This document shows, one piece after another, positions 1-64,000 of a stretch of 64,000 nucleotides of DNA. The position numbers and the translations under genes were made by a program. The DNA is taken from NCBI GenBank assembly GCA_964350735.1, contig CAYGKO010000004.1:19583-83582 (forward strand). The letters are read 5' to 3'. The notes beneath the pieces were generated by a model, which searched no databases, had not been told where the DNA came from, and saw nothing but the letters and a program-made list of their open reading frames with translations. Positions within the stretch are counted from its first letter, which is position 1. Each line of letters begins with the position of its first letter. The DNA is from an uncultured Candidatus Saccharibacteria bacterium (lineage in GTDB: Bacteria; Patescibacteriota; Minisyncoccia; Phycocordibacterales; UBA918).

Positions 1-131
1 GCACAGCGGAGCATGTAGACGTACCAAGACATGTTTATTCTTGAGTTACCTCCTCATCTCCAAATGCTTCGTCGAAATTCTCATAGGCAAATCCAATGAA
101 TAACAGAGCGGCCACTATACAAACGATCAGC

Positions 132-746
132 TTAAGCATATTTATGTCTTCGATATAACCACACTGCCGACAAAACCAGGAGTATAATTGGCAGATACAC
201 TTGCCATGTCACTATAGTCCCTAGGTATCCACTACCAAAGTAGCCATGCAGGGCAAAAATCTGGTCAAGGGATTGAAAATAGGAAATATCCGCAGTCTGA
301 TTGATATCAAGTCGATACTGACCTTCGTTTTTAGGAGAACTTACCTCGATGCGATATACACCAGGACTCAACTCAGCAACCAACTCATTGGAACGGGTGA
401 ATCTAAGTTCACTGACATCATCCTGGTACTCTTGCCAGGACTCATTCTTACCAGCTCTCCTTCCTACTTCACTGACACCTCGCTTCTCTTCTTTAATGAG
501 AATAAGTGAAGATCGCTGATTACCGTCGGGACGTACTGACAACTGGGCTTTGAAGAAGCTCTTTTCAGTCACGACAAACTCCCACGTGTGTGGAAAGTTA
601 GCTAATTCTCCGATAACCACTTGATTGCTTTCACTCGACTGAATAATCCCCAGCTCAAAAGAGTCCTTCGGTTCAAATTCCGCTACTGCCGCTAGTGCGA
701 ACTGCGGAAGCATCAGCAGGGTTAGAAATACCATTCTCATCTCCAC
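132..746 (-). CDS. Hypothetical protein with an N-terminal signal peptide and a C-terminal TM anchor
   Basis: 204 aa ORF. The N-terminus has a hydrophobic signal-like segment (LTLLMLPQFALAAVA) and the C-terminus a hydrophobic helix. No recognisable catalytic motif. Confidence 0.4.
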   Translation of the reverse strand: MEMRMVFLTLLMLPQFALAAVAEFEPKDSFELGIIQSSESNQVVIGELANFPHTWEFVVTEKSFFKAQLSVRPDGNQRSSLILIKEEKRGVSEVGRRAGKNESWQEYQDDVSELRFTRSNELVAELSPGVYRIEVSSPKNEGQYRLDINQTADISYFQSLDQIFALHGYFGSGYLGTIVTWQVYLPIILLVLSAVWLYRRHKYA

Positions 747-802
747 ATCATACCAAAGAGCGACCCCAAATGAGATCGCTCTTTGCGTACAATGTGTTTT
801 AT

Positions 803-1309
803 CTAGCTTCGGTCTCCACGCTCACCACGATCGTCGTGACCTCGCCCATGTTTCTTGTGGTCTGGCTTCTCGATACCTAACTCATCGAGTAAGGCTCGAG
901 CTTCAGCTTTGTTACCTGTTTTTCGCAATTCATGCGCCTCAACGAAGGTTTCGAAGTCTGATTCAGAAGTGATCTTATCCTCCAGCCGTGTCCCCGCTAT
1001 CGCTTGCTTGAATTCGCTATAGTCTTCAGCATCTACCGCTGCTTTCACATCTTCACGCCTATCTTCTCGCTCTGCTCGCATGGCATTTCGGACTTCTTCG
1101 AGAGTATCAAGGTCTACCCCAGCTTCGGCCAAGATATCGCGCGCTGCATCTCGATCTCCTTCTTTCTTCAGTTCATGTGCTACCTCAAAAGCAGATACTT
1201 GCTCATCTGAAAGTCCGGCATCACGCAAGACATTTGGATTGAAGGCACTGACGCTCGTCGCAGTCAGGGCAAAAGCAGCTACTGGAATGAGTAAATGTTT
1301 GGCTTTCAT
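803..1309 (-). CDS. Secreted protein with internal tandem sequence repeats
   Basis: 168 aa with a signal peptide MKAKHLLIPVAAFALTATSVSA. Two roughly 45 aa units are repeated (FEVAHELKKEGDRDAARDILAEAGVD and FVEAHELRKTGNKAEARALLDELGIE). The C-terminus is rich in Arg, Gly and Asp. Confidence 0.45.
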   Translation of the reverse strand: MKAKHLLIPVAAFALTATSVSAFNPNVLRDAGLSDEQVSAFEVAHELKKEGDRDAARDILAEAGVDLDTLEEVRNAMRAEREDRREDVKAAVDAEDYSEFKQAIAGTRLEDKITSESDFETFVEAHELRKTGNKAEARALLDELGIEKPDHKKHGRGHDDRGERGDRS

Positions 1310-1500
1310 ATTTTATTTTTTATTTGGTTACTTTGGTATAAGGATGATTTGTATAGATAACTGAATAAAATTCTTTCAGTACAAATGCAATATCATGAAG
1401 AGATCTTCTTAATCGTGCTCTTCACTAACTACTACGAACTCACTCGCTATAGTATTTCAAACGCCTCAAACTAGAATATAAAAAATAGAATCGTCAATAA

Positions 1501-2076
1501 TTATTTAAAAAGACTGGGGAATAAATACCCGATCACCCCAGCTTCTTGAAAATCTGTTGCGGAGTATGCGAACGCTTCTGGATCTGCCACGATAGAAAAG
1601 ATTTCGCGCAACACTGTCTGTAAGGCTGAGTTATTGCGTAACTGACTACGGCAAGTATCTAGCTCAAACACTTCACCATCTAACGTAATGGAATAACGAT
1701 AATCAATACCATCTATAAATGATGGGCACTGGGAAGCAGTGAACTCTTTAGTAAGGACACGCAAATCTGCTTGCAGGATATCAGACTTAAGCTCCTGGAA
1801 TTCACGGCGCGGATACGTACCACTCACAGGAGCATCTGCTCCAAGACTTCCTCCAGGCAGGTACTGGAACGAACGATCCGAGGTCAGGCGAAATGAATCG
1901 CAATTAGAGCGACAGCCCCCATACGCATCACCAATGATTTCAAAATTTTCAGAAGTAAAATTCTCTGGCTTATCATCAACATACACCGGGGCAAATACAG
2001 TGAGGTAGACATACACTCCACAAAAAAGTCCGACTAAAGCGGTCGATGCGAGCAAGAAAATATCACGAGCACTCAT
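1501..2076 (-). CDS. Membrane-anchored hypothetical protein
   Basis: 191 aa with an N-terminal TM helix (IFLLASTALVGLFCGVYVYLTVF). It is the last gene of the same-strand block starting with the FecR-domain paralogs at 6253 and the cyclase at 2095-4008. Confidence 0.4.
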   Translation of the reverse strand: MSARDIFLLASTALVGLFCGVYVYLTVFAPVYVDDKPENFTSENFEIIGDAYGGCRSNCDSFRLTSDRSFQYLPGGSLGADAPVSGTYPRREFQELKSDILQADLRVLTKEFTASQCPSFIDGIDYRYSITLDGEVFELDTCRSQLRNNSALQTVLREIFSIVADPEAFAYSATDFQEAGVIGYLFPSLFK

Positions 2077-2094
2077 AGCAATCAGTATACCAAT

Positions 2095-4008
2095 TTATTT
2101 AGTCGTAAATTCAAATACCCCACTCCAGTCGGTCGGTGGATTTTTCTGCAGATCAATCGCCCGTCCTAGGAACACTTTACTCGGACCATCCTCCGGATCA
2201 ATCTCTAATGCAGCTTTAAATGACTGCTCTGCTTTTAGAAAATCGCCGGCCAGGTACGAGACTCTGCCGGCAGCAAAATGCGCCAAGACTTTTTCTACTT
2301 CAGGAGTCAGGTCGGTAGTGATAAGTTCATAAATACGACGTGGTTCTTTTTTCCCTTTTACCATTACATCATCAAGTTCCCGCGTATGGAGATGTGAAAT
2401 ATCTTTAATCTCATAAAAGGTTTTTTCGCCAATCAAACAAAATACTCCGTATTGCTTGGTCAGTCCTTCGATTCGGGCTGAGAAGTTCACTTCGTCGCCA
2501 ATGATCGAATAATTAAACCGGCGTTTAGAACCCATGTTACCTACCACCACGTCACCCGTACTGACGCCAACACCAATGCCAAACGGTGGGCGGCCTTCGG
2601 CCGCCCACCGTACATTAAGCTTCTGTAGCGACTGCATCATCACCACCACACTCTCACACGCTAACTGCGCGTGGTTTTTCATCTGCAGTGGTGCTCCCCA
2701 AAACGCCATCACTGCATCTCCAATATATTTATCTACCAAACCCTGCTTTTGCATCACCGCCTCGGACATTTCTTCTAAATATTCATTAAGTTGTGTCATC
2801 AATTCTTGCGGCGTGAGCTGTTCTGACAGAGTAGTAAACCCCCGAATATCAGAAAACAAAATGGACAGCTCGCGCGTTTCCCCACCAAGCGCCAACTTAC
2901 CTGGATTCTTCTGTAATTCATCTACTACTTCACTAGCTACGTAATGTTCGAATCCTTTTCGAATGAATTCCTTCTCTTTGCTTTCATACACAAACTGCAG
3001 CAAGAGGAGTGCGCCTGTTAGCAACAAAAACAAAATCAACTCATATAAATGAGGTACTAAAATACCAAAAGAAAATGCGATGTAGGCATCTAAGATAATC
3101 CCGAAAAAGACTACTGCCAGCAAGATGTACAAATTGCGCGCTGTTTTGATTCTAGTAACAATAAGTAAAATCAAAAGCGCTAGAATGACAAACACCAGCA
3201 AGGAACCAGCTGGGTGTAATGGCTCAAGGTAATTCTCTGACCATATTGTATTGATGGCGTTAGCATGCACCTCAACTCCTGGCATTACTCCAAATGGCGT
3301 CTGGAAGGTGTCACCGAGTCCTGCCGCACTGGCTCCTACCAACACAGTTTTGTCTCTGAATAATTCTTTTGGTAGCGTGCCCTTAAGCACATCTACGTAT
3401 GAGAGTGTGGTATAGGTAGTGGCTGGACCTGCAAAGTAGATACGAGTATTTTGAGGGACTGATTCAGTAGATTGAACCGCCGCGACGGTACTCTCGAAGC
3501 TCAAGGTCCCGTCCCGATACAATTCAGCCCGGCGCACAACACCATCACGGTCAGTAGCCGTATTCACAAAACCAGTTTGAGCGGCCTGATCTAAAATCTG
3601 AATTGGTTGTATAACTGTATTGCTTTGTTCGTCGATGACACCTGCCAACACCACTTCACCATCAAACGCTACAATCGAACGCGCTAAATTATTATCGTCT
3701 TCGGCTCCTAAAGATGATGGTTCAGTAAAAAGCACATCGAAACCAACCATTCGGGCTGATCCAATCGCATCCAGCAGCTGGCCGTGAATACTGCGACTCC
3801 AGGGCCACTGACCGATCGCTGCAAGACTTACCTCGTCAATATCAATTATCACGATGTCACTTGAAGGCTCAGACGGCGCAAAGAATCGGTCAGTAAGCTG
3901 AGCTTCAAGTGTATCGAACACACCAAAGTAAAAACTCAGACCAACAACACTCGTCACAACTATCGTGACGAAATACAAAGCTCTAGTGCGAGTGAAGAAT
4001 GTAGACAT
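2095..4008 (-). CDS. CHASE2 sensor domain adenylate/guanylate cyclase (class III nucleotidyl cyclase) with a C-terminal TPR-like tail
   Basis: 637 aa. The N-terminal TM is followed by an extracytoplasmic CHASE2-like region (VIIDIDEVSL...GQWPWSRS) and a multi-TM block. The class III cyclase core is visible (FSDIRGFTTLSE, GIGVGVSTGDVVVGNMGS, NFSARIE). Confidence 0.8.
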   Translation of the reverse strand: MSTFFTRTRALYFVTIVVTSVVGLSFYFGVFDTLEAQLTDRFFAPSEPSSDIVIIDIDEVSLAAIGQWPWSRSIHGQLLDAIGSARMVGFDVLFTEPSSLGAEDDNNLARSIVAFDGEVVLAGVIDEQSNTVIQPIQILDQAAQTGFVNTATDRDGVVRRAELYRDGTLSFESTVAAVQSTESVPQNTRIYFAGPATTYTTLSYVDVLKGTLPKELFRDKTVLVGASAAGLGDTFQTPFGVMPGVEVHANAINTIWSENYLEPLHPAGSLLVFVILALLILLIVTRIKTARNLYILLAVVFFGIILDAYIAFSFGILVPHLYELILFLLLTGALLLLQFVYESKEKEFIRKGFEHYVASEVVDELQKNPGKLALGGETRELSILFSDIRGFTTLSEQLTPQELMTQLNEYLEEMSEAVMQKQGLVDKYIGDAVMAFWGAPLQMKNHAQLACESVVVMMQSLQKLNVRWAAEGRPPFGIGVGVSTGDVVVGNMGSKRRFNYSIIGDEVNFSARIEGLTKQYGVFCLIGEKTFYEIKDISHLHTRELDDVMVKGKKEPRRIYELITTDLTPEVEKVLAHFAAGRVSYLAGDFLKAEQSFKAALEIDPEDGPSKVFLGRAIDLQKNPPTDWSGVFEFTTK

Positions 4009-4010
4009 GC

Positions 4011-5333
4011 TTATGGTGTTGCAGTATCACTCTCTCCCGCTCCTGATACAGTTATAGTAAGTACCTCTTGCAAGAACGTATCGAAGATATGCAATTCAGT
4101 CGGACTAAAGAGTCCCCAGTCAAATGGCGGTTCGTTATCCACCAAAATTGTATCAACAATATCCATACCTGGGCCACGTACAATCACAAATTCCATACTA
4201 TCAGCAAAACCACTAGTGATCTCTTCAATCTTAAGTACTACCAACTCTTCCTCCTCTTCTAACACCACTTCAAACGCTCCCTTGAGTTCAAACGATTCAT
4301 CACCAGCAAAGAGCTCTATGTCATAGACCTCATCCTTTTCTGGTAGTTCATACGACCCAATAATCAAGATATCATCTCGCGTCACTTCGAACTCAACATC
4401 ACTACCATTAAGCGTTACCCGGTCTACCATTTCAAAGCCTGATCCACTGACTATCACCCTATCTTCAAGTCGAGGATCAAAGCGAACTGGATCAACTTCA
4501 TCGATACTAAGAACGAGCTCTTCGGGTTCTGGCTCAACTTCTGGAGTGGTCGTTGGAGTAATCTCTGGTTCTGGTTCTGGTTCCACCACAGGTACCACTA
4601 GGGCGGGTGGGATAACAACTGCTGGCGGATCGATCTCAATCATCTCAACCGGCTTCACTGTTGTTTCCGGATTATTTTCCACATACCAGTCATCCCGGTC
4701 TAACGGCTTTGTTTCCCTCACCGTAAAAACCTCTCCATTATCTTCAAGCGTACTCCCTGCCGATACAAACACTTCTGTCCCCGGCTTCGTTTCACCAGTA
4801 ACTGGATCGCGTTGCTGCGCTCGGACGGTTCCTTCGGTTACTACCAAGCTTTTAGTCGGATCGAGACTGACACCAAACGACGTCCCACGAACTGCCGCTA
4901 CCATGGTTGGCGTGTACACTTCGTAGACCTCGTCTTGTTCGAGTGCCCGTTCAATTTTGGTCCACGTCTTCCCCGCCGTGAGTTCAATCCTAGTCTGCTT
5001 TTTATCGGGACTAAGCGCTAGCTTGATTTCAGAGTTACTATCAAGTGATGTGATGATCTCCAGGTCGTTAGCAATCACTGCCCGCCCTTCAGTTGAGGTC
5101 CGTACCCCCGCTCCATCTTCCACTTCACTCACCGCACTGATCACCTTCCAAGCCTCGGGATCAAGCAAGCTCGTCATCTCAACGTCCGCAGACAGCGGAG
5201 TAAGAATCGCTCGCTCAGTCGCTTCAACCACTGTCGCTGGATCAGCTAGCTTTTCTTCTGACACGCCTTGATACCAGTACCCAGCCGCCGCTATCACCAC
5301 GAGAATCCCCCCAAGAATATATACGTTTTTCAT
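4011..5333 (-). CDS. FecR-domain secreted protein with a Pro/Glu-rich linker
   Basis: 440 aa with a signal or anchor at the N-terminus. It carries the FecR-like motif VYTPTMVAAVRGTSFGV and a PEPEPE-rich low-complexity linker. It is a paralog of the adjacent gene 5336-6253. Confidence 0.55.
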   Translation of the reverse strand: MKNVYILGGILVVIAAAGYWYQGVSEEKLADPATVVEATERAILTPLSADVEMTSLLDPEAWKVISAVSEVEDGAGVRTSTEGRAVIANDLEIITSLDSNSEIKLALSPDKKQTRIELTAGKTWTKIERALEQDEVYEVYTPTMVAAVRGTSFGVSLDPTKSLVVTEGTVRAQQRDPVTGETKPGTEVFVSAGSTLEDNGEVFTVRETKPLDRDDWYVENNPETTVKPVEMIEIDPPAVVIPPALVVPVVEPEPEPEITPTTTPEVEPEPEELVLSIDEVDPVRFDPRLEDRVIVSGSGFEMVDRVTLNGSDVEFEVTRDDILIIGSYELPEKDEVYDIELFAGDESFELKGAFEVVLEEEEELVVLKIEEITSGFADSMEFVIVRGPGMDIVDTILVDNEPPFDWGLFSPTELHIFDTFLQEVLTITVSGAGESDTATP

Positions 5334-5335
5334 AT

Positions 5336-6253
5336 CTAAAATAGCAAATTATCCATTACCGCTTGTCGATCACCAAAGAAAACTTCTTGCGGTAATACTG
5401 TTTTATCTCCTAAGTATATAACAACCTCACTATCTTCGCTGATCTTGGTAGCGATATACCACGGTACTCGCAGCTCAGTATCAGACACCGGTACAAATGG
5501 CATCAACTCACCATCAATTTCGACTTTTCTGAGCTGATTAAACCCTGTGCCAACCACGGTAAGTTGGCCAGGATTTTGAAACCAGAATCCTTCTCGGTGA
5601 GCGGTAATCAGCTCAAACTGTTCACTGCCACCATACTGCCAATCTGCAGCCATGTGCTCAGCGTACCAGACATCTTTTTCAGCTTCGGTAATTGGCCGCA
5701 CCAAGATACTCCCTTCGACCATCTCAGCTACCGCACCGGCTGCTACTGATATACCACTCTCTTCACCACGTATTCGAACCTCCACCACCCCCTCGCCCAC
5801 CACAAACTTCTCTTCCTCATCAGACACATACGTTCCAAAAGACGTCCCTCGCACCGCCGCTACCATGGTTGGAGTGTATACCTCATAGACTTCGTCTTGC
5901 TCGAGGGCGCGCTCGATCCGCGACCACACCTTTCCTGCTGTTACATCTAAAGCTGAAGTTTTCTCAGTATCAGTAAATGTAAGAGTGGTGTTTTCAGCAA
6001 TTGAGCTGATTAGCTGCTCACTACTCTTAATCAGCGCCCGTCCAGTAGCGTCAGTCCCCACCACGTCACCGTCCCCAACAGGAACTTCTCCCGTCACCGA
6101 ATCATTGTTTTTACTCACTATATTCCCAAGCGTCAACAACACAGCTGGTTCATAACGCACCGAATTCTCCAGCACTGTATCCGCATCAGCCACCAACCAG
6201 TAAAACCCCACTCCACTGACCAACACCACAGAGAAACCAAGAAGGTATTTCAT
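5336..6253 (-). CDS. FecR-domain secreted protein, tandem paralog of the neighbouring gene
   Basis: 305 aa. It shares the block KVWSRIERALEQDEVYEVYTPTMVAAVRGTSFG with the neighbouring gene, and about 90 bp are near-identical at nucleotide level (about 4870-4960 versus 5820-5910). Confidence 0.55.
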   Translation of the reverse strand: MKYLLGFSVVLVSGVGFYWLVADADTVLENSVRYEPAVLLTLGNIVSKNNDSVTGEVPVGDGDVVGTDATGRALIKSSEQLISSIAENTTLTFTDTEKTSALDVTAGKVWSRIERALEQDEVYEVYTPTMVAAVRGTSFGTYVSDEEEKFVVGEGVVEVRIRGEESGISVAAGAVAEMVEGSILVRPITEAEKDVWYAEHMAADWQYGGSEQFELITAHREGFWFQNPGQLTVVGTGFNQLRKVEIDGELMPFVPVSDTELRVPWYIATKISEDSEVVIYLGDKTVLPQEVFFGDRQAVMDNLLF

Positions 6254-6295
6254 ATACTAGTAATAGTGCCTGTAAATCATTATTTGCACAAGACA

Positions 6296-6326
6296 AATAC
6301 TACAAACCGCCAGCTGATGCTGGCGG
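6296..6326 (-). terminator. Rho-independent terminator for the acidic protein gene
   Basis: The hairpin aaaccgccag-ctgatg-ctggcggttt is followed by a T-rich run on the minus strand. Confidence 0.4.
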
Positions 6327-6357
6327 TTTGTGTACAATCAACTTATTCAGACCAACT

Positions 6358-7650
6358 CTAGATAGTTCGCATTTCTAGCATTAGAAGTAACGCCTTAATG
6401 AGTTCTATCAGCTGATTCCGCATTGCATCAGTATCACTTTCCACTTCTACGGCTGCAGGTTTGGTTTTTAAGTACTCGCTGTATGTAGGAACTGAGTCAG
6501 TAGCATACGTATTATCGAACTCAATCTCCTCTGCAATATCTTGATAGGTGATCACGCCAGTAATTCGCAGCTGAGTGCGGTTATTCAACTGATCAGTAAT
6601 TTCTTCGATCAAATACCCTTTCCAGAGGCCGCTATCAATTTTATATGCCGTAGTCTGGTATGAGTACTCACAGTCATCGAGATATTCTACAGTCACCAAA
6701 TCTTTTGAAAAAGCGCCATTAGATTTCACCTGCACACGAGTTATATCTCTAGAAGAAAATTCTTCACATCGTTCTAACTTATCGAGATCCGATATAATCT
6801 GTTCCAGCTCGCTGCCATAGTCTGTAAAATTTACATCTATATCTGCAATAGCTTCTATATCATCTTCGTTATATGAACCACCAATACCGTAAGTATCCTG
6901 CATTTCATCAAGTAACGCTTCTAGGTAATTATCAAGGTTTGAATTACCTTGATAACGAAGAGTTATGTAGACAGGGACACTCTCAACTCCAAAATCAATC
7001 AAAGTGGCGATATAGCCATCTTTATCACCAGCTTGGATGGTGATATCTTCAATCTTTGAAAATGTCAGACCGTCACGATCAGCTGCATATCCATCATTGG
7101 ATGGTGAGCCAATGGTACTAAAATCTACATCGACTTTCTCTCTTGCATCTTCTGCGTCTTCTCCAGTCCTGCGACCCAAATCTGCGTACACATCATCTTT
7201 GTCTGTAGTGTCCCAGATTTGGTAGTAACCCTCACGACCATCAGTGTATTCCAACTCCATATCAATCCGGTCTTCTGGGTAATTGATAGTAGCAAATGCT
7301 TCAGCAATAATTACAGAACGAAACTCTGTCACATCTTCAAGGTCATCACCGCCAAAATTACCACGCATCATATAGGCGCTTTGCAGGTGTTCAGCAATAT
7401 CATTGAGCACCTCATCTTCATCGTCTTCGTCGCCAACAAAACCGTCAAAATCTAACTCCTCATCTTCATCTTCAATTTTAACTTCCACCTCAATTTCATT
7501 ATTGTAACCGTACACAACGTTAATGTACTCAATATCATTTTCATCGTAATCTGAATAATCCTCGGCTGCTAAAGCTGGGCCTAAAGAAAATCCGAACATT
7601 AATAACGCTCCTAAAACTATAATCTGAAACTTTGAAATTATTGAACCCAT
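6358..7650 (-). CDS. Highly acidic (Asp/Glu-rich) secreted protein
   Basis: 430 aa with a signal peptide (IIVLGALLMFGFSLGPALAAED) and long runs of D and E (EDEDEELDFDGFVGDEDDEDE). No enzymatic motif was recognised. Confidence 0.45.
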   Translation of the reverse strand: MGSIISKFQIIVLGALLMFGFSLGPALAAEDYSDYDENDIEYINVVYGYNNEIEVEVKIEDEDEELDFDGFVGDEDDEDEVLNDIAEHLQSAYMMRGNFGGDDLEDVTEFRSVIIAEAFATINYPEDRIDMELEYTDGREGYYQIWDTTDKDDVYADLGRRTGEDAEDAREKVDVDFSTIGSPSNDGYAADRDGLTFSKIEDITIQAGDKDGYIATLIDFGVESVPVYITLRYQGNSNLDNYLEALLDEMQDTYGIGGSYNEDDIEAIADIDVNFTDYGSELEQIISDLDKLERCEEFSSRDITRVQVKSNGAFSKDLVTVEYLDDCEYSYQTTAYKIDSGLWKGYLIEEITDQLNNRTQLRITGVITYQDIAEEIEFDNTYATDSVPTYSEYLKTKPAAVEVESDTDAMRNQLIELIKALLLMLEMRTI

Positions 7651-7797
7651 ATTTTCTACTTAATGTATAAACTCACGCTAATGTTGTGTCCAAACGCACT
7701 ATTCCCTACCCATATCCTATTCACCATACATAACATCTTGATAAACTTCAAGATCAGTATTTGTATACCCCCATAGGTGCGGTATCATGACTGCCAC

Positions 7798-7882
7798 GGA
7801 GAGATGGCTGAGTGGTTTAAGGCGCACGCTTGGAAAGTGTGTAGGGAGCAATCCCTCGCAGGTTCGAATCCTGTTCTCTCCG
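7798..7882 (+). tRNA. tRNA-Ser (anticodon GGA), type II with a long variable arm
   Basis: A manual cloverleaf gives acceptor GGAGAGA/TCTCTCC, anticodon stem CACGC/GTGTG and loop TTGGAAA (anticodon GGA). The variable arm is 17 nt and the T-loop is GGTTCGAATCC. No CCA is encoded. Confidence 0.85.
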
Positions 7883-7893
7883 CAAAATTAAGT

Positions 7894-7917
7894 AACCGCT
7901 TCGGCGGTTTTTAATTT
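7894..7917 (+). terminator. Terminator hairpin downstream of tRNA-Ser
   Basis: The hairpin aaccgc-ttcg-gcggtt is followed by tttttaatttt. Confidence 0.5.
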
Positions 7918-7918
7918 T

Positions 7919-8057
7919 GTGGAGAGAACAGGTGCAGCGTTTTGAAAAAACGCGCTGTACGATTCGAAAAGCGGTTTGTGATAGTTTGTGAGCGTAGCGA
8001 AACAAAGTATCCAAACGCTGCACCGTTCATGTAATGAAAGAATCCTGTTCTCTCCGC
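7919..8057. repeat. Palindromic element of about 140 bp whose termini are copies of the tRNA-Ser 3' end
   Basis: The 18-mer gaatcctgttctctccgc (tRNA 7866-7883) recurs directly at 8040-8057. Its reverse complement (ggagagaacagg) lies at 7921-7932. A 12-bp inverted repeat ggtgcagcgttt/aaacgctgcacc (7931-7942 and 8013-8024) sits just inside these. Confidence 0.5.
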
Positions 8058-8088
8058 CGTTTAGAGCTAGCACGAGACACTATGTTTC

Positions 8089-8682
8089 GTGCTGGTTTTG
8101 TTACAATTAATCAATATGAGTGCTACGACTAAAAACAAACAAGACTTAATCAATAGTTTTAAGCTTCTTGAGACACATATTGCGACATATGAGACAGGTA
8201 ATTATATTGTGTACCAAGCTATGGCAGTTGAGTTAAGAAAATTATTGTGTGAAACAAATCCTTCACCTTTATTAACTCGAGTGATTACTGATTTTAAGTT
8301 ACATAAATTGCATTCAGCAAAACTATTTGAGAAAAATCCTTCCTTATTGGAGGGGTTGGTTAACTTCATGCCTGGCACATTAAGTACAATGAATAAAACA
8401 ATACCAATATTTAACCTAAGCTTTGCTGAAGGATGGGAGCAGATGAATGTGTCAGACTGGGCTGATCAAATATTTTTCAAAGAAAAAATTACAATCCGTG
8501 AACTAATAAAGTCTGTTGCCGACAAAGAGGGGGCTCATTCAGATGAGAATTACAATGATACTTTGATTCATTGCAAAAGTTGGTCTTTCAACAATACCGA
8601 AAGTCATATTCTGGGTATATATGCGATTTCAAAATATGTACTTGCTGTATTTAAAAATGAGTACGAACCAAATTTGGAGTAG
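8089..8682 (+). CDS. Hypothetical protein, AT-rich cassette ORF
   Basis: 197 aa. Its codon usage and GC content are visibly lower than in the flanks. It is flanked by the 11-bp direct repeat cgagacactat (8073-8083 and 8687-8697). No motif was recognised. Confidence 0.4.
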   Translation: MLVLLQLINMSATTKNKQDLINSFKLLETHIATYETGNYIVYQAMAVELRKLLCETNPSPLLTRVITDFKLHKLHSAKLFEKNPSLLEGLVNFMPGTLSTMNKTIPIFNLSFAEGWEQMNVSDWADQIFFKEKITIRELIKSVADKEGAHSDENYNDTLIHCKSWSFNNTESHILGIYAISKYVLAVFKNEYEPNLE

Positions 8683-8851
8683 GGCTCGAGACACTATCGG
8701 ATTAAAATCTGGGAATTAGTAAAACGGCCAAGGTGGTCTTGACCACCCACGGTTCTAACTCGAGACAGCCCGCCTCACCCGGCGCGCCTTTTTCTATTAT
8801 TGATCATCTTAGAATTACCCACACAGCACTAATACGCTATACTTTCACACA

Positions 8852-9682
8852 ATGACCCCACCAGACCTATCAAATTTCTCCATCACTGATCCACACTTCG
8901 CCCTTGCTGACGCCGGTGAGGTTCTTTGGCGTAATACGAGCCAAGAGTTGGAGCTTGCGGTTAAATTTACAGACACTACATTTGCCGGATACGATAAATC
9001 GCATAGAGAAGCTCTGGATAAATCTTGGGGTGCTCTAGCCGCTCGAGCAGAATCTAGTTTACCCCCAGGCGACAAATTTAAATTTTATAACAGCGAGATT
9101 TTGAAGTGGGCTGATTTTGATCCTGCTACCAATACCGTCAGTGTCGAGCGCGGGATGTTTTACAAAGACATTACTGCTGTACGGAGCAAACAGGAAGTCT
9201 ACGACAGCATTCCAGCCGCTGATCGGCCCCGGGCTTTTGTACTCATGAATATTCTGATTACGGCTGACAATAAAATTGTACTGGGTCGACGGCCGTACTT
9301 TGGGGACTGGCCGCATGACCGCTTTGAATGCCCGGGTTCGTTTCTGAAGGAGAAACACGTTGTTGAAAGCTCTTTAGCAGAAGTCGCCAAAAGTCGTGTG
9401 TATGATGACTATAAAAACCACCCTCCCCTACAGACCACACCGCTGCTTATCTGTGACCTGCCTCGTGTCATGGAGACTTTTGCGCTCTACGTAACCCACA
9501 CTAGCATCATTGCTGATCAGCTCGAATCAGACTGCTATACTGACATCCTCACCATTGAAAACTCCCCCGCCGGCTTCGAACAGCTGAAATCACTGCCAAT
9601 CGACCAATTCCACCCACCGTCTAGGACAATGCTGCAGGCGTATTTTGAATCAGAAATAACGCTGAGCGAAGTACGTAACTAA
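8852..9682 (+). CDS. Hypothetical protein
   Basis: 276 aa ORF with typical coding density and no recognisable domain. Confidence 0.4.
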   Translation: MTPPDLSNFSITDPHFALADAGEVLWRNTSQELELAVKFTDTTFAGYDKSHREALDKSWGALAARAESSLPPGDKFKFYNSEILKWADFDPATNTVSVERGMFYKDITAVRSKQEVYDSIPAADRPRAFVLMNILITADNKIVLGRRPYFGDWPHDRFECPGSFLKEKHVVESSLAEVAKSRVYDDYKNHPPLQTTPLLICDLPRVMETFALYVTHTSIIADQLESDCYTDILTIENSPAGFEQLKSLPIDQFHPPSRTMLQAYFESEITLSEVRN

Positions 9683-9725
9683 AGTAAGAGGCGCCCACGA
9701 ATTTAATCGCAGGCGCCCAAGTCTT

Positions 9726-10148
9726 TCATGAGTCAAATGACATAGTCAATGTGCCAGAGGCGCATTCTAATTGCAGCCTTGCAATCAGTTTCCAGCGGTC
9801 AGGTACAGCGTCAAAAAGATCCATCCCAAGTACAGCGTCACCATTCCAAATGATACCCCGCTTAGGATACCGCTGGCTCATTTTGCCAGTTTTAGTTCGC
9901 GCACCTGGATACTCGACGTACATTCGTCGCCCACGTTCTTCCCTGACTGGAGCACCAATAGCGCTGCAGCGCTCAAACGCCAGTCGGCCTTGTACCAAGT
10001 TTTCAACCGGGCCTGATTGTATCCCGACCAGCTTGAAAAAATTTCCTTTATTGTCGTTAATGACCTGATTCAACACAAGCCGTGCATCAGCTCTGCCTGC
10101 TCGACGAATTGTCACAGCCCCGATCATTCTTTTTGGATCATCTGTCAT
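9726..10148 (-). CDS. Hypothetical protein
   Basis: 140 aa ORF. It is basic and has no motif. Confidence 0.3.
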   Translation of the reverse strand: MTDDPKRMIGAVTIRRAGRADARLVLNQVINDNKGNFFKLVGIQSGPVENLVQGRLAFERCSAIGAPVREERGRRMYVEYPGARTKTGKMSQRYPKRGIIWNGDAVLGMDLFDAVPDRWKLIARLQLECASGTLTMSFDS

Positions 10149-10263
10149 TCCTTATTCCTTCCTTCAGCTGCAAACTAACTACTCATTTTATGACAAAAAA
10201 ATACACTCCTGTCAATCATCCCCGGGACAACATCTAAACTTACGCTAATCTTACTACCGATTA

Positions 10264-10764
10264 CTACTGGTACAAAAACATTGAATCTCCTACCCATACA
10301 TGGACAAAAAGAATTGCCAGAGCAACCAGCAAAGCTGGGAACAGTAATCGTGGTTCCCATTTGATAAGTAAGAATCCTAATACTACAGCAATCTGATCAG
10401 CTATCAGTCGATTCAGAAAGGTTTCTTCACCAGCAAACCAATTGGCTAAAAACGAAATGTCAGACAGCTCTATGTAATGTTCGATAATTTCCCAACCGAA
10501 AGAGACCAGTAGCAACAGCATGATGGGATGGTGAAAATTAACCGATCGCAAAGATATGGTGAAATACGCCAACACTGCACCAGTAGCAACGTGTGTAATA
10601 GTCCAGATATCAAAAATACTATCCTGCTTATGGCCAAACAGATTAATATCAGAAATAACCCAAGCAACTAAAGAAATCATTAACCCCATTAGAATTAAAT
10701 AGATTTCAGGTCGAAAAGAATAGTGATCCTTCTCTGAAAAAATAACCTCGCGCCAAGACTTCAT
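10264..10764 (-). CDS. Hypothetical integral membrane protein
   Basis: 166 aa with 4-5 hydrophobic helices. Confidence 0.4.
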   Translation of the reverse strand: MKSWREVIFSEKDHYSFRPEIYLILMGLMISLVAWVISDINLFGHKQDSIFDIWTITHVATGAVLAYFTISLRSVNFHHPIMLLLLVSFGWEIIEHYIELSDISFLANWFAGEETFLNRLIADQIAVVLGFLLIKWEPRLLFPALLVALAILFVHVWVGDSMFLYQ

Positions 10765-10773
10765 GAATCTGCA

Positions 10774-11667
10774 CTATGACATCGCACGTAATCGAGCAAT
10801 CCGGTCCTGTGCCGGTGGGTGGGTTTGGAAGAGACCACCAATTTTTTGCATAAAGCTACGCTTCTCGCCCTCAGCAAACGGATCTGAGATAAATAAGTGG
10901 GCCGTAGCGTGGCTACGCTTCTGCATTGGACGCGCTGCCCCAGAAATCTTTTCAAGCGCTGAAGCGAGTCCTTCCGGGTAGCGCGTTAGGAGCGCTCCCG
11001 TGGCATCAGCTAGATACTCCCGCTTACGGGAGATGGTCATCTGGATCATCTGAGCTGCCAGTGGCGCGAGGATAATCCCGACGATCCCCAAAACAAGAAA
11101 GGCTGGATGTCGATCACGTCCATCGCCACCAAACAAGAAGGCTCGGGATAAGAAGTCAGCCAGGATAGCCACGAAGCCTGCTAGCACTACGGCTACGGTC
11201 ATCACCAACATGTCGCGGTTGCCGACGTGCGCCAGCTCGTGCGCCATCACGCCTTCAATTTCATTACGGTCAAGCATCTCTAGTAGACCGGTAGTCGCTG
11301 CCACCACTGCGTGTTCGGGGTTTCTTCCGGTCGCAAACGCATTCGGCGCCGGGTCGTTTACCACGTACACCTTTGGCATGGGAAGGCCAGCAGTGATAGA
11401 CAGGTTCTCTACGATATTGATTAGCTCGCGGTGCTGGTTCAGATCAGCCTCTACGGCACCCGTCATCTTAAGTACCATCTTGTCAGAGTAATAATAACTA
11501 TAGAAATTCATCCCGAAGGCAAAGATCACCGCTCCATAGAGAATGATTGGATTTCCCATGTACCACGCTGCTGCGTAGCCAATTGCGATCACAAACGCCA
11601 AAAACCCACCCATCAAGAGATAGGTTTTGAAAATATTGCTACTTTGTTGAGTATATAACGTGGCCAT
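10774..11667 (-). CDS. htpX: Zinc metalloprotease HtpX (M48 family)
   Basis: 297 aa. Two N-terminal TM helices are followed by the HEXXH motif (HELAHVGNRD), with further TM helices and the conserved overall layout of HtpX. Confidence 0.85.
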   Translation of the reverse strand: MATLYTQQSSNIFKTYLLMGGFLAFVIAIGYAAAWYMGNPIILYGAVIFAFGMNFYSYYYSDKMVLKMTGAVEADLNQHRELINIVENLSITAGLPMPKVYVVNDPAPNAFATGRNPEHAVVAATTGLLEMLDRNEIEGVMAHELAHVGNRDMLVMTVAVVLAGFVAILADFLSRAFLFGGDGRDRHPAFLVLGIVGIILAPLAAQMIQMTISRKREYLADATGALLTRYPEGLASALEKISGAARPMQKRSHATAHLFISDPFAEGEKRSFMQKIGGLFQTHPPAQDRIARLRAMS

Positions 11668-11673
11668 ATTAAT

Positions 11674-12192
11674 TTATACGCTTTCTAATTGAGAATTATT
11701 TCCAATCTTAAAAAATCGGCCTAAATACCAGGCTACTATCACCAAAAATCCCGCACCATTAAATACATCGAGATATGTTACTTGATCAGACGCTATGTCA
11801 GGCATGAGAGCGGCATACACAATGATTGTGACCCCTATGTACGGTATTGCTATAAAAAACAGTACCCGAAACGTGGCAGCAACATAAATAACAACATATT
11901 TTTCGATAAATGATGTGTCTGTTGCGTGTAGATGATTGAAGTAGAAGATTGGCAAAATCATGCCAGCAATTCCTACGAGCGTTAGCAGTAGCTCAATACT
12001 CCACGGTTCAGCAAGTCCCATAAACCGAGATCCTTCATACCCGACCACCATAATGAGTGACCAGGCGACAAAATACGACAACCGCTCAGACTGGGACATG
12101 ACCCCTGTCTCAAGCCGGACCACTGCTTTAGTAGGACTCCAAAACGCCCTGTGCCAAAATTTTACTGTTTGTTCACTTTGTTGATCAAGCAT
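11674..12192 (-). CDS. Hypothetical membrane protein
   Basis: 172 aa and multi-TM. Confidence 0.4.
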   Translation of the reverse strand: MLDQQSEQTVKFWHRAFWSPTKAVVRLETGVMSQSERLSYFVAWSLIMVVGYEGSRFMGLAEPWSIELLLTLVGIAGMILPIFYFNHLHATDTSFIEKYVVIYVAATFRVLFFIAIPYIGVTIIVYAALMPDIASDQVTYLDVFNGAGFLVIVAWYLGRFFKIGNNSQLESV

Positions 12193-12196
12193 GTAT

Positions 12197-12571
12197 TTAG
12201 CCTTTTATCCCCTGTGGTGACTCGTTACTCTCGTACGTCTTATCATCAGACCAATGCAAGAAGCAGCGTTTTTCATAGGTACCTTTAGCTGCAATGTTTT
12301 TATCCATCGCTTGGCGGACATCTTCTTCGGTAAATTGCAGATATTCATTGAGGGTATCGAGTACCAACATCAAGTCAGAGAACTCTTCCAAGAAATCTTC
12401 TTTCGTCCGCACCATTGAAAGTGCTTTGGCCTCTTCTACCACTTTTTTCATAAGTTCTTGGTGGAACTCGTCATTATCAACGATTGGTCGAACATCACAC
12501 AGCTCACCTTTACCAAGAATAATATCTTGGATGTTATCTCGAATTAATTTATTGTAGTAGATTTTTGCCAT
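12197..12571 (-). CDS. MazG-like all-alpha nucleoside triphosphate pyrophosphohydrolase (COG4997-type)
   Basis: 124 aa. The N-terminal YNKLIRDNIQDII matches the YNKLVRDKIPEII signature of house-cleaning NTP-PPases, and the following helices are acidic. Confidence 0.5.
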   Translation of the reverse strand: MAKIYYNKLIRDNIQDIILGKGELCDVRPIVDNDEFHQELMKKVVEEAKALSMVRTKEDFLEEFSDLMLVLDTLNEYLQFTEEDVRQAMDKNIAAKGTYEKRCFLHWSDDKTYESNESPQGIKG

Positions 12572-12573
12572 AT

Positions 12574-13527
12574 TTATTGATTAGGCGGAGTAACGTTTGA
12601 AGTACTTGGGTCGGGACTAGCAGGAACGGTCGTGCTGACAGTAGACCCACCTGCACCAGGCTGGGTGTTTTTGCGAACGAGCATCTTTTCGAGCAGTTCT
12701 GGATTGAAGTTAGTTGGAACAGTTTGTTCGGTTGCGTAGATATACAAGAGCGTCCGCAGAATACCAGACATTGCCGACGCGATCAGTCCCATGACAAGGA
12801 ACCAAACCAGCAAAAATCCTAATGATACAAAGGCCAAAATCTCTATTCCGCTGGCAAAGAAAAAGAAGGCCAGACCACCGAGCGAGCAGATAGCGAGAAG
12901 ATGTAGCCCAAGAAAGACGAGTCCGTACGATATATTACTCACAAACGCTTCACCCCAAGTTTGTTTGAAAACCCGCGCTGAAGTACCGATTGACTGAAAG
13001 GCTGAATGATTGCTAATAACCATCGCTGGGACCACGAAGTACGTTAGTACTGCCCAGACTGCCCCAAAGATCATGGCGACAATCTTGCCGAGAATTTCAG
13101 ATCGTTCAGAGATAACGCGCAAGACAATCCCAACTGTACTGGTGATAAGTGACCATAAAAACAGTGATCCCCAGTGCGAAAAGGCCACCTTGAGTGATTC
13201 ACCAAGCGTAGCGTCTCCTCCGTGGGCTCTGGTGTATACCGTATGAGCCGTGGCTGCTTGCGCTAGCGCCAGCGTAAACGCTCCAATCACATAACATAAG
13301 AATAGGAAACCGATACTTACGAGGGAATTTTCTGAAGCCAGAATGTCGGTAGTGAGCACTATAAGAGTAATCAAAACTCCAAACAGCAACAAATTCAGCA
13401 CTCCGGTAACAATCGGGATTAAAAGTAGCTCTTTATCTAACATCAGAAACCGCCAGGTTTCTTTGAACAAAATCCACCCCGCCTTTATTCTTCCAACTGG
13501 TTCCCCTCCTAAGGTTACTTTTGCCAT
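12574..13527 (-). CDS. Hypothetical polytopic membrane protein with a Ser/Thr/Pro-rich C-terminal tail
   Basis: 317 aa with at least 6 TM helices. The tail reads GAGGSTVSTTVPASPDPSTSNVTPP. Confidence 0.45.
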   Translation of the reverse strand: MAKVTLGGEPVGRIKAGWILFKETWRFLMLDKELLLIPIVTGVLNLLLFGVLITLIVLTTDILASENSLVSIGFLFLCYVIGAFTLALAQAATAHTVYTRAHGGDATLGESLKVAFSHWGSLFLWSLITSTVGIVLRVISERSEILGKIVAMIFGAVWAVLTYFVVPAMVISNHSAFQSIGTSARVFKQTWGEAFVSNISYGLVFLGLHLLAICSLGGLAFFFFASGIEILAFVSLGFLLVWFLVMGLIASAMSGILRTLLYIYATEQTVPTNFNPELLEKMLVRKNTQPGAGGSTVSTTVPASPDPSTSNVTPPNQ

Positions 13528-13532
13528 AGCGT

Positions 13533-14108
13533 TTAGAAGTTTACTTTGACGTTTTCCCGTTCTTCACTCCCCTCTTCTAGCTCAAAGTAAGGCTCTTCCT
13601 TGAAGCCAAACATATTTCCAATAATATTGCTTGGGAATGACTGGAGGCCAATTACCAAGTCACGAACATTGGTGTTATAGAACCGTCGGGCTGCCTGGAT
13701 CTTGTTTTCTGTATCTGCGAGCTCAGTCTGTAGCTGGGCAAAGTTAGTATTTGCTTTCAGGTCTGGGTAGGCTTCAGCGATTGCCAAGAGACCCCCAAGT
13801 GCACCAGTCAAAGCAGACTCAGCACCAGCCATCGCAGTAATCTGCTCTGGAGTCACGTTAGACGGGTCGACGTTCGTCTGGGTTGCCTTCGCCCGAGCAT
13901 CAGTTACTGCTTGCAACGCTTCCCGTTCATGCGCTGCGTACCCTTTCACCGTCTCGATCAAGTTTGGGATGAGGTCATATCGACGCTTGAGTTGTACGTC
14001 AATATCCGCCCACGCCTCTTTCGTTCGTTGAGTAAGTTTTACAAAATTGTTGTACGCATAGATAACGTACAACACCACAACAGCAATAATTCCAATTCCA
14101 ATCCACAT
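13533..14108 (-). CDS. lemA: LemA family protein
   Basis: 191 aa with an N-terminal TM. It carries the LemA signature (AYNNFVKLTQRTKEAWADIDVQLKRRYDLIPNLIETVKGYAAHE). Confidence 0.85.
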   Translation of the reverse strand: MWIGIGIIAVVVLYVIYAYNNFVKLTQRTKEAWADIDVQLKRRYDLIPNLIETVKGYAAHEREALQAVTDARAKATQTNVDPSNVTPEQITAMAGAESALTGALGGLLAIAEAYPDLKANTNFAQLQTELADTENKIQAARRFYNTNVRDLVIGLQSFPSNIIGNMFGFKEEPYFELEEGSEERENVKVNF

Positions 14109-14186
14109 AAAATTCCAAGTTTAGTCGATAATACGTTTATTTTATCATAAAAAACTAATTACATTGTCACAGCCACATAATCTGGT

Positions 14187-15446
14187 ATGTTTATATTCAT
14201 GAAAAAAATAGCCATCATAGGTGCTGGTATCACAGGGATCAGTGCTCTACACTTATTAAAAAAGTACTCGGACTATGACGTTACTTTGTTTGAGAAGGAA
14301 GATCGTATTGGCGGACATGCAAACCCTGTGTGGGTAGGAAACCAGTATGTAGACACTGCATTCATGGTTTACAACCAAGAAATGTATCCAAATCTAATAC
14401 ATTTTTTTCATGAACTCGGAGTTGAAAAAATTAACAGCAATATGTCAATTGCTGCCGAAGATAAAAACACTGGTATATGCTATTCATCTGATGACGTGTG
14501 GTCAAAATTTTGGTATTCACCTAGTCATTTTAAAATCTTATTTAGTTCACTCCGGTTTTACCGAAAAGTTAAACATGATTTAGCTCAAAATATGATTGAT
14601 CCTGAGATTAGTATTCGGGAATATATAAATCAAAACAATTTTAACGACAATCCCGGAGTTAATCACATGATTTTGCCGCTAGTTGCAGCGATCTGGAGTC
14701 AGCTCGACAGTAAAATTTATGATGTTTCAGCAAAATCTATCTTTGACTTCTTCAACAATCATAAACTCATGAGTGCAAAACAACCTGTCTGGTTTACCCC
14801 TGCCAACAGATCAGATGCCTACCTCAAAGCCATTGAAGACCTCTATGCTGCAGATATTGTTACAAATGCCCAAGTAGAAAGTGTTTCTGGAGTTAACAGA
14901 AAAAAAGTTTCTTATCGGAAAAATCAAACCCTTACAGAGACTGAGTTTGACATCGTAATATTTTCCACCCACTCTGACCAAACACTCGCTGTCGCTAAAT
15001 CGCTTAACCCCACTATCTGTCGGACATTGGCCAATATTCCTTACACAAGCAACAGAACGGTTCTCCACACAGACGAAAAAATGATGCCCACAGACAAACA
15101 GAAATGGTCTGCCTGGAATGTTGTCGCGGAGGGAGAACAGTCGATGTGTAGTTACTGGTTAAATAAACTACAAGCCCTTGATTCTGGAACGGACTACATC
15201 GTCACCCTTAATCCCACAGTAGATTTAGACAAAGAAAAAGTGATCGCTGAATTTGACTTCGCCCATCCAAAATTTGGACCCAAAACAGCAGAATCACAAA
15301 AAAATGTCCACGACGCCCAAGGAAAAGACGGATATTATTTTGCTGGAGCCTGGTTACGTGACGGATTTCACGAAGATGGAATCTGGAGTGCAGTCACCTG
15401 TGTAAAAGCACTTGGCGTAAACTTACCAGAAGAATACAAGACATAG
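14187..15446 (+). CDS. NAD(P)/FAD-dependent oxidoreductase (amine-oxidase-like)
   Basis: 419 aa with the N-terminal Rossmann motif KKIAIIGAGITGISA...FEKEDRIGG. It lies immediately upstream of a CFA-synthase-like gene, which is a conserved pair in many bacteria. The region is AT-rich. Confidence 0.7.
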   Translation: MFIFMKKIAIIGAGITGISALHLLKKYSDYDVTLFEKEDRIGGHANPVWVGNQYVDTAFMVYNQEMYPNLIHFFHELGVEKINSNMSIAAEDKNTGICYSSDDVWSKFWYSPSHFKILFSSLRFYRKVKHDLAQNMIDPEISIREYINQNNFNDNPGVNHMILPLVAAIWSQLDSKIYDVSAKSIFDFFNNHKLMSAKQPVWFTPANRSDAYLKAIEDLYAADIVTNAQVESVSGVNRKKVSYRKNQTLTETEFDIVIFSTHSDQTLAVAKSLNPTICRTLANIPYTSNRTVLHTDEKMMPTDKQKWSAWNVVAEGEQSMCSYWLNKLQALDSGTDYIVTLNPTVDLDKEKVIAEFDFAHPKFGPKTAESQKNVHDAQGKDGYYFAGAWLRDGFHEDGIWSAVTCVKALGVNLPEEYKT

Positions 15447-15449
15447 TGT

Positions 15450-16562
15450 ATGCTAAACAAAATTGCCAAACAACACATCGAAAACCTCCTTGAGGAGGCG
15501 AACATCACAGTTGGTGGCTCATCACCTGGTGACATAGAAATACACGACGAATCAGTATACAAACGCATTCTGTTTGGTGGTCTTTTGGCTATCGGTGAAT
15601 CCTACACCGATAAGCAGTGGGACTCTAACGATCTGGTTGCTACCATTGAAAAACTAATAACGTCAGGGCTAGACGAGAGAAAGATTTCCCTAGATCCTTC
15701 CTTTTTTTTATGGAAATCTACTCTGATTAATCTTCAGAAGAAATCGCGTTCGTTTGAAGTTGGGACCGCTCATTACGATCTTGGCAATGAATTATACGAA
15801 CTCATGTTAGGAGGCACACATATGCAGTACACTTGCGGTATCTGGAATCATGGTGCCGCAGATCTAAACGAGGCTCAAATGGAAAAAATGGATCATGTCT
15901 GCAAAACTTTGGATCTCAAGCCTGGCAAGCGTTTACTCGATGTCGGTTGTGGCTGGGGTGGTCTAATGAAATTTGCGTCTGAAAATTATGGGATTGAATG
16001 TGTTGGTATTTCTGTATCAAAAGAGCAAACTAGTTGGGCTCGAGAGAGCTTTGGCGATTTGCCATGTGAAATTACTATCACAGACTACCGTGATTTTTAT
16101 GACGACGCTGGATTTGACTATGTCACTAGTATCGAAATGATAGAAGCTGTTGGACCAAAAAACTTCCACGTGTTCTTCAAAAAAATGCACAGTCTACTGA
16201 AAACAGACGGTAAATTTTTACTCCAAGCGATCGTAAGCGCCTATGATACACCCGAGACGAATCCTTGGTTTGATAAATACATATTTCCGAACGGCATCTT
16301 TCCTGCTGCTCACCAGCTACAGACGGCTAGTTACGGCTTATTTCACTGGGATAAAATGGAAGACTTCGGAACTGACTATGAAACCACCCTTAGAGCGTGG
16401 TGGTCAAATCTTGACAGTGGCTACGAAACTTTAAGAAAAATTGACCCAAAAAAGTACAACGACAATCTCTACCGGATTTTTAAGTTTTACTTACTTTCGA
16501 TGGCCGCAAACGCCAAAGTTCGTCGCATGTATGACTGGCAACTTCTAATGACCAAACGCTGA
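15450..16562 (+). CDS. Cyclopropane-fatty-acyl-phospholipid synthase family SAM-dependent methyltransferase
   Basis: 370 aa with SAM motif I (LLDVGCGWGGLMKFA). The CFA-synthase family length and the conserved C-terminal region match. Confidence 0.8.
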   Translation: MLNKIAKQHIENLLEEANITVGGSSPGDIEIHDESVYKRILFGGLLAIGESYTDKQWDSNDLVATIEKLITSGLDERKISLDPSFFLWKSTLINLQKKSRSFEVGTAHYDLGNELYELMLGGTHMQYTCGIWNHGAADLNEAQMEKMDHVCKTLDLKPGKRLLDVGCGWGGLMKFASENYGIECVGISVSKEQTSWARESFGDLPCEITITDYRDFYDDAGFDYVTSIEMIEAVGPKNFHVFFKKMHSLLKTDGKFLLQAIVSAYDTPETNPWFDKYIFPNGIFPAAHQLQTASYGLFHWDKMEDFGTDYETTLRAWWSNLDSGYETLRKIDPKKYNDNLYRIFKFYLLSMAANAKVRRMYDWQLLMTKR

Positions 16563-16590
16563 CCTAGCTAATAAAACAGTCATGATTAGA

Positions 16591-17358
16591 CTACTTGCAC
16601 ACCTTCGACTGTTCCCAAATGGTCATATACATCGCGCGCATCATGTTGGCGTGTTCGGCGGATTGGAAGATAGCGGCGTTATTCTTTTCTTTGGGGGCGA
16701 TATACATGACTGAGTCGTCGTAGATAAAAATGGTGGTTTGGAACTGCCCCATCATGGTTTTGGGTAAGATGCGGATCTCGGCGGTGTTTTGGTAGAACTT
16801 TTCAATAATCTCGGGCGCAATTGGCTCTTCCCAGAGGTGCTTGGAGGTAATCCCCCGCTTCTTGCGCTCGGCCACGTAGCGCGTGGCGAAGTCAAAGCCG
16901 GTTTGGAAAAAGAAGTTATTGATCGGGGCGATCGACATGATGTGCTTATCCTTGCAGTACAAACTATTAAAGACAATCCGTTCAATCGCTTGCTGATCTT
17001 CGAAGTACGTAATCCGCGGTCGATCCTCATCAATCATTTCATCTTCTGAATGCGCGATAAATTCTTCGAGCGCGGCTTCGGTTTCAAGCAGCGCCTTTCG
17101 TTCTTTGGCCAGAATGTCACGCAGACGACTGAGGTCAGTCACCTGCCAGCGGTTATACTCGCCCACCTGAATCCGACCCACCAAGCCACGCTGCTCGAGA
17201 CTGTTCATGGCGTGATAGACCGATGGTCGCTTCATGCCGGTTTGGACCATAATATCCTTCACCTTCACATTGCCATTAATCATCGTTAAAAAGACGGTGA
17301 TTTCGGAGTCTTTGAGGCCGAGCTGCTTAAGCAAAGCCTGGTATTCGAGGTTTTCCAT
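16591..17358 (-). CDS. TrmB-family transcriptional regulator
   Basis: The N-terminal wHTH (LGLKDSEITVFLTMINGNVKVKDIMVQTGMKRPSVYHAMNSLEQRGLV) is followed by a TrmB-like C-terminal domain. The start is taken at MENLEY because the upstream 26 codons of the ORF look non-coding, and a TATAAT-like box precedes it. Confidence 0.7.
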   Translation of the reverse strand: MENLEYQALLKQLGLKDSEITVFLTMINGNVKVKDIMVQTGMKRPSVYHAMNSLEQRGLVGRIQVGEYNRWQVTDLSRLRDILAKERKALLETEAALEEFIAHSEDEMIDEDRPRITYFEDQQAIERIVFNSLYCKDKHIMSIAPINNFFFQTGFDFATRYVAERKKRGITSKHLWEEPIAPEIIEKFYQNTAEIRILPKTMMGQFQTTIFIYDDSVMYIAPKEKNNAAIFQSAEHANMMRAMYMTIWEQSKVCK

Positions 17359-17458
17359 AATTGTATAATGAATATACAACAATATAGTACAAATTACTAT
17401 TCCCCCGTATCTTGGTACGTAGAAGAGAAAGTTCATTCACAAGAGAAGGAGACACGTT

Positions 17459-18124
17459 ATGCGTGACACTAATGAAATCGTCTTGAACGATGTTATGCGG
17501 TCCGTTGCCTTTATCAGCTCTAAGCTGCAGCAGCGTGTCCGTCATCCGAACCTCGTCGCCTCACTGCTTGAAAAGGTGGTTGGTGAATACGATGACTTGA
17601 CCCGTGACTACCACGGCGTTGGTCACCTGGACTACGGCTTTGAGTGGCTGCAGCGACTGGAGAAGTACCTTACCGATCCAGCCATGCTCAACCTCATCTG
17701 GCTGAACCATGATCGCTATTGGGCCTACGGTTGCTCTCAGAATGAATTCTGGAGTGGCAAGATGGCTGTCGTTGACGCGACGCAGTTTGGTATGAACGGA
17801 AAAGACCTGGCGGTCTTGGACGCTGGTATCAACGCTACGAAGCATCATCTGGTTCCGGGTGATTATCCCGGTCAGATCGAAGATCTGAAGATCTTGCTCG
17901 ACATTGACTTGTCAGGCCTCGGGGCACCGCTCGAAGACTTCATGCGGACCAATGCAGCCGTGCGAGCTGAAGCTGGCAACACCAGCGAAGCAGACATCGT
18001 CTCTGGTCAGCGGAAGTTTGCGCTCAGTATGCTTGAGCGCAATCAGATCTTCCAGACTCGTCACTTCGCCGACCGCGAAGCTCAGGCGCGCAGCAACTTG
18101 CAGCTGCTCGTTGACGCGGCATAA
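17459..18124 (+). CDS. Hypothetical protein
   Basis: 221 aa, soluble, with no clear motif. Confidence 0.4.
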   Translation: MRDTNEIVLNDVMRSVAFISSKLQQRVRHPNLVASLLEKVVGEYDDLTRDYHGVGHLDYGFEWLQRLEKYLTDPAMLNLIWLNHDRYWAYGCSQNEFWSGKMAVVDATQFGMNGKDLAVLDAGINATKHHLVPGDYPGQIEDLKILLDIDLSGLGAPLEDFMRTNAAVRAEAGNTSEADIVSGQRKFALSMLERNQIFQTRHFADREAQARSNLQLLVDAA

Positions 18125-18176
18125 CACCACCTTCACCAATGCGTGAGCCCTACTACTTTGGGCTCACGCTTTTCTT

Positions 18177-18809
18177 TTAATCTTTTATCAGTAGTGTCTT
18201 GGCGAATCGATACAAGACGTAGGCATTTATAATATGCCAAAAGATATGAAGGCCGTGACCGCCTGTAATTTCGCAGTACGCAAGATCAAGCTGTCGCATA
18301 GTCAGCGAGAATGCAAAGATGCATAAAGTAACAAAGAAATATCGGGCCTGCACTGGATTGGTTTTATATAAAAAGAAGCTAACCACCAGAGCAAACGCCA
18401 AGGCTGCGCCATAACCAGCACCGACCTGAATCACCACCGGGCCAAACACTGACGTCAGTACAAATACCATCATCACCAATAAACGCTGCCAGCGTGGGAC
18501 AATCATTTGCTGCAGCAAAAACCATAGAAACGTGAGTAAAAATAGTTGAATTGGAATCACATCAAGCGCCAAAGACCACGGCTCACGGAAGAAGTGCCAA
18601 AGTCCACTCCCTACTCCGACTGCTGCCAGGATACCGGCTAGTATCAGCACTTGCCGATGATGCTTGCCCTCGCCAACATCTCTAGTGAGACGCCAGATAT
18701 AATAGGCCCCTACAATAAAAGCCAAATTTGAAATCGTATTCAAAGGCTCAAAGACATTCCCCCAGATTGGTAACTCGCAGTAGAGTGGCATAATGCACAA
18801 GTATACCAA
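18177..18809 (-). CDS. Alkaline ceramidase-like (CREST superfamily) integral membrane hydrolase
   Basis: 210 aa with 7 predicted TM helices. The N-terminal CELPIWGNVFEPLNTISNLAFI resembles the ceramidase family (WCEENY...AEFWNTVSNL). Confidence 0.45.
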   Translation of the reverse strand: MVYLCIMPLYCELPIWGNVFEPLNTISNLAFIVGAYYIWRLTRDVGEGKHHRQVLILAGILAAVGVGSGLWHFFREPWSLALDVIPIQLFLLTFLWFLLQQMIVPRWQRLLVMMVFVLTSVFGPVVIQVGAGYGAALAFALVVSFFLYKTNPVQARYFFVTLCIFAFSLTMRQLDLAYCEITGGHGLHIFWHIINAYVLYRFAKTLLIKD

Positions 18810-19003
18810 AACAAAAAGCGCCTTAAGGGCGCTTTTTGTTTAATCTACCTTCTGCACTACATCCCCATCCCCAGCGTCAGATTTCTAAACTCGCTTCATT
18901 GGTTAAGAATCTTCTGCATGACCTCGTGGTTTTGCTATTAGAACAACCAAGGCATCACTCTCTGGCTCAATGGGAATGTAAAAATCTCTGCAGATACGCG
19001 GCA

Positions 19004-19053
19004 CACAAGAAAAAAGATCCGAGTGGGGCACGTGCCCAGCAAGGATCTTTTTT
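19004..19053 (-). terminator. Terminator downstream of groEL
   Basis: The stem aaaaagatcc...ggatctttttt encloses the palindrome gggcacgtgccc, with a T-run on the minus strand. Confidence 0.5.
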
Positions 19054-19082
19054 CGTAGTGCAACAAAGTAGCTGCTAGATTT

Positions 19083-21069
<1,987 letters not shown>

Positions 21070-21268
21070 CATACGTACAGTTACAAAGATTATTATGTAA
21101 TTAAATCTACTTTCCCTATCCATTGCCTCACGTCACCAAAACACGTCATCATTCCCGTGATGCGGCACTATTATACTGCAGCTGCGAGAGGTTGCAATTT
21201 TTGACTAAAAAACGTAGATTTGAATCAATGACCCCAGTGCTAATTTTGGCCAAACGCGGGAGGATGTC

Positions 21269-21625
21269 ATGGAAATCACATATAATGTTGATATGCCTTG
21301 GGAGCAGGGAGAAAAAACTGCACTGATGTATATTAACATGGCAATTACCGAAGCTTGCATGCTGTGGGGTATCACAATAGCAATTGGCTCGGCAGCCATA
21401 GGAATGATGGGTGATGTTCGAGTACTTACAATTACTCGCTGTCAAAGCGTAGCAGGAGGAGCTTCAGTTTCTTTCCTTGTCCGAATGGATACTGCCGAGA
21501 TCACCTCATGTGACCACAACCCTCAAATCATGAAAAATACTTTCGATGCAAAATGGGACAGCTGTGCGGGAAAAAATCTGATCGAATCAGCGATCGAAGA
21601 TATGGTCGAGAAAATGACTTCATGA
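21269..21625 (+). CDS. Hypothetical protein
   Basis: 118 aa ORF followed by an intrinsic terminator. No motif was recognised. Confidence 0.3.
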   Translation: MEITYNVDMPWEQGEKTALMYINMAITEACMLWGITIAIGSAAIGMMGDVRVLTITRCQSVAGGASVSFLVRMDTAEITSCDHNPQIMKNTFDAKWDSCAGKNLIESAIEDMVEKMTS

Positions 21626-21664
21626 TCTTTTGAACTATCGGGAGGCATCCTTAACAAGACCTTC

Positions 21665-21694
21665 GCCGGGGTGAGAAACCTCGGCTTTTCTTTT
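21665..21694 (+). terminator. Rho-independent terminator
   Basis: The hairpin GCCGGGG-tgagaaa-CCTCGGC is followed by TTTTCTTTT. Confidence 0.5.
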
Positions 21695-21702
21695 GTCTCT
21701 CT

Positions 21703-21880
21703 GCTAGGGCGGCGGCGAAGCCGCCGCCCGTCCAACCCCTCCCAGAGGCAAGTCAGTACTCCGGAATTTCTGAGTATCTGCAGGCCAAAAGCACGGTCTT
21801 TCGTCAGAAAGTTTTGGCCGAAGCCGCAGTAAAATTTCGCTGGAAATTTTACGATCAGAAATTCCGGAGTCCTCACTTGC
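21703..21880 (+). other. Highly structured intergenic element upstream of secG (candidate small RNA or palindromic repeat)
   Basis: A GC hairpin (gggcggcggcgaagccgccgccc) is followed by a long-range stem, gaggcaagt..actccggaatttctga pairing with tcagaaattccggagt..acttgcctc. This stem encloses two perfect hairpins (ggccaaaa..ttttggcc and gtaaaatttc-gctg-gaaattttac). Confidence 0.35.
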
Positions 21881-21913
21881 CTCCCCCCACCATTTCTGCT
21901 ATTATCGCTGCAC

Positions 21914-22156
21914 ATGGAATTCATCCGATCTACTGTTCTACCAGTACTACCGTACATCCAATTAATTATCTCAGTCCTTCTGATTGCAGCAATCTTATTG
22001 CAGCAGCGCGGATCGAGTCTCGGTGGTGCGTTTGGTGGAGATAACTTTAGTGCAGCATTTAATAAACGACGAGGCGGCGAACAGTTTTTGTTCCGTCTTT
22101 CAATTGGACTGGCCGTACTCTTTGTACTTTCAGCGTTGTTGAACTTGGCTCAATAG
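21914..22156 (+). CDS. secG: Preprotein translocase subunit SecG
   Basis: 80 aa with two TM helices. The central motif LLQQRGSSLGGAFGG matches the SecG LLQxGKG..G..FGG signature. Confidence 0.8.
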   Translation: MEFIRSTVLPVLPYIQLIISVLLIAAILLQQRGSSLGGAFGGDNFSAAFNKRRGGEQFLFRLSIGLAVLFVLSALLNLAQ

Positions 22157-22215
22157 CCATCGCTGTTTCTCTGGTTCAGAGATCGTAAACCCCATTTAGT
22201 TTAATCTGTGCATTC

Positions 22216-23922
22216 ATGGAAGATTCTTCTTCGCGTTCGCGTTTTGTATTTGATCGATTTTTTCGCTACCTAGACCGACGCCGACCAAGCGACCGTTTTA
22301 TCTTTGTAACCATCCTTTGGATCGGTGCTTTAGCCCTGGTCGCAGCTGCATTTTTATGGAATAACCAATACTCAAAATCATTCCCTAGCCAAGGCGGCAC
22401 CTTTATTGAAGGCGTGATTGGAACTCCACGATTTGTGAATCCAGTTCTGGCGGTGACCCGAGCTGACTATGACTTGGTAGAACTGGTATATAGCGGTCTA
22501 CTGACGCTAGAGACTGACGGCATGGTTCGTGAAGACCTGGCTGAATCAATCACCATTTCTGATGACGGCACGGTCTACAATGTAATCTTGCGCAACAACG
22601 CAACCTTCCACGATGGCGAAACTGTTGACACCGAAGATGTCGCCTACACCATTGGTTTGATCCAAACAGCTGAATTAAAAAGTCCGCTGCGCGGAAACTG
22701 GAATGGTGTTGTAGTTGAAGTTATAAGCGAGCGTGAAATCAACTTCGTTTTGGAAGAACCATACGTACCCTTTATTGAAAACCTCACTGTCGGTATCTTG
22801 CCCAAACACATCTGGGAAACACTCGCAATTGAAGAACTCCCATTTAGTCAACACAACACCGTGCCAATTGGATCTGGACCCTACAAAATTACAGAAGTCG
22901 GCCGAGATGCAGCAGGACTGATTGATGATTACACGCTCGAAGCGGTTTCTCCTGACGCTGCGAATATCAATACAGTGACTCTAAACTTCTATCAAAATGA
23001 AGTTGAGCTTTTAGAAGCGTTTGAGAAAGGAGACGTGCTAGCAAGCGCATCACTGAGTAACGGCGCAGTAGCTAATTTAGACATGGATACCTATAACGTA
23101 TACGAAGCATCTTTACCGCGCGTCTTTTCAGTTTTTATTAATCAAAATCGTACTGCAGCTCTCCGAGATAGTGCAGCCCGGGAAGCGTTGAGTGTAGCTA
23201 TCAACCGAGAAGCGTTAATTACTGAAACGTTAGCAGGTTATGGTACACCAACCAATTCACCATTACCTGGCCAAAAAAATCAAGAAACTAACACCAGTAG
23301 GAGTGGCATCGAAGCCGCCGCTGCTATACTTGAAGCAGCAGACTGGGAACGGAGTGCAAACGGACGTTGGGTGAAACAAATCTCAGAAATCGAAACCGAA
23401 TTAGCCATCACCATCACGACAGCAAATACACCAGTATTTGAACAAACAGCCGCTTACCTAGAGCGGGTGTGGACCGAACTTGGAGTATCAGTAAGTGTTG
23501 CGTTGTTTGAACAGTCAGACTTAGTCCAAGCTGTCATTCGACCGCGTGATTATCAAGCCTTGTTATTTGGAGCTGACATTGGTCGCAGCGCAGACCTATA
23601 TCCGTTCTGGCATTCATCGCAGCGGTCAGATCCTGGCCTCAATGTTGCGCTCTACGCCAATATCACTACCGATGCTCTGCTAGAAGAAGTGCGAATTACG
23701 CAAGATCCTGTCGCCCGAGCCGCTACGCTTGAACAAATCGCAAGTGAAATTACCACCGAACAACCTGCAATATTTTTATACAACCCATCCTTTGTCTACG
23801 TAGTCAAACAGAGCGTCGAGAATGTCTCTCTGACTGATATCAATAGACCAAGCGAACGGTTTACCAGCATTCAAGATTGGTACATGCAAGAAGAAAAATT
23901 ATGGCCCATTTTTTCAGATTGA
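22216..23922 (+). CDS. Family 5 extracellular solute-binding protein (OppA/DppA-like), membrane-anchored
   Basis: 568 aa with an N-terminal TM anchor. Its length and conserved blocks are typical of SBP_bac_5. No permease or ATPase genes are adjacent. Confidence 0.65.
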   Translation: MEDSSSRSRFVFDRFFRYLDRRRPSDRFIFVTILWIGALALVAAAFLWNNQYSKSFPSQGGTFIEGVIGTPRFVNPVLAVTRADYDLVELVYSGLLTLETDGMVREDLAESITISDDGTVYNVILRNNATFHDGETVDTEDVAYTIGLIQTAELKSPLRGNWNGVVVEVISEREINFVLEEPYVPFIENLTVGILPKHIWETLAIEELPFSQHNTVPIGSGPYKITEVGRDAAGLIDDYTLEAVSPDAANINTVTLNFYQNEVELLEAFEKGDVLASASLSNGAVANLDMDTYNVYEASLPRVFSVFINQNRTAALRDSAAREALSVAINREALITETLAGYGTPTNSPLPGQKNQETNTSRSGIEAAAAILEAADWERSANGRWVKQISEIETELAITITTANTPVFEQTAAYLERVWTELGVSVSVALFEQSDLVQAVIRPRDYQALLFGADIGRSADLYPFWHSSQRSDPGLNVALYANITTDALLEEVRITQDPVARAATLEQIASEITTEQPAIFLYNPSFVYVVKQSVENVSLTDINRPSERFTSIQDWYMQEEKLWPIFSD

Positions 23923-23969
23923 ACGAATTAACAGAACAGTATTACAAAATTAAACCTAACTAAATTATT

Positions 23970-25994
23970 ATGAACGAACGTACAACAAACAATGGAGCTG
24001 GACAGTCTACAAACCCAAGTGGACCAGCCCGACCACGAACTGGCGGACAACACCGAAGTCGCCCTGGTGGACGACCAAATAGTCGACCCGGTGGACGTCC
24101 TGGAGGGAGTGGACAAGGAGCCAACCGCCCACAAGGTGGCCGACCCAACCGCAATGGTGCCGGAGGAGGTGGTAACCGAAATGGCGGTGGCCGACCAGGT
24201 GGTGGTGGCAAACGTCGAGGTAACAATCAAAACCGGCGTCGCTCAATGACGAATCCGGCTCTTTCTCACCGCATGGCGGAACGTGATGAAAAATCTCCGG
24301 TACTGCCCGAAGTGACTGACGAAGATACCGTACGAGTGATCCCGATGTCTGGTGTGGAACAAATCGGACGAAATATGACGGTGGTTGAAACTAAAGACGA
24401 TATCATTATCTTTGATATTGGTTTTCAGTTTGTATCAGCTGACTCACACGCTCCTGGCGTAAACTACATTCTGCCAAACACGCAGTACCTAGAAGAACGA
24501 AAGCATAAGATTCGTGCGCTCGTGATCACTCATGGTCACCTCGACCACATTGGAGGTATTCCATTTGTTATGGAACGAATTGGCAATCCACCAATCTACA
24601 CGCAATACCTCACCTCTTTAATGGTGAAGAAACGACAAGAAGAGTTCCCTCATATGGACCCACTTGATATCAATGTGATCAAAGAGGGTGATTCTTTCAT
24701 GGTAAAGAATACCAAGATCAAGACTTTCCCCGTCACTCACTCTATTCCTGATGCAATGGGAGTGTGCGTCGAGACCAAGCATGGCGACGTAGTTATCACT
24801 GGAGACATCAAACTTACACACGAAGATGGTGAAGTAGTAAAAGAAGAACGTGAATCATGGGAAGGAGTTGGCAAGAACAACAACCTCGTCATGATGTGTG
24901 ACTCAACCAACGCCGACCGTGAAGGCTTCTCAGCGCCAGAAAGTACAGTATTCGAAAGCCTTGATAACATCATCAAAAATGCCACTGGCCGGATGATCAT
25001 TGGTACCTTTGCTTCACAGTTTGATCGACTAATTGCTATCATTGGATCTTGTGAAAAATATGGCAAAGTAGTCGTACCCGAAGGACGTAGTATTAAAGTA
25101 AGTATCGATATTGCAATAACAGCAAAGATGCTTGAAGTAAAACCTGGTGTGATTGTGTCTGCCCAAGAAGCCGACAACTATCCAGCTGATCGGGTAGTAA
25201 TTCTTTCAACTGGTGCTCAAGGTGAAGAGTTTGCCGCCTTGATGCGAATGGCGTGTGATAAACACAAGTTTATTACCCTCAGCGAACGAGACACACTCGT
25301 GCTCTCATCTTCAGTGATCCCGGGGAACGAGATCGCCGTGCAGAAATTAAAAGATAATATCTACCGGAAGAATGTACGAGTGATCAACTATCGATCTGCC
25401 TCAGTTCACTCTTCTGGACACGGAAACGCTGGTGAACTTAACTGGGTACGACAAACCGTCAAGCCTAAATTCCTTGTACCAGTACATGGTCATCACTACC
25501 ACCTCAAGAGTCACATGTATACAGCGGTAGAAAATGGCTTCCCTCGTGAAAACATTGCTATCCCTGACAATGGAACTTTAATCGACATCAAAAACGGAAC
25601 CGAAATGATTGTCCATAAACAAAAAGCTCCGACTGAGGAGATCTATGTCGATGGCTTCACTGTTGGCGCGCGACAAGAAGTAGTGCTTCGTGACCGCCTC
25701 TCACTTTCAAGTGACGGTATGTTTGTGATTATTGCGACCGTAAACACCAAGACCGGTAAGTTGCGTAAGTCACCAGACATCATCTCTCGTGGCTTTGTCT
25801 ACCTACGTGAAAATCAGCAACTACTCTCTGAAGCCCGCGTCCTCATCAAGAAAACGGTTGAAAAAAATACAGAGAATATGCACCCAATCGACCTCGACCT
25901 CGTGAAAGACGAACTGACAGATACAGTGAGCGGATTCCTGATGCAGAAGACCCAGAAAACACCAATGGTGATTCCAGTTTTGATTGGAATATAA
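23970..25994 (+). CDS. rnj: Ribonuclease J with an N-terminal Arg/Gly/Pro/Asn-rich disordered extension
   Basis: 674 aa. It has the metallo-beta-lactamase motif HGHLDHIGG and the beta-CASP and RNase J C-terminal regions. About the first 110 aa are low complexity (RPGGRPNSRPGGRPGGSGQG..). Confidence 0.9.
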   Translation: MNERTTNNGAGQSTNPSGPARPRTGGQHRSRPGGRPNSRPGGRPGGSGQGANRPQGGRPNRNGAGGGGNRNGGGRPGGGGKRRGNNQNRRRSMTNPALSHRMAERDEKSPVLPEVTDEDTVRVIPMSGVEQIGRNMTVVETKDDIIIFDIGFQFVSADSHAPGVNYILPNTQYLEERKHKIRALVITHGHLDHIGGIPFVMERIGNPPIYTQYLTSLMVKKRQEEFPHMDPLDINVIKEGDSFMVKNTKIKTFPVTHSIPDAMGVCVETKHGDVVITGDIKLTHEDGEVVKEERESWEGVGKNNNLVMMCDSTNADREGFSAPESTVFESLDNIIKNATGRMIIGTFASQFDRLIAIIGSCEKYGKVVVPEGRSIKVSIDIAITAKMLEVKPGVIVSAQEADNYPADRVVILSTGAQGEEFAALMRMACDKHKFITLSERDTLVLSSSVIPGNEIAVQKLKDNIYRKNVRVINYRSASVHSSGHGNAGELNWVRQTVKPKFLVPVHGHHYHLKSHMYTAVENGFPRENIAIPDNGTLIDIKNGTEMIVHKQKAPTEEIYVDGFTVGARQEVVLRDRLSLSSDGMFVIIATVNTKTGKLRKSPDIISRGFVYLRENQQLLSEARVLIKKTVEKNTENMHPIDLDLVKDELTDTVSGFLMQKTQKTPMVIPVLIGI

Positions 25995-26020
25995 AGTTAA
26001 AGCTTCTTAAGAAAAGAAAA

Positions 26021-26050
26021 GTCGCCAGTAGCAATGGCGGCTTTTCTTTT
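26021..26050 (+). terminator. Rho-independent terminator after rnj
   Basis: The hairpin GTCGCCA-gtagcaa-TGGCGGC is followed by TTTTCTTTT. Confidence 0.55.
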
Positions 26051-26100
26051 CCCCGTTACTACAAAATAATATTGCGGTAAGTTGGTACAATACACACACT

Positions 26101-27303
26101 ATGGCACACCACCGCAGACACTCGCTACATCGTGCTCACCCTGGAAAAGTTGGCTTTTGGGTTATCTATCTTCTTTCAGTACTCTTCAACTTCCACGGAC
26201 TTTTAGTAGCGTACAGTAACTCCACCTTCATGGAGCGCTTTGTGAGTCCTGAAACCATCGGTGGCCTGTACACTATCGGTTCGGCCTTAGCAGTCTTGGG
26301 CTTTTTGTTTATTTCCCGAGTGTTACGAAAAGTTGGTAACGTCCGCCTGACTATTTACTTGGCAATCGCTGAGATCATCGCCCTTATCACCCTTGCCCTC
26401 GCAGGCACGGCTGCAACGGCTCTAGTGGCCTTTGTGATCTTCCTCGTAATAAATCCAATGATTTTCCTGAGTATCGACATCTTCTCTGAAAGCCTCATCG
26501 GTAAAGACGAGAGTGGTACCGGCAGCAAACGCGGCCTGACACTCACCCTTATGAGCATTGCCGCTGTAATGGCTCCGCTAGCGATGGGGTTCATTGTAGG
26601 CGACAATGACGACAACCTTTTCCGCTCCTATTTAGTCTCGGCCGGGATATTTAGTATCTTTGTCTTAATAGTACTCCTTAAGTTCCGCGACTTTAAAGAT
26701 CCTGAGTACCGAGAGATTCAAGTACTCTCAGCCATTCAGTCTTTCTGGCATCAGCTTGATCTACGCAATGTCTTCTTGGCCCACTTTACCCTCCAACTCT
26801 TCTTCTCTTGGATGGTCATTTACGTACCCCTTTACCTAGCCACTGAGATCGGCTTCACCTGGGAACAAATCGGCTCGATTATTGCTGTTGGACTCTTTGC
26901 GTACGTTCTCTTTGAATACCCAATTGGTGTGCTGGCTGACAAATACATCGGCGAAAAAGAAATGATGGCGGTTGGGTTTGTCATTCTTGCCATCTCATCT
27001 TCCTGGATATCTTTCATGGCAGCTGCCCCAGTGCTTTCGTGGATGATCTTACTCTTTATTAGCCGTATCGGCGCTAGTCTAGTAGAAGCCACCACTGAAA
27101 GCTACTTCTTCAAACACACCAGTGGTGGGGACGCTAACATCATGAGCTTCTTCCGCCTCACGCGCCCACTCGCTATGCTCTTTGGAGCGCTCCTTGGTAG
27201 TGCCACGTTGCTGTACTTACCATTTGAACTCATGTTCGTCGTCCTTGGCTTTATGATGATTCCTGGTATATTCTTCACACTAGCCCTTAAAGATACAAAA
27301 TAG
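26101..27303 (+). CDS. MFS-type transporter
   Basis: 400 aa with about 12 TM helices arranged 6+6 around a central loop. Confidence 0.7.
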   Translation: MAHHRRHSLHRAHPGKVGFWVIYLLSVLFNFHGLLVAYSNSTFMERFVSPETIGGLYTIGSALAVLGFLFISRVLRKVGNVRLTIYLAIAEIIALITLALAGTAATALVAFVIFLVINPMIFLSIDIFSESLIGKDESGTGSKRGLTLTLMSIAAVMAPLAMGFIVGDNDDNLFRSYLVSAGIFSIFVLIVLLKFRDFKDPEYREIQVLSAIQSFWHQLDLRNVFLAHFTLQLFFSWMVIYVPLYLATEIGFTWEQIGSIIAVGLFAYVLFEYPIGVLADKYIGEKEMMAVGFVILAISSSWISFMAAAPVLSWMILLFISRIGASLVEATTESYFFKHTSGGDANIMSFFRLTRPLAMLFGALLGSATLLYLPFELMFVVLGFMMIPGIFFTLALKDTK

Positions 27304-27304
27304 C

Positions 27305-27682
27305 ATGATCGCAAAAACTCGTAATATACTAAATCGAACACCTGAAATGCGAGCAAAGTATGATGCTCATATGTCTGGAACAGAAATCATTCCTGACGAC
27401 CCTGATGAATTAATTAAAGACTTTGTTCATTGGAAAATTATCAAAAATAAATTTCCGTATGATGCTATTTTCTCAACACATCATATGATAGTTTCAAAAA
27501 GAATATTTAGTAGCACGGAGGAAGCTACGGCTGAAGAAACCGCGGAATATCTAGAGATAAAACAACAACTAAACAATGAAGGATTTTATGATCTTCTGCT
27601 AGAAAATTTTCACAAAAACCAATCTAAACCAAAACATTGTCATATTCATCTACTGGTTTGGAAAGTAGTTGAAACCAACTAA
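27305..27682 (+). CDS. Hypothetical protein with a HIT-like His triad near the C-terminus
   Basis: 125 aa. The C-terminal HCHIHLLVW fits the H-x-H-x-H-x-x HIT motif. The rest is not diagnostic. Confidence 0.3.
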   Translation: MIAKTRNILNRTPEMRAKYDAHMSGTEIIPDDPDELIKDFVHWKIIKNKFPYDAIFSTHHMIVSKRIFSSTEEATAEETAEYLEIKQQLNNEGFYDLLLENFHKNQSKPKHCHIHLLVWKVVETN

Positions 27683-28491
27683 GGCAATTGATATTTCCGT
27701 TCTTGTAATACAATCAAGTTCTCCGCCTCTAACTTCTGCATCTGCTCACAAAGCTTTATTTTTGGGAATGTGGCCAACTTCGCTTGTAACTGAGCTCTCG
27801 TATACGACTTGTCTGCAAGTGCTCTAATGATTGCACCGCGTACTTCCCTGTCACTACCCTTAAATTTTGATTGTTTGCTGTAGCTTTTAGCCTGCTTATT
27901 TAGATTCCCATGCAACTTCTTCAAGTGAGCGCCATAGTCCATTAGTGCCCAGTACCACTCACGCGGTTTTTCTTGATCTAAAGTTAGTTCGATATATCGT
28001 ACTATTTTTGCCTCAGAAACTGCTGACTGTTTACTGAAGAAATGATAGAGATACACCGTCCGAATATTAGTCTCAATGATCGGGACCGGTGTATCGAACG
28101 CAAACGCAAGCACCGCGCCAGCGGTGTAGGGGCCGATCCCTGGTAGTTTCTGTAACTCGTCATAGGTAGCTGGGAAAACACCACCATGTTCATTAACTAT
28201 TTCTCTGGCACACTGATGAAGCATTTTTGCTCGACGATTGTAGCCCAAACCTTGCCAGGCGCGTAGCACATCACCTAAAGAAGCTTTGGCTAATTTCTGA
28301 ACCGTGGGCCATTTCTCTAAAAAAGCTTCATATTTAGGAATCACCCGCTCCACCTGTGTCTGCTGTAACATGATCTCTGAGACCAAGACCTGATACGGAT
28401 CAGTCGTCTGTCGCCACGGCAGACCATGCCGTCCGTTTGTTTCATAAAAATCCCAGACAGTTTTCACCATCTGCTGCTCTTTTAGGGTCAT
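27679..28491 (-). CDS. MutY/EndoIII-like HhH-GPD DNA glycosylase lacking the Fe-S cluster motif
   Basis: 270 aa. The N-terminus matches MutY (LPWRQTTDPYQVLVSEIMLQQTQVERV...WQGLGYNRRAKMLH) and the HhH is LPGIGPYTAGAV. There is no Cx6Cx2Cx5C motif or NUDIX domain, and the catalytic position reads ETN rather than DGN. Confidence 0.65.
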   Translation of the reverse strand: MTLKEQQMVKTVWDFYETNGRHGLPWRQTTDPYQVLVSEIMLQQTQVERVIPKYEAFLEKWPTVQKLAKASLGDVLRAWQGLGYNRRAKMLHQCAREIVNEHGGVFPATYDELQKLPGIGPYTAGAVLAFAFDTPVPIIETNIRTVYLYHFFSKQSAVSEAKIVRYIELTLDQEKPREWYWALMDYGAHLKKLHGNLNKQAKSYSKQSKFKGSDREVRGAIIRALADKSYTRAQLQAKLATFPKIKLCEQMQKLEAENLIVLQERKYQLP

Positions 28492-28497
28492 ACTTAA

Positions 28498-28731
28498 CTA
28501 GTTGAATACTGTGTAATCAGTCTCATCTACTGGCTCGATACTCGGTCGCTCAATAACTACCACCCAGAAAATGAAGTAAATGAGTATGCCTGGCATAAAG
28601 CCAGTCAATAGTAAGAAAACAATAAAGCCTAGTCTCCAAATCAGCGGATCTTGATCATAATACTCAGCCAATCCTGCTAACACTCCGGCCACCACTTTAT
28701 TATCTGCTGATCGGTATAATTTCTTTTTCAT
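28498..28731 (-). CDS. PspC-domain protein
   Basis: 77 aa with the PspC signature KVVAGVLAGLAEYYDQDPLIWRLGFIVFLLLTG followed by a TM helix. Confidence 0.8.
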   Translation of the reverse strand: MKKKLYRSADNKVVAGVLAGLAEYYDQDPLIWRLGFIVFLLLTGFMPGILIYFIFWVVVIERPSIEPVDETDYTVFN

Positions 28732-28750
28732 TGCACTAGTATAGAGATTT

Positions 28751-29235
28751 ATACATCAAAAGGAAATGGCTGACTCGATCAGAGATCGTGTCAGCCATCG
28801 ACAGTTGCTATGTCGGATTAGCTAGTTCCGACACCTACGAGCAGTCAACCCGTAGTTCAGCCGTGCTCGGGCCGAATAAAATTAAGTACAGGCTTCTGTT
28901 GCCAGGCGCCTGCGGACCCCGCCTTAAGCTGCGAAGCCTAAGGACTTAAGGCATTACGCCCGACCAACGAGGCCGTGCGCTCCACCCAGATTGGCTGCCA
29001 TCCACGCGGGAACCGCGTCATGACCGCCATCGCTTTTAGCACGAGTGCCATTTGCGAAAAGTGAACCGATAACGGTGGTGTCTCACCGAACAAAAGCTAA
29101 CTCCTTTAGACGTCCGTCGATCCTATTTCGACCCCTGCATCCAAACGTTCGGGTGTTTGGTGGAGCCGCCGGGTACCGCCCCCGGGTCCGATCCGTTTAT
29201 TGCGAGCGCGTTTATTGCCATAGATCCCTAGAGAT
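28751..29235 (-). ncRNA. ssrA: Candidate circularly permuted (two-piece) tmRNA gene (ssrA) with its terminator
   Basis: Read 5'->3' on the minus strand, a T-arm-like CCGGG-GGCGGUA-CCCGG is followed by the acceptor 3' strand CGGCUCC-ACCA (+29158-29166). A 22-nt spacer follows, then GGGGUCG-AAAUA-GGAUCGACGG (+29135 downward), which resembles the tmRNA 5' end. GGGGUCG and CGGCUCC form 7 pairs including G3.U. An ORF-like frame starting GCA AAU lies 81 nt in. A terminator hairpin occupies 28768-28796. Confidence 0.5.
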
Positions 29236-29271
29236 CAGTTTCATCCTAGTATTAAAATAATTGAAAGTCAA
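29236..29271 (-). promoter_or_regulatory. Putative sigma70-like promoter for the tmRNA precursor
   Basis: On the minus strand, TTGACT is followed by a 17-nt spacer and TAGGAT, immediately after the stop of the HAD-hydrolase gene. The predicted start would give an acceptor piece of about 78 nt. Confidence 0.3.
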
Positions 29272-29955
29272 CTAAATATTGTAAATTACGTCTTTTCGCT
29301 CCACTACGACCTCCCAACCTCGTCGCTCTGCCTGCTCGTATAGCTTCTGATTTGGATTAAAACAAATCGCTCGTTCAACACTTTCAAACATTGGAATGTC
29401 ACCGTCAGTATCACCAACAGCAATCGAACCAGCAAAAGACACTGCTTCCCGATCTAGTACGCGCGCCACAATATTGGCCTTATTTTCGATCAAGTGCACA
29501 TCGGTCATTTCACCCGTAAAGCAATCCTGTGGTCCAATCTCATAGATGCGACCATACACTTTATCAAAACCTTGAGTTTTACAAAATTCGTCGAGGATAG
29601 TTTTTGGAGATTGTGAGATTGCTACTACAAAATAACCTTCTCTTTTTAATTCATGAATCAGATCCCGGGTATACCGATACACATGTTTGCTTTGCTCTCC
29701 CACAACCATTCTGCCCAGATCAGCCAATGTTCCGTAATGAACGCCTCTAATATGAGTAACGTAACAGTTAATTACTGCCCGTATGTACGCATCGTAAGTC
29801 CCCTCCCGATTCCGCCACGCATGATAGGCGTCGCTGTATTCAGCTCGTGACTGCTTTGCAAACACCCCCTCAGACACCAGTTTCTCCACCAGTTCAATTA
29901 ATAAACTGGAGCGAAATACTGTGCCGTCTATGTCAAAAAATGCTACCGGTTTCAT
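29272..29955 (-). CDS. HAD-superfamily subfamily IB hydrolase (phosphoserine-phosphatase-like)
   Basis: The start is taken at MKPVAFFDIDGT (HAD motif I). Motif IV is GDTDGD. Length is 227 aa. Confidence 0.7.
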   Translation of the reverse strand: MKPVAFFDIDGTVFRSSLLIELVEKLVSEGVFAKQSRAEYSDAYHAWRNREGTYDAYIRAVINCYVTHIRGVHYGTLADLGRMVVGEQSKHVYRYTRDLIHELKREGYFVVAISQSPKTILDEFCKTQGFDKVYGRIYEIGPQDCFTGEMTDVHLIENKANIVARVLDREAVSFAGSIAVGDTDGDIPMFESVERAICFNPNQKLYEQAERRGWEVVVERKDVIYNI

Positions 29956-29956
29956 A

Positions 29957-30772
29957 TTATGCAACAGAAATAAATACCGGCTGCAGCTCACGCCAGACTG
30001 CAAGTGGTAGCGTATCTTCAGTGAACATTCCGGGTTCTATCGTACCGACACGAGATATTTTTATAGACTGATCTGGATATACAGCATCCACATACGCCAC
30101 TTCACCAAGTCCATCCTCAGAGATAATTTCAAATATAGAATCGGTTTTTGGCATGACTCCCACATGAACACCCGGTCGACCTTTAAGTAGACGCTGCCAC
30201 GATCCTGCCACTCTGGGGCGTTGTGCTGTCCAAGGAATCTCTACTCCTCGGAGCCTGTGTCGATAGGTTACATATTCAACATCTTGTAGTTCTGTATTCA
30301 TAGCCACAGTATGAAATTCATCATCAATAACCGTCCTGATTGAGATCGTGTCTGAATGCACATCAGTATAGACATCACCAGATTTTAGATTTGGCATCAC
30401 TACACTTCTTTGAGTAACCAAGGCATTTTCATTAACCCAGCCAGTAAGATCACCAGCAGAAACTTTAGCGAACCTGCCTTTGTGTTCATGGTATATAACC
30501 TCAGCTGCATACTGAAATTCATGCTTTACTCCATCAATACTATAGGTGGGAAATAACAAAAGTGGTGTTTCTGGAACTGCGATGTACAGCTTGTCACTGC
30601 CAGCAAATGAAGTCGTAGCCAGAGGATCTTCTTCTAGAGGGATCTTTCGTGCTGCTGACGCAACCGCCGCTGTGTACTCTGTTACTGCTTTTTGACGCTG
30701 ATCTTGCAGTCCAAATTGTTCACTAAAAACAAAGTAGAAAAGATCCTTTCCAACTGCTACTAATGTCTGCAT
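29957..30772 (-). CDS. Hypothetical protein
   Basis: 271 aa ORF that abuts the HAD gene. No motif was recognised. Confidence 0.4.
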   Translation of the reverse strand: MQTLVAVGKDLFYFVFSEQFGLQDQRQKAVTEYTAAVASAARKIPLEEDPLATTSFAGSDKLYIAVPETPLLLFPTYSIDGVKHEFQYAAEVIYHEHKGRFAKVSAGDLTGWVNENALVTQRSVVMPNLKSGDVYTDVHSDTISIRTVIDDEFHTVAMNTELQDVEYVTYRHRLRGVEIPWTAQRPRVAGSWQRLLKGRPGVHVGVMPKTDSIFEIISEDGLGEVAYVDAVYPDQSIKISRVGTIEPGMFTEDTLPLAVWRELQPVFISVA

Positions 30773-30810
30773 AGATCCATAGTACCACTAGGAGCTGCAT
30801 CACGCATGTG

Positions 30811-31905
30811 TTACGACAGTGACTTAAAACCCGACATTACCAAACTTCCAAGTGCGATAGTGAACAGTGCGAGAATCGCCAGCGCTCCAAGAACTGGCAC
30901 ATAGACAAGAGCTTGGACTGCAATAGTTCCAATTATGATCCATACTAGATCAACTCTATACCCTTGCCCGAATACGCGAGCCAGCAATGCTCCAGCATAA
31001 ATATGCATCACCACAAATGCCACAACGTACAACAGTAACGTTCCCAACAAAACTACTAATCCTAGCCAGAATCCTAGCACCGTTAGCATTAGAAGAATGG
31101 TGAGCGGAAGAGAAAGTAATACTACGGCTAAACCAATCAGACCATTTCTTCCGACATGACCTACGGTAGACTGGACTAATGTGTGAAGACGAGCTCTAAA
31201 CAACAAGAACGCACATAATGTGCTAAATAATGCGATAAGAAGCGGGAGCAATACATCTTTAGGAGACATTGTAGGAAGCAGCTCTGGCTGTGTCCTGTTT
31301 ACATTCCCTTGCACGACTGCAGCTTGAGATCTTTGTATTTCACCTTGGCTTTTATACTGAACATTACCAATAATATTTGCTCGCTCTCCAAGTGTAAGCT
31401 GTTGAGTGGTTACATCAACTTCTCCATTCACCACACTATCAATTCGCACCCGTTCAGCAGTACCAACAACAGAACCGGCTACGTCACCAGAAATATCAGC
31501 TTCTCCACCGAAAAAATAGACGTCGCCACCAACGCTTGCAGTCGAGAGAATCTGTAGCGAACCGCCGATCACAAACACATCACCTCCAACAGACTCTGCC
31601 AATATCACTTCTCCGCCTAATACCCGGACGTCATCAGTGACTGAAGCGTGCACATGAGCAGTACCTGAAAAAAGAGTAAGGTCTTCAGTGACAATACCGT
31701 TTATAGTTACACTACCACCCACTGCGTACATATCACCGGCAATTGTACCTGACATTAAAACACTTTCACCAGCTGCATAAAAATCACTTTCAACAATCTG
31801 ATCCTCGGCCACTTGTACCGCATCACCCGTTCGAACAACTGTTTCGGCCTGTGAAAATACTGGCAGTACAATTAGTGCTACAACTAGAAAGATTTTAAAT
31901 TTCAT
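30811..31905 (-). CDS. Secreted/membrane protein with beta-helix-like imperfect repeats (bactofilin/DUF4097-like) and a C-terminal multi-TM region
   Basis: 364 aa with a signal peptide. Repeated short segments such as GDVxxxGGSVxIxG recur in the middle. The C-terminal third is strongly hydrophobic. Confidence 0.4.
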   Translation of the reverse strand: MKFKIFLVVALIVLPVFSQAETVVRTGDAVQVAEDQIVESDFYAAGESVLMSGTIAGDMYAVGGSVTINGIVTEDLTLFSGTAHVHASVTDDVRVLGGEVILAESVGGDVFVIGGSLQILSTASVGGDVYFFGGEADISGDVAGSVVGTAERVRIDSVVNGEVDVTTQQLTLGERANIIGNVQYKSQGEIQRSQAAVVQGNVNRTQPELLPTMSPKDVLLPLLIALFSTLCAFLLFRARLHTLVQSTVGHVGRNGLIGLAVVLLSLPLTILLMLTVLGFWLGLVVLLGTLLLYVVAFVVMHIYAGALLARVFGQGYRVDLVWIIIGTIAVQALVYVPVLGALAILALFTIALGSLVMSGFKSLS

Positions 31906-31907
31906 AT

Positions 31908-32654
31908 TTATACATTTTGATCTTTACGAATAATTGATTCATCTAATTCTGCAATAGTCTGTTTTTCTGCCTCTATCTTCTCTTCTTCTTTTTTGATAGT
32001 TGACTCAGCAATGTGCTGCTTCTCGTATAAATTCATAAGCGAGAACGTAATCATCGCAGCAAAGATAATCCCCGCCAAGTTCATTAGCAGCATCACTGTC
32101 GAGCCGGTAACAATCGCCAGGTTCCAGTCTGCAATTCCCACCCCGATTACCGCAAGCGGTGGAATAAGTGCGACTGAAATAGCAATCCCAGGTAATGTCT
32201 CACTCCACTCAGGCTGTCCAAGCGCAAACGACACTGCTGCACCTGCTGCTACAGCTACCAAAAAGTGCAACAACGATGGTTCGGTCCGACTTAGTACTTC
32301 AAATGTCTCAACCGATCCTTCACTAAAAAGCACCGTCGCAAGAGCTGCCAATCCAATTCCGATAGCAAATGACTTACCTAAAGTAAAGATCGAACGTCCA
32401 ATCACTTCTGGATTCGACATCACCAGCCCTAAAGCGACACCAAGAATCGGATACAGTACTGGAGCGATCAGCATACTTCCAATCACAATGGACGCACTAT
32501 CCAGCAGCAGACCGAGTGTGGCCATAAGTACTGCCAGACTAGTAATATAAAAGAAATCAAAGTTTGGAGTACTAGACTGCATTAGTTTACGCACTACAGC
32601 AGCCTTATCTTTATCTTCCATCGCACGAAAGTGGGCAAAAATCGACATATCCAA
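31908..32654 (-). CDS. DUF389/TIGR00341-like hydrophobic domain membrane protein
   Basis: 248 aa. The N-terminal TM block IVIGSMLIAPVLYPILGVALGLVM is typical of DUF389. The C-terminus has a charged coiled region. Confidence 0.5.
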   Translation of the reverse strand: MDMSIFAHFRAMEDKDKAAVVRKLMQSSTPNFDFFYITSLAVLMATLGLLLDSASIVIGSMLIAPVLYPILGVALGLVMSNPEVIGRSIFTLGKSFAIGIGLAALATVLFSEGSVETFEVLSRTEPSLLHFLVAVAAGAAVSFALGQPEWSETLPGIAISVALIPPLAVIGVGIADWNLAIVTGSTVMLLMNLAGIIFAAMITFSLMNLYEKQHIAESTIKKEEEKIEAEKQTIAELDESIIRKDQNV

Positions 32655-32704
32655 ATCTTATTAGTTAATAGGTACAGTATAACAAAATACTGCTATTTTT
32701 ATAG

Positions 32705-33172
32705 CTATTCTAAGCATCCAAACAGAGCGAGACCTTCGGCAAAGCCTGGCGTTGCACCATTTTTAAATTCAGTTAGCCGTTCGGTTCCCACTTGCTCCTC
32801 AGCGCACATAATCATAGTGGGCGTAATTTCAAAGGTATTTACATCAATACCAAAGGTCTCAGCTGCTCTAATTTGAGATTCGGAAAGCTGTAAATCTCGC
32901 AAAAATATACTTTGTGGTGCTGATTCAGTAAATATACGCTCATCTAGCGTATCTTGATTCTGCATTCGTGGCGCAGCCCCTGCTTCGGCGGAATTAGGTG
33001 TCGTCTCCTTCGGGACTGAATTAGTCTCTGGAAACGCTGTTGGAATTGCCACATTACTAGCTTTAGAAGCTTTTTTTTCTGCCAGCGCACCTTGGACTAA
33101 AAACCAAACTGCTAGGGTTACTAATATAGCCCCTAGCAACATTATGATTCCTACGATAACTTGTTTTTTCAT
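32705..33172 (-). CDS. Hypothetical secreted or anchored protein
   Basis: 155 aa with an N-terminal TM or signal segment (VIVGIIMLLGAILVTLAVWFLV). Confidence 0.35.
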   Translation of the reverse strand: MKKQVIVGIIMLLGAILVTLAVWFLVQGALAEKKASKASNVAIPTAFPETNSVPKETTPNSAEAGAAPRMQNQDTLDERIFTESAPQSIFLRDLQLSESQIRAAETFGIDVNTFEITPTMIMCAEEQVGTERLTEFKNGATPGFAEGLALFGCLE

Positions 33173-33352
33173 ATATCAATTTATATTTTATATGTTACGG
33201 GCGCTTGTAGAAAGCTGACAATCAGCAATCCTAATACGATCATAAAAAGACCAACCGCAAATACCGTAACTCGTGGGCGTGACAATTCTTGCTCACCAGT
33301 GTGCCAATCGCGAATGTATAAGAAACTAAAAATAAATCTAAATGGGTCCATA

Positions 33353-33655
33353 TTAACCAAGCTTTTTGTATAGTGTACCAGTGAGTACCAAAACACCAAG
33401 ACCAAGCAGTAAAATAAGTAGTGGATTTCTATCCAAAAAACTAACTTGTCCTATAATGCGTTCGAATCCAAAAAAGGTAGCGGCCACTCCAAACGTGACT
33501 GCTACTAAAAAAATACTAGGATACCGCTTAGAAAACGAAGCACGATATGGCCGTACAATCTGATCTGTAGTTTTTGCTACGGCGTCAGCAACTGACTCAA
33601 CTGTCTCGATTGTTTCTAGTACCGGGTCTTTAGGTATAGTGGACGGTTTTTTCAT
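33353..33655 (-). CDS. Small hypothetical membrane protein
   Basis: 100 aa with two hydrophobic helices. A second small ORF overlaps its 3' end at 33181-33405. Confidence 0.3.
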   Translation of the reverse strand: MKKPSTIPKDPVLETIETVESVADAVAKTTDQIVRPYRASFSKRYPSIFLVAVTFGVAATFFGFERIIGQVSFLDRNPLLILLLGLGVLVLTGTLYKKLG

Positions 33656-33658
33656 ATA

Positions 33659-34681
33659 CTATTCTGAAAATATTTCTAATCCCCGCTCCCACATTTCTGG
33701 ATGCCCCTTATCTTGCAACCAGTACCACCACTCTGCTCCCCAGAGATATTGTTTTTCGAAACGAGTTTTCTCAGCGTATTCTAAAATATCATTTAATTTA
33801 TCGATATCCATTCGTGAGTACTGAGTCTCAATATCTACATTAACAATTGGTTCTAACAACCAGGGTTCGGCTGATAACTCAATCAACATTGATTCCTGCT
33901 CTCCATACAAAAGACTCATGACACTTGTCTTCACTCGATAGAACCATGGCGGGAGAACTGTTCTGAACTGTCCTAGTTCTGGATTCCAGAAATGTACATA
34001 GACACTGGTTCCAAACGCGTCACCGTTTTTCCACGGACCAGCCCACAAGCCAAGGTTGCCGCTGTCTGTTACGAGAATTGGTCTTGTGGGGTCAAGCGAC
34101 TTCACTAACGCAACCTCTTCTTCTAGAAATACTTCGTCAAAATCTCCACAGTGTTCATATGCAAACACGGTAAGATACGGCTCATTTTCTACCTGCCAAT
34201 ACGTGATCGCGGGGCTATCTTTATAACGATTTACAATCAATTCAATGTACTCACGTACTTCTGCTTTTTGAGTTTCCCAAGAATCTTCTTTAGCCCACCC
34301 GGGCACGTGACATTCTGGCCACCGGGGTAAACGTCTACCGACAGCAAACACTACCTCAGCACCCACCTCTTCAGCTCGTTCAATTTGATAGTCTAATTCA
34401 CTGAAGTTGTAAGCGTCCCGTTTCGGTTCAACCATCGGCCAATGGGCTGCTAGGCGTAAATGGCGCACATTTAGTTCATCAAGAATAGCATCGTAGGTCT
34501 CCTTCCAATCTAACCCCAGCTCTCGGGCATAGGGTGTGTTAAATGACATGCCATATTGAATCTTTTCTGGTACCTCTCTATCAGCTAAAACACAAACAAC
34601 ACCGGCGAATACTGCAGATAGTAAGAAAACAACAAATGCTACTTTTTTCCACAGTGACTTTTTTAAAAGTGAGTGGATCAT
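33659..34681 (-). CDS. Glycoside hydrolase, clan GH-A (GH5/GH35/GH42-like)
   Basis: 340 aa with an N-terminal TM. It has WPMVEPKRDAYNFSELD and the acid/base motif WQVENEP characteristic of clan GH-A TIM-barrel glycosidases. Confidence 0.6.
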   Translation of the reverse strand: MIHSLLKKSLWKKVAFVVFLLSAVFAGVVCVLADREVPEKIQYGMSFNTPYARELGLDWKETYDAILDELNVRHLRLAAHWPMVEPKRDAYNFSELDYQIERAEEVGAEVVFAVGRRLPRWPECHVPGWAKEDSWETQKAEVREYIELIVNRYKDSPAITYWQVENEPYLTVFAYEHCGDFDEVFLEEEVALVKSLDPTRPILVTDSGNLGLWAGPWKNGDAFGTSVYVHFWNPELGQFRTVLPPWFYRVKTSVMSLLYGEQESMLIELSAEPWLLEPIVNVDIETQYSRMDIDKLNDILEYAEKTRFEKQYLWGAEWWYWLQDKGHPEMWERGLEIFSE

Positions 34682-35610
34682 GTAAATAAGACGAGGAAAC
34701 CTAATGAGATGATTGCTACATACGCCACCTTCCGCATAATTGTCTGGAAATCAAACTCATTTTCGCCAGCAGATTCTGGGATAAGACGGCCAATAACCAA
34801 ACTCAAGAGAATAATGAATACAAACTTTAACCCATCGAGCGCTTGAACCACCGCCACATCACCCCAGTCAGTTGCCTTGAGTAACATAAATGCAGCGACA
34901 CCAGCCAAGATTTTTGTTGCGAGTACAATAACGCCAGTTTTTTTGCTTGTGGTCTTGGTTTGAGCTCGGATCTTTTCTAAGTATGCCGGCACCAGAAGCA
35001 ACGAGAGTGCAAACAGCACAAATGCGACGCGCGACCAAAAGAAACCATCGTCAAAACTAGTTTCTTGAAACAACCCCTTCATCGCAATAAAGTGCAGGGC
35101 GAAGAAGAGACCAGCGTGTACCGCATGTAATGCTACGCTACCAGAAAAGCGCATCTGTGAAACTAACATGGTGCCAAAAGCTAGAATGAGAATCCCGGCA
35201 ATGAAATTATGGGTCAGCTGTGCATCTAAGAAAAGGTACGACATACCAAACGTAGAAATCGCTGAAACAGCTCCAATCACGGGAATAACATCTGAAGCAT
35301 CAGAATGCTTAAGACCATCATACATAGACACCAGAGCCATAAAGAACGTGTAAGCGGCCAAGAAAGACATACCTACGACTTGAATAGTTGGTACGGCAAC
35401 ATTGCTCAACTGAGGAAATCCAATTGAGGCCAGACCTGGAATAAATCCAACTGCATATACAGCAATCCAACCACCTGTCACCAGACATGAGTAAAAAGCA
35501 TACACGAAGGGTCGTGGCAATGCTTTCTCGTCCGTCACAATATATTTATCTAGAATCGCAACGATTGCATTCAAGAATTGTCCGGCCGTAGCCAGTAGAA
35601 TCCAGGCCAT
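34678..35610 (-). CDS. EamA/DMT-superfamily transporter
   Basis: 310 aa with about 10 TM helices in a duplicated 5+5 arrangement. It overlaps the start of the downstream GH gene by 4 bp. Confidence 0.55.
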   Translation of the reverse strand: MAWILLATAGQFLNAIVAILDKYIVTDEKALPRPFVYAFYSCLVTGGWIAVYAVGFIPGLASIGFPQLSNVAVPTIQVVGMSFLAAYTFFMALVSMYDGLKHSDASDVIPVIGAVSAISTFGMSYLFLDAQLTHNFIAGILILAFGTMLVSQMRFSGSVALHAVHAGLFFALHFIAMKGLFQETSFDDGFFWSRVAFVLFALSLLLVPAYLEKIRAQTKTTSKKTGVIVLATKILAGVAAFMLLKATDWGDVAVVQALDGLKFVFIILLSLVIGRLIPESAGENEFDFQTIMRKVAYVAIISLGFLVLFT

Positions 35611-35686
35611 AGATACGTTGTACGACGTATTACTTACAGTATGACACTAAATGAGCCTGAAAATAGACCCAGCTGTGAAAAACAAG

Positions 35687-36910
35687 CTAAATATCAATCT
35701 GATTATTTTGAATAATTTTTTTATATTCTAGAGCTGAAGAACGAACTTTGCGCTCTAAAGTGGCATAGTCAATTTTAATCAAGCCAAACCGCTTTGTTAC
35801 TCCCAAAGCCCATTCGTAGTTATCCATGAGTGACCAATACATATGCCCCCGCACATCAACTCCAGCCTCCATGGCACGAGCCATTCCCGTTACTTGCACC
35901 TGGATATATTGTGCGCGCAAATCATCATCCCAGTCAGCCAAACCAGCCTCAGAGACAAATATCGGCTTCTGATACTTCTTTAAGATCATAAGCGCCCCGT
36001 AGATACCGCTTGGATATACCTTCCAATCCATGTCGGTACGTAGATAATTTTTTTTATCACCGAATTTTGTATGCCGATAATAATTCAACCCAATCGAATC
36101 AAGATGATCATCAATCTTATTTAAAAACTGTATAGTCTGGAAGTACACCATCACACGGGCGTATAGTTTGTGGCGCCATTTTTGATCTGCTTCAAAAAAG
36201 TGCACATGCTTCACGATACTCACATCTACTTCAGGTTTTACCTGCTTAATACTTTCATACGCTGCGTTATGAGCAGTAGTCAAATGCTTCGCCACTGCAA
36301 AGTACGTGAAGAAATGCCAAAATCGAGCTTTTGCGCCAGTACGCTCAGAAGTTCCGTCTTCCTTGCCAATCTTTTTCCATCCAATCTTTGCTCGCTTAAA
36401 TGGTGGCCACGCCCCGTATAAATACCCGTGAGTTGCATACACATTTGGCTCGTTCATCGTAGTGTAGTCAACACACAAGTCACCGAACTCACCCACGACA
36501 AACGCGCAATAGCGCGCAAAAATATCAGCCGCGTCAGATCGCTCAAAACCACCTGACTCTGTAAACCAGATCGGGAGAGTGAAATGCCACAACGTCACAA
36601 ACGGACGAATGTTTCGCTTTTTTAATGCCCTAAGCACCTCACGATAGTGCTCAATTTCTGTTTGATTAAACTCCCCTTCTCGCGGCTCTATTCTAGACCA
36701 CTCAACTCCAAACCGGTGCGCATTATGTCCAAGTTCTTTCGCCAAATCAAAATCTTCCTCATACCGGTGATAATGGTCTGCTAATCGTCCTGCCGTGGGG
36801 ACTCTTCTCTCTTTTGCGGCCTTGGCCCAATCACAGTTCTCATTCCAGCCTTCAACCTGATATGAAGCTGTGGCGGCTCCCCAATAAAAATCTTCTGGAA
36901 ACTTGAACAT
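35687..36910 (-). CDS. Glycoside hydrolase family 1 (beta-glucosidase-like)
   Basis: 407 aa with the GH1 N-terminal signature FPEDFYWGAATASYQVEG, the acid/base TMNEP and a C-terminal region typical of GH1. Confidence 0.85.
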   Translation of the reverse strand: MFKFPEDFYWGAATASYQVEGWNENCDWAKAAKERRVPTAGRLADHYHRYEEDFDLAKELGHNAHRFGVEWSRIEPREGEFNQTEIEHYREVLRALKKRNIRPFVTLWHFTLPIWFTESGGFERSDAADIFARYCAFVVGEFGDLCVDYTTMNEPNVYATHGYLYGAWPPFKRAKIGWKKIGKEDGTSERTGAKARFWHFFTYFAVAKHLTTAHNAAYESIKQVKPEVDVSIVKHVHFFEADQKWRHKLYARVMVYFQTIQFLNKIDDHLDSIGLNYYRHTKFGDKKNYLRTDMDWKVYPSGIYGALMILKKYQKPIFVSEAGLADWDDDLRAQYIQVQVTGMARAMEAGVDVRGHMYWSLMDNYEWALGVTKRFGLIKIDYATLERKVRSSALEYKKIIQNNQIDI

Positions 36911-36913
36911 AGG

Positions 36914-38089
36914 TTAATCCAGTTTTGCGAGTTTAGTATCACTGATTCCGTATGTTTTACGAGATGCCCATAATTTCATTACTCTATTAACTCCATACCC
37001 AACACCCGCCAACAAAAAGAAGTATACGAAACCAAAGGCTGTGAATGATGGTAGAGAGTCCTCACCAAATAATCCGATCAGAGTTGCACCCACGCCCATT
37101 GAAGTTACGACCGTGAGGTTTTTAACTGAATTGCTAGTTGACTTGGCTTGTAGATCACCAAATAACTGTGCTGCAGATGAAACGTACTTCTGAGTAAGGT
37201 CCCAGATGTCTTGCATGTACGAAAGAGTATCTTCAAGCGTCTCATGCTTATATCCGAGTATTTTCTCAAAATCTTTTAGTCGTCTGTCTTTTTCTGCGAT
37301 CGAGCCGCGAGTACTTAAGTACGTACCCATCTGATTGATACGGGTTCCGATAAAATCAATGGTTTTAGCATACTCGTCAACCTGTTTTTTAAAATCAGGA
37401 ATCTCATTCCCCTTCATAGACCCTCGTTCTTTGACCTCAGCAATCTGTTCCCATATTGTCCGGTGCAAGTTGAGATAGCGGTGCATCTGTCCACGGAACT
37501 CACGCAAAAAGATCTGTTCTTCAATAAAGCGCTGTACCTGATCATCAGTCACCCCACGTTGATTGATAATATACAGTTTGTCACCCCTAAATATCTGATA
37601 GGCGTCATGCTCTACTGCAAAATATTGAGCTTGATCAAATTCACTGAAGAGCGTGTCAACCTCGGACTGATGGGCGTCACTCACCGACACAAAGTACGGA
37701 TACACTGTCTTGATATTTGCTAATTCTTTTGGTACTGGAGCTCCGAGACTAAAAATGTAGCTGAATGCTGGTGACAGCTTTTCTTCATAATATGAAGTTA
37801 ATTTTGAAATATCAGCCTGCAGGTCATGACTATGCTCTGTTGCCAATACAATCAGGCCATCTTCATACATCCGCACCGTAATACCATCTTCGGTCTGCAG
37901 TCTAATATATTCAAGTACATCAACCGTCAGATCCAGGTCTATGATATGTAAATCTGCACGCAGCGCAGTTAGTTTTCCCTGATCGAGTGGTAGTGGTGAT
38001 TCCGCCTCCCGCAAAAAATCATAAATTTCTCCCAAGTGAAGTCGAGTGCGTTGAAACCAACCTCCAACATGTACACGTTTAATTTCCAT
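36914..38089 (-). CDS. Hypothetical protein with two C-terminal TM helices
   Basis: 391 aa. The large N-terminal soluble domain and C-terminal TM pair give a CorA-like topology, but there is no GMN motif. Confidence 0.4.
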   Translation of the reverse strand: MEIKRVHVGGWFQRTRLHLGEIYDFLREAESPLPLDQGKLTALRADLHIIDLDLTVDVLEYIRLQTEDGITVRMYEDGLIVLATEHSHDLQADISKLTSYYEEKLSPAFSYIFSLGAPVPKELANIKTVYPYFVSVSDAHQSEVDTLFSEFDQAQYFAVEHDAYQIFRGDKLYIINQRGVTDDQVQRFIEEQIFLREFRGQMHRYLNLHRTIWEQIAEVKERGSMKGNEIPDFKKQVDEYAKTIDFIGTRINQMGTYLSTRGSIAEKDRRLKDFEKILGYKHETLEDTLSYMQDIWDLTQKYVSSAAQLFGDLQAKSTSNSVKNLTVVTSMGVGATLIGLFGEDSLPSFTAFGFVYFFLLAGVGYGVNRVMKLWASRKTYGISDTKLAKLD

Positions 38090-38139
38090 TACCGTTTATT
38101 GTAGCTAAATTATTAGGAAAAATGGTATAAGTAATACAC

Positions 38140-38916
38140 ATGAATAAAAACTGCCCAGACACAGCGATCGTTGTACGCTGCCGAAACGAAGAACGCTGGA
38201 TCGGTGAAACATTAGAGCGGCTGAAAAAACAAACGTATCAAAATTTTGAAATTATAGTTGTCGACTCAGGTTCAACAGACAAAACTTTGGAGATTGTAAA
38301 AGAATTCGACGTAACCCTTGTAGAAATAAAACCTGAAGAATTTACGTATCCCTACGCTATCAACGTTGGAATTACAGCTAGTACAGCCTCCGACTTCTAC
38401 GTCATTTTATCAGCCCACTCCTTACCAATTGGTGAAACGTGGCTCGCCAGTGCTATAAGAAATATTAAGCGGGATCCGCAAGCTCTTGGCGTATACGGGC
38501 CATTACTCGCTATGCCTGACGGCAGTCTAACTGACAAACTATTTCACAATACAGGCTACTGGCTCAGTAAGAAAAAAATGTTGCCCAGTACATCATGCAA
38601 AATCACTGTCATGAAAGGTGGCGTCATGGGCTTTACCAATGCCCTCATCCGAAAAGACCTTTATGAGCAGTACCCCATCGATGAAGCCTATGCGGGCGGT
38701 GGTGAAGATCATGTCTGGACTGAATACTGGATTAACCAAGGCTACCATGCCATCAAAGATCTCAACTTTGCAGTGCATCATTCACATTACCTAGGACCCA
38801 TCGGGTGGTATAAGCAGTGGCGGCATTGGAAATCTAACGCTACACCACAACCCTTTGTGCATATGCGGTACCGCAAGGATGCTGCTCACGCGCCCATCAA
38901 TACCCTCTCTCAGTAA
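38140..38916 (+). CDS. Glycosyltransferase family 2
   Basis: 258 aa with the GT2 N-terminal fold signature AIVVRCRNEERWIGETLERLKKQTYQNFEIIVVDSGSTD. Confidence 0.75.
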   Translation: MNKNCPDTAIVVRCRNEERWIGETLERLKKQTYQNFEIIVVDSGSTDKTLEIVKEFDVTLVEIKPEEFTYPYAINVGITASTASDFYVILSAHSLPIGETWLASAIRNIKRDPQALGVYGPLLAMPDGSLTDKLFHNTGYWLSKKKMLPSTSCKITVMKGGVMGFTNALIRKDLYEQYPIDEAYAGGGEDHVWTEYWINQGYHAIKDLNFAVHHSHYLGPIGWYKQWRHWKSNATPQPFVHMRYRKDAAHAPINTLSQ

Positions 38917-39625
38917 AGCTCTTCGGGGCTAAATACTTCAGCCACTTTTGATATAACTCGGTCGTTGCGATAACATCGCGCGCATTGTACGTAGCGATGT
39001 CGCGGAACTGTTTGCTTGCAAACAGTTCCGCGACATCATCCCCAGCCACACCGGCTGCTTTCGGACTCTCAATATCATACGCTCGACAAAACATATGTAA
39101 ATTTGGCCGTCGGTGCATCGCCCCATAAAACGTCAGCTGATCTTGAAGATCAATATGAAACGTCGTTTTTTGCTGATTGAGATATCGTCCTTCCATCAAG
39201 TCTTTAGTTGGGACAACGCCGCAGACCACTGAACGATGTAACAAGAATGGAACGTCAAAGCAGCGACCATTAAACGTCACAAAAGTGTCATAACTTTTTG
39301 CTCCTTCCCAGAAATCTCTCAACATCTCTGATTCACTGCGCTGCCTTAAAACATACCCATCAACTTCTTCGTCTGTCTCGTCACCGTTTCCTATGTAATA
39401 CACGGCACCCAGTCCCCGCTCTAGGTCGTACACTGCTATAGACACCACTGATCCTGTGAGTGGCGAGAAGCCTAGCCCATTTTGTAAATCTTCTAAAAGA
39501 ACAACGTGTTCCTCTTCGCTTTTAGCAGTTTTATCAATCCATCTGGTGAGAGAGTCTTGCGTCACTTCATCAAGTGCACCCCAGTCTTCACCTACTGTCT
39601 CAATATCAAAAATGAGGGTGGGCAT
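38897..39625 (-). CDS. RNase H-like DEDDy 3'-5' exonuclease (PolB-exonuclease-like/YprB-like)
   Basis: 242 aa. Exo I is LIFDIETVGEDW, Exo II is RCFDVPFL and Exo III is YNARDVIATTELY. Confidence 0.6.
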   Translation of the reverse strand: MPTLIFDIETVGEDWGALDEVTQDSLTRWIDKTAKSEEEHVVLLEDLQNGLGFSPLTGSVVSIAVYDLERGLGAVYYIGNGDETDEEVDGYVLRQRSESEMLRDFWEGAKSYDTFVTFNGRCFDVPFLLHRSVVCGVVPTKDLMEGRYLNQQKTTFHIDLQDQLTFYGAMHRRPNLHMFCRAYDIESPKAAGVAGDDVAELFASKQFRDIATYNARDVIATTELYQKWLKYLAPKSFTERGY

Positions 39626-39633
39626 ACTAGTGA

Positions 39634-40491
39634 TTATAAATCTACTGGAATACCGGCGAAGCAGCTGATGATATTTTCTGTATTCGAGACATGGTATTGA
39701 TACGTTCCATTAACATACTGCCCACCACAATCATCGAGTTCTTCCTTAGGAGTAATTGGTCCATATATCCCAAAACCATCACGGGCAAAACCAATTTTTA
39801 CACCACCTGGCACTGCTTGATACTGCCAAGCGTCGGTATTGAGCAGGGGCAGACCATTTGTAGTTACACCAATAGTGGTATCAGGTAAACAAGAATCAAA
39901 ATTTGAACGAATAGTCCGGATTGGAAGGGTTGTATATACATCTGTCACCAAAACTGACTGGGTTGATGATCCCACTTTTTGTATGAGCTGTGTATCAAAC
40001 TGTACTGACACATCTATAGCTACTGCCAACCGTGGCTGATTAGGCCAATCATTAGTTTTTATATGAGGTATTGCATTTCCACAATATTGGACCGGAGAAA
40101 TACTGGCAACAGTACCAGTAGAGACCACAGATTCATCAAACGAAACGGTGTCTGGCGAATCTACTGAAGTAAAAACTGGTGGCGCACTAATGAGTTGCCC
40201 CTCCCCAGCTGCAATCTTTTTTTGTAAGTCAGCCAAGCGATCCGCTCTGCTATCATTTTTTGGCACTCCAGAGATTGTAATATCCTGTACTTCAGCAGCA
40301 GAAAAATCTACCTCGTCACTAACGGAAAGTGCGCCCTGATCTTTTGTTTGCACTGTGTAAAAAACAACCATAATCAAAAACACTAACGCCGTTACAAACA
40401 ACAAAAAATCTCTCGTTCGTATCATATGCCCATGATACCAAAAGGCTTGCAGCGATGCTGCAAGCCTTTTGGTATAACCGTACGTACTCAT
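39634..40491 (-). CDS. Membrane-anchored YHYH-motif domain protein
   Basis: 285 aa with an N-terminal TM. The C-terminal DDCGGQYVNGTYQYHVS resembles the D.CGG...Y.YH signature of the YHYH family. It sits directly downstream of the QEGLA gene on the same strand. Confidence 0.4.
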   Translation of the reverse strand: MSTYGYTKRLAASLQAFWYHGHMIRTRDFLLFVTALVFLIMVVFYTVQTKDQGALSVSDEVDFSAAEVQDITISGVPKNDSRADRLADLQKKIAAGEGQLISAPPVFTSVDSPDTVSFDESVVSTGTVASISPVQYCGNAIPHIKTNDWPNQPRLAVAIDVSVQFDTQLIQKVGSSTQSVLVTDVYTTLPIRTIRSNFDSCLPDTTIGVTTNGLPLLNTDAWQYQAVPGGVKIGFARDGFGIYGPITPKEELDDCGGQYVNGTYQYHVSNTENIISCFAGIPVDL

Positions 40492-40500
40492 TCACCTTAC

Positions 40501-41778
40501 TCAAACAATCAGCTCTCGTAATAACTCCTGCTGTAGCTGATTGGTTGGATCATATTTGCCCAGCAATACAGATTCGAACAACTCAGGGCGCTCAGCCATG
40601 GCTGCCCACATACGTAAATTACCTTCGAGATATAACTTATCTTTTAAGAAGCAGAGTCCTGGCAATGCAGGATTACCGCCACGGAAGATTCGTACACATA
40701 AGCGCCACACATACTCTGTTGCTACAATATCAACATCATCTCGATTATGGCGACTGAAGCGATCGATGTAATACGGCTCCAAAAATGCAAAGGTCTCCTG
40801 GAAATCACGAGACTTCCCATCGAACAATCCTGTTGCTACCCCCAAGGCAAAGTATTTATCCCGGCCTGAAAATCGAAACTCACCAGCAACCAGTTGACTA
40901 CTCATAATGGCCAAACCTTCCTCTGCCGCCTGATACCCCGCCAACCCAATCGCCAAGAGCTGGAGAGGGCTTTTAAAGCCATTTTCGTACCGTCTAACGT
41001 GCACGCCAACCTCATGTGCATAGAGTTGATGTATTTTATCTGCGGAATATCGAGCTTTCTTGGGGATGAGGATTACCTGGCTTTTGTTCCGCACGTTGAT
41101 AGTATTTGTACGAGTACTCACCTTGCAGCGCCATTTTGGTGCAACTTTTTGTAGATTTTCGTTCCAAATTTCGACAACCTGATCCGCTGTATATGTGTCA
41201 TGACTCTGTTCCGTCAAGAACTGCAGCGGCTCCAGATACTTTTCTGCACTACTAATGGTGTCTGCTGTTGGCACAACAAACACATCACTATGTGAAGAAG
41301 GGTGTCTCTGAACACGTATTTGCAAATCTTTAATATACGGTGAGTGCCCGGCCATGTCAGATAAAACTGCATCAAAAATAGTCTTATCTAAAGACCCATA
41401 AAGCTTTTCTGTATACATACTGAACTGCGAATAATCCGCGGTTGCGGTTGCTGAGAGCATATCAAGGGAAAGTAGTAGTTCATCAACCTTTTGAAGATAG
41501 AGCGTTGATATTGACTTTTGGGCCTCTTCTTGTAGTATTTTACTTCGCAGGCTCAAAAGCTTGCCTTTCGCAACCGCATTCGCATTTTCATCTAGAAATA
41601 GATACTCGAATTGCGGATTAATTTTTTTACCTGAAGCCACAAAGGTATTAAAACAACTACGCATATTTACCGGCTTGATAGCATACGACCGCACTGCAGT
41701 TGGCAGAGAGAAAGAACGTAACGCCGTGAACCACTGCGCATCATTTTTCCTTAATTCTGGTTCAATCAATTTCATCAT
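40501..41778 (-). CDS. QEGLA-motif protein (DUF1704; MATCAP-like putative metallopeptidase)
   Basis: 425 aa. It has YQAAEEGLAIM (the QEGLA motif) and an HExxxH-like HEVGVH. Its length and C-terminal region match the flavohemoglobin expression-modulating QEGLA family, which is typically encoded next to RimK-like ATP-grasp ligases. Confidence 0.75.
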   Translation of the reverse strand: MMKLIEPELRKNDAQWFTALRSFSLPTAVRSYAIKPVNMRSCFNTFVASGKKINPQFEYLFLDENANAVAKGKLLSLRSKILQEEAQKSISTLYLQKVDELLLSLDMLSATATADYSQFSMYTEKLYGSLDKTIFDAVLSDMAGHSPYIKDLQIRVQRHPSSHSDVFVVPTADTISSAEKYLEPLQFLTEQSHDTYTADQVVEIWNENLQKVAPKWRCKVSTRTNTINVRNKSQVILIPKKARYSADKIHQLYAHEVGVHVRRYENGFKSPLQLLAIGLAGYQAAEEGLAIMSSQLVAGEFRFSGRDKYFALGVATGLFDGKSRDFQETFAFLEPYYIDRFSRHNRDDVDIVATEYVWRLCVRIFRGGNPALPGLCFLKDKLYLEGNLRMWAAMAERPELFESVLLGKYDPTNQLQQELLRELIV

Positions 41779-41795
41779 TATAATGACTATAAGTT

Positions 41796-42776
41796 ATGGC
41801 AGCTAAAGTTACAAATCTACAAATACTCAAACGGGCCGCAAAAAAGTTCGGATACAGCTACGGTCTCATTGATACCCCTTATTCAGAGGCTATTTATGTT
41901 ACTGATGGTGAGCGCCATTTTATCTCTCGTTCCAAAACAAAATATGGGATGTACCCAACTAACTATAAGTTCGGTGAGCACCTAGTCGATGACAAGGCAG
42001 TGACCAAACGAGTTCTAAAAAAATTTGGCTTTCGGGTTATTAAAGGCAAGGCTTTTCATATTGCCCCTCCCTACAAGCAGGCCATTACGATCAAACAAGC
42101 TGATCGGGTTCCAGCGGCGTATAAGTACGCAAAAAACATCACGTACCCTGTGTTTGTAAAACCAAACTCTGGGTCCCGCGGACTGCACGCAAGACTTATT
42201 TTCAATGAAAGTGCTTTCAAAAAACATGTTGCTACCATGAAAGCTGACAAGGTTAAATCATTTATCGTTGAGAAGTTCACTCAGAGACCAGAGTACCGCA
42301 TTTTTGTAGTAGGTGGTAAAGCTCAATTCATGTATCGCAAACAACGGGTTTCGATCACTGGTACCGGAACCCACACCATCGACGAACTCATTGAACTCTC
42401 TAACCATATCCCAGATGAAGAATTCCTCGGTCAACTACTACGAAATCAAAAGAAAACCCGTAATACAGTCCTCAGTTCAGACCATGAGCTTGTGCTGCAA
42501 GAAACAGCCAATATCAGTCTAGGTGCTGAAATTATTGATTACCGAGAAAAAATCCCTAAGTCTATCGACAAATGGACTAATCGACTCTACCAAACTGTTG
42601 GATTAGAAGTATTTGGCGTTGACGTATTCACTAAAGGTGAATGGGATGAACCAAATCAATATCTCATCATTGAAGTCAACTCTTCACCAGCCCTGTCTGG
42701 GATATACAACAAGGGACACCAAGAAAAGGTCTACAAGATCTGGCAAAGAATCATGACAAAATTCTTCGTTTCTTAA
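41796..42776 (+). CDS. RimK-like ATP-grasp ligase (alpha-L-glutamate ligase-related), paralog 1
   Basis: 326 aa with the ATP-grasp C-terminal signature LGVDVFTKGE...YLIIEVNSSPALSG and a central VFVKPNSGSRG. It is divergent from the QEGLA gene with only 17 bp between the ORF starts. Confidence 0.65.
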   Translation: MAAKVTNLQILKRAAKKFGYSYGLIDTPYSEAIYVTDGERHFISRSKTKYGMYPTNYKFGEHLVDDKAVTKRVLKKFGFRVIKGKAFHIAPPYKQAITIKQADRVPAAYKYAKNITYPVFVKPNSGSRGLHARLIFNESAFKKHVATMKADKVKSFIVEKFTQRPEYRIFVVGGKAQFMYRKQRVSITGTGTHTIDELIELSNHIPDEEFLGQLLRNQKKTRNTVLSSDHELVLQETANISLGAEIIDYREKIPKSIDKWTNRLYQTVGLEVFGVDVFTKGEWDEPNQYLIIEVNSSPALSGIYNKGHQEKVYKIWQRIMTKFFVS

Positions 42777-42989
42777 GACCTCAACGCAGCTAAACACTCC
42801 ATCAAGAAATCATAACTGTACAATACCTGCATTCAGCATGCAGGTGTCTCATCCGCTTTTATACATAATGTCATAATACAGAGCTTGGAATAGCCACCTC
42901 GTGGTATGCTCTACAAGCATAGATGCTCGTTATTTTTAGATTTCTGGCACCAGAAGATTACTAATCCCCCACCTAAAACCAAATTAACC

Positions 42990-43943
42990 ATGGCTCGCGT
43001 CTTACACATTGAACTACTACTCAAAGCTGCCCGGAAGATGAAACTGACTGCCATGGACGTCTCGGATGCCGGCGATAAGTCAAAGCTATTTATTAGCAAT
43101 GAATCTCTCTGCTATGTTGCTCATGATGACTATTTATATCCTGATGTCTCGATGTGGCAACGTCGCCTAATGGCAAACAAAATACTGACCCAACAAGTAC
43201 TGACCAAGTTAAAATACAAAACAATTAAGTCGTTTGATTTCAGCCCTCGAGACTACGACACTGCATCTGCTTTAGTAAAAGCGGTGAAGAAGTGCCCTGT
43301 AAAGTACCCTGCTATCACTAAGATAAACAGTGGTACGTACGGCTTAGGTATTGTTTTTCTTTCTAATGAAAAAGAACTAATTAAAAGCGTAACTGAATTA
43401 CATAGTGAGAAGAAACGCTTTATGATTCAGCCTGTACACTGGCATGATGAGTATCGAATTACCTTTATCGGAGGAAAACCTATTATGGTTCATAAAAAGC
43501 GTCTACCCCAAATTACCGGGGATGGTAGGTCAACTGTAGCAAGCCTACTGGAGAAACAACCTACAGAATTAAAGGACCAAAACTTCATTGCCTGGAACCT
43601 TGCCAAGCATAAACTTACCCCAAAAAGTATACTGGATGAAAATCAATTTTTAGCTACACACATCATCAAAAAACGGACCCCTGACTACTACAAAGTTACT
43701 AACTTCCCGACAGAGGTTGTGGCTTGGGGGAAGCAACTACTGACCGATCTCTCCATTAAAACCTGCGCCATTGATTTCATGGCTCCTAAAGGCCTCGAGC
43801 ATCCCGACCAGTTCATAATCTTCGAATTGAATTCCAATCCGCACTGGACGTATGTCATTGATGAACTCAACGACCGTGACACCCCTGTAAACATCTGCCA
43901 ACATATCTTAACTTCATATTTTGGAAGAAGTACAAAACGCTAA
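42990..43943 (+). CDS. RimK-like ATP-grasp ligase, paralog 2
   Basis: It carries AIDFMAPKGLEHPDQFIIFELNSNPHW and ITKINSGTYGLG. It is about 50% identical to paralog 3. The start is taken at MARVLH by alignment with paralog 3, although the ORF opens at 42906. Confidence 0.6.
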   Translation: MARVLHIELLLKAARKMKLTAMDVSDAGDKSKLFISNESLCYVAHDDYLYPDVSMWQRRLMANKILTQQVLTKLKYKTIKSFDFSPRDYDTASALVKAVKKCPVKYPAITKINSGTYGLGIVFLSNEKELIKSVTELHSEKKRFMIQPVHWHDEYRITFIGGKPIMVHKKRLPQITGDGRSTVASLLEKQPTELKDQNFIAWNLAKHKLTPKSILDENQFLATHIIKKRTPDYYKVTNFPTEVVAWGKQLLTDLSIKTCAIDFMAPKGLEHPDQFIIFELNSNPHWTYVIDELNDRDTPVNICQHILTSYFGRSTKR

Positions 43944-43984
43944 CCGACGAGAACTTATCTATACTAACCTAATCTAAATTACCC

Positions 43985-44929
43985 ATGGCTAACATTAAGC
44001 ACGCTGGTTTCATAGTGAAAGAAGCCCGGAAAATGGGTGTAACTGTGAGTGATATTTCTAACTTGAAAGATCAGACTAAAATTCTCCTTAGTAACGGCAA
44101 AAAACGCTTCATATTAAGTGATGAACATTTATACCCTGATGTTACTGTTTGGCAGCGTCGGATGATGTGCGACAAAATGTTGACGCAAAAGATTCTCACC
44201 AAACTCAAGTATAAAACCATTCATTCTTTTGATTTTAATAGTCGTAAATACAACAGCCAGAAAGAATTTCTGACAGCCATTAAGAAATGTCACCTGTCCT
44301 ACCCTGTCATTACGAAAGTAAACAAAGGAACCTACGGACTTGGTGTCACCTTCATTGCTAACGAAGCAGAACTTCTTCATAGCGCCAAAGAACTTTTTGT
44401 CGCCCGGCAACGCTTCATGATCCAGCCGATGCTCTGGCACACAGAATATCGCGTCACTTTTATTCACGGCGCACCAATCATGGTCTACAAAAAACTACTC
44501 CCCCAGGTAGTTGGTAACGGCGCAGCTACAATGGGGGAACTGCTGTCAAAACAAGCAGACGATCAAAAAGATGCGAACTTCATCAAATGGAATCTTTCAC
44601 GCCAAAAATTGGGACTTAAGAGTGTCTTAGCAGCTGGTGAAATATTTGAAACTCATATCGTTAAGAACGTCACTCACGAATACTACAAAGACGCTAAGTT
44701 TCCAAAAGAAGTACTTGGCTGGGGACAATCACTACTCCGCGACTTATCAATCAAAACAGTTGGAGTGGACTTCATGGCCCCAGCTGGACTTGATCACTCT
44801 GAACAGTTCATCATTTTTGAACTTAATTCCAATCCACACTGGACTCACGTAATCGAGGAGCTTAATGACTATGAAACCCCACGCAAAATCAGTCGCCATA
44901 TTCTGAAGTCTTATTTTGGAGCAAAATAA
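43985..44929 (+). CDS. RimK-like ATP-grasp ligase, paralog 3
   Basis: 314 aa with VGVDFMAPAGLDHSEQFIIFELNSNPHW. It is a tandem duplicate of paralog 2. Confidence 0.65.
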   Translation: MANIKHAGFIVKEARKMGVTVSDISNLKDQTKILLSNGKKRFILSDEHLYPDVTVWQRRMMCDKMLTQKILTKLKYKTIHSFDFNSRKYNSQKEFLTAIKKCHLSYPVITKVNKGTYGLGVTFIANEAELLHSAKELFVARQRFMIQPMLWHTEYRVTFIHGAPIMVYKKLLPQVVGNGAATMGELLSKQADDQKDANFIKWNLSRQKLGLKSVLAAGEIFETHIVKNVTHEYYKDAKFPKEVLGWGQSLLRDLSIKTVGVDFMAPAGLDHSEQFIIFELNSNPHWTHVIEELNDYETPRKISRHILKSYFGAK

Positions 44930-44969
44930 CTAAACCCTCCTACTGTGCCCTATTAGGGTAATGATGAGA

Positions 44970-45638
44970 TCAGATTCCAAACTCAACCGCAGGTTCTGTT
45001 ACTACTGTTTCCTCACTTTGGATACCAAGGGCAGCTTCAATAAGACTGATCAGGTCTGCATACGAAGCAAACTGAATTCGCTCCCCATTAAGCGTGAAAG
45101 TCGGAGTACCGGTGAAACCAAGCTGTTGAGCGGTACGGAACTCTTCCATAATTTTATCGTCAATGACTGATGCATTGAGGTGCCGCTTATACAGCCCCAT
45201 ATCAAGTCCGATCTCTTCTGCGTATTGCTCAAAATACACATTCGGTGAAGCAGCGTTGCTCCACACTCGTTGATTTTCAAAAATCTTGTCGTGCATCGCA
45301 AAGAACTTCCCTTGTTGTCCCGCGGCTTCAGCCGCACGAGCTGCGGTCACCGCTGAAGGATGGATAGTAATGAGCGGGAAATGATTGTATTCAAATCGAA
45401 TCTGTTCACCGTATTGACTCAAAATGTCATCCACAACTGGTGCAGCCTGGGCACAGGCTGGGCACTGAAAGTCACTGTATTTAGCCAATACTACTGCTGC
45501 CTCTGGATTCCCCTTTACATGCTCAGAAAAAACAATTCCTTCATTTGCCTCATTGGCAGCATTATTACTATATACAAACGACCCTACTAACAACAAAACA
45601 GCAACGACACCAAAAATTTTCCACATGTGATTTTTCAT
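44970..45638 (-). CDS. DsbA-family thiol:disulfide oxidoreductase, membrane-anchored
   Basis: 222 aa with an N-terminal TM. The thioredoxin-fold active site is CPAC (KYSDFQCPACAQAAP). Confidence 0.75.
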   Translation of the reverse strand: MKNHMWKIFGVVAVLLLVGSFVYSNNAANEANEGIVFSEHVKGNPEAAVVLAKYSDFQCPACAQAAPVVDDILSQYGEQIRFEYNHFPLITIHPSAVTAARAAEAAGQQGKFFAMHDKIFENQRVWSNAASPNVYFEQYAEEIGLDMGLYKRHLNASVIDDKIMEEFRTAQQLGFTGTPTFTLNGERIQFASYADLISLIEAALGIQSEETVVTEPAVEFGI

Positions 45639-45680
45639 ATACTTAGTACTATACCAAACTAGTACGAAGCGCCCAATATT

Positions 45681-46454
45681 TTATTTCAAAGCGGCTGGAT
45701 GTTGGGCGCTCCACGCCGCCGCCAACACTGCAGCAGACACTGAGGCGTTCAATGACTCAACCCGAGGATGGATTGCGATTGAAAGCAGCTCGTCGCACTC
45801 TTCACGTGTTTTCTCTCGAATCCCTTTCCCTTCATTCCCGACTACAAAGACTGTGGGATGATCAAATTGCATATCGGCCAAAGTGACGTCTCCTTCTCCA
45901 GCCAGGCCAAAACTTTTAAAGTTATGTTCTTTGAGTTTTTGGAGCGTACGGTTGATATTGGCTACTCGCACCAATGGTACTGAAAATGCCGCTCCGGCTG
46001 AAGTCTTAATAACCGTACCGGTTACAGGACAACCACGATGCTCTGGAATCAAAACTGCTGAAAAGCCGAAGGCAGCGGCTGAGCGAATAATCGCGCCTAC
46101 ATTATGCGGATCTTGTACCTCCCCCAAAATCATCAAGGCAGTATCTGGCGAAACATCCAATTCACGCAAGAATGGGGTGAATTCTTGTAGTAACTTACTC
46201 GTGTCAATCAGTGCCATCATTCCTTGATGTACCACCCGATCGTCTGCGTACTGTGCTGCACGCTTTGGGAAACCCTTTCGATCAAACAGCTCTACATCTG
46301 GTAGTCGACGCAACTTAGCTGCTAAAGCTTCGTCTTTCAATACATTCTGCTGCACAAAAACTGTCGCCAATGCATCTGGCCGTTTTTTTATCGCTTCAAT
46401 TACGGCGTTTTTGCCGTATATCAATACTAAGTCTTCATTCATGGCGGCTAGCAT
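45681..46454 (-). CDS. SpoU/TrmH-family RNA 2'-O-methyltransferase (RlmB-like)
   Basis: 257 aa with the SPOUT motifs DPHNVGAIIRSAAAFG and VFVVGNEGKGI, and an N-terminal substrate-binding domain. Confidence 0.8.
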   Translation of the reverse strand: MLAAMNEDLVLIYGKNAVIEAIKKRPDALATVFVQQNVLKDEALAAKLRRLPDVELFDRKGFPKRAAQYADDRVVHQGMMALIDTSKLLQEFTPFLRELDVSPDTALMILGEVQDPHNVGAIIRSAAAFGFSAVLIPEHRGCPVTGTVIKTSAGAAFSVPLVRVANINRTLQKLKEHNFKSFGLAGEGDVTLADMQFDHPTVFVVGNEGKGIREKTREECDELLSIAIHPRVESLNASVSAAVLAAAWSAQHPAALK

Positions 46455-46509
46455 AGCACGCTTGCACCAATATTGCTATTAAACCGAACTCGTGGTCTAA
46501 TACTGCCTT

Positions 46510-47241
46510 ATGGCCAAACGCCCTTTCATCCGCAAACAAAAACGTAAAAAACACGGTGCGACTTTTTGGGACCACGAATATACTGAAGGGGGCCACTTAA
46601 AACTCTCTGTGAACCCTAGTGAAGACTTGGAGAAATTCACCCGCTGGCTGACTCGACAAACTGGTAACGAACTACTCAATCCCACCAATTCAGCCATCGA
46701 CGTCGGTTGCGGGAATGGGCGTAACTTAGTCTTTTTGGCCCGTGAATTCGGCATGAGTGGCATCGGCTATGACATCTCTAACGCCGCCATTAAGCAAGCG
46801 GTCCAAGTCTCGACCGAATACAATATCCAATATGAATCCCGTTCCATCGCTGGACCGCTTAAGGTTCCTGCCGAATCACAAACCCTGGTCCTTGATATGA
46901 TGACCTCTCACTTCCTGAATGAGGCTGAACGCACCATGTTACGAGCCGAAGCTTTTGCAGCATTAAAACCGGGCGGGTATTTATTTATGAAAACCTTTCT
47001 CCGTGATGGCGATATGCACACCACCCGCCTGCTCCGTGAATTCGGCACTGACGAAGAAGGTACGTATATGCACCCCGTTATGGGTATGGCCGAACATGCC
47101 TACTATGAAGCTGAGCTACTTGAATTCCTGGGCGAACAATTTGAAGTCAGAAAACTGTACCGTTCACACAAACACGTCTCACACGGTCGAGCCCGCAAGC
47201 GCCGAACTATCTCTGTCTACGCCCAAAAACCGTTGTGGTAG
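46510..47241 (+). CDS. Class I SAM-dependent methyltransferase
   Basis: 243 aa with motif I IDVGCGNGRNLVFLA. Confidence 0.6.
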   Translation: MAKRPFIRKQKRKKHGATFWDHEYTEGGHLKLSVNPSEDLEKFTRWLTRQTGNELLNPTNSAIDVGCGNGRNLVFLAREFGMSGIGYDISNAAIKQAVQVSTEYNIQYESRSIAGPLKVPAESQTLVLDMMTSHFLNEAERTMLRAEAFAALKPGGYLFMKTFLRDGDMHTTRLLREFGTDEEGTYMHPVMGMAEHAYYEAELLEFLGEQFEVRKLYRSHKHVSHGRARKRRTISVYAQKPLW

Positions 47242-47242
47242 C

Positions 47243-47656
47243 TTACATTGCTGTTTTAAACCAGTCTTCAGGAAATTCTTCAATCGTCACATCGATCTTC
47301 TCTGCTAAGAGCCGCTCTTTTACTGCTCCCCCCGACTCTTTCCACCGGGGCAAAAAGAATGCTGCTGCCAGCTTTCCAGACTCCATAATTGGTTGATGAA
47401 AGTAGTTGATAATATCATCATGGTCAAAATTTCGGCCTTGGATATATTTTTCTGAATCACCAAATTTCCACACCGTGTATCCACGCTGCTCTAATATCTC
47501 TTCTGCTGCTTCCAGGCGATCAGCATTACGCTGGTAACCAGCTTCCCCATCACAGGTAAGCGGACCACAGACACGCACTACTGGAGATTGCATCGTCGAA
47601 ATACGCTCAATCTCGAACTGGGCTAGATGTAATAAAAATTTCTGATCTTCAGTCAT
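47243..47656 (-). CDS. Hypothetical protein (DUF4406/nucleoside 2-deoxyribosyltransferase-like?)
   Basis: 137 aa. The pattern VRVCGPLT...WKESGGAVKERLLA is loosely reminiscent of DUF4406. Confidence 0.3.
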   Translation of the reverse strand: MTEDQKFLLHLAQFEIERISTMQSPVVRVCGPLTCDGEAGYQRNADRLEAAEEILEQRGYTVWKFGDSEKYIQGRNFDHDDIINYFHQPIMESGKLAAAFFLPRWKESGGAVKERLLAEKIDVTIEEFPEDWFKTAM

Positions 47657-47680
47657 TTAATCCCATGCTATCATATTTCC

Positions 47681-48055
47681 ATGAACTTCATCATCAGAAA
47701 TAGTAAGCGCCTCGGCTTTGGATTTACCGGTATTTTTTACGCATTGCGGACTGATTTTAGTTACCGCACCATGTTTTATGGTGGCGGAGCTTTTATTACT
47801 GTAGTGTGTTTTTTCTTATGGCCCCTTACCGACAGCGAATTACTGTTTATTACACTGTCCTGGGTGCTCGTTATCATCACTGAACTCCAAAATTCATCAT
47901 TTGAAGCTGCACTAGACCGCATCCATCCTGAAATGCACGACTCAATTGGTAAAAGCAAAGACATGGCGGCTGGAGCAGTACTAACCGCTAGCGCTTTTAT
48001 GTTGTTTGTACTTGGCGTAATCACCTACAGTAGACTTGAATATCTATTTTACTAG
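47681..48055 (+). CDS. dgkA: Diacylglycerol kinase / undecaprenol kinase (prokaryotic DgkA family)
   Basis: 124 aa with 3 TM helices. The conserved ELQNSSFEAALDRI...KDMAAGAVL matches the DAGK_prokar signature. Confidence 0.7.
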   Translation: MNFIIRNSKRLGFGFTGIFYALRTDFSYRTMFYGGGAFITVVCFFLWPLTDSELLFITLSWVLVIITELQNSSFEAALDRIHPEMHDSIGKSKDMAAGAVLTASAFMLFVLGVITYSRLEYLFY

Positions 48056-48090
48056 CTGTATCTAATCCAAAACTAGAAAATTACTATTAT

Positions 48091-48849
48091 TTAGTCTGCA
48101 AACTCAACTCGTTTTACCTCAACTCCCGCTTCAGTCAATTGACCGAACACCTGTACTACGGCGGTCTCGTTAAATTCATCCGGGACACATACTCGATCAG
48201 CGGCACCCGGTACTACACACGTACTGCCTTCGTCAAAAAACAACGGCGCGGTCTGTCCGAACACGTTATTTTCCTCATAGACTAAATGCCAGTATTGCGG
48301 ATCTAGTGGTGGCGGTACACTCTTGAGCAAATTTCCTTTACGCTCGAAACTAAATTCTCCCACCGGAGCTGATTCCCCGCTGGTGCAGACAATATCGGTA
48401 ATCTGCCATTGTCCATCGACTGCCACTAACGAGACTTCTGCTCGTAGTGGTGAGATTTCACCTTTAGGAATTATCAAATATTGCGCTTTCAGCTCTTCTT
48501 CAAAAATCACTTTGATTCCGATTCTATTTGGAGCAGCGAGTTGACACAAAACTGGGTCTACCTGATCCTCACTAACTTCAGTTTGACTGGCACGCAACCT
48601 GGTTGCCAAATCTAGTCCCAGATGAGGTGACGAAATTAAATCAGACTGATATGGGTCAGTCGAAGTCGATTGTACTGCTGCCAACCACGTATCATAGAAC
48701 TCCAGCACTATATCAACCCGATCTTCAGTCGGAATCGCTACATCTGTTGCCGCCTCCTCATTCTGACTAGAAGTTCCGAACAAACTCCATCCAGCTACTA
48801 CTAGTAATACCAACCCTACTAAGCCGCCAATGATGTATTTTTTATTCAT
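48091..48849 (-). CDS. Hypothetical secreted protein
   Basis: 252 aa with an N-terminal TM or signal (IIGGLVGLVLLVVAGWSLF). Confidence 0.4.
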   Translation of the reverse strand: MNKKYIIGGLVGLVLLVVAGWSLFGTSSQNEEAATDVAIPTEDRVDIVLEFYDTWLAAVQSTSTDPYQSDLISSPHLGLDLATRLRASQTEVSEDQVDPVLCQLAAPNRIGIKVIFEEELKAQYLIIPKGEISPLRAEVSLVAVDGQWQITDIVCTSGESAPVGEFSFERKGNLLKSVPPPLDPQYWHLVYEENNVFGQTAPLFFDEGSTCVVPGAADRVCVPDEFNETAVVQVFGQLTEAGVEVKRVEFAD

Positions 48850-48909
48850 AGTATTTCATTAAGTACAAATTATAACACTCACCCGATTCAGCCAGCAGTT
48901 GGGTGACTA

Positions 48910-49611
48910 TTAATTCTCTGGCAATCTATCTTCTTTTGAACCATAGAGATCAGCAATGATCGCAGCGCGTTTTTTGAAATTACGTACAGAGAACAGAAGT
49001 GCACCTAGAGTGAATAGTCCTTGCCCAACAGCGATTGGCACATGCCAAGACGCTTCCAGGCTCACTCCTGGATATAAATACAAAAAGAGTAGAGCCGCTA
49101 CATTAAAGAGAACCGTCAGTGGTATCAGCACATACAATCCCAACTTTTGCTCACGCAGTAGCACTTCGTAAAAATCAGCTCCGGCTGGAGTTGCAGCAAT
49201 TTCTACCCTCTGCTCCTTTACAATGGACAGGTCTACGAGGTACAGCAAGCCTCCGAAAATCGATATTAGTAAGAACACCCAGAACCACACCAAAGTATCC
49301 GTCACGTTTGAAAACGCCACCACCTGGAAGAACCCAATCACAAAGTATAAAAAGGTGTGCTGCAAGCGAATTGGCCAATCAATAAAACTAAGAGTGTGAC
49401 TGATCGCTTCAGACCAGAAAAACAAAGCAAATAAAAAACCAGTCAAAATATACGGCCAGTATTCCAGATACTCCAGATCTACAACTGAAGCTGCCGATAC
49501 TGCTAATGCACTAAGTGCTACCCCTTGCACCACACTCACCAAGACCAGCTCAATAGTGACAACCAACTCCCCTAATGTTCCTCGTTCGGTAAAGATTTTT
49601 GCTTTGGACAT
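48910..49611 (-). CDS. Hypothetical polytopic membrane protein
   Basis: 233 aa with about 6 TM helices. Confidence 0.4.
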   Translation of the reverse strand: MSKAKIFTERGTLGELVVTIELVLVSVVQGVALSALAVSAASVVDLEYLEYWPYILTGFLFALFFWSEAISHTLSFIDWPIRLQHTFLYFVIGFFQVVAFSNVTDTLVWFWVFLLISIFGGLLYLVDLSIVKEQRVEIAATPAGADFYEVLLREQKLGLYVLIPLTVLFNVAALLFLYLYPGVSLEASWHVPIAVGQGLFTLGALLFSVRNFKKRAAIIADLYGSKEDRLPEN

Positions 49612-49614
49612 ACT

Positions 49615-50403
49615 TTAGAAGTGTGCGACTGCTAACGTCGTATGTTTTATCGCTTCATCAACCACCTTCCGCATCACTGCCACCGTAGCTACCGGGTTGG
49701 CTCCAACTGCAGTTTCATTCGAAAGCATCGTCGCACTCGCACCATCAAGCACAGCATGGGCAATATCTGAAATATCGGCCCGTGATGGATCAGCATCATC
49801 AATCATTGATGTTAGCATTTCAGTTGCCACAATAGCCGGCTTTCCGACAGCATTACAACGTCGTAAAATATCTTTTTTTACAAACGGTAGGGTCTCAATC
49901 GGAATTGCATCCCCCAAGTCACCCCGAGCAATCATAATACCGTCGGCAGCTGTGATAATCTCATCCAGATTATTGAGTGCTTCCGAACGTTCAATTTTGG
50001 CAATTACTTTAGTCGACACTCGGTGATCTTGCAGCAACGCTTTCAATTCCAAAATATCAGTCGCATCTTTTACAAACGACAAGGCAACGTACTCTAAATC
50101 ATGCTTAACCATAGCAGCTAAATCAGAGCGGTCTTTGTCAGTAATAACCGATGCCGATTGGTCAAAAGTATGGACCACACCTTGCTGCACCCTAGGACCA
50201 GACAAATCTTGAATAATTGGCACCTGTAACCCAAGCCTGACAGCTGCTTGACGCACATCATGCACAAACCGCTGATGTTCTTCGTGTGTACCCCACGAGA
50301 AATTAAGTCGCGCTATCGATAAACCAGCTTCCATCATATTGGTGATGATGGCGCTATCTTTTGAAGCCGGACCAATCGTGGCCACAATTTGAGTAGTAGA
50401 CAT
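49615..50403 (-). CDS. pyk: Minimal pyruvate kinase (A/TIM-barrel domain only; B and C domains absent)
   Basis: 262 aa. It has the PK N-terminus (QIVATIGPAS...ARLNFSWGTHEEH) and PK signature (VIAKIERSEALNNLDEI, MIARGDLGDAIPIE). There is no lid domain insertion after GPRVQ and no C-terminal allosteric domain. Confidence 0.7.
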   Translation of the reverse strand: MSTTQIVATIGPASKDSAIITNMMEAGLSIARLNFSWGTHEEHQRFVHDVRQAAVRLGLQVPIIQDLSGPRVQQGVVHTFDQSASVITDKDRSDLAAMVKHDLEYVALSFVKDATDILELKALLQDHRVSTKVIAKIERSEALNNLDEIITAADGIMIARGDLGDAIPIETLPFVKKDILRRCNAVGKPAIVATEMLTSMIDDADPSRADISDIAHAVLDGASATMLSNETAVGANPVATVAVMRKVVDEAIKHTTLAVAHF

Positions 50404-50406
50404 ACG

Positions 50407-52881
50407 TTAAGAGTAGATAGTAATAAGTCTATTATACTTCACCGCTCGTTCTGACTGACTCGGTGCACCTGCCTTTAAACCAAATGCTTTTGTGCCAAAT
50501 GCTAAATCAGCAATAAAATTATCATCCGTCTCACCACTACGGTGGCTCACAATGCACCAAATTTTATTTTCATAGGCAAGTTGCATGGTGGCCAGTGTAT
50601 CGCTCAGCGTCCCGATCTGATTAGGCTTAATAATCAACGCATTCACTGCATTACAGTCGATCGCTTTTTGTAACTGCTCAACATTTGTAGTGGTCAAATC
50701 ATCACCGATGGTCAGCACCCCTGGGTGCGCCTCGTGATAGGAGGCAAAAGCCTTCATATCATGCTCTTGATATGGATCTTCGACCATTTGTAGCATTGGG
50801 AATTTTTTATGGAGTTCAGTATAAAAATCAAGCATACCTTCGACACTAAGGATTTCTCCTCCTAGTGCATATGCTTCCTTTTTATAAAACGAACTAGCGG
50901 CCACATCAGTTCCAATCAAAATTGGAACTTCACACTGAGCTCGTTTAATCGCTGTGGCAATATGCGCAAACGGTTCGAATACATCATGACTCGGAATCAC
51001 AAAGCCACCTTCATCACCGACAGTGATCTCTTTGTGTTTGTAAGTCTCATGCAATACCTCCCGCAGCTCTCGCTGCACTTGTTTTACAGCCGCTAGTGCT
51101 GCCTGTACATCATCAGTGTCTGGAATAATTTGATGTTCTTGAATTGCACTACCCACCTTGGCGTGTTGACCACCATTAATGAGATTGACGAATAATCGCG
51201 GTGCAACTGACTGCTCTCGATATGAAAAGAGTTCTGCGATATGCTGCCAGGTTTCGACTCCCTTCACTGCTGCAGCCGCTTTACACGCAGCCACACTAAT
51301 ACCAAGTGCAAGATTCCCGCCAATAGCAGCGAAGTTTTTAGTCCCATCAATTGTATGCAACGCGGCATCAAGCGCAGCCTGGTCGGTCACGTCCATACCC
51401 AGCAGCACTGACTGCACTTTCTTTTGTAGTATCTGTACTGCTTTGTGGGCAGGAAGCACCGCCACTTCATACTCACCAGTACTGGCCCCACTTGGTACGC
51501 TGAACGTACCAGTTTCGCCACCAGCTATGACACTCACTTGAACAGTTGGCTTCCCTCGGGAGTCTTGTATCACTCGTGCTTCTACGTCAGTGATTGCTGT
51601 ATCGGTCAATTCCGACTGCGCAGTAATGAGGAGCATCAAGTCTGACACATTTGACTCCAGCAATCCGGTTTTAATATGCCCTCCAGTTGTATTGAAAAAC
51701 GGGAAGGAATCAAAGCGCTCTAAATGATCAGCAATTGACAAGGCTCGCTCTGCTGCGCGGATAACAATTTCTTCATCAGCAATCGCTCCAGCCATGTCAG
51801 TATTATCACGTCCATCAGACGCTAGCGAAACAAAGGCTTGATTAGGCTCAAGTGCTGACAACATACTGAGCGCTAAATAACTATTGCGACCACCAGTCCC
51901 ATCCGCTGCTTCAGTCACCATTACTTTTGTTTCTCCACCCATACAGCGCGCTACACCGCTACCCGCTTCTTCTAAGAGTAATTCTTTAGTTTCAGGCGCT
52001 GTGGTGTACTGAGTAGCGGACACCAGGTCAGCTCGATATGATAATGCTTCGGCTTTTTCCTGCATTGCATTCAAGGCTGTGACATTCGAAGCAATCGTGA
52101 AGTTATGCACTCGCTCAAAATACTTTGGCTCCTTTGGGGTCTCCACTAGTCGAAATGAACCCAGCGCATATTTCTCAATCAGCGCTTGGGCGTCATGAAT
52201 CGTGGTGGTGTCAAAACAGGTCGGACCAGAGGCTACAGCTGCTATATCACCACCTGGCACATCAGAAAAAACTAACCCTGCGACCGTTGCTGGGTAGAGA
52301 GCTTTAGCTAGTCCTCCACCTTTAAGGTGTGAGATATGCTTGCGGACAATATTCAATTCTTCAATCGTGCCGCCGCTTTGTAGGAATGATTCAAACAACT
52401 GAATCCCTTGAGTGCACTCCCCCATCGATGAGCACAACAGCGCGGAACCTCCTCCAGACACAACTACTAGTACCAAGTCTCGCTCTTTAGCAGTGCGTGC
52501 CACTTCTTCAATGTGTTTGGTGGCAGTATAGTTTTGTTGCGATGGTAATGGATGCGTACCGGCATACGTATCAACTACCTGACAAACTTTTTCGGCCACG
52601 CCAATCACTGCACCATTTTTTACTCGGCCATTTAAAATCTGCTCCAGAGTGTGCGCAGCAGTACAAGCCACCTTGCCAAACCCGATGACGTACACATGTT
52701 CGTGCTCACGTAGGTCAAATTGATGCCCTTGAATCTGTAACACATCATCACAGAGAGTAATATTGTTGTTAAGAACTGTCTTTGTATCAATCGCTTGCAG
52801 GCCTGCTTCTGCAATCAATAAAGCATCCCGCCGCAGGGGTGAAGTTGCTAGTTCGTCAAAATTTTTAATAATCTGCCTCAT
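50407..52881 (-). CDS. Fusion protein: glycerate 2-kinase (MOFRL/GckA family) fused to enolase
   Basis: 824 aa. Roughly the first 400 aa carry DUF4147/MOFRL features (VVVSGGGSALL, C-terminal TG..SNVSDLMLLI). The enolase part follows (IQDSRGKPTVQVSV...SVPSGASTGEYE and C-terminal SHRSGETDDNFIADLAFG...PSQSERAVKYNRL). It is one uninterrupted frame whose start overlaps the upstream dehydrogenase stop by 4 bp. Confidence 0.8.
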   Translation of the reverse strand: MRQIIKNFDELATSPLRRDALLIAEAGLQAIDTKTVLNNNITLCDDVLQIQGHQFDLREHEHVYVIGFGKVACTAAHTLEQILNGRVKNGAVIGVAEKVCQVVDTYAGTHPLPSQQNYTATKHIEEVARTAKERDLVLVVVSGGGSALLCSSMGECTQGIQLFESFLQSGGTIEELNIVRKHISHLKGGGLAKALYPATVAGLVFSDVPGGDIAAVASGPTCFDTTTIHDAQALIEKYALGSFRLVETPKEPKYFERVHNFTIASNVTALNAMQEKAEALSYRADLVSATQYTTAPETKELLLEEAGSGVARCMGGETKVMVTEAADGTGGRNSYLALSMLSALEPNQAFVSLASDGRDNTDMAGAIADEEIVIRAAERALSIADHLERFDSFPFFNTTGGHIKTGLLESNVSDLMLLITAQSELTDTAITDVEARVIQDSRGKPTVQVSVIAGGETGTFSVPSGASTGEYEVAVLPAHKAVQILQKKVQSVLLGMDVTDQAALDAALHTIDGTKNFAAIGGNLALGISVAACKAAAAVKGVETWQHIAELFSYREQSVAPRLFVNLINGGQHAKVGSAIQEHQIIPDTDDVQAALAAVKQVQRELREVLHETYKHKEITVGDEGGFVIPSHDVFEPFAHIATAIKRAQCEVPILIGTDVAASSFYKKEAYALGGEILSVEGMLDFYTELHKKFPMLQMVEDPYQEHDMKAFASYHEAHPGVLTIGDDLTTTNVEQLQKAIDCNAVNALIIKPNQIGTLSDTLATMQLAYENKIWCIVSHRSGETDDNFIADLAFGTKAFGLKAGAPSQSERAVKYNRLITIYS

Positions 52882-53885
52882 ACTGATACCTGATTTGCCG
52901 CTACTCCAGCTGCAAATGACTGGATGTTACTCACCGTAATATCAGTGATTTCCCGCTTGGCTTCAGCGGTGTTAAAAGCAATATGTGGTGTCACGATCAC
53001 ATTCGACATATCAATGAGCGCATGATCGGCCACTAGGGTTTCCCATAGTGTAGCGTCGACATTTTGTGCGACCAGTAACTCAGCCTCCTCGCGTAATTCG
53101 TGCTCTCCTTCAAGCACATCAAGTCCGGCTCCAGCTATATGTCCGGACTGCAGTGCCTCTACCAAAGCTTTGGTGTCGACCACTTCGCCACGAGCGGTAT
53201 TTATTAAATAGCTACCCGACTTCATCAAAGCTAGTTTTTCTGCATTTAGTAGATGGTGTGTAGCGGGAATAGCAGGTACGTGCAACGTCACGATATCAGC
53301 CTGAATCAATACTTCATCAAGCGACTGATATTGCAGCGCCTGCTCATTTGCGAACCCCTCATCTGGCTGTACGTCATAGGCGACTACATTCATACCGATC
53401 CCTCTTGCGATCTCACATACACTGCGTCCGATCGCGCCGGTACCCACCACCCCTAAAGTCTTTCCGTACAGATCAAACCCTTCATACGTTGCAAAATTTG
53501 TTACCCCTGCATCTTTCTGCATATCAGTATACGAACGAAAGGCGTTCCGCGACAACGCAAACATGAGCGCAATCGCATATTCAGCGACCGTACGCGTGCC
53601 ATAGTGCGGGACGCGGCACACTACCATCCCTCGTTCAGCTGCCGCCGCAACATCAATATGATCATATCCAGCCGAACGCGCGGCAATCAATTTTAAATTT
53701 GGAAATAAACTAAGTGTTTCAGTAGTAACTGGAGAGTCAACAAATACACTTAAAACCTCCATCGCTTCACGATCGGCAACAGATAATTCCTCGACACTTT
53801 CAACCACCACCCACTCATGAGCAGGCGCTGTTGCTGCCAAAATATCGATCTCGCCTGGATACGGTCGAACATAGCCTATTTTCAT
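52878..53885 (-). CDS. D-isomer-specific 2-hydroxyacid dehydrogenase (glycerate dehydrogenase/hydroxypyruvate reductase-like)
   Basis: 335 aa with NAD-binding GKTLGVVGTGAIGRSV and the catalytic His region in PHIAFNT. Confidence 0.8.
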   Translation of the reverse strand: MKIGYVRPYPGEIDILAATAPAHEWVVVESVEELSVADREAMEVLSVFVDSPVTTETLSLFPNLKLIAARSAGYDHIDVAAAAERGMVVCRVPHYGTRTVAEYAIALMFALSRNAFRSYTDMQKDAGVTNFATYEGFDLYGKTLGVVGTGAIGRSVCEIARGIGMNVVAYDVQPDEGFANEQALQYQSLDEVLIQADIVTLHVPAIPATHHLLNAEKLALMKSGSYLINTARGEVVDTKALVEALQSGHIAGAGLDVLEGEHELREEAELLVAQNVDATLWETLVADHALIDMSNVIVTPHIAFNTAEAKREITDITVSNIQSFAAGVAANQVSV

Positions 53886-54040
53886 AGCTGTATTCTACCT
53901 TGATTTAAACACCAGCAATGAAGCCTATCAACATTTTGTGTTGCCGGACAAGGATTCGAATCTTACAGATTCTGTGCAGCGTTTGGATATTTATATTCGC
54001 TTCGCTCTATAAATATCTCAAACCGCTTTTCGAATCCCTC

Positions 54041-54063
54041 GTAACAGTCCCCCGGACTGTTAC
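54041..54063. repeat. Perfect 10-bp-stem hairpin near tRNA-like fragments
   Basis: The hairpin is gtaacagtcc-ccc-ggactgttac. Degenerate GATTCGAATCC (T-loop-like) fragments flank it at about 53950-53965 and 54030-54040. Confidence 0.35.
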
Positions 54064-54075
54064 TTATCGCGCTGC

Positions 54076-54107
54076 TGTAAAAACAAAAATCTCCTAACGG
54101 AGATTTT
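54076..54107 (-). terminator. Terminator downstream of tRNA-Gln
   Basis: On the minus strand AAAATCTCC-gtta-GGAGATTTT is followed by TGTTTTT. Confidence 0.45.
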
Positions 54108-54117
54108 ATGCTAACAG

Positions 54118-54188
54118 CTGCCCGACAGGGATTCGAACCCCAGTTGACGGTACCAGAAACCGCAGTCCTACCACTAGACGATCGGGCA
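54118..54188 (-). tRNA. tRNA-Gln (anticodon CUG), 71 nt
   Basis: A manual fold gives acceptor TGCCCGA/TCGGGCA, D-arm GTCT-AGTGGTA-GGAC, anticodon stem GCGGT/ACCGT with loop TTCTGGT, and T-arm TGGGG-TTCGAAT-CCCTG. G37 is unusual and there are two G.U pairs in the T-stem. Confidence 0.6.
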
Positions 54189-54249
54189 ATATACTTCTGA
54201 CGAAGTGAGTTATATACTGCCAGAATTTGCGTAAGATTCAAGCTTGATG

Positions 54250-54891
54250 TTACCGCTTGCTGACATCTATCTTTTCGATCAATTCCCAGGCGCAGGTATG
54301 CGACGCTGCGTTCTCATTAAAATGTAGATGAAACACTTCAGTATTTTTAGTCCGGAGAGTATTCAAAATACCTTTGGCATACTGATAAAACGACAAATCA
54401 ATCTCGTTACAGATCAACTCTACAAACAAATTCATAAAGATGGCGTGTGACACTACCACCACCCGATCCCCTTTACTCTCTCCGATCGCATCTTTGGCAT
54501 CGTGAATCCGATTACGAATATCAAACATGTTCTCAGCGCCTTCGTGTTGCCAATCGTTATTATCTCGCTGCCAGAAAAAGTCTTTCAGATATCTAAATGA
54601 TGCCAGCGAAGCATGTTTCTTGCCATACAAACTATCGGGTCGACGGAACTCAGCTACACTTGGTAGCGGCATGATCGGTACATTGACATGCGACTCGATA
54701 ATCTCAGCTGTCTCACGGGCGCGAACCAACGGACTGGCAAAGAGCGTATCAATCGACTGGCTCACCAAATACTGCCCCACCGTGTGCGCCTGCTGCCTCC
54801 CCTTCTCATTAAGGGGTGATTCGGGCAGTTGATGCACGTGCTTGGCATTGAAGGCCGTCTGACCATGTCGTACAAAAAAGATCTCCATCAA
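54250..54891 (-). CDS. Histidine phosphatase superfamily protein (phosphoglycerate mutase-like), paralog A
   Basis: 213 aa with the N-terminal catalytic RHG motif (IFFVRHGQTAFN). Confidence 0.7.
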   Translation of the reverse strand: MMEIFFVRHGQTAFNAKHVHQLPESPLNEKGRQQAHTVGQYLVSQSIDTLFASPLVRARETAEIIESHVNVPIMPLPSVAEFRRPDSLYGKKHASLASFRYLKDFFWQRDNNDWQHEGAENMFDIRNRIHDAKDAIGESKGDRVVVVSHAIFMNLFVELICNEIDLSFYQYAKGILNTLRTKNTEVFHLHFNENAASHTCAWELIEKIDVSKR

Positions 54892-54960
54892 AAAACTTAT
54901 TAGATACTAGTATGGTAGCACTCTCACCGAGTGATTTTGACTGTGTACTAACAAAAAACT

Positions 54961-55587
54961 TTATTCAGCGAAGTGCGCGTGGTCGTTCCAAGTCAAAAGC
55001 TGCCAATTTGTTTCAGGACTATACTGAAAAACAGTTATACCCGTATTCGACAGTCGCAATGCTTTATACATCTGGGCCCACAGCTCTGGGGTTGGAACGC
55101 CAGAACTTAATACATACGTGGCAAAAAACTTTGCAATATACTCATGGGAAACCACCATAGTATCTCCAGATTTTTCTTGTAGCAGATCAAATGCTGTTTT
55201 GGTGCGATCGGTTAATTCTGTAAAGCTTTCTGAATCTTCAAACTTCCAATCAGCTTCATGCAGATTTGCCACTTCTGCTTCTCTATACATGACATACTCG
55301 GGAAGAGTTTTATCCCAACCATCAAAACGAGAAGGACGCTTACGCTCGGCAAACAAATCACTTACTTCAACGCTGTGTGAAGTAATCGATGCGACAGCTG
55401 CTGCCGTGTCAGAAGCCCGAGCTGCTGGACTTGAATAGAGTGTCTCAAACTGCAAACTGCCGGCTCGTGCCGCAAGCAAGGACGCCTCCTTTACTCCCAA
55501 ATCATTCAACGGTGTCTGGGCTGATTGCTGAATATTACCTACTGAACCGTCAGTCGCTCCATGACGGACAAAATACACTCGTTTCAT
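54961..55587 (-). CDS. Histidine phosphatase superfamily protein (phosphoglycerate mutase-like), paralog B
   Basis: 208 aa with the RHG motif (VYFVRHGATDGS). It is a tandem paralog of the preceding gene. Confidence 0.7.
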   Translation of the reverse strand: MKRVYFVRHGATDGSVGNIQQSAQTPLNDLGVKEASLLAARAGSLQFETLYSSPAARASDTAAAVASITSHSVEVSDLFAERKRPSRFDGWDKTLPEYVMYREAEVANLHEADWKFEDSESFTELTDRTKTAFDLLQEKSGDTMVVSHEYIAKFFATYVLSSGVPTPELWAQMYKALRLSNTGITVFQYSPETNWQLLTWNDHAHFAE

Positions 55588-55589
55588 GG

Positions 55590-56648
55590 CTAGTTTTTTT
55601 CAGCTTGTTCTAATAAGACAATTTCAAGTGGCAACTGTGTCAGTGCGGTGTGTTGAATCTGGGCTGAAGCTTCCAGCAAACGAACCAGCAGGTGCGAGTT
55701 GATAGCGGAAGTACTGGCGGTAGCGATCGACTTGACGAGCTCTCGATCTCCTTCGCCAAAAGGGGCCAGGAGTTCTGCTTCTCTCGCTGGCACATTCCGC
55801 AACATCATGACGGCCCGCACCCGCTCGAGTAGCAGTCTGGTGAACAACTTCATATCAACATGATCTCCTTTGGCCGCAGCAATCGCTGCCGTTCCTTTCT
55901 CAACGTCTTTTTCATGCAGTGCCGACAGCACATCACCCACCAAAGCAGTCCTAGGAGCACCAATGATAGTCGCCACTTCATCAGCGTCACCAATAGTGTC
56001 GCCTGAGGCCAAGATGACTTTCTGAGTCACTCCTAAAGCATCTCGAAACGACCCATCAGCTGCGATTGCAATCAAGTCTGCCGCCTCTGGCTTGAGTGAG
56101 AAACCTTCTTTCTTAGCCACATCTGTAACTGTTGCCGCCAAAACTTCCCGCGACGGAGAACGCATGGTGAACACCTGACACCGCGAGAGGATGGTATCGA
56201 GCAACTTCTCTACTTCAGTCGTAGCTAAGATAAATATCACGTGCGCTGGCGGCTCTTCCAGCGTCTTCAAAAGTGCATTGAACGCTTCTTTGGTGAGCAT
56301 GTGTACCTCATCGATGATGTAGACCTTGCGTTCACTTTCGTACGGCAGTGTATGCACTGCTTCACGCAGCTCACGGATGTCGTCAATCCCCCGATTACTC
56401 GCCGCATCAATCTCATACAAATCTACATCGCTCGTACCAATCTCACGCGCAAAAATACGCGCCAAAGTAGTCTTCCCCGTCCCTCGTCCGCCGCAAAATA
56501 ATAAAGCATGTGGAATAGCCTTTTTCTTGATCGCTCCTTCGAGCACCGTCACAATATGGTCTTGATCGCGCACTTCTGCGAATGTCTGCGGCCGGTACTT
56601 ACGGTACAGCGCTCCCGTGGTTTCTGTCATATATGAGTAGTATACCAT
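55590..56648 (-). CDS. dnaX: DNA polymerase III subunit gamma/tau (short form)
   Basis: 352 aa with KYRPQTFAEV, Walker A GGRGTGKTT, EIDAASNRGIDDIRE, DEVHMLTKEAFNALLKTLEEPP and the SRC motif. The start may be at the internal MTETTG. Confidence 0.8.
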   Translation of the reverse strand: MVYYSYMTETTGALYRKYRPQTFAEVRDQDHIVTVLEGAIKKKAIPHALLFCGGRGTGKTTLARIFAREIGTSDVDLYEIDAASNRGIDDIRELREAVHTLPYESERKVYIIDEVHMLTKEAFNALLKTLEEPPAHVIFILATTEVEKLLDTILSRCQVFTMRSPSREVLAATVTDVAKKEGFSLKPEAADLIAIAADGSFRDALGVTQKVILASGDTIGDADEVATIIGAPRTALVGDVLSALHEKDVEKGTAAIAAAKGDHVDMKLFTRLLLERVRAVMMLRNVPAREAELLAPFGEGDRELVKSIATASTSAINSHLLVRLLEASAQIQHTALTQLPLEIVLLEQAEKN

Positions 56649-56692
56649 TTAGAAAAATCGGCCGCCCCGTGGGGCGGCCGATTTTTCTAAGT

Positions 56693-57205
56693 TTACTTAG
56701 CAGCTTTTTTCACAACCTTCTTAACTGCCTTCTTTGGTACCTTCTTAGGTGTTTTTATAACTTTCTTCACTGTCTTCTTTGGGGCTTTTTTGACTGTCTT
56801 CTTAGCGGTTTTCGCTGTCTTTTTTGCCACTACTCCAGAGACTTCTTTGATCAACTTCCCGGCGTCTTCGATGCCTGGCCAATGATCTTTCATTTCTCGT
56901 TTGAAGGTCGCAATGTCAGCCTTACTCGCAGTCTTAAGTCGTGAGTACGAAGATGAGACAGTGTCTACCAATTTTTCATATTCTGCCTGTGACATTTGTT
57001 CAACATCCTCGAGTGTCTCGAGCACTTCCGCCTTTGCTTTAAGCATCCAACTTTTTACTTTTGTTCGATTCTTCTGTGCATCAGAACTCACCCCCAAGAA
57101 ATAGGCTCCGGCCGCTGCCACCGCTGCTGCAGTCAAACCAACACCAATCCCAACTTTCTGCTGGGTAGACATACTTGCTTTCTTAGCTGTTTTTTTCGTT
57201 GCCAT
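56693..57205 (-). CDS. Membrane-anchored protein with a lysine-rich histone-H1-like C-terminal tail
   Basis: The start is taken at MATKKTAKKAS. There is one TM helix (VGIGVGLTAAAVAAAGAYFLGV). The tail reads AKKTAKTAKKTVKKAPKKTVKKVIKTPKKVPKKAVKKVVKKAAK. Confidence 0.4.
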   Translation of the reverse strand: MATKKTAKKASMSTQQKVGIGVGLTAAAVAAAGAYFLGVSSDAQKNRTKVKSWMLKAKAEVLETLEDVEQMSQAEYEKLVDTVSSSYSRLKTASKADIATFKREMKDHWPGIEDAGKLIKEVSGVVAKKTAKTAKKTVKKAPKKTVKKVIKTPKKVPKKAVKKVVKKAAK

Positions 57206-57212
57206 AAATGAT

Positions 57213-57497
57213 TTACTCTTCAGAAGATTTAGTTCGTCTCCGACGTTTGGGAGCAGCGGCACCAGGCACAAAACTCATCACAAAAGAAATGAGTCGAGCG
57301 GGATTGAGGTTAGCGCGAATACTTTCTATATCATCTGCCAACACCTCACTTCCCATCTCTACCCGCTCTACAATCCGTCTGATCGATCGAACAATTTTAA
57401 TAAGCTGGTAAAGCAATACACACACTAAAATTGTCAGTGCTACCACTCCAAGTGAGGCGATAACAAAAAATATATTTGCGTGCAGTACTTCATCCAT
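57213..57497 (-). CDS. Small hypothetical membrane protein
   Basis: 94 aa with one TM and a basic C-terminus. Confidence 0.3.
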   Translation of the reverse strand: MDEVLHANIFFVIASLGVVALTILVCVLLYQLIKIVRSIRRIVERVEMGSEVLADDIESIRANLNPARLISFVMSFVPGAAAPKRRRRTKSSEE

Positions 57498-57515
57498 GTC
57501 ACTAGTGTATCAGAT

Positions 57516-58610
57516 CTACTGAATAGTTCGTAAAAAATCGTGGACAATTCGTTCCACTTCCGCCGGTGAATTTGATTCCATCAGCGCTGAGCGCAGCGGC
57601 GCTGCACCCGGGAAACCGTTCACGTACGCTTTGTAGTGCTTCTTCATGACTGAAAAATTCTTTGCCGGCAACAACTCTACAAACAACTTGCTGTGTTCCA
57701 CGAGCACCAGTAATCGCTCTTCCAGAGTCACATACTCCATGGTTGCATCTGATGTATCGTTCGTCACGATCTCTTCTCGATTCACACCATGAGTTGGGAG
57801 CGCTGTAAGTCGCAGTGGCAGCGACCTAGTTGGATGGAAAAACCACGGGTTACCAAAGAGCGCGCGACCAATCATGGCTCCATCAGATCCGGTCTCGGCG
57901 ATCTTCTGATGCGCATCTTCGAGACTCAATACATCGCCATTACCAAGGATTCTAGTTGCTGCCGAAATTTCATTTCGTAATTCAACCGCGCGCGTCAGTC
58001 GCTCCCACCGGGCTGGCACCTTACTCAAGTCTTTGCGGGTACGACAATGCAGCGACAGTGCCGCTGGCTTCTCTTCGAGCAAGGCCGGGAGCCAGGTCTC
58101 GACTTCGTCTTCGTTGTAGCCGAGGCGAGTTTTCACTGAGACCGGAATCCCGTCAGCTTCACCATGACGCGCACCACGCATCGCGGCCTTTACTACCTCT
58201 TTAGCATTCGCGGGATCCTGGATCATCGCTGCTCCAGCACCTTGCTTACCAATCACCTGCACCGGGCAGCCCATATTGATATCCACCCCATCAAACCCCA
58301 GCTCAAGACAAAGGCGCGCCGCCCCTTCCATATGCTCTGGCTGTGAGGTAAATAACTGCGCCACGATCGGCCGCTCTTCTTCGCTATAGATCAGATCAAC
58401 CATCAATTTCGCTCGCCCTTCTGGTGGTGCCAACATCAACCCATCAGCCGCGACAAACTCAGTCCACATCACATCAGGACCACCGACAGAACCATCAGCC
58501 CGGGTGTGAGCTGAGTATTTAGTGAGCATGCGCCGAAACGGCGCGTCAGTGACGTCAGCCATCGGCGCTACGGCCATTATTGGGCTTGGTAAGTCTTGCC
58601 AGAAGTTCAT
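57516..58610 (-). CDS. dus: tRNA-dihydrouridine synthase
   Basis: 364 aa with the Dus TIM-barrel motifs (AVAPMADVTDAPFR, GVDINMGCPVQ, VSVKTRLG) and a C-terminal helical domain. Confidence 0.85.
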   Translation of the reverse strand: MNFWQDLPSPIMAVAPMADVTDAPFRRMLTKYSAHTRADGSVGGPDVMWTEFVAADGLMLAPPEGRAKLMVDLIYSEEERPIVAQLFTSQPEHMEGAARLCLELGFDGVDINMGCPVQVIGKQGAGAAMIQDPANAKEVVKAAMRGARHGEADGIPVSVKTRLGYNEDEVETWLPALLEEKPAALSLHCRTRKDLSKVPARWERLTRAVELRNEISAATRILGNGDVLSLEDAHQKIAETGSDGAMIGRALFGNPWFFHPTRSLPLRLTALPTHGVNREEIVTNDTSDATMEYVTLEERLLVLVEHSKLFVELLPAKNFSVMKKHYKAYVNGFPGAAPLRSALMESNSPAEVERIVHDFLRTIQ

Positions 58611-58896
58611 AAGCTTGGATTATAGTTGACGATGCATATTTTGCAATGTATTAATAGTAAGGAAGCAAGCTAACGGAATAGGAAATAGGGAGATGTATGA
58701 TGAGTTTCTATGTTGCTATTCAGTTCTTTTTTGGCTGCTTAGTCTTGTCGGTGTATAGCGCAAGATTCTATCCAAGAATCTTCTACGGCATTTTCTATTT
58801 CGGTGATCAACGACCGAGCCCCTTCGAAGACGAAGATAGGTGAGAAAAGCCGTCACATCGTAAAATATACTGCTGCCCTTTGAGGCAGCCTTTTCT

Positions 58897-59784
58897 TTAC
58901 AAAGTCGAAGTTGCAGACGAGCTGGCAACATTCTGTTCATCTAAAGTTACCTCCTCTTTTACATACACCTTATTCCCAAACCGCAGATCAATGTATTGAA
59001 AATTACCCGGCTCGAGGTGGGTAAACTGGGCTGACTCTAGTACGGTCAGTAAATTGTCGAAGGTATCTTGGGCCGTAATGTCCCGTGACGTTTTAATAAC
59101 CCCACCACCAGCAATATGGTATTCAATTTCTGTTTCTGATTTTTGAATGACCCCAATAATATTTATATCAAGCTGGTTTTTGGCCACATCTATCAGCTCT
59201 GTCGTCTGATCAAGCACCTCTCGTTCAAACACCTGCTTCTGTATCCCCATTTCTTCATCCAGCTGCACGTACCGGATAAAAGCAGCGCCAGTAAGCTCCG
59301 GAGCAATAGTAAAGGCATAACCGCTTCGATCTAGAAACGCACAAGCAGCGCTCTCTAAACCCTCACACCAGAGTGCAAACGGGACATATTCTTCAAAAAC
59401 TATTTGTATAGTTGTGCCGTCAGTTCGATCTACAGCCACGTTCTTGATTCGTTCGAGTCGTAAAATTCGATCAGTAATGGTCTGCCGGGGATAGGTCCAA
59501 GCGAACTGCTTGGGGACGAGTCTGTAATAGGAACCAACCAAAAGCTCATCGGCCAGACGTCGCACTTCATCATGTGCGATTGTCTCACCGCCTACCACTT
59601 CAACTTGTGTAATAGTGAGCGCCTCAATCCGAGAGCCATACCAGACACCAGTCACTATAAGTCCGATCAAACACGTCAAAATCACTCCAATCCCCACCTG
59701 CCGCTTCCAGGTACTCTGAAAAACTTTTTGGGACCGGCGGACAGGCTTTCGCTTGGATTTGAAAAGTCGTGACAAGATTTTCAT
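58897..59784 (-). CDS. ftsQ: Cell division protein FtsQ/DivIB-like (POTRA domain)
   Basis: A short basic cytoplasmic N-terminus (start taken at MKILSRLFKSKRK) is followed by one TM, a POTRA-like region (ITQVEVVGGETIAHDEVRRL) and a beta-rich C-terminal domain. The longer ORF opens at 59916. Confidence 0.5.
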   Translation of the reverse strand: MKILSRLFKSKRKPVRRSQKVFQSTWKRQVGIGVILTCLIGLIVTGVWYGSRIEALTITQVEVVGGETIAHDEVRRLADELLVGSYYRLVPKQFAWTYPRQTITDRILRLERIKNVAVDRTDGTTIQIVFEEYVPFALWCEGLESAACAFLDRSGYAFTIAPELTGAAFIRYVQLDEEMGIQKQVFEREVLDQTTELIDVAKNQLDINIIGVIQKSETEIEYHIAGGGVIKTSRDITAQDTFDNLLTVLESAQFTHLEPGNFQYIDLRFGNKVYVKEEVTLDEQNVASSSATSTL

Positions 59785-59980
59785 GGAAGTATGGTACCAC
59801 GCAAATAGGTGGCGAACTTTGCTCGCCGGCCAGCAGGCACCAATAATTTTAATCCTCCGGAAAATCAACCCTGCCAAACCAAAAGCTACCAAAATATATA
59901 CAAAAAAACCTTTCAATCGATTGAAAGGTTTTTTGGAGTCTTCGAGGTTTGGCGGTTTTTGGCTCGCTGCTACAAATCTC

Positions 59981-61270
59981 TTACTGCGCAGAGATCGTTT
60001 CCTTGTTCATGTACTTTTGCAGCGGCTCTGGCACCTTCACTGTCCCATCAGCTTGCTGGAAGTTCTCTATCAGTGACACCAAAATGCGTGGCGTCGGGAT
60101 AGCTGTACAGTTCAGCGAGTGGGCGTACTTCAGCTTCCCTTCACTATCTCGATAGCGGATGTTGAACCGGCGAGTTTGGAAGTCATGGAAGTAGCTGGCT
60201 GAGCTGATCTCGCGGTACTTCTTCTCAAGTGGTACCCACAGCTCAATATCGTACTTTTTCACCTGTCCTTGACCAAGATCGCCGCCACAGTTCAACACGG
60301 TGTGGTACGGAATCCCTAAACTCTCAATAAAATCTTCCGTATTGCGGTTGATCTCCTCGTGCCACTTCACACTTTCTTCGTGTGACGCTTCGCACAATAC
60401 CACTTGCTCTACTTTATAAAATTCATGTACTCGAATCAGCCCTTTCGTATCCTTGCCATGGCTACCTGCTTCGCGCCGGTAGCACGGTGAGAATGAAAGA
60501 TGCTTCTTTGGAAACTCCGACTCTTCAAGCACTTCATCGGCGTAGTACCCCATGGTCGACACTTCACTGGTGCCAATTAAATAATCTTCGTCTTGCGTGT
60601 GGTACACATCTTCCGCTTCGTTTGGTAAGTGGCCGGTGCCGTAGAGATTGGCCTTGCGCACAATCGTCGGTGGCAACATCGGGTCAAAGCCCTTGGCCAT
60701 AAAGAATTCCTGCGCGTAGTTCCAGATCGCCCAACTCAGTCGCGCACCATCTCCCATTAAGTAATACCCGCGAAAGCCATGTACTTTCGTCCCTCGCTCG
60801 AAATCAGCCATACCAAGCTTGGTCATAATCTCAATGTGGTCTTTGGGGGTGAAATCAAAGTGCGCATCGTGACCTTTGTAGCCCTCTGGTTCCCAAGTCT
60901 TGATCTCCACGTTATCAGCATCGCTATCACCATCAGGCACTGACATATCCGGCACGTTGGGCACTTGTAGCATCAGGGCGTGCCACTCTTCCATCACTGG
61001 TTTAACCTTCTCTTCATCAGCCTGGATCTCAGCTTTAAGGTCCTGCATCTCGGTAATGAGCTGCTGCTTCCGGACCGGATCTTGCGCAGCGCTCACAATA
61101 TCGGCTGACACCCGGTTTTGCTCAGCTTTCTTCGTCTCCACGACAGACATCAGCTCGCGGCGCGAATCATCCACCGCCATTAAGCGATCGAGGTCAATCT
61201 CGATTTTCTTTTTAGTCGCCGCCATCTTTACAATGTCGAGATTCTCACGGATGAATTTGATGTCTAACAC
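59981..61270 (-). CDS. serS: Seryl-tRNA synthetase
   Basis: 429 aa with the N-terminal coiled-coil (MLDIKFIRENLDIVK) and class II motifs (FRREAGSHGKDTKGLIRVHEF, YHDFQTRRFNIRYRD). Confidence 0.95.
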   Translation of the reverse strand: MLDIKFIRENLDIVKMAATKKKIEIDLDRLMAVDDSRRELMSVVETKKAEQNRVSADIVSAAQDPVRKQQLITEMQDLKAEIQADEEKVKPVMEEWHALMLQVPNVPDMSVPDGDSDADNVEIKTWEPEGYKGHDAHFDFTPKDHIEIMTKLGMADFERGTKVHGFRGYYLMGDGARLSWAIWNYAQEFFMAKGFDPMLPPTIVRKANLYGTGHLPNEAEDVYHTQDEDYLIGTSEVSTMGYYADEVLEESEFPKKHLSFSPCYRREAGSHGKDTKGLIRVHEFYKVEQVVLCEASHEESVKWHEEINRNTEDFIESLGIPYHTVLNCGGDLGQGQVKKYDIELWVPLEKKYREISSASYFHDFQTRRFNIRYRDSEGKLKYAHSLNCTAIPTPRILVSLIENFQQADGTVKVPEPLQKYMNKETISAQ

Positions 61271-61410
61271 AAGTCAGTATCGGTTATATAGATAATAGTA
61301 GATTATACCTTACCTGGTTTTTGAGAAAAGGAAAACCGTCGCGGATAGGCGGCGAGGTTTCCTCCGGACTTTCGTCCGAACCTCGCCGCCTCCTACGACG
61401 GAATTTTCAT

Positions 61411-61830
61411 CTACACCAACACAACGGCCTTAGGCGGATACACAGACGTCCACAGTGCCGTCATTTGCGATAAAGCTTGCCGGAAATCAGCCAGTTTGGC
61501 AGCATAGCCGAGGCCAGGTATTCCCAACTGATCACTGGCAACCAACCTCATTATGGCCGTTAGAAATGGCAAATCTTCACGCCGGTCACCGATGTCTGTT
61601 GGGCAATGCAGAGGATTCCACCCCATAGTGAGACCAATTTTACTTCTTAGATCTCTGTTGTTGAGGCTGATATAAACCGTCTCATGGGGACTCTGAAACT
61701 CCATGATCGCCTGAATCGCCTGAGAAACAAGCCTTTCAAAACGATCTTCGGCTTCACGCCGAAGTCGCTCGCTTCGTTCCCACGGATATTCGTCTCCATC
61801 GTAATTTGACATCTCGCCTCCGTTTCTCAC
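61411..61830 (-). CDS. Hypothetical protein
   Basis: 139 aa with no motif. Confidence 0.3.
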   Translation of the reverse strand: MRNGGEMSNYDGDEYPWERSERLRREAEDRFERLVSQAIQAIMEFQSPHETVYISLNNRDLRSKIGLTMGWNPLHCPTDIGDRREDLPFLTAIMRLVASDQLGIPGLGYAAKLADFRQALSQMTALWTSVYPPKAVVLV

Positions 61831-61904
61831 CCAAGATGTAGGGCACTTTGAACAATAGCTCTCTCTCTGTTATTTTGCATGCAGCAACATGCTAAAATTT
61901 TTAT

Positions 61905-62768
61905 ATGCCCTTTCCCATTCGAGAACTACCAGCTGCGAAGCACTCTCCGCTCTTGCGGGAAATTCCGCAGCCGCCTACTGCACTCAATTATCGTGGTGCC
62001 CTACCTGATCCAGACCTTAAACTTCTCGCCGTCGTCGGTAGTCGCAAATACACCAGCTACGGTAAAGACGCCGTGCAACATCTGATCGGTGGCCTCAAAG
62101 GCTACCCGGTTGGGATTGTCTCTGGCCTGGCGCTCGGGATCGACAGCTTGGCGCACCAGACGGCGCTCGACAATAATCTCTATACCCTCGCCATTCCGGG
62201 CGGTGGGCTCGACGACTCAGTCATCTACCCCGCCACGCACAAACGCCTAGCCCAAAATATTCTCGACGCTGGTGGCGGGCTACTGTCAGAATTCGCCCCT
62301 GACTTTCGTGCTACCAAGTGGTCGTTCACCCAACGCAACCGCCTCGTCTGCGGTATGTGTCACGCCACGCTATTAATAGAAGCCGCCGAGAAATCCGGCA
62401 CCCTCATCACCGCGCGCTTGGCCACTGACTACAATCGAGAAGTACTGGTCGTCCCCGGCAGTATCTTCTCGAAGAATTCTGCCGGCACCCATCAGTTCCT
62501 CAAGCTCGGCGCGACACCCGTCACTGATGCGAGCGACATCCTCGCTGCTTTACAGATCAGTGACGCCGAACCAGTCACTAAGCCTCTCCTGCCTGACCTC
62601 ACCCCTGAAGAAGCACGTGTACTCACCATTCTCCACGAACCCACGCCGCGTGACGAACTCATCCGCCAGCTTGAGCTCCCTACTCCAGAAGCTGCAGCTC
62701 TTTTAATGCAGATGGAAATAAAAGACCTAATAGTAGAGAGCGGAAATAGCTACCGAATCAAAACATAG
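61905..62768 (+). CDS. dprA: DNA processing protein DprA (Smf)
   Basis: 287 aa with the Rossmann-like DprA core (LLAVVGSRKYTSYGKD, GIVSGLALGIDSLAHQTAL, SGTLITARLA) and a C-terminal winged-helix-like region. Confidence 0.85.
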   Translation: MPFPIRELPAAKHSPLLREIPQPPTALNYRGALPDPDLKLLAVVGSRKYTSYGKDAVQHLIGGLKGYPVGIVSGLALGIDSLAHQTALDNNLYTLAIPGGGLDDSVIYPATHKRLAQNILDAGGGLLSEFAPDFRATKWSFTQRNRLVCGMCHATLLIEAAEKSGTLITARLATDYNREVLVVPGSIFSKNSAGTHQFLKLGATPVTDASDILAALQISDAEPVTKPLLPDLTPEEARVLTILHEPTPRDELIRQLELPTPEAAALLMQMEIKDLIVESGNSYRIKT

Positions 62769-62823
62769 TCAACAAAAAACCACATCCAACCAAACAGTGG
62801 TCGCGCATTCATGTCAGTACGTT

Positions 62824-62855
62824 ATAATTTAGTACTGTTAACAGTACTAAATTAT
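62824..62855. promoter_or_regulatory. 32-bp perfect palindrome (putative operator) overlapping the -10 box and start codon of the YerC-like gene
   Basis: The sequence ataatttagtactgttaacagtactaaattat is its own reverse complement. TATAAT lies at 62823-62828 and the ATG at 62854. Confidence 0.5.
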
Positions 62856-63252
62856 GACAAACACCACTCGAAAAAAAATTCACTCCGCTGAATTCAAAAC
62901 TGCGGAGCAGCTCTTGAGTAAGCTAATTAGTGCGAACCAAACGAGCGCACAATACTTTTTAAATGATTTCTTAACTGATGCAGAAAAAATCATGCTGATA
63001 AAACGCTTTGCTTCTGTATGGATGTTTGCAGAAGGATATTCTCAATACGATGTTTGGAATACGTTATTCATTAGCCCAACTACTGCTCAGCGTATCTATC
63101 GGGACTGGAGCAGTGGCCGATACCAGGCCTTTGTAAAAAATACTCAATCAAAAAATCGAGATTCCATCTTGGCACTTATCCAGGACTTCATTACCGCTCA
63201 AGCCGACTCGAAAGCTCGAGCCCGCCTATTGGCACGAGCTATAGGAAATTAG
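62854..63252 (+). CDS. TrpR/YerC/YecD-like helix-turn-helix regulator
   Basis: 132 aa. The region FLTDAEKIMLIKRFASVWMFAEGYSQYDVWNTLFISPTTAQRI resembles the Trp-repressor-like YerC family. Confidence 0.55.
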   Translation: MTNTTRKKIHSAEFKTAEQLLSKLISANQTSAQYFLNDFLTDAEKIMLIKRFASVWMFAEGYSQYDVWNTLFISPTTAQRIYRDWSSGRYQAFVKNTQSKNRDSILALIQDFITAQADSKARARLLARAIGN

Positions 63253-63273
63253 TACTGTTAACAGTACTAATTT
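63246..63273. promoter_or_regulatory. 28-bp perfect palindrome (second copy of the same operator-like site) overlapping the regulator stop codon and the topA -35 region
   Basis: The sequence aaattagtactgttaacagtactaattt shares the core tagtactgttaacagtacta with the upstream copy. TTGACA lies at 63272-63277, 17 bp before a TATTAG-like -10. Confidence 0.5.
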
Positions 63274-63326
63274 GACAAGTTTTTAGTTTCCTAGTATTAG
63301 TGTGTGCTACATTTATAGAAATTCAT

Positions 63327-64000
63327 GGCAAAAACAGCAATCAAAAATACGCTCGTGATCGTAGAGTCACCGGCCAAAGCAAAAACAATCGAAAAATACC
63401 TCGGCCCCGGCTATAAGGTAAAATCTTCGGTTGGTCATGTCCGAGACTTACCTAAAACCAATAAAGACGCCGTCGATATCGACGGCGGCTTTGTGCCGCG
63501 GTATATCGTCTCTCCCGGGAAAGAAGCCGTCATCAAAGATCTCCAGATTGCAGCTGCCAAAGCTGATCAGATCCTACTCGCATCTGACCCCGACCGAGAA
63601 GGCGAAGCGATTGCTTGGCACGTAGCCGAACTGCTAAAAGACGTCAACAAGAACCAAAAACGGATCGTTTTTCATGAAATCACTGAGCCAGCCGTCAAAG
63701 CCGCGATCGAAAAACCCCGCAAGATCAATATGCACCTCAAAGAAGCACAGGAAGCCAGGCGCGTACTCGACCGTCTCGTCGGTTACGATCTCTCTGGCTT
63801 GATCTGGAAAAAAGTCCGTTATGGTCTGTCAGCTGGTCGCGTACAATCTCCAGCCCTGCGTATCATTATGGAGCGAGAACGAGAAATTCGCGCCTTTATC
63901 CCTGATGACTACTTTGTTCTCACAGCACATAGTACTATCAGCAAAGCTGCCGTGCCATTTACCTGTACTGAAGAACCGGGAGAAGAAAAAGAAGCGATGC
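63327..64000 (+). CDS. topA: DNA topoisomerase I, N-terminal part (continues beyond the window)
   Basis: The open frame from the ATG at 63327 runs to the window end. It has the Toprim N-terminus (LVIVESPAKAKTIEKYLG, SVGHVRDLPK, LLASDPDREGEAIAWH). Confidence 0.8.

Follow-up and report, generated by a model that had tools for sequence, protein, structure and literature searches.

What fills the roughly 480 bp between the PspC-domain and HAD-hydrolase genes in this window (the whole 64,000-nucleotide stretch of DNA that was analysed), and how did it come to lie there? The usual view takes tmRNA to be inherited vertically, and permuted tmRNA genes to mark three bacterial lineages and mitochondria. 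The preliminary description of the locus read the gap as a candidate circularly permuted (two-piece) tmRNA gene on the minus strand. Permuted tmRNAs have been described from Alphaproteobacteria, some Betaproteobacteria, some Cyanobacteria and mitochondria (PMC11915505). A 2025 tmRNA database counts, without comment, 15 'permuted (alpha)' entries for Patescibacteria (PMC11915505, Suppl. Table S2), and its authors regard cross-phylum cases as possible misbinning (PMC11915505). The metagenome-assembled genome from which the window comes may be one of these 15 entries, which share its RNA type and host phylum; they are only counted in the database, whereas the window gene can be placed in patescibacterial synteny. 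A literature search returned no paper discussing a patescibacterial permuted tmRNA.

Read directly from the sequence, the tmRNA features of that proposal all lie at their places on the minus strand of the gap, and the covariance-model search agrees. The Rfam model alpha_tmRNA (RF01849) matches 29275-28885 (minus strand) with 223.9 bits (E = 1.5e-63; gathering threshold, 50 bits) over model positions 1-355 of 355, in the permuted order of acceptor piece, CCA, intervening sequence and coding piece. This match is far beyond chance. A second model, tmRNA_permuted (RF04321), matches the locus with 107.8 bits (E = 4.5e-20), and no other Rfam family matches it at a permissive threshold. When the consensus pairs of RF01849 are read onto the window, 33 of 35 are canonical. 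Single-sequence minimum-free-energy (MFE) folding of the acceptor piece plus spacer did not recover the tRNA-like fold (z = +0.85), and the structure used here in its place is the consensus structure of the covariance model. Judged by its sequence, the locus is a complete alphaproteobacterial-type circularly permuted ssrA, from promoter through coding piece, and belongs to a known RNA family, with the following features:

29271-29266 and 29248-29243, minus strand: sigma-70-like promoter, -35 element TTGACT and -10 element TAGGAT, 17-nt spacer (sequence)
29236-29223, minus strand: 5' leader hairpin of the acceptor piece (covariance model; 5 of 5 pairs canonical)
29219-29158, minus strand: acceptor piece, comprising the 3' strands of the P2 helices, T-arm, acceptor strand, discriminator and CCA (covariance model)
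29185-29169, minus strand: T-arm with loop GGCGGUA (covariance model; 5 of 5 T-stem pairs)
29168-29162, minus strand: 3' acceptor strand CGGCUCC (sequence and covariance model)
29161, minus strand: discriminator A (sequence)
29160-29158, minus strand: encoded CCA (sequence)
29157-29136, minus strand: 22-nt intervening sequence (direct read; variable loop region of the covariance model)
29135-29089, minus strand: 5' end of the coding piece, with the 5' acceptor strand, D-loop analogue AAAUAGGAUCGAC and 5' strands of P2 (covariance model)
29135-29129, 29128-29124 and 29123-29114, minus strand: GGGGUCG, AAAUA and GGAUCGACGG within that 5' end (sequence)
29088-29063, minus strand: pseudoknot-1 (PK1) region CGGUGAGACACCACCGUUAUCGGUUC (sequence conservation)
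29062-29053, minus strand: frame-setting and resume region, with A29062-CUU, UUC at 29058-29056 and the ancestral resume codon GCA at 29055-29053 (alignment)
29055-28954, minus strand: tag frame ANGTRAKSDGGHDAVPAWMAANLGGAHGLVGRA (33 codons) and its UAA at 28956-28954 (covariance-model alignment)
28952-28875, minus strand: conserved 3' block of the coding piece, with a hairpin at 28913-28888 and a U-rich tail at 28884-28875 (covariance model, alignment and fold)
28876-28810, minus strand: three extra hairpins (fold; z = -4.2 for the whole 3' region)
28799-28758, minus strand: intrinsic terminator with a UCU loop, followed by UUCCUUUU (repeat search and fold, the fold extending the hairpin to 28799-28765)

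The sigma70-like promoter that had been proposed is present (29271-29243) and starts immediately after the stop codon of HAD (29274-29272). Its counterpart in the alpha_tmRNA model is the promoter-like leader (model positions 1-39), with which it aligns and from which it differs at 4 of 10 conserved positions; the -10 element reads TAGGAT in the window and TATATT in the family, a drift that we count against function. The acceptor piece, by comparison, matches the consensus at all positions that are at least 97% conserved among 92 alpha-type genes. The T-arm hairpin and the acceptor strand CGGCUCC-A-CCA lie at 29185-29158 as described, and the T-loop GGCGGUA, formerly regarded as atypical and as the main weakness of the call, turns out to be the alpha-family consensus (RF01849). 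All seven proposed pairs of the acceptor stem form, including the wobble pair G3.U70 (G29133.U29164), and together with the discriminator A29161 and the encoded CCA they make up the alanine-identity set. The 22-nt spacer was likewise read correctly.

The coding piece opens with the tmRNA-like 5' end GGGGUCG AAAUA GGAUCGACGG that the preliminary description had recognized (29135-29114). Its D-loop analogue GAAAUAGGAUCGACG is the same as in the alpha consensus, as is the T-arm with the family loop. In P2, 16 of the 18 pairs are canonical and the departures from the alpha consensus are compensatory, affecting both strands. PK1, whose pairs lie outside the covariance model and which is compared at the sequence level only, keeps 17 of 19 highly conserved positions.

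The tag-coding part departs further from the family. The in-frame run that begins GCA AAU starts at 29055, exactly 80 nt after GGGG, and reaches UAA after 33 codons (28956-28954); a second in-frame stop, preceded by ..GFAA, follows nine codons further on (28926-28924). Both had been noted before, with the conclusion that the tag could not be fixed by eye. Homology does fix the frame: GCA AAU GGC ACU CGU GCU aligns with GCA AAY GAC AAY CGU GCU of the alpha genes, and the family stop falls on the UAA at 28956. We reject ..GFAA as the true end of the tag, as it follows an in-frame UAA and falls inside the conserved 3' structural block, and regard the resemblance as coincidence. Compared with the alpha model, the first six tag codons are homologous (ANGTRA in the window, ANDNRA in the model) and are followed by a 66-nt in-frame insertion, with a 3-nt deletion directly before the homologous UAA. 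In the covariance-model alignment the translated part has gained 3 and 66 nt and lost 3 nt, all multiples of three, which weakly suggests that the reading frame has been kept. A second frame is likewise open across the tag region, so the open 33-codon frame in itself carries little weight.

The context in which translation would resume is also altered. The base at position -4 from GCA is A in 86 of 86 alpha-type genes and U in the window, and the two bases directly before GCA (-2/-1) are UU in all 86 and UC in the window. The window's nearest A upstream of GCA stands 7 nt before it (A29062), a displacement of 3 nt. The same 86 genes have a spacer of 62-66 nt, tags of 12-14 amino acids and tag ends of the form [LMVI]AA without exception, whereas the window has 59 nt, 33 amino acids and GRA. 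In Escherichia coli the frame is set mainly by A86, which lies four nucleotides ahead of the resume codon, and a pyrimidine at that place abolishes activity; U85C is tolerated, and the distance from PK1 to U85 is not critical (PMC2481249). The C-A-CUU (A-N-U-U) motif is in fact kept in the window, one codon upstream, and A29062 fits the -4 rule if UUC (29058-29056) is the codon that resumes. With A29062 as the ruler, UUC would be the resume codon, in the same frame and one codon before GCA, giving a 34-codon tag.

Changes are thus not spread evenly over the gene. Among highly conserved model positions, 1 of 78 differs in the tRNA-like domain, 2 of 19 in PK1, 7 of 41 in the 3' block and 11 of 24 in the resume context and tag, so that differences are concentrated in the mRNA-like module (Fisher p = 1e-5 for the tRNA-like domain against the tag module). 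To the extent that sequence can tell, the tRNA-like half has all the features for processing and alanylation by universal tRNA enzymes. The one check to fail was ARAGORN, which made no call in the window or in the sub-region. Given that all five alpha-type homologues submitted to the same program were called as permuted tmRNAs with canonical tags, the miss is specific to the window gene, and it is probably due to the remodelled tag module (33-34 codons, an end in ...GRA and a shifted frame-setting context). The covariance-model score is also about 70 bits below those of the alpha homologues (289-300 bits).

Homology to alpha-type genes extends from the -35 box to the U-rich tail, about position 28875. 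This tail (28884-28875) is the ancestral terminator position, where alpha genes have a T-run. Beyond it, the three extra hairpins (28876-28810) show no homology to alpha-type genes, to the relatives of the host or to anything else retrieved in sequence and Rfam searches. The strong rho-independent terminator placed by the preliminary description at the end of the locus is there, as a hairpin with 15-nt arms (28798-28766) followed by UUCCUUUU, 27 nt before the PspC start codon. It has no homologue among anything retrieved, and a close relative of the host (L167) carries a different terminator at the equivalent spot.

Whose genome, then, holds this gene? Searching with the RNase J core gave matches of 73-83% identity at 43 loci from named genomes, and the labels of almost all of these read Kaiserbacteria, Paceibacteria, Parcubacteria or Patescibacteria. 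The gene order GroEL-GroES-...-RNase J-MFS-(HIT-like)-MutY-like-PspC on one side and HAD-g29957-bactofilin-like-... on the other is common to about 30 relatives on both sides (tblastn). These conserved neighbours and their order identify the host as a Kaiserbacteria-like bacterium of the candidate phyla radiation (CPR), in keeping with the earlier remark that the genome looks like no alpha- or betaproteobacterium and no cyanobacterium. The two closest relatives, L166 and L167, were found through homologues of the adjacent HAD gene; L167 is 94.5% identical to the window in RNase J and 94% in MFS, and L166 is 88% identical in HAD. Searches with blastn, ARAGORN and Rfam found no tmRNA of any type in the loci of the 43 relatives, L166 and L167. 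The comparison with related genomes that had been proposed thus gives a shared gene order with the tmRNA absent at the junction in all 45 relatives, and since one of them has a 94% identical RNase J, this argues for a lineage-specific horizontal acquisition.

PspC and HAD lie 11-160 bp apart in most relatives, but the space between them holds an XRE-like HTH gene in L008 and L032 and an uncharacterised ORF in L024. L166 and L167 have a sensor-kinase gene directly after HAD, which in L167 is part of a 5-kb two-component/methyltransferase block ahead of PspC. These differing inserts mark the PspC/HAD junction as a variable insertion spot. The C-terminus of HAD is intact and conserved in the window, and the foreign DNA begins right after the HAD stop; a search for flanking direct or inverted repeats that would mark integration gave only short chance matches. 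No second patescibacterial copy was found, leaving the window gene a singleton, which we count against our preferred explanation. An approximate query with E. coli SmpB matched no gene in the 64-kb window or in any of the loci retrieved, and the lack of an SmpB gene in the window likewise counts against that explanation.

The source of the gene can be narrowed by its likeness to other tmRNAs. With RF01849, the alpha two-piece type, whose prototype is that of Caulobacter crescentus (Keiler, Shapiro & Williams 2000, as cited in PMC4383926), it shares the gene order (acceptor piece, CCA, intervening sequence, coding piece), the T-loop GGCGGUA, the D-loop analogue, P2, the PK1 sequence, the 3' block and the placement of the promoter-like leader. 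It differs from that type in its patescibacterial host, outside the known distribution in Alphaproteobacteria, in a tag of 33-34 codons ending in GRA as against 12-14 ending in (L/M/V/I)AA, in the 66-nt tag insertion, the frame-setting A displaced by 3 nt and the three extra 3' hairpins, and in a PK1-to-resume spacer that is 6 nt shorter. Outside the tag, the window gene falls within the diversity of the 92 alpha-type genes (mean identity 0.83; median 0.846), and its nearest neighbour among the matches listed is 89.7% identical there.

Among the matches listed, the nearest tmRNAs are of roseobacter type, with 86-90% identity and canonical tags of 12-14 amino acids. These Rhodobacterales tmRNAs (L176, L108, L110 and L174) resemble the window gene at 86-90% over the tRNA-like domain, PK1 and the 3' block, carry the same U5.G acceptor variant and have a homologous start of the tag (ANDNRA; ANGTRA in the window). 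Unlike the window gene, they have canonical tags (ANDNRAPVAMAA, ANDNKAPMALAA), are detected by ARAGORN, score 289-300 bits and stand in proteobacterial contexts, which include the adaptor SspB. Two of the links were made with a spurious antisense ORF of 71 amino acids over the tRNA-like domain, used as a protein probe. An exact look-up of this ORF gave no record, and similarity searching gave 27 similar spurious ORFs. The best match (L174) has proteobacterial neighbours, among them fumarase and the ClpX adaptor SspB, and another is annotated in the roseobacter Tateyamaria omphalii (GCA_014651375.1, L176), whose tmRNA is 86% identical and encodes the tag ANDNRAPVAMAA.

A pattern scan of metagenomes for the U5.G acceptor variant yielded at least 120 alpha-type genes, mostly marine, with tags including ANDNRAPMAMAA, ANDNKAPMALAA and ANDNRAPVALAA; none of the matches listed has window-like flanks or a long tag. 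Scans of viral contigs did not find the window variant, although six contigs gave generic alpha-type matches. Among the matches listed, no sampled alpha gene has the window's tag or P2 strands, and the donor lineage is not closely sampled. Permuted mitochondrial tmRNAs of jakobids and oomycetes (RF02544), together with entries classed as 'permuted, no CDS', keep the tRNA-like domain while the tag-coding part is reduced or lost, and offer a possible functional analogy; the window gene differs from them in keeping an open, homologous tag frame with its stop and in matching the alpha rather than the mitochondrial model.

Taken together, these observations describe a real alpha-type permuted tmRNA gene gained by horizontal transfer, which we hold to be very probable. 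Two alternatives deny the transfer. A misassembly or a binning error could have brought an alphaproteobacterial tmRNA together with a patescibacterial contig, the kind of error against which PMC11915505 warns, and the independent Logan assembly of the same run (ERR3534985), which also contains the window's sequence, does break inside the gene, with contigs ending at about 29167 and about 29187, in the T-arm shared with alpha tmRNAs. Yet misbinning is irrelevant to a gene with 28 kb of the contiguous window on one side and 35 kb on the other, both flanks being syntenic with Kaiserbacteria relatives. In Logan contig L165 the promoter and P2 strands are linked to HAD, and L001 carries PspC and MutY joined to the spacer, coding piece and unique tag, leaving ambiguous between the contigs only an overlap of about 20 nt in the universally conserved T-arm and acceptor. 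As each contig ties variant-specific tmRNA sequence, with a tag and P2 strands that the sampled alpha genes listed lack, to patescibacterial genes, a chimera would need two independent misjoins. On these linkages, the flanking synteny and the contiguity of the window, we reject a chimeric join or misbinning, which seems exceedingly improbable. Permutation might instead be ancestral to Patescibacteria or have arisen independently within them, without transfer from Alphaproteobacteria, and the 15 'permuted (alpha)' database entries for the phylum could form a clade that fits such a history. The likeness to alpha genes, however, runs through the promoter leader, T-loop, PK1 and 3' block at 86-90% identity, within alpha-type diversity, and includes the homology of the first six tag codons to ANDNRA, while the gene is absent at the syntenic site from all 45 relatives, even the one with the 94% identical RNase J. 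We give this history hardly any credence, and reject an independent fourth permutation; the gene is alpha-type and arrived by horizontal transfer.

Whether the transferred gene still works is a more delicate matter. It could be a non-functional relic, an alpha ssrA acquired by chance and now decaying or never used, while a native one-piece tmRNA does the work; a native copy is likely, since 5,252 of 6,765 Patescibacteria genomes have a standard tmRNA (PMC11915505, tmRNA database). The closest relatives lack the gene, which is a singleton, its -10 element is weakened, its resume context, tag length and C-terminus break family invariants, and both the ARAGORN miss and the lowered covariance-model score would suit decay. 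Neutral decay, however, should strike all parts alike, which the contrast between 1 of 78 and 11 of 24 positions does not bear out, and 33 of 35 pairs are intact, and the indels in the translated part have cost neither the reading frame nor the homologous stop. Had the gene arrived very recently, its tRNA-like half might likewise still be intact, but in that case the donor must already have had the remodelled tag. On balance a relic appears somewhat unlikely, and we lean towards the fuller statement, that of a horizontally gained alpha-type permuted tmRNA of which at least the tRNA-like rescue half functions today.

Under this preferred reading, a Kaiserbacteria-like Patescibacterium would have gained an alpha-type ssrA horizontally, the gene landing in the variable HAD/PspC junction. 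Transcription would start at the gene's own promoter or read through from HAD. RNase P is expected to cut the precursor on the 5' side of G29135, and trimming of the 3' end as far as the encoded CCA at 29158 would complete the removal of the spacer. The two pieces would be held together by the acceptor stem and the P2 helices, and the G3.U pair would direct charging by alanyl-tRNA synthetase. The charged RNA could then enter stalled ribosomes with SmpB and EF-Tu, and translation would resume at UUC or GCA (29058 or 29055) to append a tag of 33-34 residues ending in ...LVGRA. In several bacteria the more essential tmRNA activity is ribosome release, not tagging, so a foreign tmRNA could still be useful even if its tag drifts or has been re-adapted.

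What the locus presents is a well-supported alpha-type permuted tmRNA whose host is unexpected and whose message module is a variant one. Because an alpha-type gene lies physically inside conserved patescibacterial synteny, at least some of the database 'discrepancies' are real horizontal transfers, and the locus stands as a clean counter-example to misbinning as the account of cross-phylum permuted tmRNAs. It also indicates that ARAGORN-based annotation misses genes of this kind. With its tRNA-like domain pristine and its tag remodelled, the gene amounts to a natural experiment that asks which half of a tmRNA has to stay as it is in a foreign cell. The likeness of the donor to roseobacters gives a hint as to which organism this uncultured episymbiont has as its partner. 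One may go further and suppose that a CPR bacterium has domesticated the alpha two-piece tmRNA, possibly one taken from its own host bacterium, that this RNA now does the work of the native one-piece tmRNA, and that the message half has been rewired to a tag of about 34 residues whose non-canonical C-terminus suits the proteases of the CPR bacterium. We consider this quite improbable as it stands; if true, it would be the first demonstrated functional replacement of a tmRNA across phyla and would provide a molecular clue to the host of the symbiont.

Kaiserbacteria-like genomes differ in what is inserted at the junction between the HAD-hydrolase and PspC genes, a variable insertion spot. In the majority of these genomes the two genes lie only 11-160 bp apart, and the following insertions were found in the junction, the last two in the closest relatives of the window:

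window 28732-29271, the permuted tmRNA gene
L008:14964-15463, XRE-like HTH ORF
L032:3738-4257, XRE-like HTH ORF
L024:8180-8570, ORF of about 129 aa, unknown
L167:2617-7800, 5-kb block of sensor kinase, GAF, methyltransferase and response-regulator genes
L166:1808-2182, at least the sensor kinase

Within the window, the interval separating the 3′ end of the alpha-type tmRNA family from the intrinsic terminator contains a further element:

window 28810-28876, three stable hairpins in a row

No alpha-type tmRNA gene, no junction of the relatives and no Rfam family shows homology to these hairpins, which may represent flanking sequence from the donor, host sequence or a part of the RNA.

L002, L004, L026 and about 12 loci deposited as 'uncultured Candidatus Saccharibacteria' share the Kaiserbacteria-type gene order and an RNase J that is ~80% identical, and the names on deposit for these contigs comprise Acidimicrobiales, Patiriisocius sp., Candidatus Azotimanducaceae and Saccharibacteria; mislabelling or misbinning of the MAG contigs is the probable explanation. 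The window RNase J possesses a low-complexity, Gly/Arg/Pro/Asn-rich N-terminal extension of ~95 residues (window 23970-24251) that precedes the conserved metallo-beta-lactamase core. Two tRNA genes are also present, and the position of tRNA-Ser is conserved in many of the relatives' loci:

window 7798-7883, tRNA-Ser(GGA) gene
window 54117-54188, tRNA-Gln(CTG) gene

In the Logan assembly of run ERR3534985, the locus is split into two contigs (L165 and L001) that end at window positions 29167-29187 and overlap by only ~20 nt within the T-arm/acceptor region. The break probably arises because the k-mers of this region are shared with tmRNA genes of Alphaproteobacteria present in that sample, and horizontally shared RNA genes may be systematically fragmented by short-read assemblies. 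The tRNA-like domain is additionally overlapped by an antisense reading frame:

window 29045-29260, plus strand, 71-aa ORF

Hypothetical proteins on deposit, for example from Tateyamaria omphalii, correspond to equivalent spurious ORFs over alpha-type tmRNA genes, providing a usable protein-database handle for locating such genes.

Alpha-type permuted tmRNA sequences also occur in IMG/VR viral contigs, near-complete in L168, L171 and L173 (81-85% identity to the window across the tRNA-like domain and 3′ block) and as partial matches in L169, L170 and L172. The viral matches could reflect either prophages whose ends lie at ssrA or tmRNA carried by phages, and each is a possible transfer vehicle.

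Follow-up and report, generated by a model that had tools for sequence, protein, structure and literature searches.

Results

The locus lies in a stretch of 64,000 nt (referred to as the window) from an uncultured Candidatus Saccharibacteria bacterium (GCA_964350735.1 CAYGKO010000004.1:19583-83582), which belongs to the Patescibacteria, a group with tiny genomes. All five ORFs of the original prediction are present where it had placed them (Table 1), and the 17 bp it gave for the gap between the divergent genes are exact. Orthologous gaps in the relatives compared range from about 5 to 62 bp without sequence conservation, and a promoter scan returned sites no more often than in shuffled sequence. 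No credible small ORF was found in the spacer between lig1 and lig2, and its folding (z = -1.27) is not significant; in L009 and L010 the corresponding spacers measure just 30 to 48 bp compared to 213 bp here. The start of lig2 is most likely M29 rather than the first position of the mechanical ORF, because this choice agrees with lig3, all homologues and a database entry of 317 aa.

Table 1. Features of the peptidase/ligase locus, in window positions.
Feature	Position	Strand	Remarks
YHYH-like protein gene	39634-40491	-	ORF; Pfam YHYH sub-threshold
MATCAP/DUF1704-family HExxxH gluzincin, predicted metallocarboxypeptidase, 425 aa, MATCAP-B subclade	40501-41778	-	PF08014
Divergent intergenic gap, peptidase/lig1	41779-41795	.	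17 bp, read from sequence
lig1, stand-alone ATP-grasp amidoligase, 326 aa, cyanophycin-synthetase-G-domain/GshAB type	41796-42776	+	
lig1-lig2 spacer, 213 bp	42777-42989	+	hairpin with 10-bp stem at 42823-42847
lig2, 317 aa, member of a rare and divergent ATP-grasp ligase subfamily	42990-43943	+	mechanical ORF from 42906
lig3, lig2 paralogue, 314 aa	43985-44929	+	
DsbA-like thioredoxin-fold protein	44970-45638	-	Pfam Thioredoxin_4 90.5 bits, DSBA 65 bits

The minus-strand gene next to lig1 encodes a putative metal-dependent carboxypeptidase of the MATCAP family. Its product matches PF08014 with 114.1 bits (cut-off 27, E = 9.5e-33) and has the gluzincin fold of solved MATCAP. The motif HEVGVH (residues 255-260, with H255, E256 and H260) is followed by E286-E287-G-L-A, the (Q/E)EGLA element with the glutamate that serves as third metal ligand, and both motifs align with HEIGTH and EEGLA of KIAA0895L. 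The MATCAP-like assignment made previously is therefore well founded; of the motifs named at that time HEVGVH was found, while the supposed QEGLA reads EEGLA (AAEEGLA). In 32 homologues no exchange occurs at H255, E256, H260, E287, G288 and A290. Against TIGR02421 ("flavohemoglobin expression-modulating QEGLA motif protein"), a hypothetical equivalog with a curated cut-off of 338.65, the peptidase scores only 115 bits, and it falls into a monophyletic, separate subclade of MATCAP, here called MATCAP-B. A signal peptide was not evident in the sequence. The literature searched holds no biochemical characterisation of bacterial MATCAP homologues.

The three plus-strand genes encode homologous proteins (BLASTP of lig1 against lig2: 26% identity, E = 8e-28; against lig3: E = 4e-21). 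All of them belong to the ATP-grasp superfamily by fold and retain the invariant K, E-Y-R, D and E-x-N residues, including the magnesium-binding motif D...E-x-N. Family profiles, PDB matches and a predicted model of lig3 identify them as ATP-grasp amidoligases, as had been expected of three consecutive paralogs, yet the label "RimK-like" did not hold. With TIGR00768 lig1, lig2 and lig3 reach 43.0, 21.6 and 19.0 bits (cut-off 143.4), and with PF08443 28.6, 18.9 and 21.2 bits (GA 21), no stretch being significant by itself; Rimk_N (PF18030) has no match in any of the three. In contrast, the true RimK of another Saccharibacteria genome (L058) scores 185.6 bits and contains Rimk_N. The NCBIfam model of cyanophycin synthetase (TIGR02068, cut-off 850) gives 104, 34 and 42 bits, with a match covering approximately positions 164-450 of 862, and lig1 scores 86 bits with GshAB. 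The best PDB matches of lig1 are CphA1 (7lg5, E = 4.5e-14), followed by CphA2 and GshAB, while the predicted fold of lig3 is nearest to ArgX/LysX/RimK. Judged by sequence, the ligases are thus placed outside RimK proper and closest to the ATP-grasp domains of cyanophycin synthetase and GshAB. A full-length cyanophycin synthetase (N-G-M) was rejected, as the ligases comprise 314-326 aa and stay below the TIGR02068 cut-off. The ATPgrasp_ST score of lig1 (PF14397, 17.9 bits) is also under its threshold (GA 31.4). The pI values of the ligases are high (9.4 to 9.8; lig1 9.8, lig2 9.4) compared to a window median of about 5.4.

In lig1, K122, E166-Y-R168, N239-x-S-x-G-A, D276, E293 and N295 are kept, and ANISLGA represents the substrate/acyl-phosphate loop N-x-S-x-G-[GA] of the CphA/RimK/GshB branch. 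Its approximately 50 orthologues (62-73% identity) all stem from Patescibacteria-type sources; the syntenic ones in L001 and L007-L012 are 66-70% identical. Throughout the lig2/lig3 subfamily the loop is changed to H-I-[IT]-[KR]-K. Only seven close relatives of lig2 were retrieved by word search, and an exhaustive HMMER search of 1.84 billion representatives yielded 33 clusters at E<=1e-30; the second ligase of L008-L010 shares 33% identity with lig2. A recent tandem duplication had been proposed for lig2 and lig3, but they share 55% protein identity, 59% DNA identity and 34% identity at third codon positions, which are saturated. The duplication is therefore not recent, and lig3 is taken from these sequence identities to be an old paralogue of lig2.

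Divergent adjacency of lig1 and MATCAP-B was found in no fewer than nine further Patescibacteria genomes (L001, L007-L012, L092 and L093), whose neighbouring genes are just about 55-70% identical. The predicted pairing of ligase and peptidase is thus kept in relatives, which excludes chance adjacency, and lig1 forms the conserved core with the peptidase. Sequence evolution is much faster in the peptidase (33-36% identity among relatives versus 66-70% for lig1). In further relatives (L005, L027, L035, L044 and L056) the same slot, between the DsbA and the YHYH-like gene, is occupied by the canonical cassette as described with TIGR02421 and TIGR02291: a QEGLA/DUF1704 protein, a 7TM-inactive transglutaminase (PF14402) and an ATPgrasp_ST or "alpha-L-glutamate ligase-related" protein. 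The usual 7TM partner for which a search had been suggested is therefore present in syntenic relatives. At the locus described here the canonical 7TM-transglutaminase and ATPgrasp_ST genes are replaced, and tblastn with the respective L005 proteins found neither a 7TM-transglutaminase nor an ATPgrasp_ST/RimB-fusion ligase in the window.

Among 76 genomes surveyed, 44 encode an ATP-grasp protein within 5 kb of MATCAP, whereas 32 have none nearby, so that neither partner strictly depends on adjacency. The neighbouring ligases belong to several families (ATPgrasp_ST, true RimK with RimB, LAL-type and lig1-type), and the association reappears with different ligase families, in different gene orientations and in different phyla, DPANN archaea and Bacteroidota among them. 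In L058 the order is MATCAP, RimB, RimK. Three to four ATP-grasp genes beside MATCAP were found in three of the 76 genomes (four in L041), and the triplication is accordingly not unique. A lig1-like gene without MATCAP occupies the same slot in L091.

The product of the YHYH-like gene is membrane-anchored, as described before, but its YHYH match is below threshold (20.2 bits, GA 25) and the motif reads YQYH. Orthologues flank canonical, lig1-type and LAL-type cassettes alike, the gene adjoins DsbA in L024, where the MATCAP cassette is about 4 kb away, and it is present in L091, where MATCAP is absent. It is probably a syntenic neighbour outside the system and not a partner. The DsbA-like gene is a syntenic neighbour as well, not a system member; it marks the same slot edge in L005, L007, L009-L012, L027, L035, L044, L047, L087, L091 and L093. 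Exonuclease and GH1 genes are likewise conserved neighbours.

Discussion

The core of the system would be the divergent pair of lig1, a member of the cyanophycin-synthetase-G-domain/GshAB/RimK clade, and the MATCAP-B HExxxH zinc carboxypeptidase. By analogy to all characterised members of the ligase clade, lig1 would phosphorylate the carboxylate that ends a peptide or protein tail, possibly an acidic one, and couple it to an amino acid via the amino group of the latter, while the MATCAP-like enzyme would strip C-terminal residues singly. As ligation would be opposed by one-by-one removal, the balance of both activities would set the length or identity of the C-terminal extension. Lig2 and lig3 may be accessory ligases, in which the ATP/Mg residues are kept and the acyl-phosphate/substrate loop is substituted subfamily-wide; most likely they add a different residue or serve a different step. 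A cytoplasmic "ligate-and-trim" module of this kind is mechanistically coherent and is the reading we favour (probability about 0.6). In Pseudomonas, loss of the Rlo proteases causes defects that are rescued by deletion of rloB (7TM-transglutaminase) or rloC (ATP-grasp) (PMC11957051), which fits a ligase product that has to be removed by the peptidase. The cluster yielded no small precursor ORF and the window no rpsF, and none of the window's ORFs encodes a protein that ends in an acidic C-terminal tail. Counted against the module were the absence of a substrate gene nearby, L091 without MATCAP, the 32 of 76 loci without ligase and the faster evolution of the peptidase, which is unexpected if both enzymes share one conserved substrate.

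A sub-case of this model, put forward in the original prediction, is protein tagging, in which the ligases would extend one particular cellular protein at its C-terminus and the MATCAP-like enzyme would erase the tag. Such extension is known for RimK on ribosomal protein S6, LysX/ArgX on LysW and TTL/TTLL on tubulin. The action of eukaryotic MATCAP/TMCP on protein tails, the neighbourhood of MATCAP to RimB and a bona fide RimK in L058 and the strongly basic ligases speak for it, but the window ORFs and the cluster include no target gene, and the ligase sequences are nearer to the polymer and small-peptide synthetases CphA, GshAB and TIGR03103 than to RimK; tagging is less likely than not. It is possible, at clearly less than even odds, that the ligases instead build a free product, which might be a small peptide, a di- or tripeptide resembling an osmolyte, or a poly-amino-acid chain like cyanophycin or polyglutamate, and that the MATCAP-like enzyme degrades or sizes it. 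This is suggested by the sequence of lig1, nearest to the cyanophycin synthetase G domain, CphA2, GshAB and N-acetylglutaminylglutamine synthetase, by a distant lig1 relative followed by a Mur-ligase gene in L090, resembling a split cyanophycin synthetase, by ligase rows (three here, four in L041) typical of stepwise peptide assembly (PMC4431377) and by the related rlo operon of Pseudomonas, whose phenotype is osmotic (PMC11957051). However, the N and M domains of CphA1 are missing from lig1, which remains far below the family cut-off, the cluster contains no cyanophycinase or exporter, and the known MATCAP-family activities concern protein tails.

More speculative, and rather improbable, is the idea that Patescibacteria have an analogue of the "tubulin code" of eukaryotes, a non-templated C-terminal extension on a conserved cellular protein, written by lig1 (other residues by lig2 and lig3) and erased by the MATCAP-type enzyme. 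If this were true, one conceivable target would be a ribosomal protein, another even FtsZ, the homologue of tubulin with a C-terminal tail that matters for its function, and the exchangeable ligase sets in one slot would be lineage-specific tail "alphabets".

Ddl/Van-like dipeptide ligases for peptidoglycan precursors, with a VanX/VanY-like peptidase, are very unlikely: orthologues are labelled "D-alanine-D-alanine ligase-like ATP-grasp enzyme" by JGI and in L092 VanY is encoded about 4 kb away from the lig1-like gene, but the Ddl NCBIfam models give 15-31 bits (cut-offs >=243), the Dala_Dala_lig_N domain is absent, Ddl ranks below ArgX/LysX/RimK by fold and below CphA/GshAB by sequence, and the cluster has no mur genes. 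Plain neighbours without a functional link, within a conserved part of a compact genome, might be suspected from the lig1-like gene alone in L091 and from DsbA, YHYH-like gene, exonuclease and GH1, which are conserved here without obvious link; the recurrence of MATCAP with ATP-grasp genes across families and phyla and the co-occurrence of MATCAP-B and lig1 as a subclade-specific pair largely refute this and leave it little probability. A graspetide (RiPP) pathway, with side chains of a ribosomal precursor macrocyclised by the ATP-grasp enzymes and the leader cut by the peptidase, is the least probable, since no precursor-peptide ORF exists in or beside the cluster, none is conserved in the short spacers of relatives, and the ligases group with backbone-carboxylate ligases, not with the MdnB/C family.

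Comparison with known systems

The canonical cassette, two components of which correspond to Pseudomonas RloB and RloC (PMC11957051), likewise pairs this peptidase family with an ATP-grasp ligase. In contrast to it, the ligases described here belong to the CphA-G/GshAB-like branch, are divergently transcribed and three in number, and the peptidase is of a separate subclade below the TIGR02421 cut-off. Human MATCAP1/TMCP1 (KIAA0895L) and TMCP2 share the metal site (HExxxH and EEG) with the peptidase, and in the tubulin tyrosination/glutamylation cycle an ATP-grasp ligase (TTL/TTLL) is likewise set against a carboxypeptidase. The bacterial protein, however, is extended at its N-terminus by a helical region of about 165 residues and has no microtubule substrate, and its partner ligases are outside the TTL family (PF03133, 18 bits only). 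RimK-RimB, which polyglutamylates and trims ribosomal protein S6, also opposes a peptidase to an ATP-grasp ligase acting on the C-terminal carboxylate, and adjoins MATCAP in L058; here lig1 to lig3 are below the RimK family thresholds without Rimk_N, the peptidase is a gluzincin, not a retropepsin, and neither an S6 gene nor an S6-like tail was found nearby. CphA and GshAB enzymes extend the terminal carboxylate of a peptide. The G domain of CphA1/CphA2 and the C-terminal ATP-grasp domain of GshAB have the motifs G-x-G-x-x-T-I-x-E-L and N-x-S-x-G-G in common with lig1, but lig1 consists of the ATP-grasp core alone, the N-x-S-x-G-G loop is lost in lig2 and lig3, and the genomic partner is a MATCAP peptidase instead of cyanophycinase. 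Pairing of a ligase gene with a peptidase gene of these kinds is already recognised, and the locus represents an unusual local form of it.

Gene organization of the locus

All ORFs of the original prediction were found where it had placed them, and the 17-bp gap it had reported between the start of the peptidase gene and the ligases was confirmed as well. Three ATP-grasp ligases (lig1, lig2 and lig3) are encoded divergently to a HExxxH peptidase of the MATCAP family (PF08014, DUF1704). The start of lig2 is almost certainly M29 of the called ORF (position 42990), giving a protein of 317 amino acids, because the alignment to lig3 and to every homologue begins there and the 317-aa form is found in the database. 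The stretch between the DsbA gene and the gene of a YHYH-like protein is referred to here as the slot.

Features of the locus and its surroundings in the window
Feature	Position	Strand	Remark
Permuted (two-piece) tmRNA	28885-29275	-	
GH1	35687-36910		flank of slot
391-aa protein	36914-38089	-	
GT2 glycosyltransferase	38140-38916	+	
Exonuclease (PolB-type)	38897-39625	-	flank of slot
YHYH-like protein, 285 aa	39634-40491	-	membrane-anchored
MATCAP-family peptidase, 425 aa	40501-41778	-	
Divergent intergenic gap, peptidase/lig1, 17 bp	41779-41795		sequence read
lig1, 326 aa	41796-42776	+	
Hairpin in lig1-lig2 spacer	42823-42847	+	perfect 10-bp stem
lig2, ORF as called	42906-43943	+	
lig3, 314 aa	43985-44929	+	
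DsbA	44970-45638		flank of slot

The glycosyltransferase and exonuclease ORFs are convergent, with their 3' ends overlapping by 20 bp (38897-38916). The 391-aa protein contains two C-terminal transmembrane segments and has a sub-threshold match to CorA (21.3 bits, threshold 27); at 78% identity to its counterpart in locus L012 of a related genome, it is better conserved than any other gene product of the neighbourhood. The tmRNA was detected with the Rfam model alpha_tmRNA (RF01849, 223.9 bits over the full model), a strong match, in a Patescibacteria contig, to a model of the alphaproteobacterial type. The model tmRNA_permuted (RF04321) scored 107.8 bits at 29002-29219, and no tmRNA was called by ARAGORN at 28885-29275.

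Promoter and terminator sites were no more frequent in the locus than in shuffled sequence, and no motif was common to the divergent intergenic regions of the window and the orthologous loci. The spacer between lig1 and lig2 is unusually long (213 bp); its predicted structure is not significant (z=-1.27) and no credible ORF was found in it. The hairpin located in this spacer (ACCUGCAUUC, AGCAU GCAGGU region) may act as a terminator between lig1 and a lig2-lig3 transcript.

The MATCAP-family peptidase

By all sequence and fold criteria, the peptidase belongs to the MATCAP family; its enzymatic activity is predicted. It scored 114 bits against PF08014 (MATCAP, formerly DUF1704; gathering score 27). 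Aligned with 32 homologues in all, the family shows no variation at H255, E256, H260, E287, G288, A290, R366 and Y383, and the profile of this alignment matches the solved structures of human MATCAP/KIAA0895L (E=6e-14) with the HExxxH, EEGLA, RG and Y-x-x-G motifs all in register. The score against TIGR02421 was 115 bits, far below the cut-off of 338.65, and the protein is therefore no equivalog of the proteobacterial "QEGLA" protein. A second MATCAP was not found in the 64-kb window.

Eukaryotic MATCAP relatives were identified as tubulin-tail carboxypeptidases as late as 2022-2023. MATCAP/DUF1704 proteins are also widespread in bacteria and archaea, where none is known to have a demonstrated substrate. 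A literature search on DUF1704, QEGLA and bacterial MATCAP retrieved no experimental work on prokaryotic members, while the matches to PF08014 were mostly Plasmodium gene identifiers. TMCP1/MATCAP1 removes C-terminal residues singly and is also active in deglutamylation; its activity requires E281 of the HExxxH motif and E316 of the EEG motif (PMC10499314).

The three ATP-grasp ligases

Lig1 is homologous to both lig2 (E=8e-28) and lig3 (E=4e-21). The designation of the three as RimK-like does not hold in the strict sense: TIGR00768 yielded 19-43 bits (cut-off 143), Rimk_N is absent and PF08443 is marginal. The nearest sequence relative of lig1 is the ATP-grasp (G) domain of the cyanophycin synthetase CphA (TIGR02068, 104 bits; PDB 7lg5, E=4.5e-14); CphA2 and the C-terminal GshAB domain rank next, and lig3 gives a weak match to GshAB. 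In RimK, CphA, GshB-type enzymes and LysX/ArgX, the carboxylate that ends a peptide or protein is phosphorylated and an amino acid is joined to it. Residues that bind ATP and Mg are invariant in all three ligases (K64, K111, E154-Y-R156, D262, E279 and N281, lig3 numbering).

The CphA/RimK branch is marked by an N-x-S-x-G-[GA] loop, which lig1 retains; lig2 and lig3 carry H-I-[IT/V]-K-[KN] at this position instead. Since the replacement (consensus H-I-T-[RK]-K) is seen throughout the lig2/lig3 subfamily, it is conserved across that clade and does not reflect decay. This subfamily is rare, with seven proteins found in a word-indexed search and 33 clusters at E<=1e-30 in an exhaustive HMMER scan of 1.84 billion representatives. 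Lig2 and lig3 had been taken for a recent tandem duplicate. Their identity is 55% in protein sequence, 59% in DNA sequence and 34% at third codon positions, and in a neighbour-joining tree they form a trichotomy with P0108, a homologue from another organism; judged by this divergence, the duplication is an old one. All three ligases are strongly basic (pI 9.4-9.8, window median near 5.4), a weak hint at an acidic substrate.

Ligase replacement within a conserved genomic slot

The window was compared with 80 genome loci containing MATCAP homologues and with loci around selected homologues (given below by L numbers). A single-protein query retrieved no relatives from genome contigs, and the loci were recovered with an alignment as query; their ORFs were classified by phmmer and jackhmmer, with spot-checks against Pfam. 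The window is DNA of Patescibacteria (CPR); the MAGs with the closest homologues and syntenic loci bear the labels Kaiserbacteria, Paceibacterota, Nomurabacteria and "Patescibacteria group".

Five loci (L005, L027, L035, L044 and L056) share the order DsbA, MATCAP, 7TM-transglutaminase, ATPgrasp_ST (fused to a RimB-like retropepsin), YHYH-like gene, PolB-exonuclease and, further on, GH1. The 7TM-transglutaminase expected in relatives as the usual partner is present in the same slot, and the window has the flanks of these relatives (DsbA, YHYH-like gene, exonuclease and GH1). Neither 7TM-transglutaminase nor ATPgrasp_ST was found across the 64-kb window. The slot is occupied by lig1 divergently paired with a MATCAP in L001, L007-L012 and L093, with lig1 as the sole ligase in L001 and L007 and a lig2-type gene beside it in L008-L010. 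The lig1 and MATCAP pair replaces the genes of the canonical cassette (MATCAP, 7TM-transglutaminase and ATPgrasp_ST) in the slot.

In a tree, the lig1-paired peptidases, including that of the window, form one clade (MATCAP-B), while additional DsbA-adjacent paralogues present in L010-L012 and L093 are placed elsewhere. In these four loci (L010, 919-5582), the two paralogues flank the ligase gene or genes. The DsbA-adjacent copies are 27-28% and the lig1-paired type 35-36% identical to the window peptidase; the window retains only the latter type. Between these genomes, lig1 (66-70% identity) is conserved similarly to the neighbouring methyltransferase (59-68%) and GH1 (55-63%), and MATCAP-B (33-36%) and lig2 (33%) are less conserved than lig1. 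Even the lig1 relative of L092, at only 50% identity, is preceded by a MATCAP in divergent orientation (27% identity, E=9e-29).

The neighbour described as a YHYH-motif protein scored below the Pfam threshold (20.2 bits, threshold 25) and carries the motif YQYH. Its gene flanks all cassette types. It is present together with a lig1-like gene in the slot of L091, where MATCAP is absent, and directly follows DsbA in L024, where the MATCAP cassette is located about 4 kb away beyond a methyltransferase gene. The YHYH-like protein contains four cysteines and is anchored in the membrane at its N-terminus; in contrast, the ligases need ATP and the peptidase sequence has no evident signal peptide. The YHYH-like gene and DsbA were taken to mark the slot without belonging to the system.

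Other ligase families are found in the slot as well: an LAL-type ATP-grasp_4 gene in L047 and L048, and a lig2/3-type gene with genes for a 603-aa RimK-like and a 445-aa ATP-grasp_4 protein in L087 (ENA ERZ25072999 contig, 245-4582). In L087, the lig2/lig3-type ligase adjoins DsbA and TrmH, like lig3 in the window, and is divergent to the other two. Roughly 300 amino acids in the C-terminal half of the RimK-like protein are without family assignment, and the ATP-grasp_4 protein ends in a lysine-rich tail (KKTAGKKIAKKVTKKSVVKKETKKTAKKK). In the 3.6 kb of sequence that could be examined for L087, no MATCAP was found.

The MATCAP/ATP-grasp pairing is robust and general, and the particular ligase family is interchangeable. 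The former follows from several observations. An ATP-grasp ORF of at least 200 aa lies within 5 kb of MATCAP in 44 of 76 genome loci. L041 comprises an operon of 7TM-transglutaminase, ATPgrasp_ST/RimB, two ATP-grasp genes, RimK and MATCAP, L058 (Saccharibacteria) contains MATCAP followed by RimB and a bona fide RimK, and in Bacteroidota and DPANN-archaeal loci an ATP-grasp gene immediately follows MATCAP. At least two such ORFs occur in 17 and at least three in 3 of the 76 loci; three ligases are uncommon, not unique.

The six genes of L041 (2870-9242, CAZHQB010000025.1, a MAG labelled "uncultured Micavibrio sp.") are tightly packed on the plus strand and encode four ligases and one MATCAP; the RimK-like gene scored 119.8 bits and ATPgrasp_ST is fused to a RimB-like protease. 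In L058 (7560-10443, Candidatus Saccharibacteria UBA1050, DCDR01000001.1), the RimB-like retropepsin matches PF05618 (66.8 bits) and RimK matches PF08443 (185.6 bits) and Rimk_N (115.7 bits), with a further, divergent ATP-grasp gene upstream of MATCAP. L058 sets MATCAP beside genes for polyglutamylation of ribosomal protein S6.

Proposed function and relation to known systems

On the best-supported reading, the locus encodes a ligate-and-trim module of the cytoplasm. Lig1 would use ATP to add amino acids to the carboxylate at the end of a peptide or protein tail, lig2 and lig3, in which the substrate loop is altered, would make a different addition or serve another step, and the MATCAP-type enzyme would take off C-terminal residues. 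The families, folds, catalytic residues, conserved pairing and replacement of the canonical genes in the slot are established for this module; from these we infer its chemistry and a target molecule shared by the ligase and peptidase activities.

A protein as target is a tentative assignment, pointed to by the fold neighbours ArgX/LysX/RimK, the MATCAP precedent and the RimK context in L058; rpsF and proteins with an acidic C-terminal tail were not found in the window. Action on a free peptide or polymer is an equally tentative assignment. It is suggested by the sequence neighbours CphA, GshAB and NAGGN synthetase, by stepwise multi-ligase clusters and by L090, in which a distant lig1 relative is followed by a Mur-ligase gene as in split cyanophycin synthetase. 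The cluster itself contains no candidate substrate and no small ORF. In L090 (JGI 3300047172 contig, 7001-9281), the lig1-like gene P0104 overlaps the start of the 437-aa Mur-ligase gene, which has Mur_ligase_C and a faint match to Mur_ligase_M, by 8 bp, and the two look like a split cyanophycin-synthetase-like G and M pair. Three further readings were rejected: biosynthesis of a graspetide, a role in the cell wall like that of Ddl/Van, and adjacency by chance.

The related rlo operon of Pseudomonas offers a genetic precedent for the ligate-and-trim module, in that loss of the secreted RloA proteases is deleterious and the defect is rescued by deletion of the 7TM-transglutaminase RloB or the ATP-grasp protein RloC; in vitro, RloA is able to cleave RimB substrates and polyglutamate (PMC11957051).

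The locus by itself reveals no new kind of system. The association of QEGLA/DUF1704 with ATP-grasp ligases and 7TM-transglutaminase is already part of Pfam, TIGRFAM and NCBIfam annotation, and the current Pfam name reflects the MATCAP link. New is the variant specific to Patescibacteria. Its core, free of membrane proteins, pairs a CphA-G-like ligase with a peptidase from a dedicated MATCAP subclade; one or two further ligases belong to a rare subfamily whose substrate loop is remodelled, and the genes lie in a slot where lineages exchange ligase families. Together with its relatives, the locus ties the peptidase to ATP-grasp ligases across phyla, with the partner switched between families inside one conserved genomic slot. 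The minimal soluble two-gene version, lig1 and MATCAP-B, is attractive for in-vitro reconstitution as a simple entry to the biochemistry of a widespread system. Such work could show what is made and trimmed by the family as a whole, and could shed light on how the ligase/carboxypeptidase cycles of eukaryotes arose.

Follow-up and report, generated by a model that had tools for sequence, protein, structure and literature searches.

The window, the 64 000 nt stretch of DNA analysed here from an uncultured Candidatus Saccharibacteria bacterium, carries on its minus strand three closely packed genes for a D-2-hydroxyacid dehydrogenase (DH), a glycerate 2-kinase–enolase fusion (GK::Eno) and a minimal pyruvate kinase (mini-PK). 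The cassette and its surroundings comprise the following features.

48910..49611, minus strand, multi-pass membrane ORF of 233 aa, starting 3 nt past the PK stop
49615..50403, minus strand, mini-PK, 262 aa ORF
50152..50193, minus strand, conserved mini-PK linker, residues ~71–84, GP-R-VQ-x-G-x-x-H-T-F... (alignment A2)
50404..50406, minus strand, 3 nt spacer between fusion stop and PK start, TAA-CGT-ATG (sequence read directly)
50407..52881, minus strand, GK::Eno fusion, 824 aa ORF
50407..51594, minus strand, enolase domain of the fusion, residues 430–824 plus stop (TIGR01060)
51622..52881, minus strand, class II glycerate 2-kinase domain (DUF4147 + MOFRL) of the fusion, residues 1–~420 (Pfam, 4.9e-57 and 2.4e-22)
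52878..52881, minus strand, stop/start overlap ATGA at the DH/fusion junction (sequence read directly)
52878..53885, minus strand, DH, first gene of the cassette, 335 aa ORF
54086..54107, minus strand, terminator-like hairpin just after tRNA-Gln (9-pair stem, then a T-run)
54117..54188, minus strand, tRNA-Gln(CTG)
54250..54891, His_Phos_1 ORF (Pfam)
54961..55587, His_Phos_1 ORF (Pfam)

The ORFs and junction sequences agree with the first-pass annotation, which had placed three minus-strand genes here, the first two overlapping by ATGA and the last two 3 bp apart. The DH/fusion junction reads GTATGAGG, in which the TGA stop of DH shares 4 nt with the ATG of the fusion. A third tight junction absent from that annotation, TAA-AGT-ATG, leads from the PK to the membrane ORF. 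Upstream, ~200 nt of non-coding DNA lie between the hairpin and the DH start, and the hairpin is the likely upstream limit of transcription of the cassette. The three genes are probably translationally coupled and part of one transcription unit starting after the tRNA-Gln terminator.

Pfam and NCBIfam support the gene identities and the kinase–enolase fusion proposed earlier. The fusion matches DUF4147 (residues 21–241), MOFRL (313–414), Enolase_N (430–548) and Enolase_C (560–822), with ~9 residues linking kinase to enolase. The kinase domain aligns to PH0495 (1x3l) and TM1585 (2b8n, deposited as ‘glycerate kinase, putative’) and keeps every family-invariant column; its nearest named NCBIfam models are archaeal kinases of the non-phosphorylative Entner–Doudoroff pathway (187 and 167 bits versus cutoffs of 550 and 670). 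Under standard naming rules the kinase of the cassette goes unnamed. The enolase domain scores 322.8 bits with TIGR01060 (cutoff 300), covers profile positions 1–406 of 425 and retains all of the catalytic and metal motifs on comparison with 2pa6 (SGASTGE, GDEGGF, EDP, GDDL, KPNQIG, SHRSGET and LKAGAP).

Comparative genomics in relatives, the check named in advance by the first-pass annotation, recovered the cassette, fused or unfused, on many independent contigs of CPR bacteria (Patescibacteria). Six relatives with fusions are arranged as follows.

L082 and L083: DH, GK::Eno, mini-PK
L084: DH, GK::Eno, PEP synthase (PPS)
L085: DH, GK::Eno::PK
L086: DH, GK::PK
L087: PK, GK::PPS, DH

The DH/fusion junction ranges from an 8 nt overlap to an 8 nt gap in L082–L086; the fusion/PK junction is an 8 nt overlap in L082 and a 2 nt gap in L083, and the two proteins are fused in L085. 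The arrangement exceeds chance: independent contigs, with fusion proteins 45–63% identical to that of the window, carry DH, the kinase–enolase fusion and a PEP/pyruvate enzyme close together in the same order. GTDB genomes contain unfused DH–GK–Eno–PPS, GK–PPS–DH–Eno and DH–GK–Eno–miniPK cassettes, and mini-PKs picked irrespective of the kinase all lay (3/3) within cassettes of the last type. Other fusions among the relatives are miniPK::Eno, dPGM::miniPK and miniPK::dPGM, and PPS occupies the PK slot in many of them. Since the kinase, the enolase and the PEP/pyruvate enzyme are repeatedly fused to one another, comparative genomics strongly confirms the prediction that they belong together, and the original idea of a module running from glycerate through 2-phosphoglycerate (2-PG) and PEP to pyruvate holds. 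The organization, initially called unusual, is the normal one within this CPR clade. We found no description in the literature of the cassette, the GK::Eno fusion or a PK lacking its lid. The membrane ORF of the window, which the identical Logan contig L001 also carries, has no Pfam match and is possibly co-transcribed with the cassette. As it has no homologue in any related locus and other genes lie downstream of the PK in L082 and L083, it is judged to lie outside the conserved cassette.

The loss of both the B and the C domain from the PK, overlooked in the first-pass annotation, is the most unusual item at the locus. The mini-PK consists of the catalytic A-domain (β/α)8 barrel alone: the Pfam PK match falls into two stretches that skip profile positions ~70–172, and there is no PK_C match. 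Its AF2 model (pLDDT 92.5, pTM 0.90) matches PK A domains in Foldseek with TMq 0.86–0.93. The barrel is homologous to that of canonical three-domain PKs and has the residues for PEP, Mg and phosphoryl transfer; among 39 homologues of 50–72% identity, R32, N34, D66, K136, E138, D162, T194, S228 and E230 never vary, and S36 is kept in at least 90%. PKs lacking only the C domain (NCBIfam PRK06739 type) are ~340–350 aa long, whereas the mini-PK additionally replaces the ~100-residue B (lid) domain by a ~14-residue linker. This linker is modelled with low confidence as a small hairpin (pLDDT ~52); the 39 sequences of alignment A2 all have R71 and H78, and at least 90% of them have Q73. In rabbit muscle PK the lid residues Arg119 and Lys206 contact ATP. 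Because a PK without a B domain would miss these contacts, the mini-PK may have low activity, need a partner or serve another role. At the position of the canonical Glu117, where a positive residue marks K+-independent PKs, it has Arg.

In view of the domain content, the preserved catalytic residues and the conservation and fusion patterns, a kinase–enolase–PK path from glycerate to pyruvate is likely. The N-terminal kinase domain of the fusion would convert D-glycerate to 2-PG, the product of all MOFRL-family kinases characterized so far (Kehrer, 2007; PMC2063504); the enolase domain would convert 2-PG to PEP, and the mini-PK would phosphorylate ADP from PEP. Overall, glycerate would become pyruvate and H2O. 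This conversion was first described as ATP-yielding, but the kinase spends the ATP that the PK regains, leaving a net yield of zero; 2-PG supplied by glycolysis would gain one ATP through the same enolase and PK. Class II (MOFRL) glycerate 2-kinases also cluster with PK in the Pseudomonas gcl-hyi-glxR-ttuD-pyk genes, in M. extorquens and in the A. vitis ttu genes (Kehrer, 2007; PMC2063504). These glyoxylate, tartrate and serine-cycle clusters share the kinase family, the neighbouring PK and a dedicated route from glycerate to pyruvate. Their kinase, enolase and PK, however, are separate and full-length, and they encode tartronate semialdehyde or hydroxypyruvate enzymes as the glycerate source, whereas the CPR cassette lacks glycerate-forming enzymes and has an LDHD/X9-like partner dehydrogenase. 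The same steps from glycerate, with a MOFRL kinase, form the lower branch of the non-phosphorylative Entner–Doudoroff pathway (Thermoproteus, Sulfolobus, Picrophilus and Thermoplasma), from which the CPR cassettes differ in their bacterial host, their fused or truncated proteins and the lack of a recurrent glyceraldehyde-oxidizing enzyme. Across 61 loci, the cassette has no recurrent neighbour that could supply glycerate, be it a transporter, an aldehyde dehydrogenase or an aminotransferase.

The place of DH in this path is less clear-cut. It matches 2-Hacid_dh_C (1.1e-57) and 2-Hacid_dh (3.3e-26) in Pfam, and in NCBIfam it reaches at best ~200 bits, far under every curated cutoff. Homologues of its size (~335 aa) always occur as separate proteins, labelled D-lactate dehydrogenase by JGI. 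The closest solved structure, with lactate bound, is 3kb6 (Aquifex ‘D-LDH’, aq_727) of X9, to our knowledge an uncharacterized sister subfamily of LDHD with no assayed member. Residues 38–327 align to 3kb6 across a long insert before TPHIAF, and DH shares with fermentative LDHD and X9 this insert before the catalytic His, the pocket Tyr (PHYG) and Phe (HIAF) and the NADH-type Asp. LDHD enzymes, in contrast to DH, are not known to keep a glycerate kinase as constant partner. We predict an NADH-type 2-ketoacid reductase of an LDHD/X9-like clade, X9 being the sister group of LDHD to which 3kb6 was assigned (Matelska, 2018; PMC6303947). A SerA-type enzyme, named beforehand as a refuting case, was rejected: kinship to the LDHD/X9 clade is full-length and the alignment to the PGDH 1wwk breaks at the insert. 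The hydroxypyruvate or glycerate activity originally assigned is not established, given these relatives, the LDHD-type pocket and the absence from the DH sequence of the Gly-Ser motif that goes with a preference for hydroxypyruvate in 2HADHs (Matelska, 2018; PMC6303947). From these features DH may work on pyruvate at the end of the path instead of supplying glycerate at its start, and we lean, at a little under even odds, towards mainly pyruvate reduction to D-lactate, which would regenerate NAD+.

The strongest competitor, possible but somewhat doubtful, is that DH would be mainly a hydroxypyruvate reductase (D-glycerate dehydrogenase) feeding the kinase; its hydroxypyruvate would be supplied by transamination of serine, a source already suggested for Thermotoga and the serine cycle. 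Gene context favours this order: DH directly adjoins the kinase, often overlapping it, in ~29 of 61 CPR loci; seven loci carry DH and GK alone within ±7 kb; and Bathyarchaeia and other non-CPR lineages pair the kinase with short-loop GHR/HprA-type (glyoxylate/hydroxypyruvate-reductase-type) dehydrogenases, an equivalent pairing in which the dehydrogenase is not orthologous to DH. Most 2HADH subfamilies have members that accept hydroxypyruvate (PMC6303947). The pocket and the lactate in 3kb6 argue otherwise, as do the PPS variants, in which DH lies between PPS and enolase, away from the kinase; moreover, neither an aminotransferase nor any other source of hydroxypyruvate is a recurrent neighbour of the cassette (61 loci), and none occurs among the annotated window ORFs. 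That DH carries out both reactions seems unlikely.

Far less probable is a bypass of a missing phosphoglycerate mutase (PGM), in which a histidine phosphatase would convert 3-PG to glycerate for rephosphorylation at C2 at the cost of one ATP. Two PhoE-like His_Phos_1 genes do lie just upstream, and B. stearothermophilus PhoE prefers 3-PG. PGM is undetected in several Parcubacteria clades (Jaffe, 2020; PMC7304191). The phosphatases and tRNA-Gln are located where the first-pass annotation had put them, but the PGAM-like nature and the link to the cassette find no support: the two proteins are PhoE-like and 25% identical to each other, tRNA-Gln and the hairpin separate them from the cassette, neither has a homologue in any related locus and five of the six fused relatives (L082–L085 and L087) have no His_Phos_1 gene close to the cassette. 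The sixth, L086, carries an unrelated dPGM-type His_Phos_1. Genuine proteins of this dPGM type, with the motifs RHGESEWN and LNERDYG, occur in relatives as mini-PK fusions or are encoded two genes downstream of the cassette, which shows that a mutase exists in the clade. The bypass would waste one ATP per triose.

We consider an assimilatory direction, in which D-lactate (via DH) and glycerate (via the kinase) would be drawn into PEP and 2-PG to serve gluconeogenesis and the synthesis of cell-wall precursors, more improbable still. PPS, which works towards PEP in most bacteria, does replace PK in most relatives, but the enzyme in the window and in its close relatives is PK, and the PK reaction is in effect one-way, to pyruvate; NAD-linked lactate oxidation is unfavourable, and the sharing of one slot by PK and PPS suggests the same net step. 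Least credible is a decaying or non-catalytic PK, as might be imagined from the two missing domains and a TIGR01064 score under threshold (293 versus 306.4), given that the same length is common to >100 clusters at 90% identity and ~18 at 50%, that catalytic and linker residues are invariant and that the mini-PK stays in frame within several different fusions.

The explanation we prefer as a whole, with a probability of about 0.5, is a C3-acid module from glycerate to pyruvate in which DH would lean towards forming D-lactate. The cassette is the conserved core of this module in CPR bacteria of the Parcubacteria/Paceibacteria type.

The cassette consists of three consecutive minus-strand genes, which the first-pass annotation had read as an operon leading from hydroxypyruvate through glycerate, 2-phosphoglycerate (2-PG) and phosphoenolpyruvate (PEP) to pyruvate and ATP. 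ORF calling gave exactly the coordinates reported there, and both junctions were read from the sequence: an ATGA stop/start overlap at 52878-52881 between the dehydrogenase and fusion genes, and TAA-CGT-ATG at 50403-50409 between the fusion and pyruvate kinase genes. The cassette and its immediate surroundings are as follows (:: denotes fusion in one polypeptide).

Genes of the cassette and their neighbours
52878-53885, minus strand: D-2-hydroxyacid dehydrogenase (335 aa; Pfam 2-Hacid_dh and 2-Hacid_dh_C)
50407-52881, minus strand: glycerate kinase-enolase fusion, GK::Eno (824 aa; Pfam DUF4147 and MOFRL, then Enolase_N and Enolase_C)
49615-50403, minus strand: minimal pyruvate kinase, mini-PK (262 aa; Pfam PK barrel only)
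48910-49611: membrane ORF (233 aa), joined to the mini-PK gene via TAA-AGT-ATG
54117-54188: tRNA-Gln(CTG)
54250-54891 and 54961-55587: two His_Phos_1 ORFs (Pfam)

The downstream membrane ORF is treated as a neighbour and not as a member of the cassette, and so is the upstream histidine-phosphatase pair. These two ORFs had been described as tandem PGAM-like paralogues; the His_Phos_1 pair and the tRNA-Gln are indeed there, but the two proteins share only 25% identity and have the phosphatase PhoE (1ebb/1h2e) and PspA (4ij5) as their best solved relatives, with no cofactor-dependent phosphoglycerate mutase (dPGM) among the solved relatives at E<=1e-8. BLAST found no match between them and the dPGM-type domains of two PK-related fusion proteins (P0249 and P0257) and of the related locus L086, and no homologue of either was found in the related loci. 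The pair was rejected both as dPGM and as part of the operon: a terminator-like hairpin lies between, the proteins are PhoE-like with this low mutual identity, the related loci hold no homologue, and there is no relation to the dPGM-type domain of the mini-PK fusions. This hairpin, at 54107-54086, follows the tRNA-Gln and is itself followed by ~200 nt of non-coding DNA upstream of the dehydrogenase, where a scan for sigma-70 promoters gave no match above chance. The 200-nt leader contains two perfect 10-nt inverted repeats (53986-54017 and 54041-54063), and an Rfam search of the region gave no match besides the tRNA. A TAGAAT box lies 6 nt 5' of the dehydrogenase ATG and may point to a leaderless mRNA. 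The 3' end of tRNA-Gln is repeated directly over 19 nt with 89% identity (53942-53960 versus 54119-54137), 177 nt downstream of the tRNA and just upstream of the dehydrogenase, with an inverted copy of TTCGAATCCCT nearby at 54029-54039; the repeat could be a trace left by integration into this tRNA gene. Farther away, a 20-bp perfect hairpin with 10 GC pairs (56648-56691), between a DnaX-like clamp-loader (DNA polymerase III) gene and the ORF that follows it, resembles a strong terminator that may act in both directions. No other glycolytic gene or aminotransferase was found among those ORFs of the window that were annotated. Elsewhere the window holds a CHASE2-adenylate/guanylate cyclase protein followed by two FecR-domain proteins (2095-6253), which form a signalling cluster although the genome is reduced, an MFS transporter with an SBP_bac_5 binding protein (22216-27303), and GH1 and GH42/GH10-like glycoside hydrolases beside unannotated neighbours (33659-36910).

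The kinase half of the fusion has the DUF4147 plus MOFRL architecture of class II glycerate kinases (PF13660, 4.9e-57, residues 21-241; PF05161, 2.4e-22, residues 313-414). In an alignment of 32 sequences, comprising the window protein and 31 unfused relatives, the invariant GxGK, SGGGS, RKH, SDVxG, GGET, GGRN, DGxD and NVxD motifs are all kept, and the invariant residues agree with those of PH0495 (1x3l) and TM1585 (2b8n; entry title 'glycerate kinase, putative'). Scores fall below the equivalog cutoffs of NF041176 (187 versus 550) and NF040791 (167 versus 670), both of which are lineage-specific archaeal models. All characterized MOFRL-family kinases produce 2-PG (PMC2063504), and together with the fusion to enolase in ~45 clusters this points to 2-PG and not 3-PG as the product, so that the fusion would link two successive steps, 2-PG being the substrate of enolase. 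The enolase half exceeds the TIGR01060 equivalog cutoff (322.8 bits versus 300) and conserves all catalytic acid/base and metal-ligand motifs in an alignment to M. jannaschii enolase (2pa6); its C terminus is short, the match stopping ~19 positions early at profile position 406/425 and the protein ending directly after the sequence RLITIYS. All four domains occur together in ~45 independent clusters at 90% identity (822-838 aa, 44-100% identical to the window protein), which shows that the fusion is real and under selection and rules out an assembly or frameshift artefact. When the full-length fusion was modelled with AlphaFold2 (AF2), the single domains came out confident (pLDDT 91), but at a pTM of 0.65 no fixed inter-domain geometry is predicted. 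One homologue from 'Candidatus Kaiserbacteria' (MCA9366935.1, 62% identity) is named only 'DUF4147 domain-containing protein'.

The pyruvate kinase is the most unusual component of the cassette. Alignments, the AF2 model and structure comparison together show an A-domain barrel with the PEP, metal and phosphoryl-transfer residues. Residues ~1-73 and ~85-255 each match one half of the A domain in Pfam and PDB alignments, and the ~100-residue B lid that should follow beta3 is missing: between query positions ~73 and ~85 the profile, or 2e28, advances from ~70 to ~170; at the lid position the model has only a short hairpin of low confidence. The C-terminal alpha/beta domain is likewise absent, with no match to PF02887 (PK_C) and the protein ending at the last barrel helix. 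The model (pLDDT 92.5, pTM 0.90) shows the (beta/alpha)8 barrel in full and superimposes on PK A domains with a TMq of 0.86-0.93. The score of 293 bits lies just under the TIGR01064 equivalog cutoff of 306.4, and homologues are named 'hypothetical protein' by NCBI. The family comprises over 100 clusters at 90% identity, all of 227-277 aa and 51-100% identical. When 1.84 billion representatives were searched with a profile, ~18 clusters at 50% identity matched in one uninterrupted stretch, and all those further down the list were canonical two-stretch PKs; a 1051-aa protein among the top representatives (P0242) carries PK barrel domains and a C-terminal adenylate kinase domain. The catalytic residues of the A domain are the same in all of 39 mini-PKs compared, and so are Arg71 and His78 of the short linker found in place of the lid. 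Arg71 sits where muscle PK has Glu117. A positive side chain at this position is a mark of K+-independent PKs. Conversion of PEP and ADP to pyruvate and ATP is the predicted activity of the mini-PK, because of the conserved residues, an operon slot shared with PEP synthase (PPS), and fusions to enolase, dPGM and the kinase.

Comparative genomics, proposed as a check on the first-pass annotation, found the cassette in relatives in both fused and unfused form. Patescibacteria/CPR assemblies are the source of the homologues of both the fusion and the short PK, and Logan contig ERR3534985_32350 carries an identical cassette. In six fused-form loci (L082-L087) the cassette recurs with unrelated flanks.

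Gene order in fused-form loci
L082 and L083: dehydrogenase, GK::Eno, mini-PK
L084: dehydrogenase, GK::Eno, PEP synthase
L085: dehydrogenase, GK::Eno::PK as a single 1092-aa protein
L086: dehydrogenase, GK::PK
L087: full-length PK, GK::PEP-synthase, dehydrogenase

Unfused forms recur as well. A scan of GTDB genomes by kinase-domain alignment returned at least 600 stretches, the matches listed being only unfused, at <=48% identity, with neither the genome of the window nor fused forms among them; anchored on the kinase, it gave at least about 50 CPR loci, in which the recurrent orders (DH, dehydrogenase) are DH-GK-Eno-PPS, GK-PPS-DH-Eno, GK-PPS-Eno and DH-GK-Eno-miniPK. A scan of metagenome contigs with the single fusion protein, the peptides of which are over-specific, added five distant unfused loci. 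Each of three mini-PKs picked by PK similarity only (66, 59 and 53% identity) belongs to an unfused DH-GK-Eno-miniPK cassette. In one such locus, L096, a GAPDH gene (1293-2336) lies divergently upstream of the cassette, and genes for an aldehyde dehydrogenase and for a TPP-dependent enzyme follow it downstream (8386-11450); in locus L095 the enolase is called as two genes of 118 aa (no Pfam hit) and 339 aa (4636-5987), perhaps because the gene is split or carries a frameshift. Across 61 CPR loci no recurrent aminotransferase, aldehyde dehydrogenase or transporter neighbours were found, the recurrent extra neighbours (LepA and an ABC exporter-like protein) being synteny only. Since fused and unfused arrangements both recur, the unit is a four-function module of dehydrogenase, glycerate kinase, enolase and PEP/pyruvate enzyme. 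Loci without the dehydrogenase were also seen: in L020, L021, L031, L036 and L040 the kinase is followed by split-transketolase-like halves, recognized by sequence motifs only, and in L041 by only the first of the two transketolase-like families, with a FAD-linked GlcD-type oxidase-like protein also downstream in four of these loci. They may represent a different glycerate-related context.

The search of representatives also yielded mini-PK::enolase, His_Phos_1::mini-PK and mini-PK::His_Phos_1 proteins. In P0249 (483 aa), P0257 (482 aa) and P0252 (679 aa), lid-less PKs are fused to a dPGM-type phosphatase, in both orders, or to enolase. The His_Phos_1 part of the mini-PK fusions is dPGM-type (RHGESEWN, LNERDYG) and orthologous to an L086 gene (11249-11902) two positions downstream of the cassette; these fusions are evidence that a short dPGM is the mutase of this clade. 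The enzymes of the phosphorylated intermediates are thus fused in many combinations and the dehydrogenase in none, as judged from its best 120 homologues, where fusions that might settle its role were sought.

In the dehydrogenase the Arg-Glu-His triad and the Rossmann GxGxxG motif are present and aligned (NTARG, DVLEGE, TPH and GTGAIG). A SerA-type 3-phosphoglycerate dehydrogenase can be dismissed, the alignment to 1wwk breaking at residue 261, at the LDHD-type insert, and the TIGR01327 score lying far below the cutoff (212 versus 454, 307/525 positions covered, no C-terminal extension). The gene neighbourhoods favour a hydroxypyruvate reductase, as originally annotated. The dehydrogenase gene most often lies directly beside the kinase gene and overlaps it, seven loci hold only this pair, and elsewhere, as in Bathyarchaeia, the partners of the kinase are GHR-type reductases with a short loop, the Bathyarchaeia enzymes having H-I-(A/S)-S. 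Against this, the Gly-Ser motif after the catalytic His is tied to hydroxypyruvate preference (PMC6303947), and by these definitions the window enzyme, with Ala-Phe (H-I-A-F) at that position and a long Glu-His insert, is not GHRB-type. The insert is about as long as in the D-lactate dehydrogenases of Aquifex (aq_727, 3kb6), Chlamydomonas type (4zgs) and Pseudomonas (5z20), with which the protein aligns end to end, and the Tyr of PHYG (beta5-alphaA loop) and the Phe of HIAF (betaG-alpha5 loop), LDHD/X9 features, are conserved across the CPR dehydrogenases. Structure 3kb6 belongs to subfamily X9, an unassayed sister of LDHD crystallized with lactate (Matelska et al., 2018; PMC6303947). Because the likeness to LDHD/X9 has to be set against the adjacency to the kinase and the GHR pairing elsewhere, we lean only slightly towards pyruvate as the substrate of this LDHD/X9-like enzyme.

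The first-pass annotation as a whole rests on a real observation and its interpretation is partly right; the term ATP-yielding does not hold. Between glycerate and pyruvate one ATP is consumed at the kinase step and one is recovered at the PK step, which makes the route ATP-neutral by stoichiometry, although 2-PG supplied by glycolysis would still yield one ATP via the cassette. In the version in the window, PK sets the direction towards pyruvate; where a relative has PEP synthase, an additional phosphoanhydride might in principle be gained, or the route might operate in the opposite direction. A further reading, which we consider unlikely, is that the fusion and the lid-less PK form one complex in which PEP is the real phosphoryl donor for glycerate. 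At the open PK barrel, PEP would rephosphorylate on the spot the ADP made at the glycerate-kinase site, the missing B lid would be made up for by docking on the partner, and glycerate and PEP would give 2-PG and pyruvate, with 2-PG then converted to PEP in a self-priming cycle, the net result being an ATP-independent 'glycerate dehydratase'. Such a complex would explain why all mini-PKs with an inspectable neighbourhood lie in glycerate-kinase cassettes, why fusions of mini-PK straight to the kinase exist that contain no enolase (GK::PK), and why Arg71 and His78 are invariant.

The step order of the cassette, from glycerate to pyruvate, is the same as in the lower branch of the archaeal non-phosphorylative ED pathway, and MOFRL glycerate kinases clustered with PK occur in Pseudomonas, M. 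extorquens and A. vitis (PMC2063504). No description of a GK::Eno fusion or of a PK devoid of the B domain was found in the open-access literature; as far as this literature was searched, the kinase-enolase fusion and its relatives, the PK family without lid and C domain, the constant LDHD/X9-like partner and the CPR-wide distribution are new. The main appeal of the cassette lies in the minimal PK and the fusion network. The conserved lid-less family is a natural experiment on lid function and, being compact, a candidate for use in pathway engineering. GK::Eno, GK::PK, PK::Eno, dPGM::PK, GK::Eno::PK and GK::PPS constitute strong Rosetta-stone evidence, and this web of fusions strongly suggests that lower glycolysis is a physically coupled unit in minimal cells. 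PGM, enolase and above all PK were found to be patchy in CPR, PK being present in about a third of genomes, with divergent undetected forms allowed for and PEP turnover left open (Jaffe, 2020; PMC7304191). The cassette proteins are candidates to fill some of these gaps. Part of the CPR glycolysis gap may be an annotation artefact, because such a PK scores below the TIGR01064 cutoff and goes unnamed while the enolase is hidden in a 'DUF4147 domain-containing' protein, and the cassette suggests that CPR episymbionts regularly take in carbon as glycerate.
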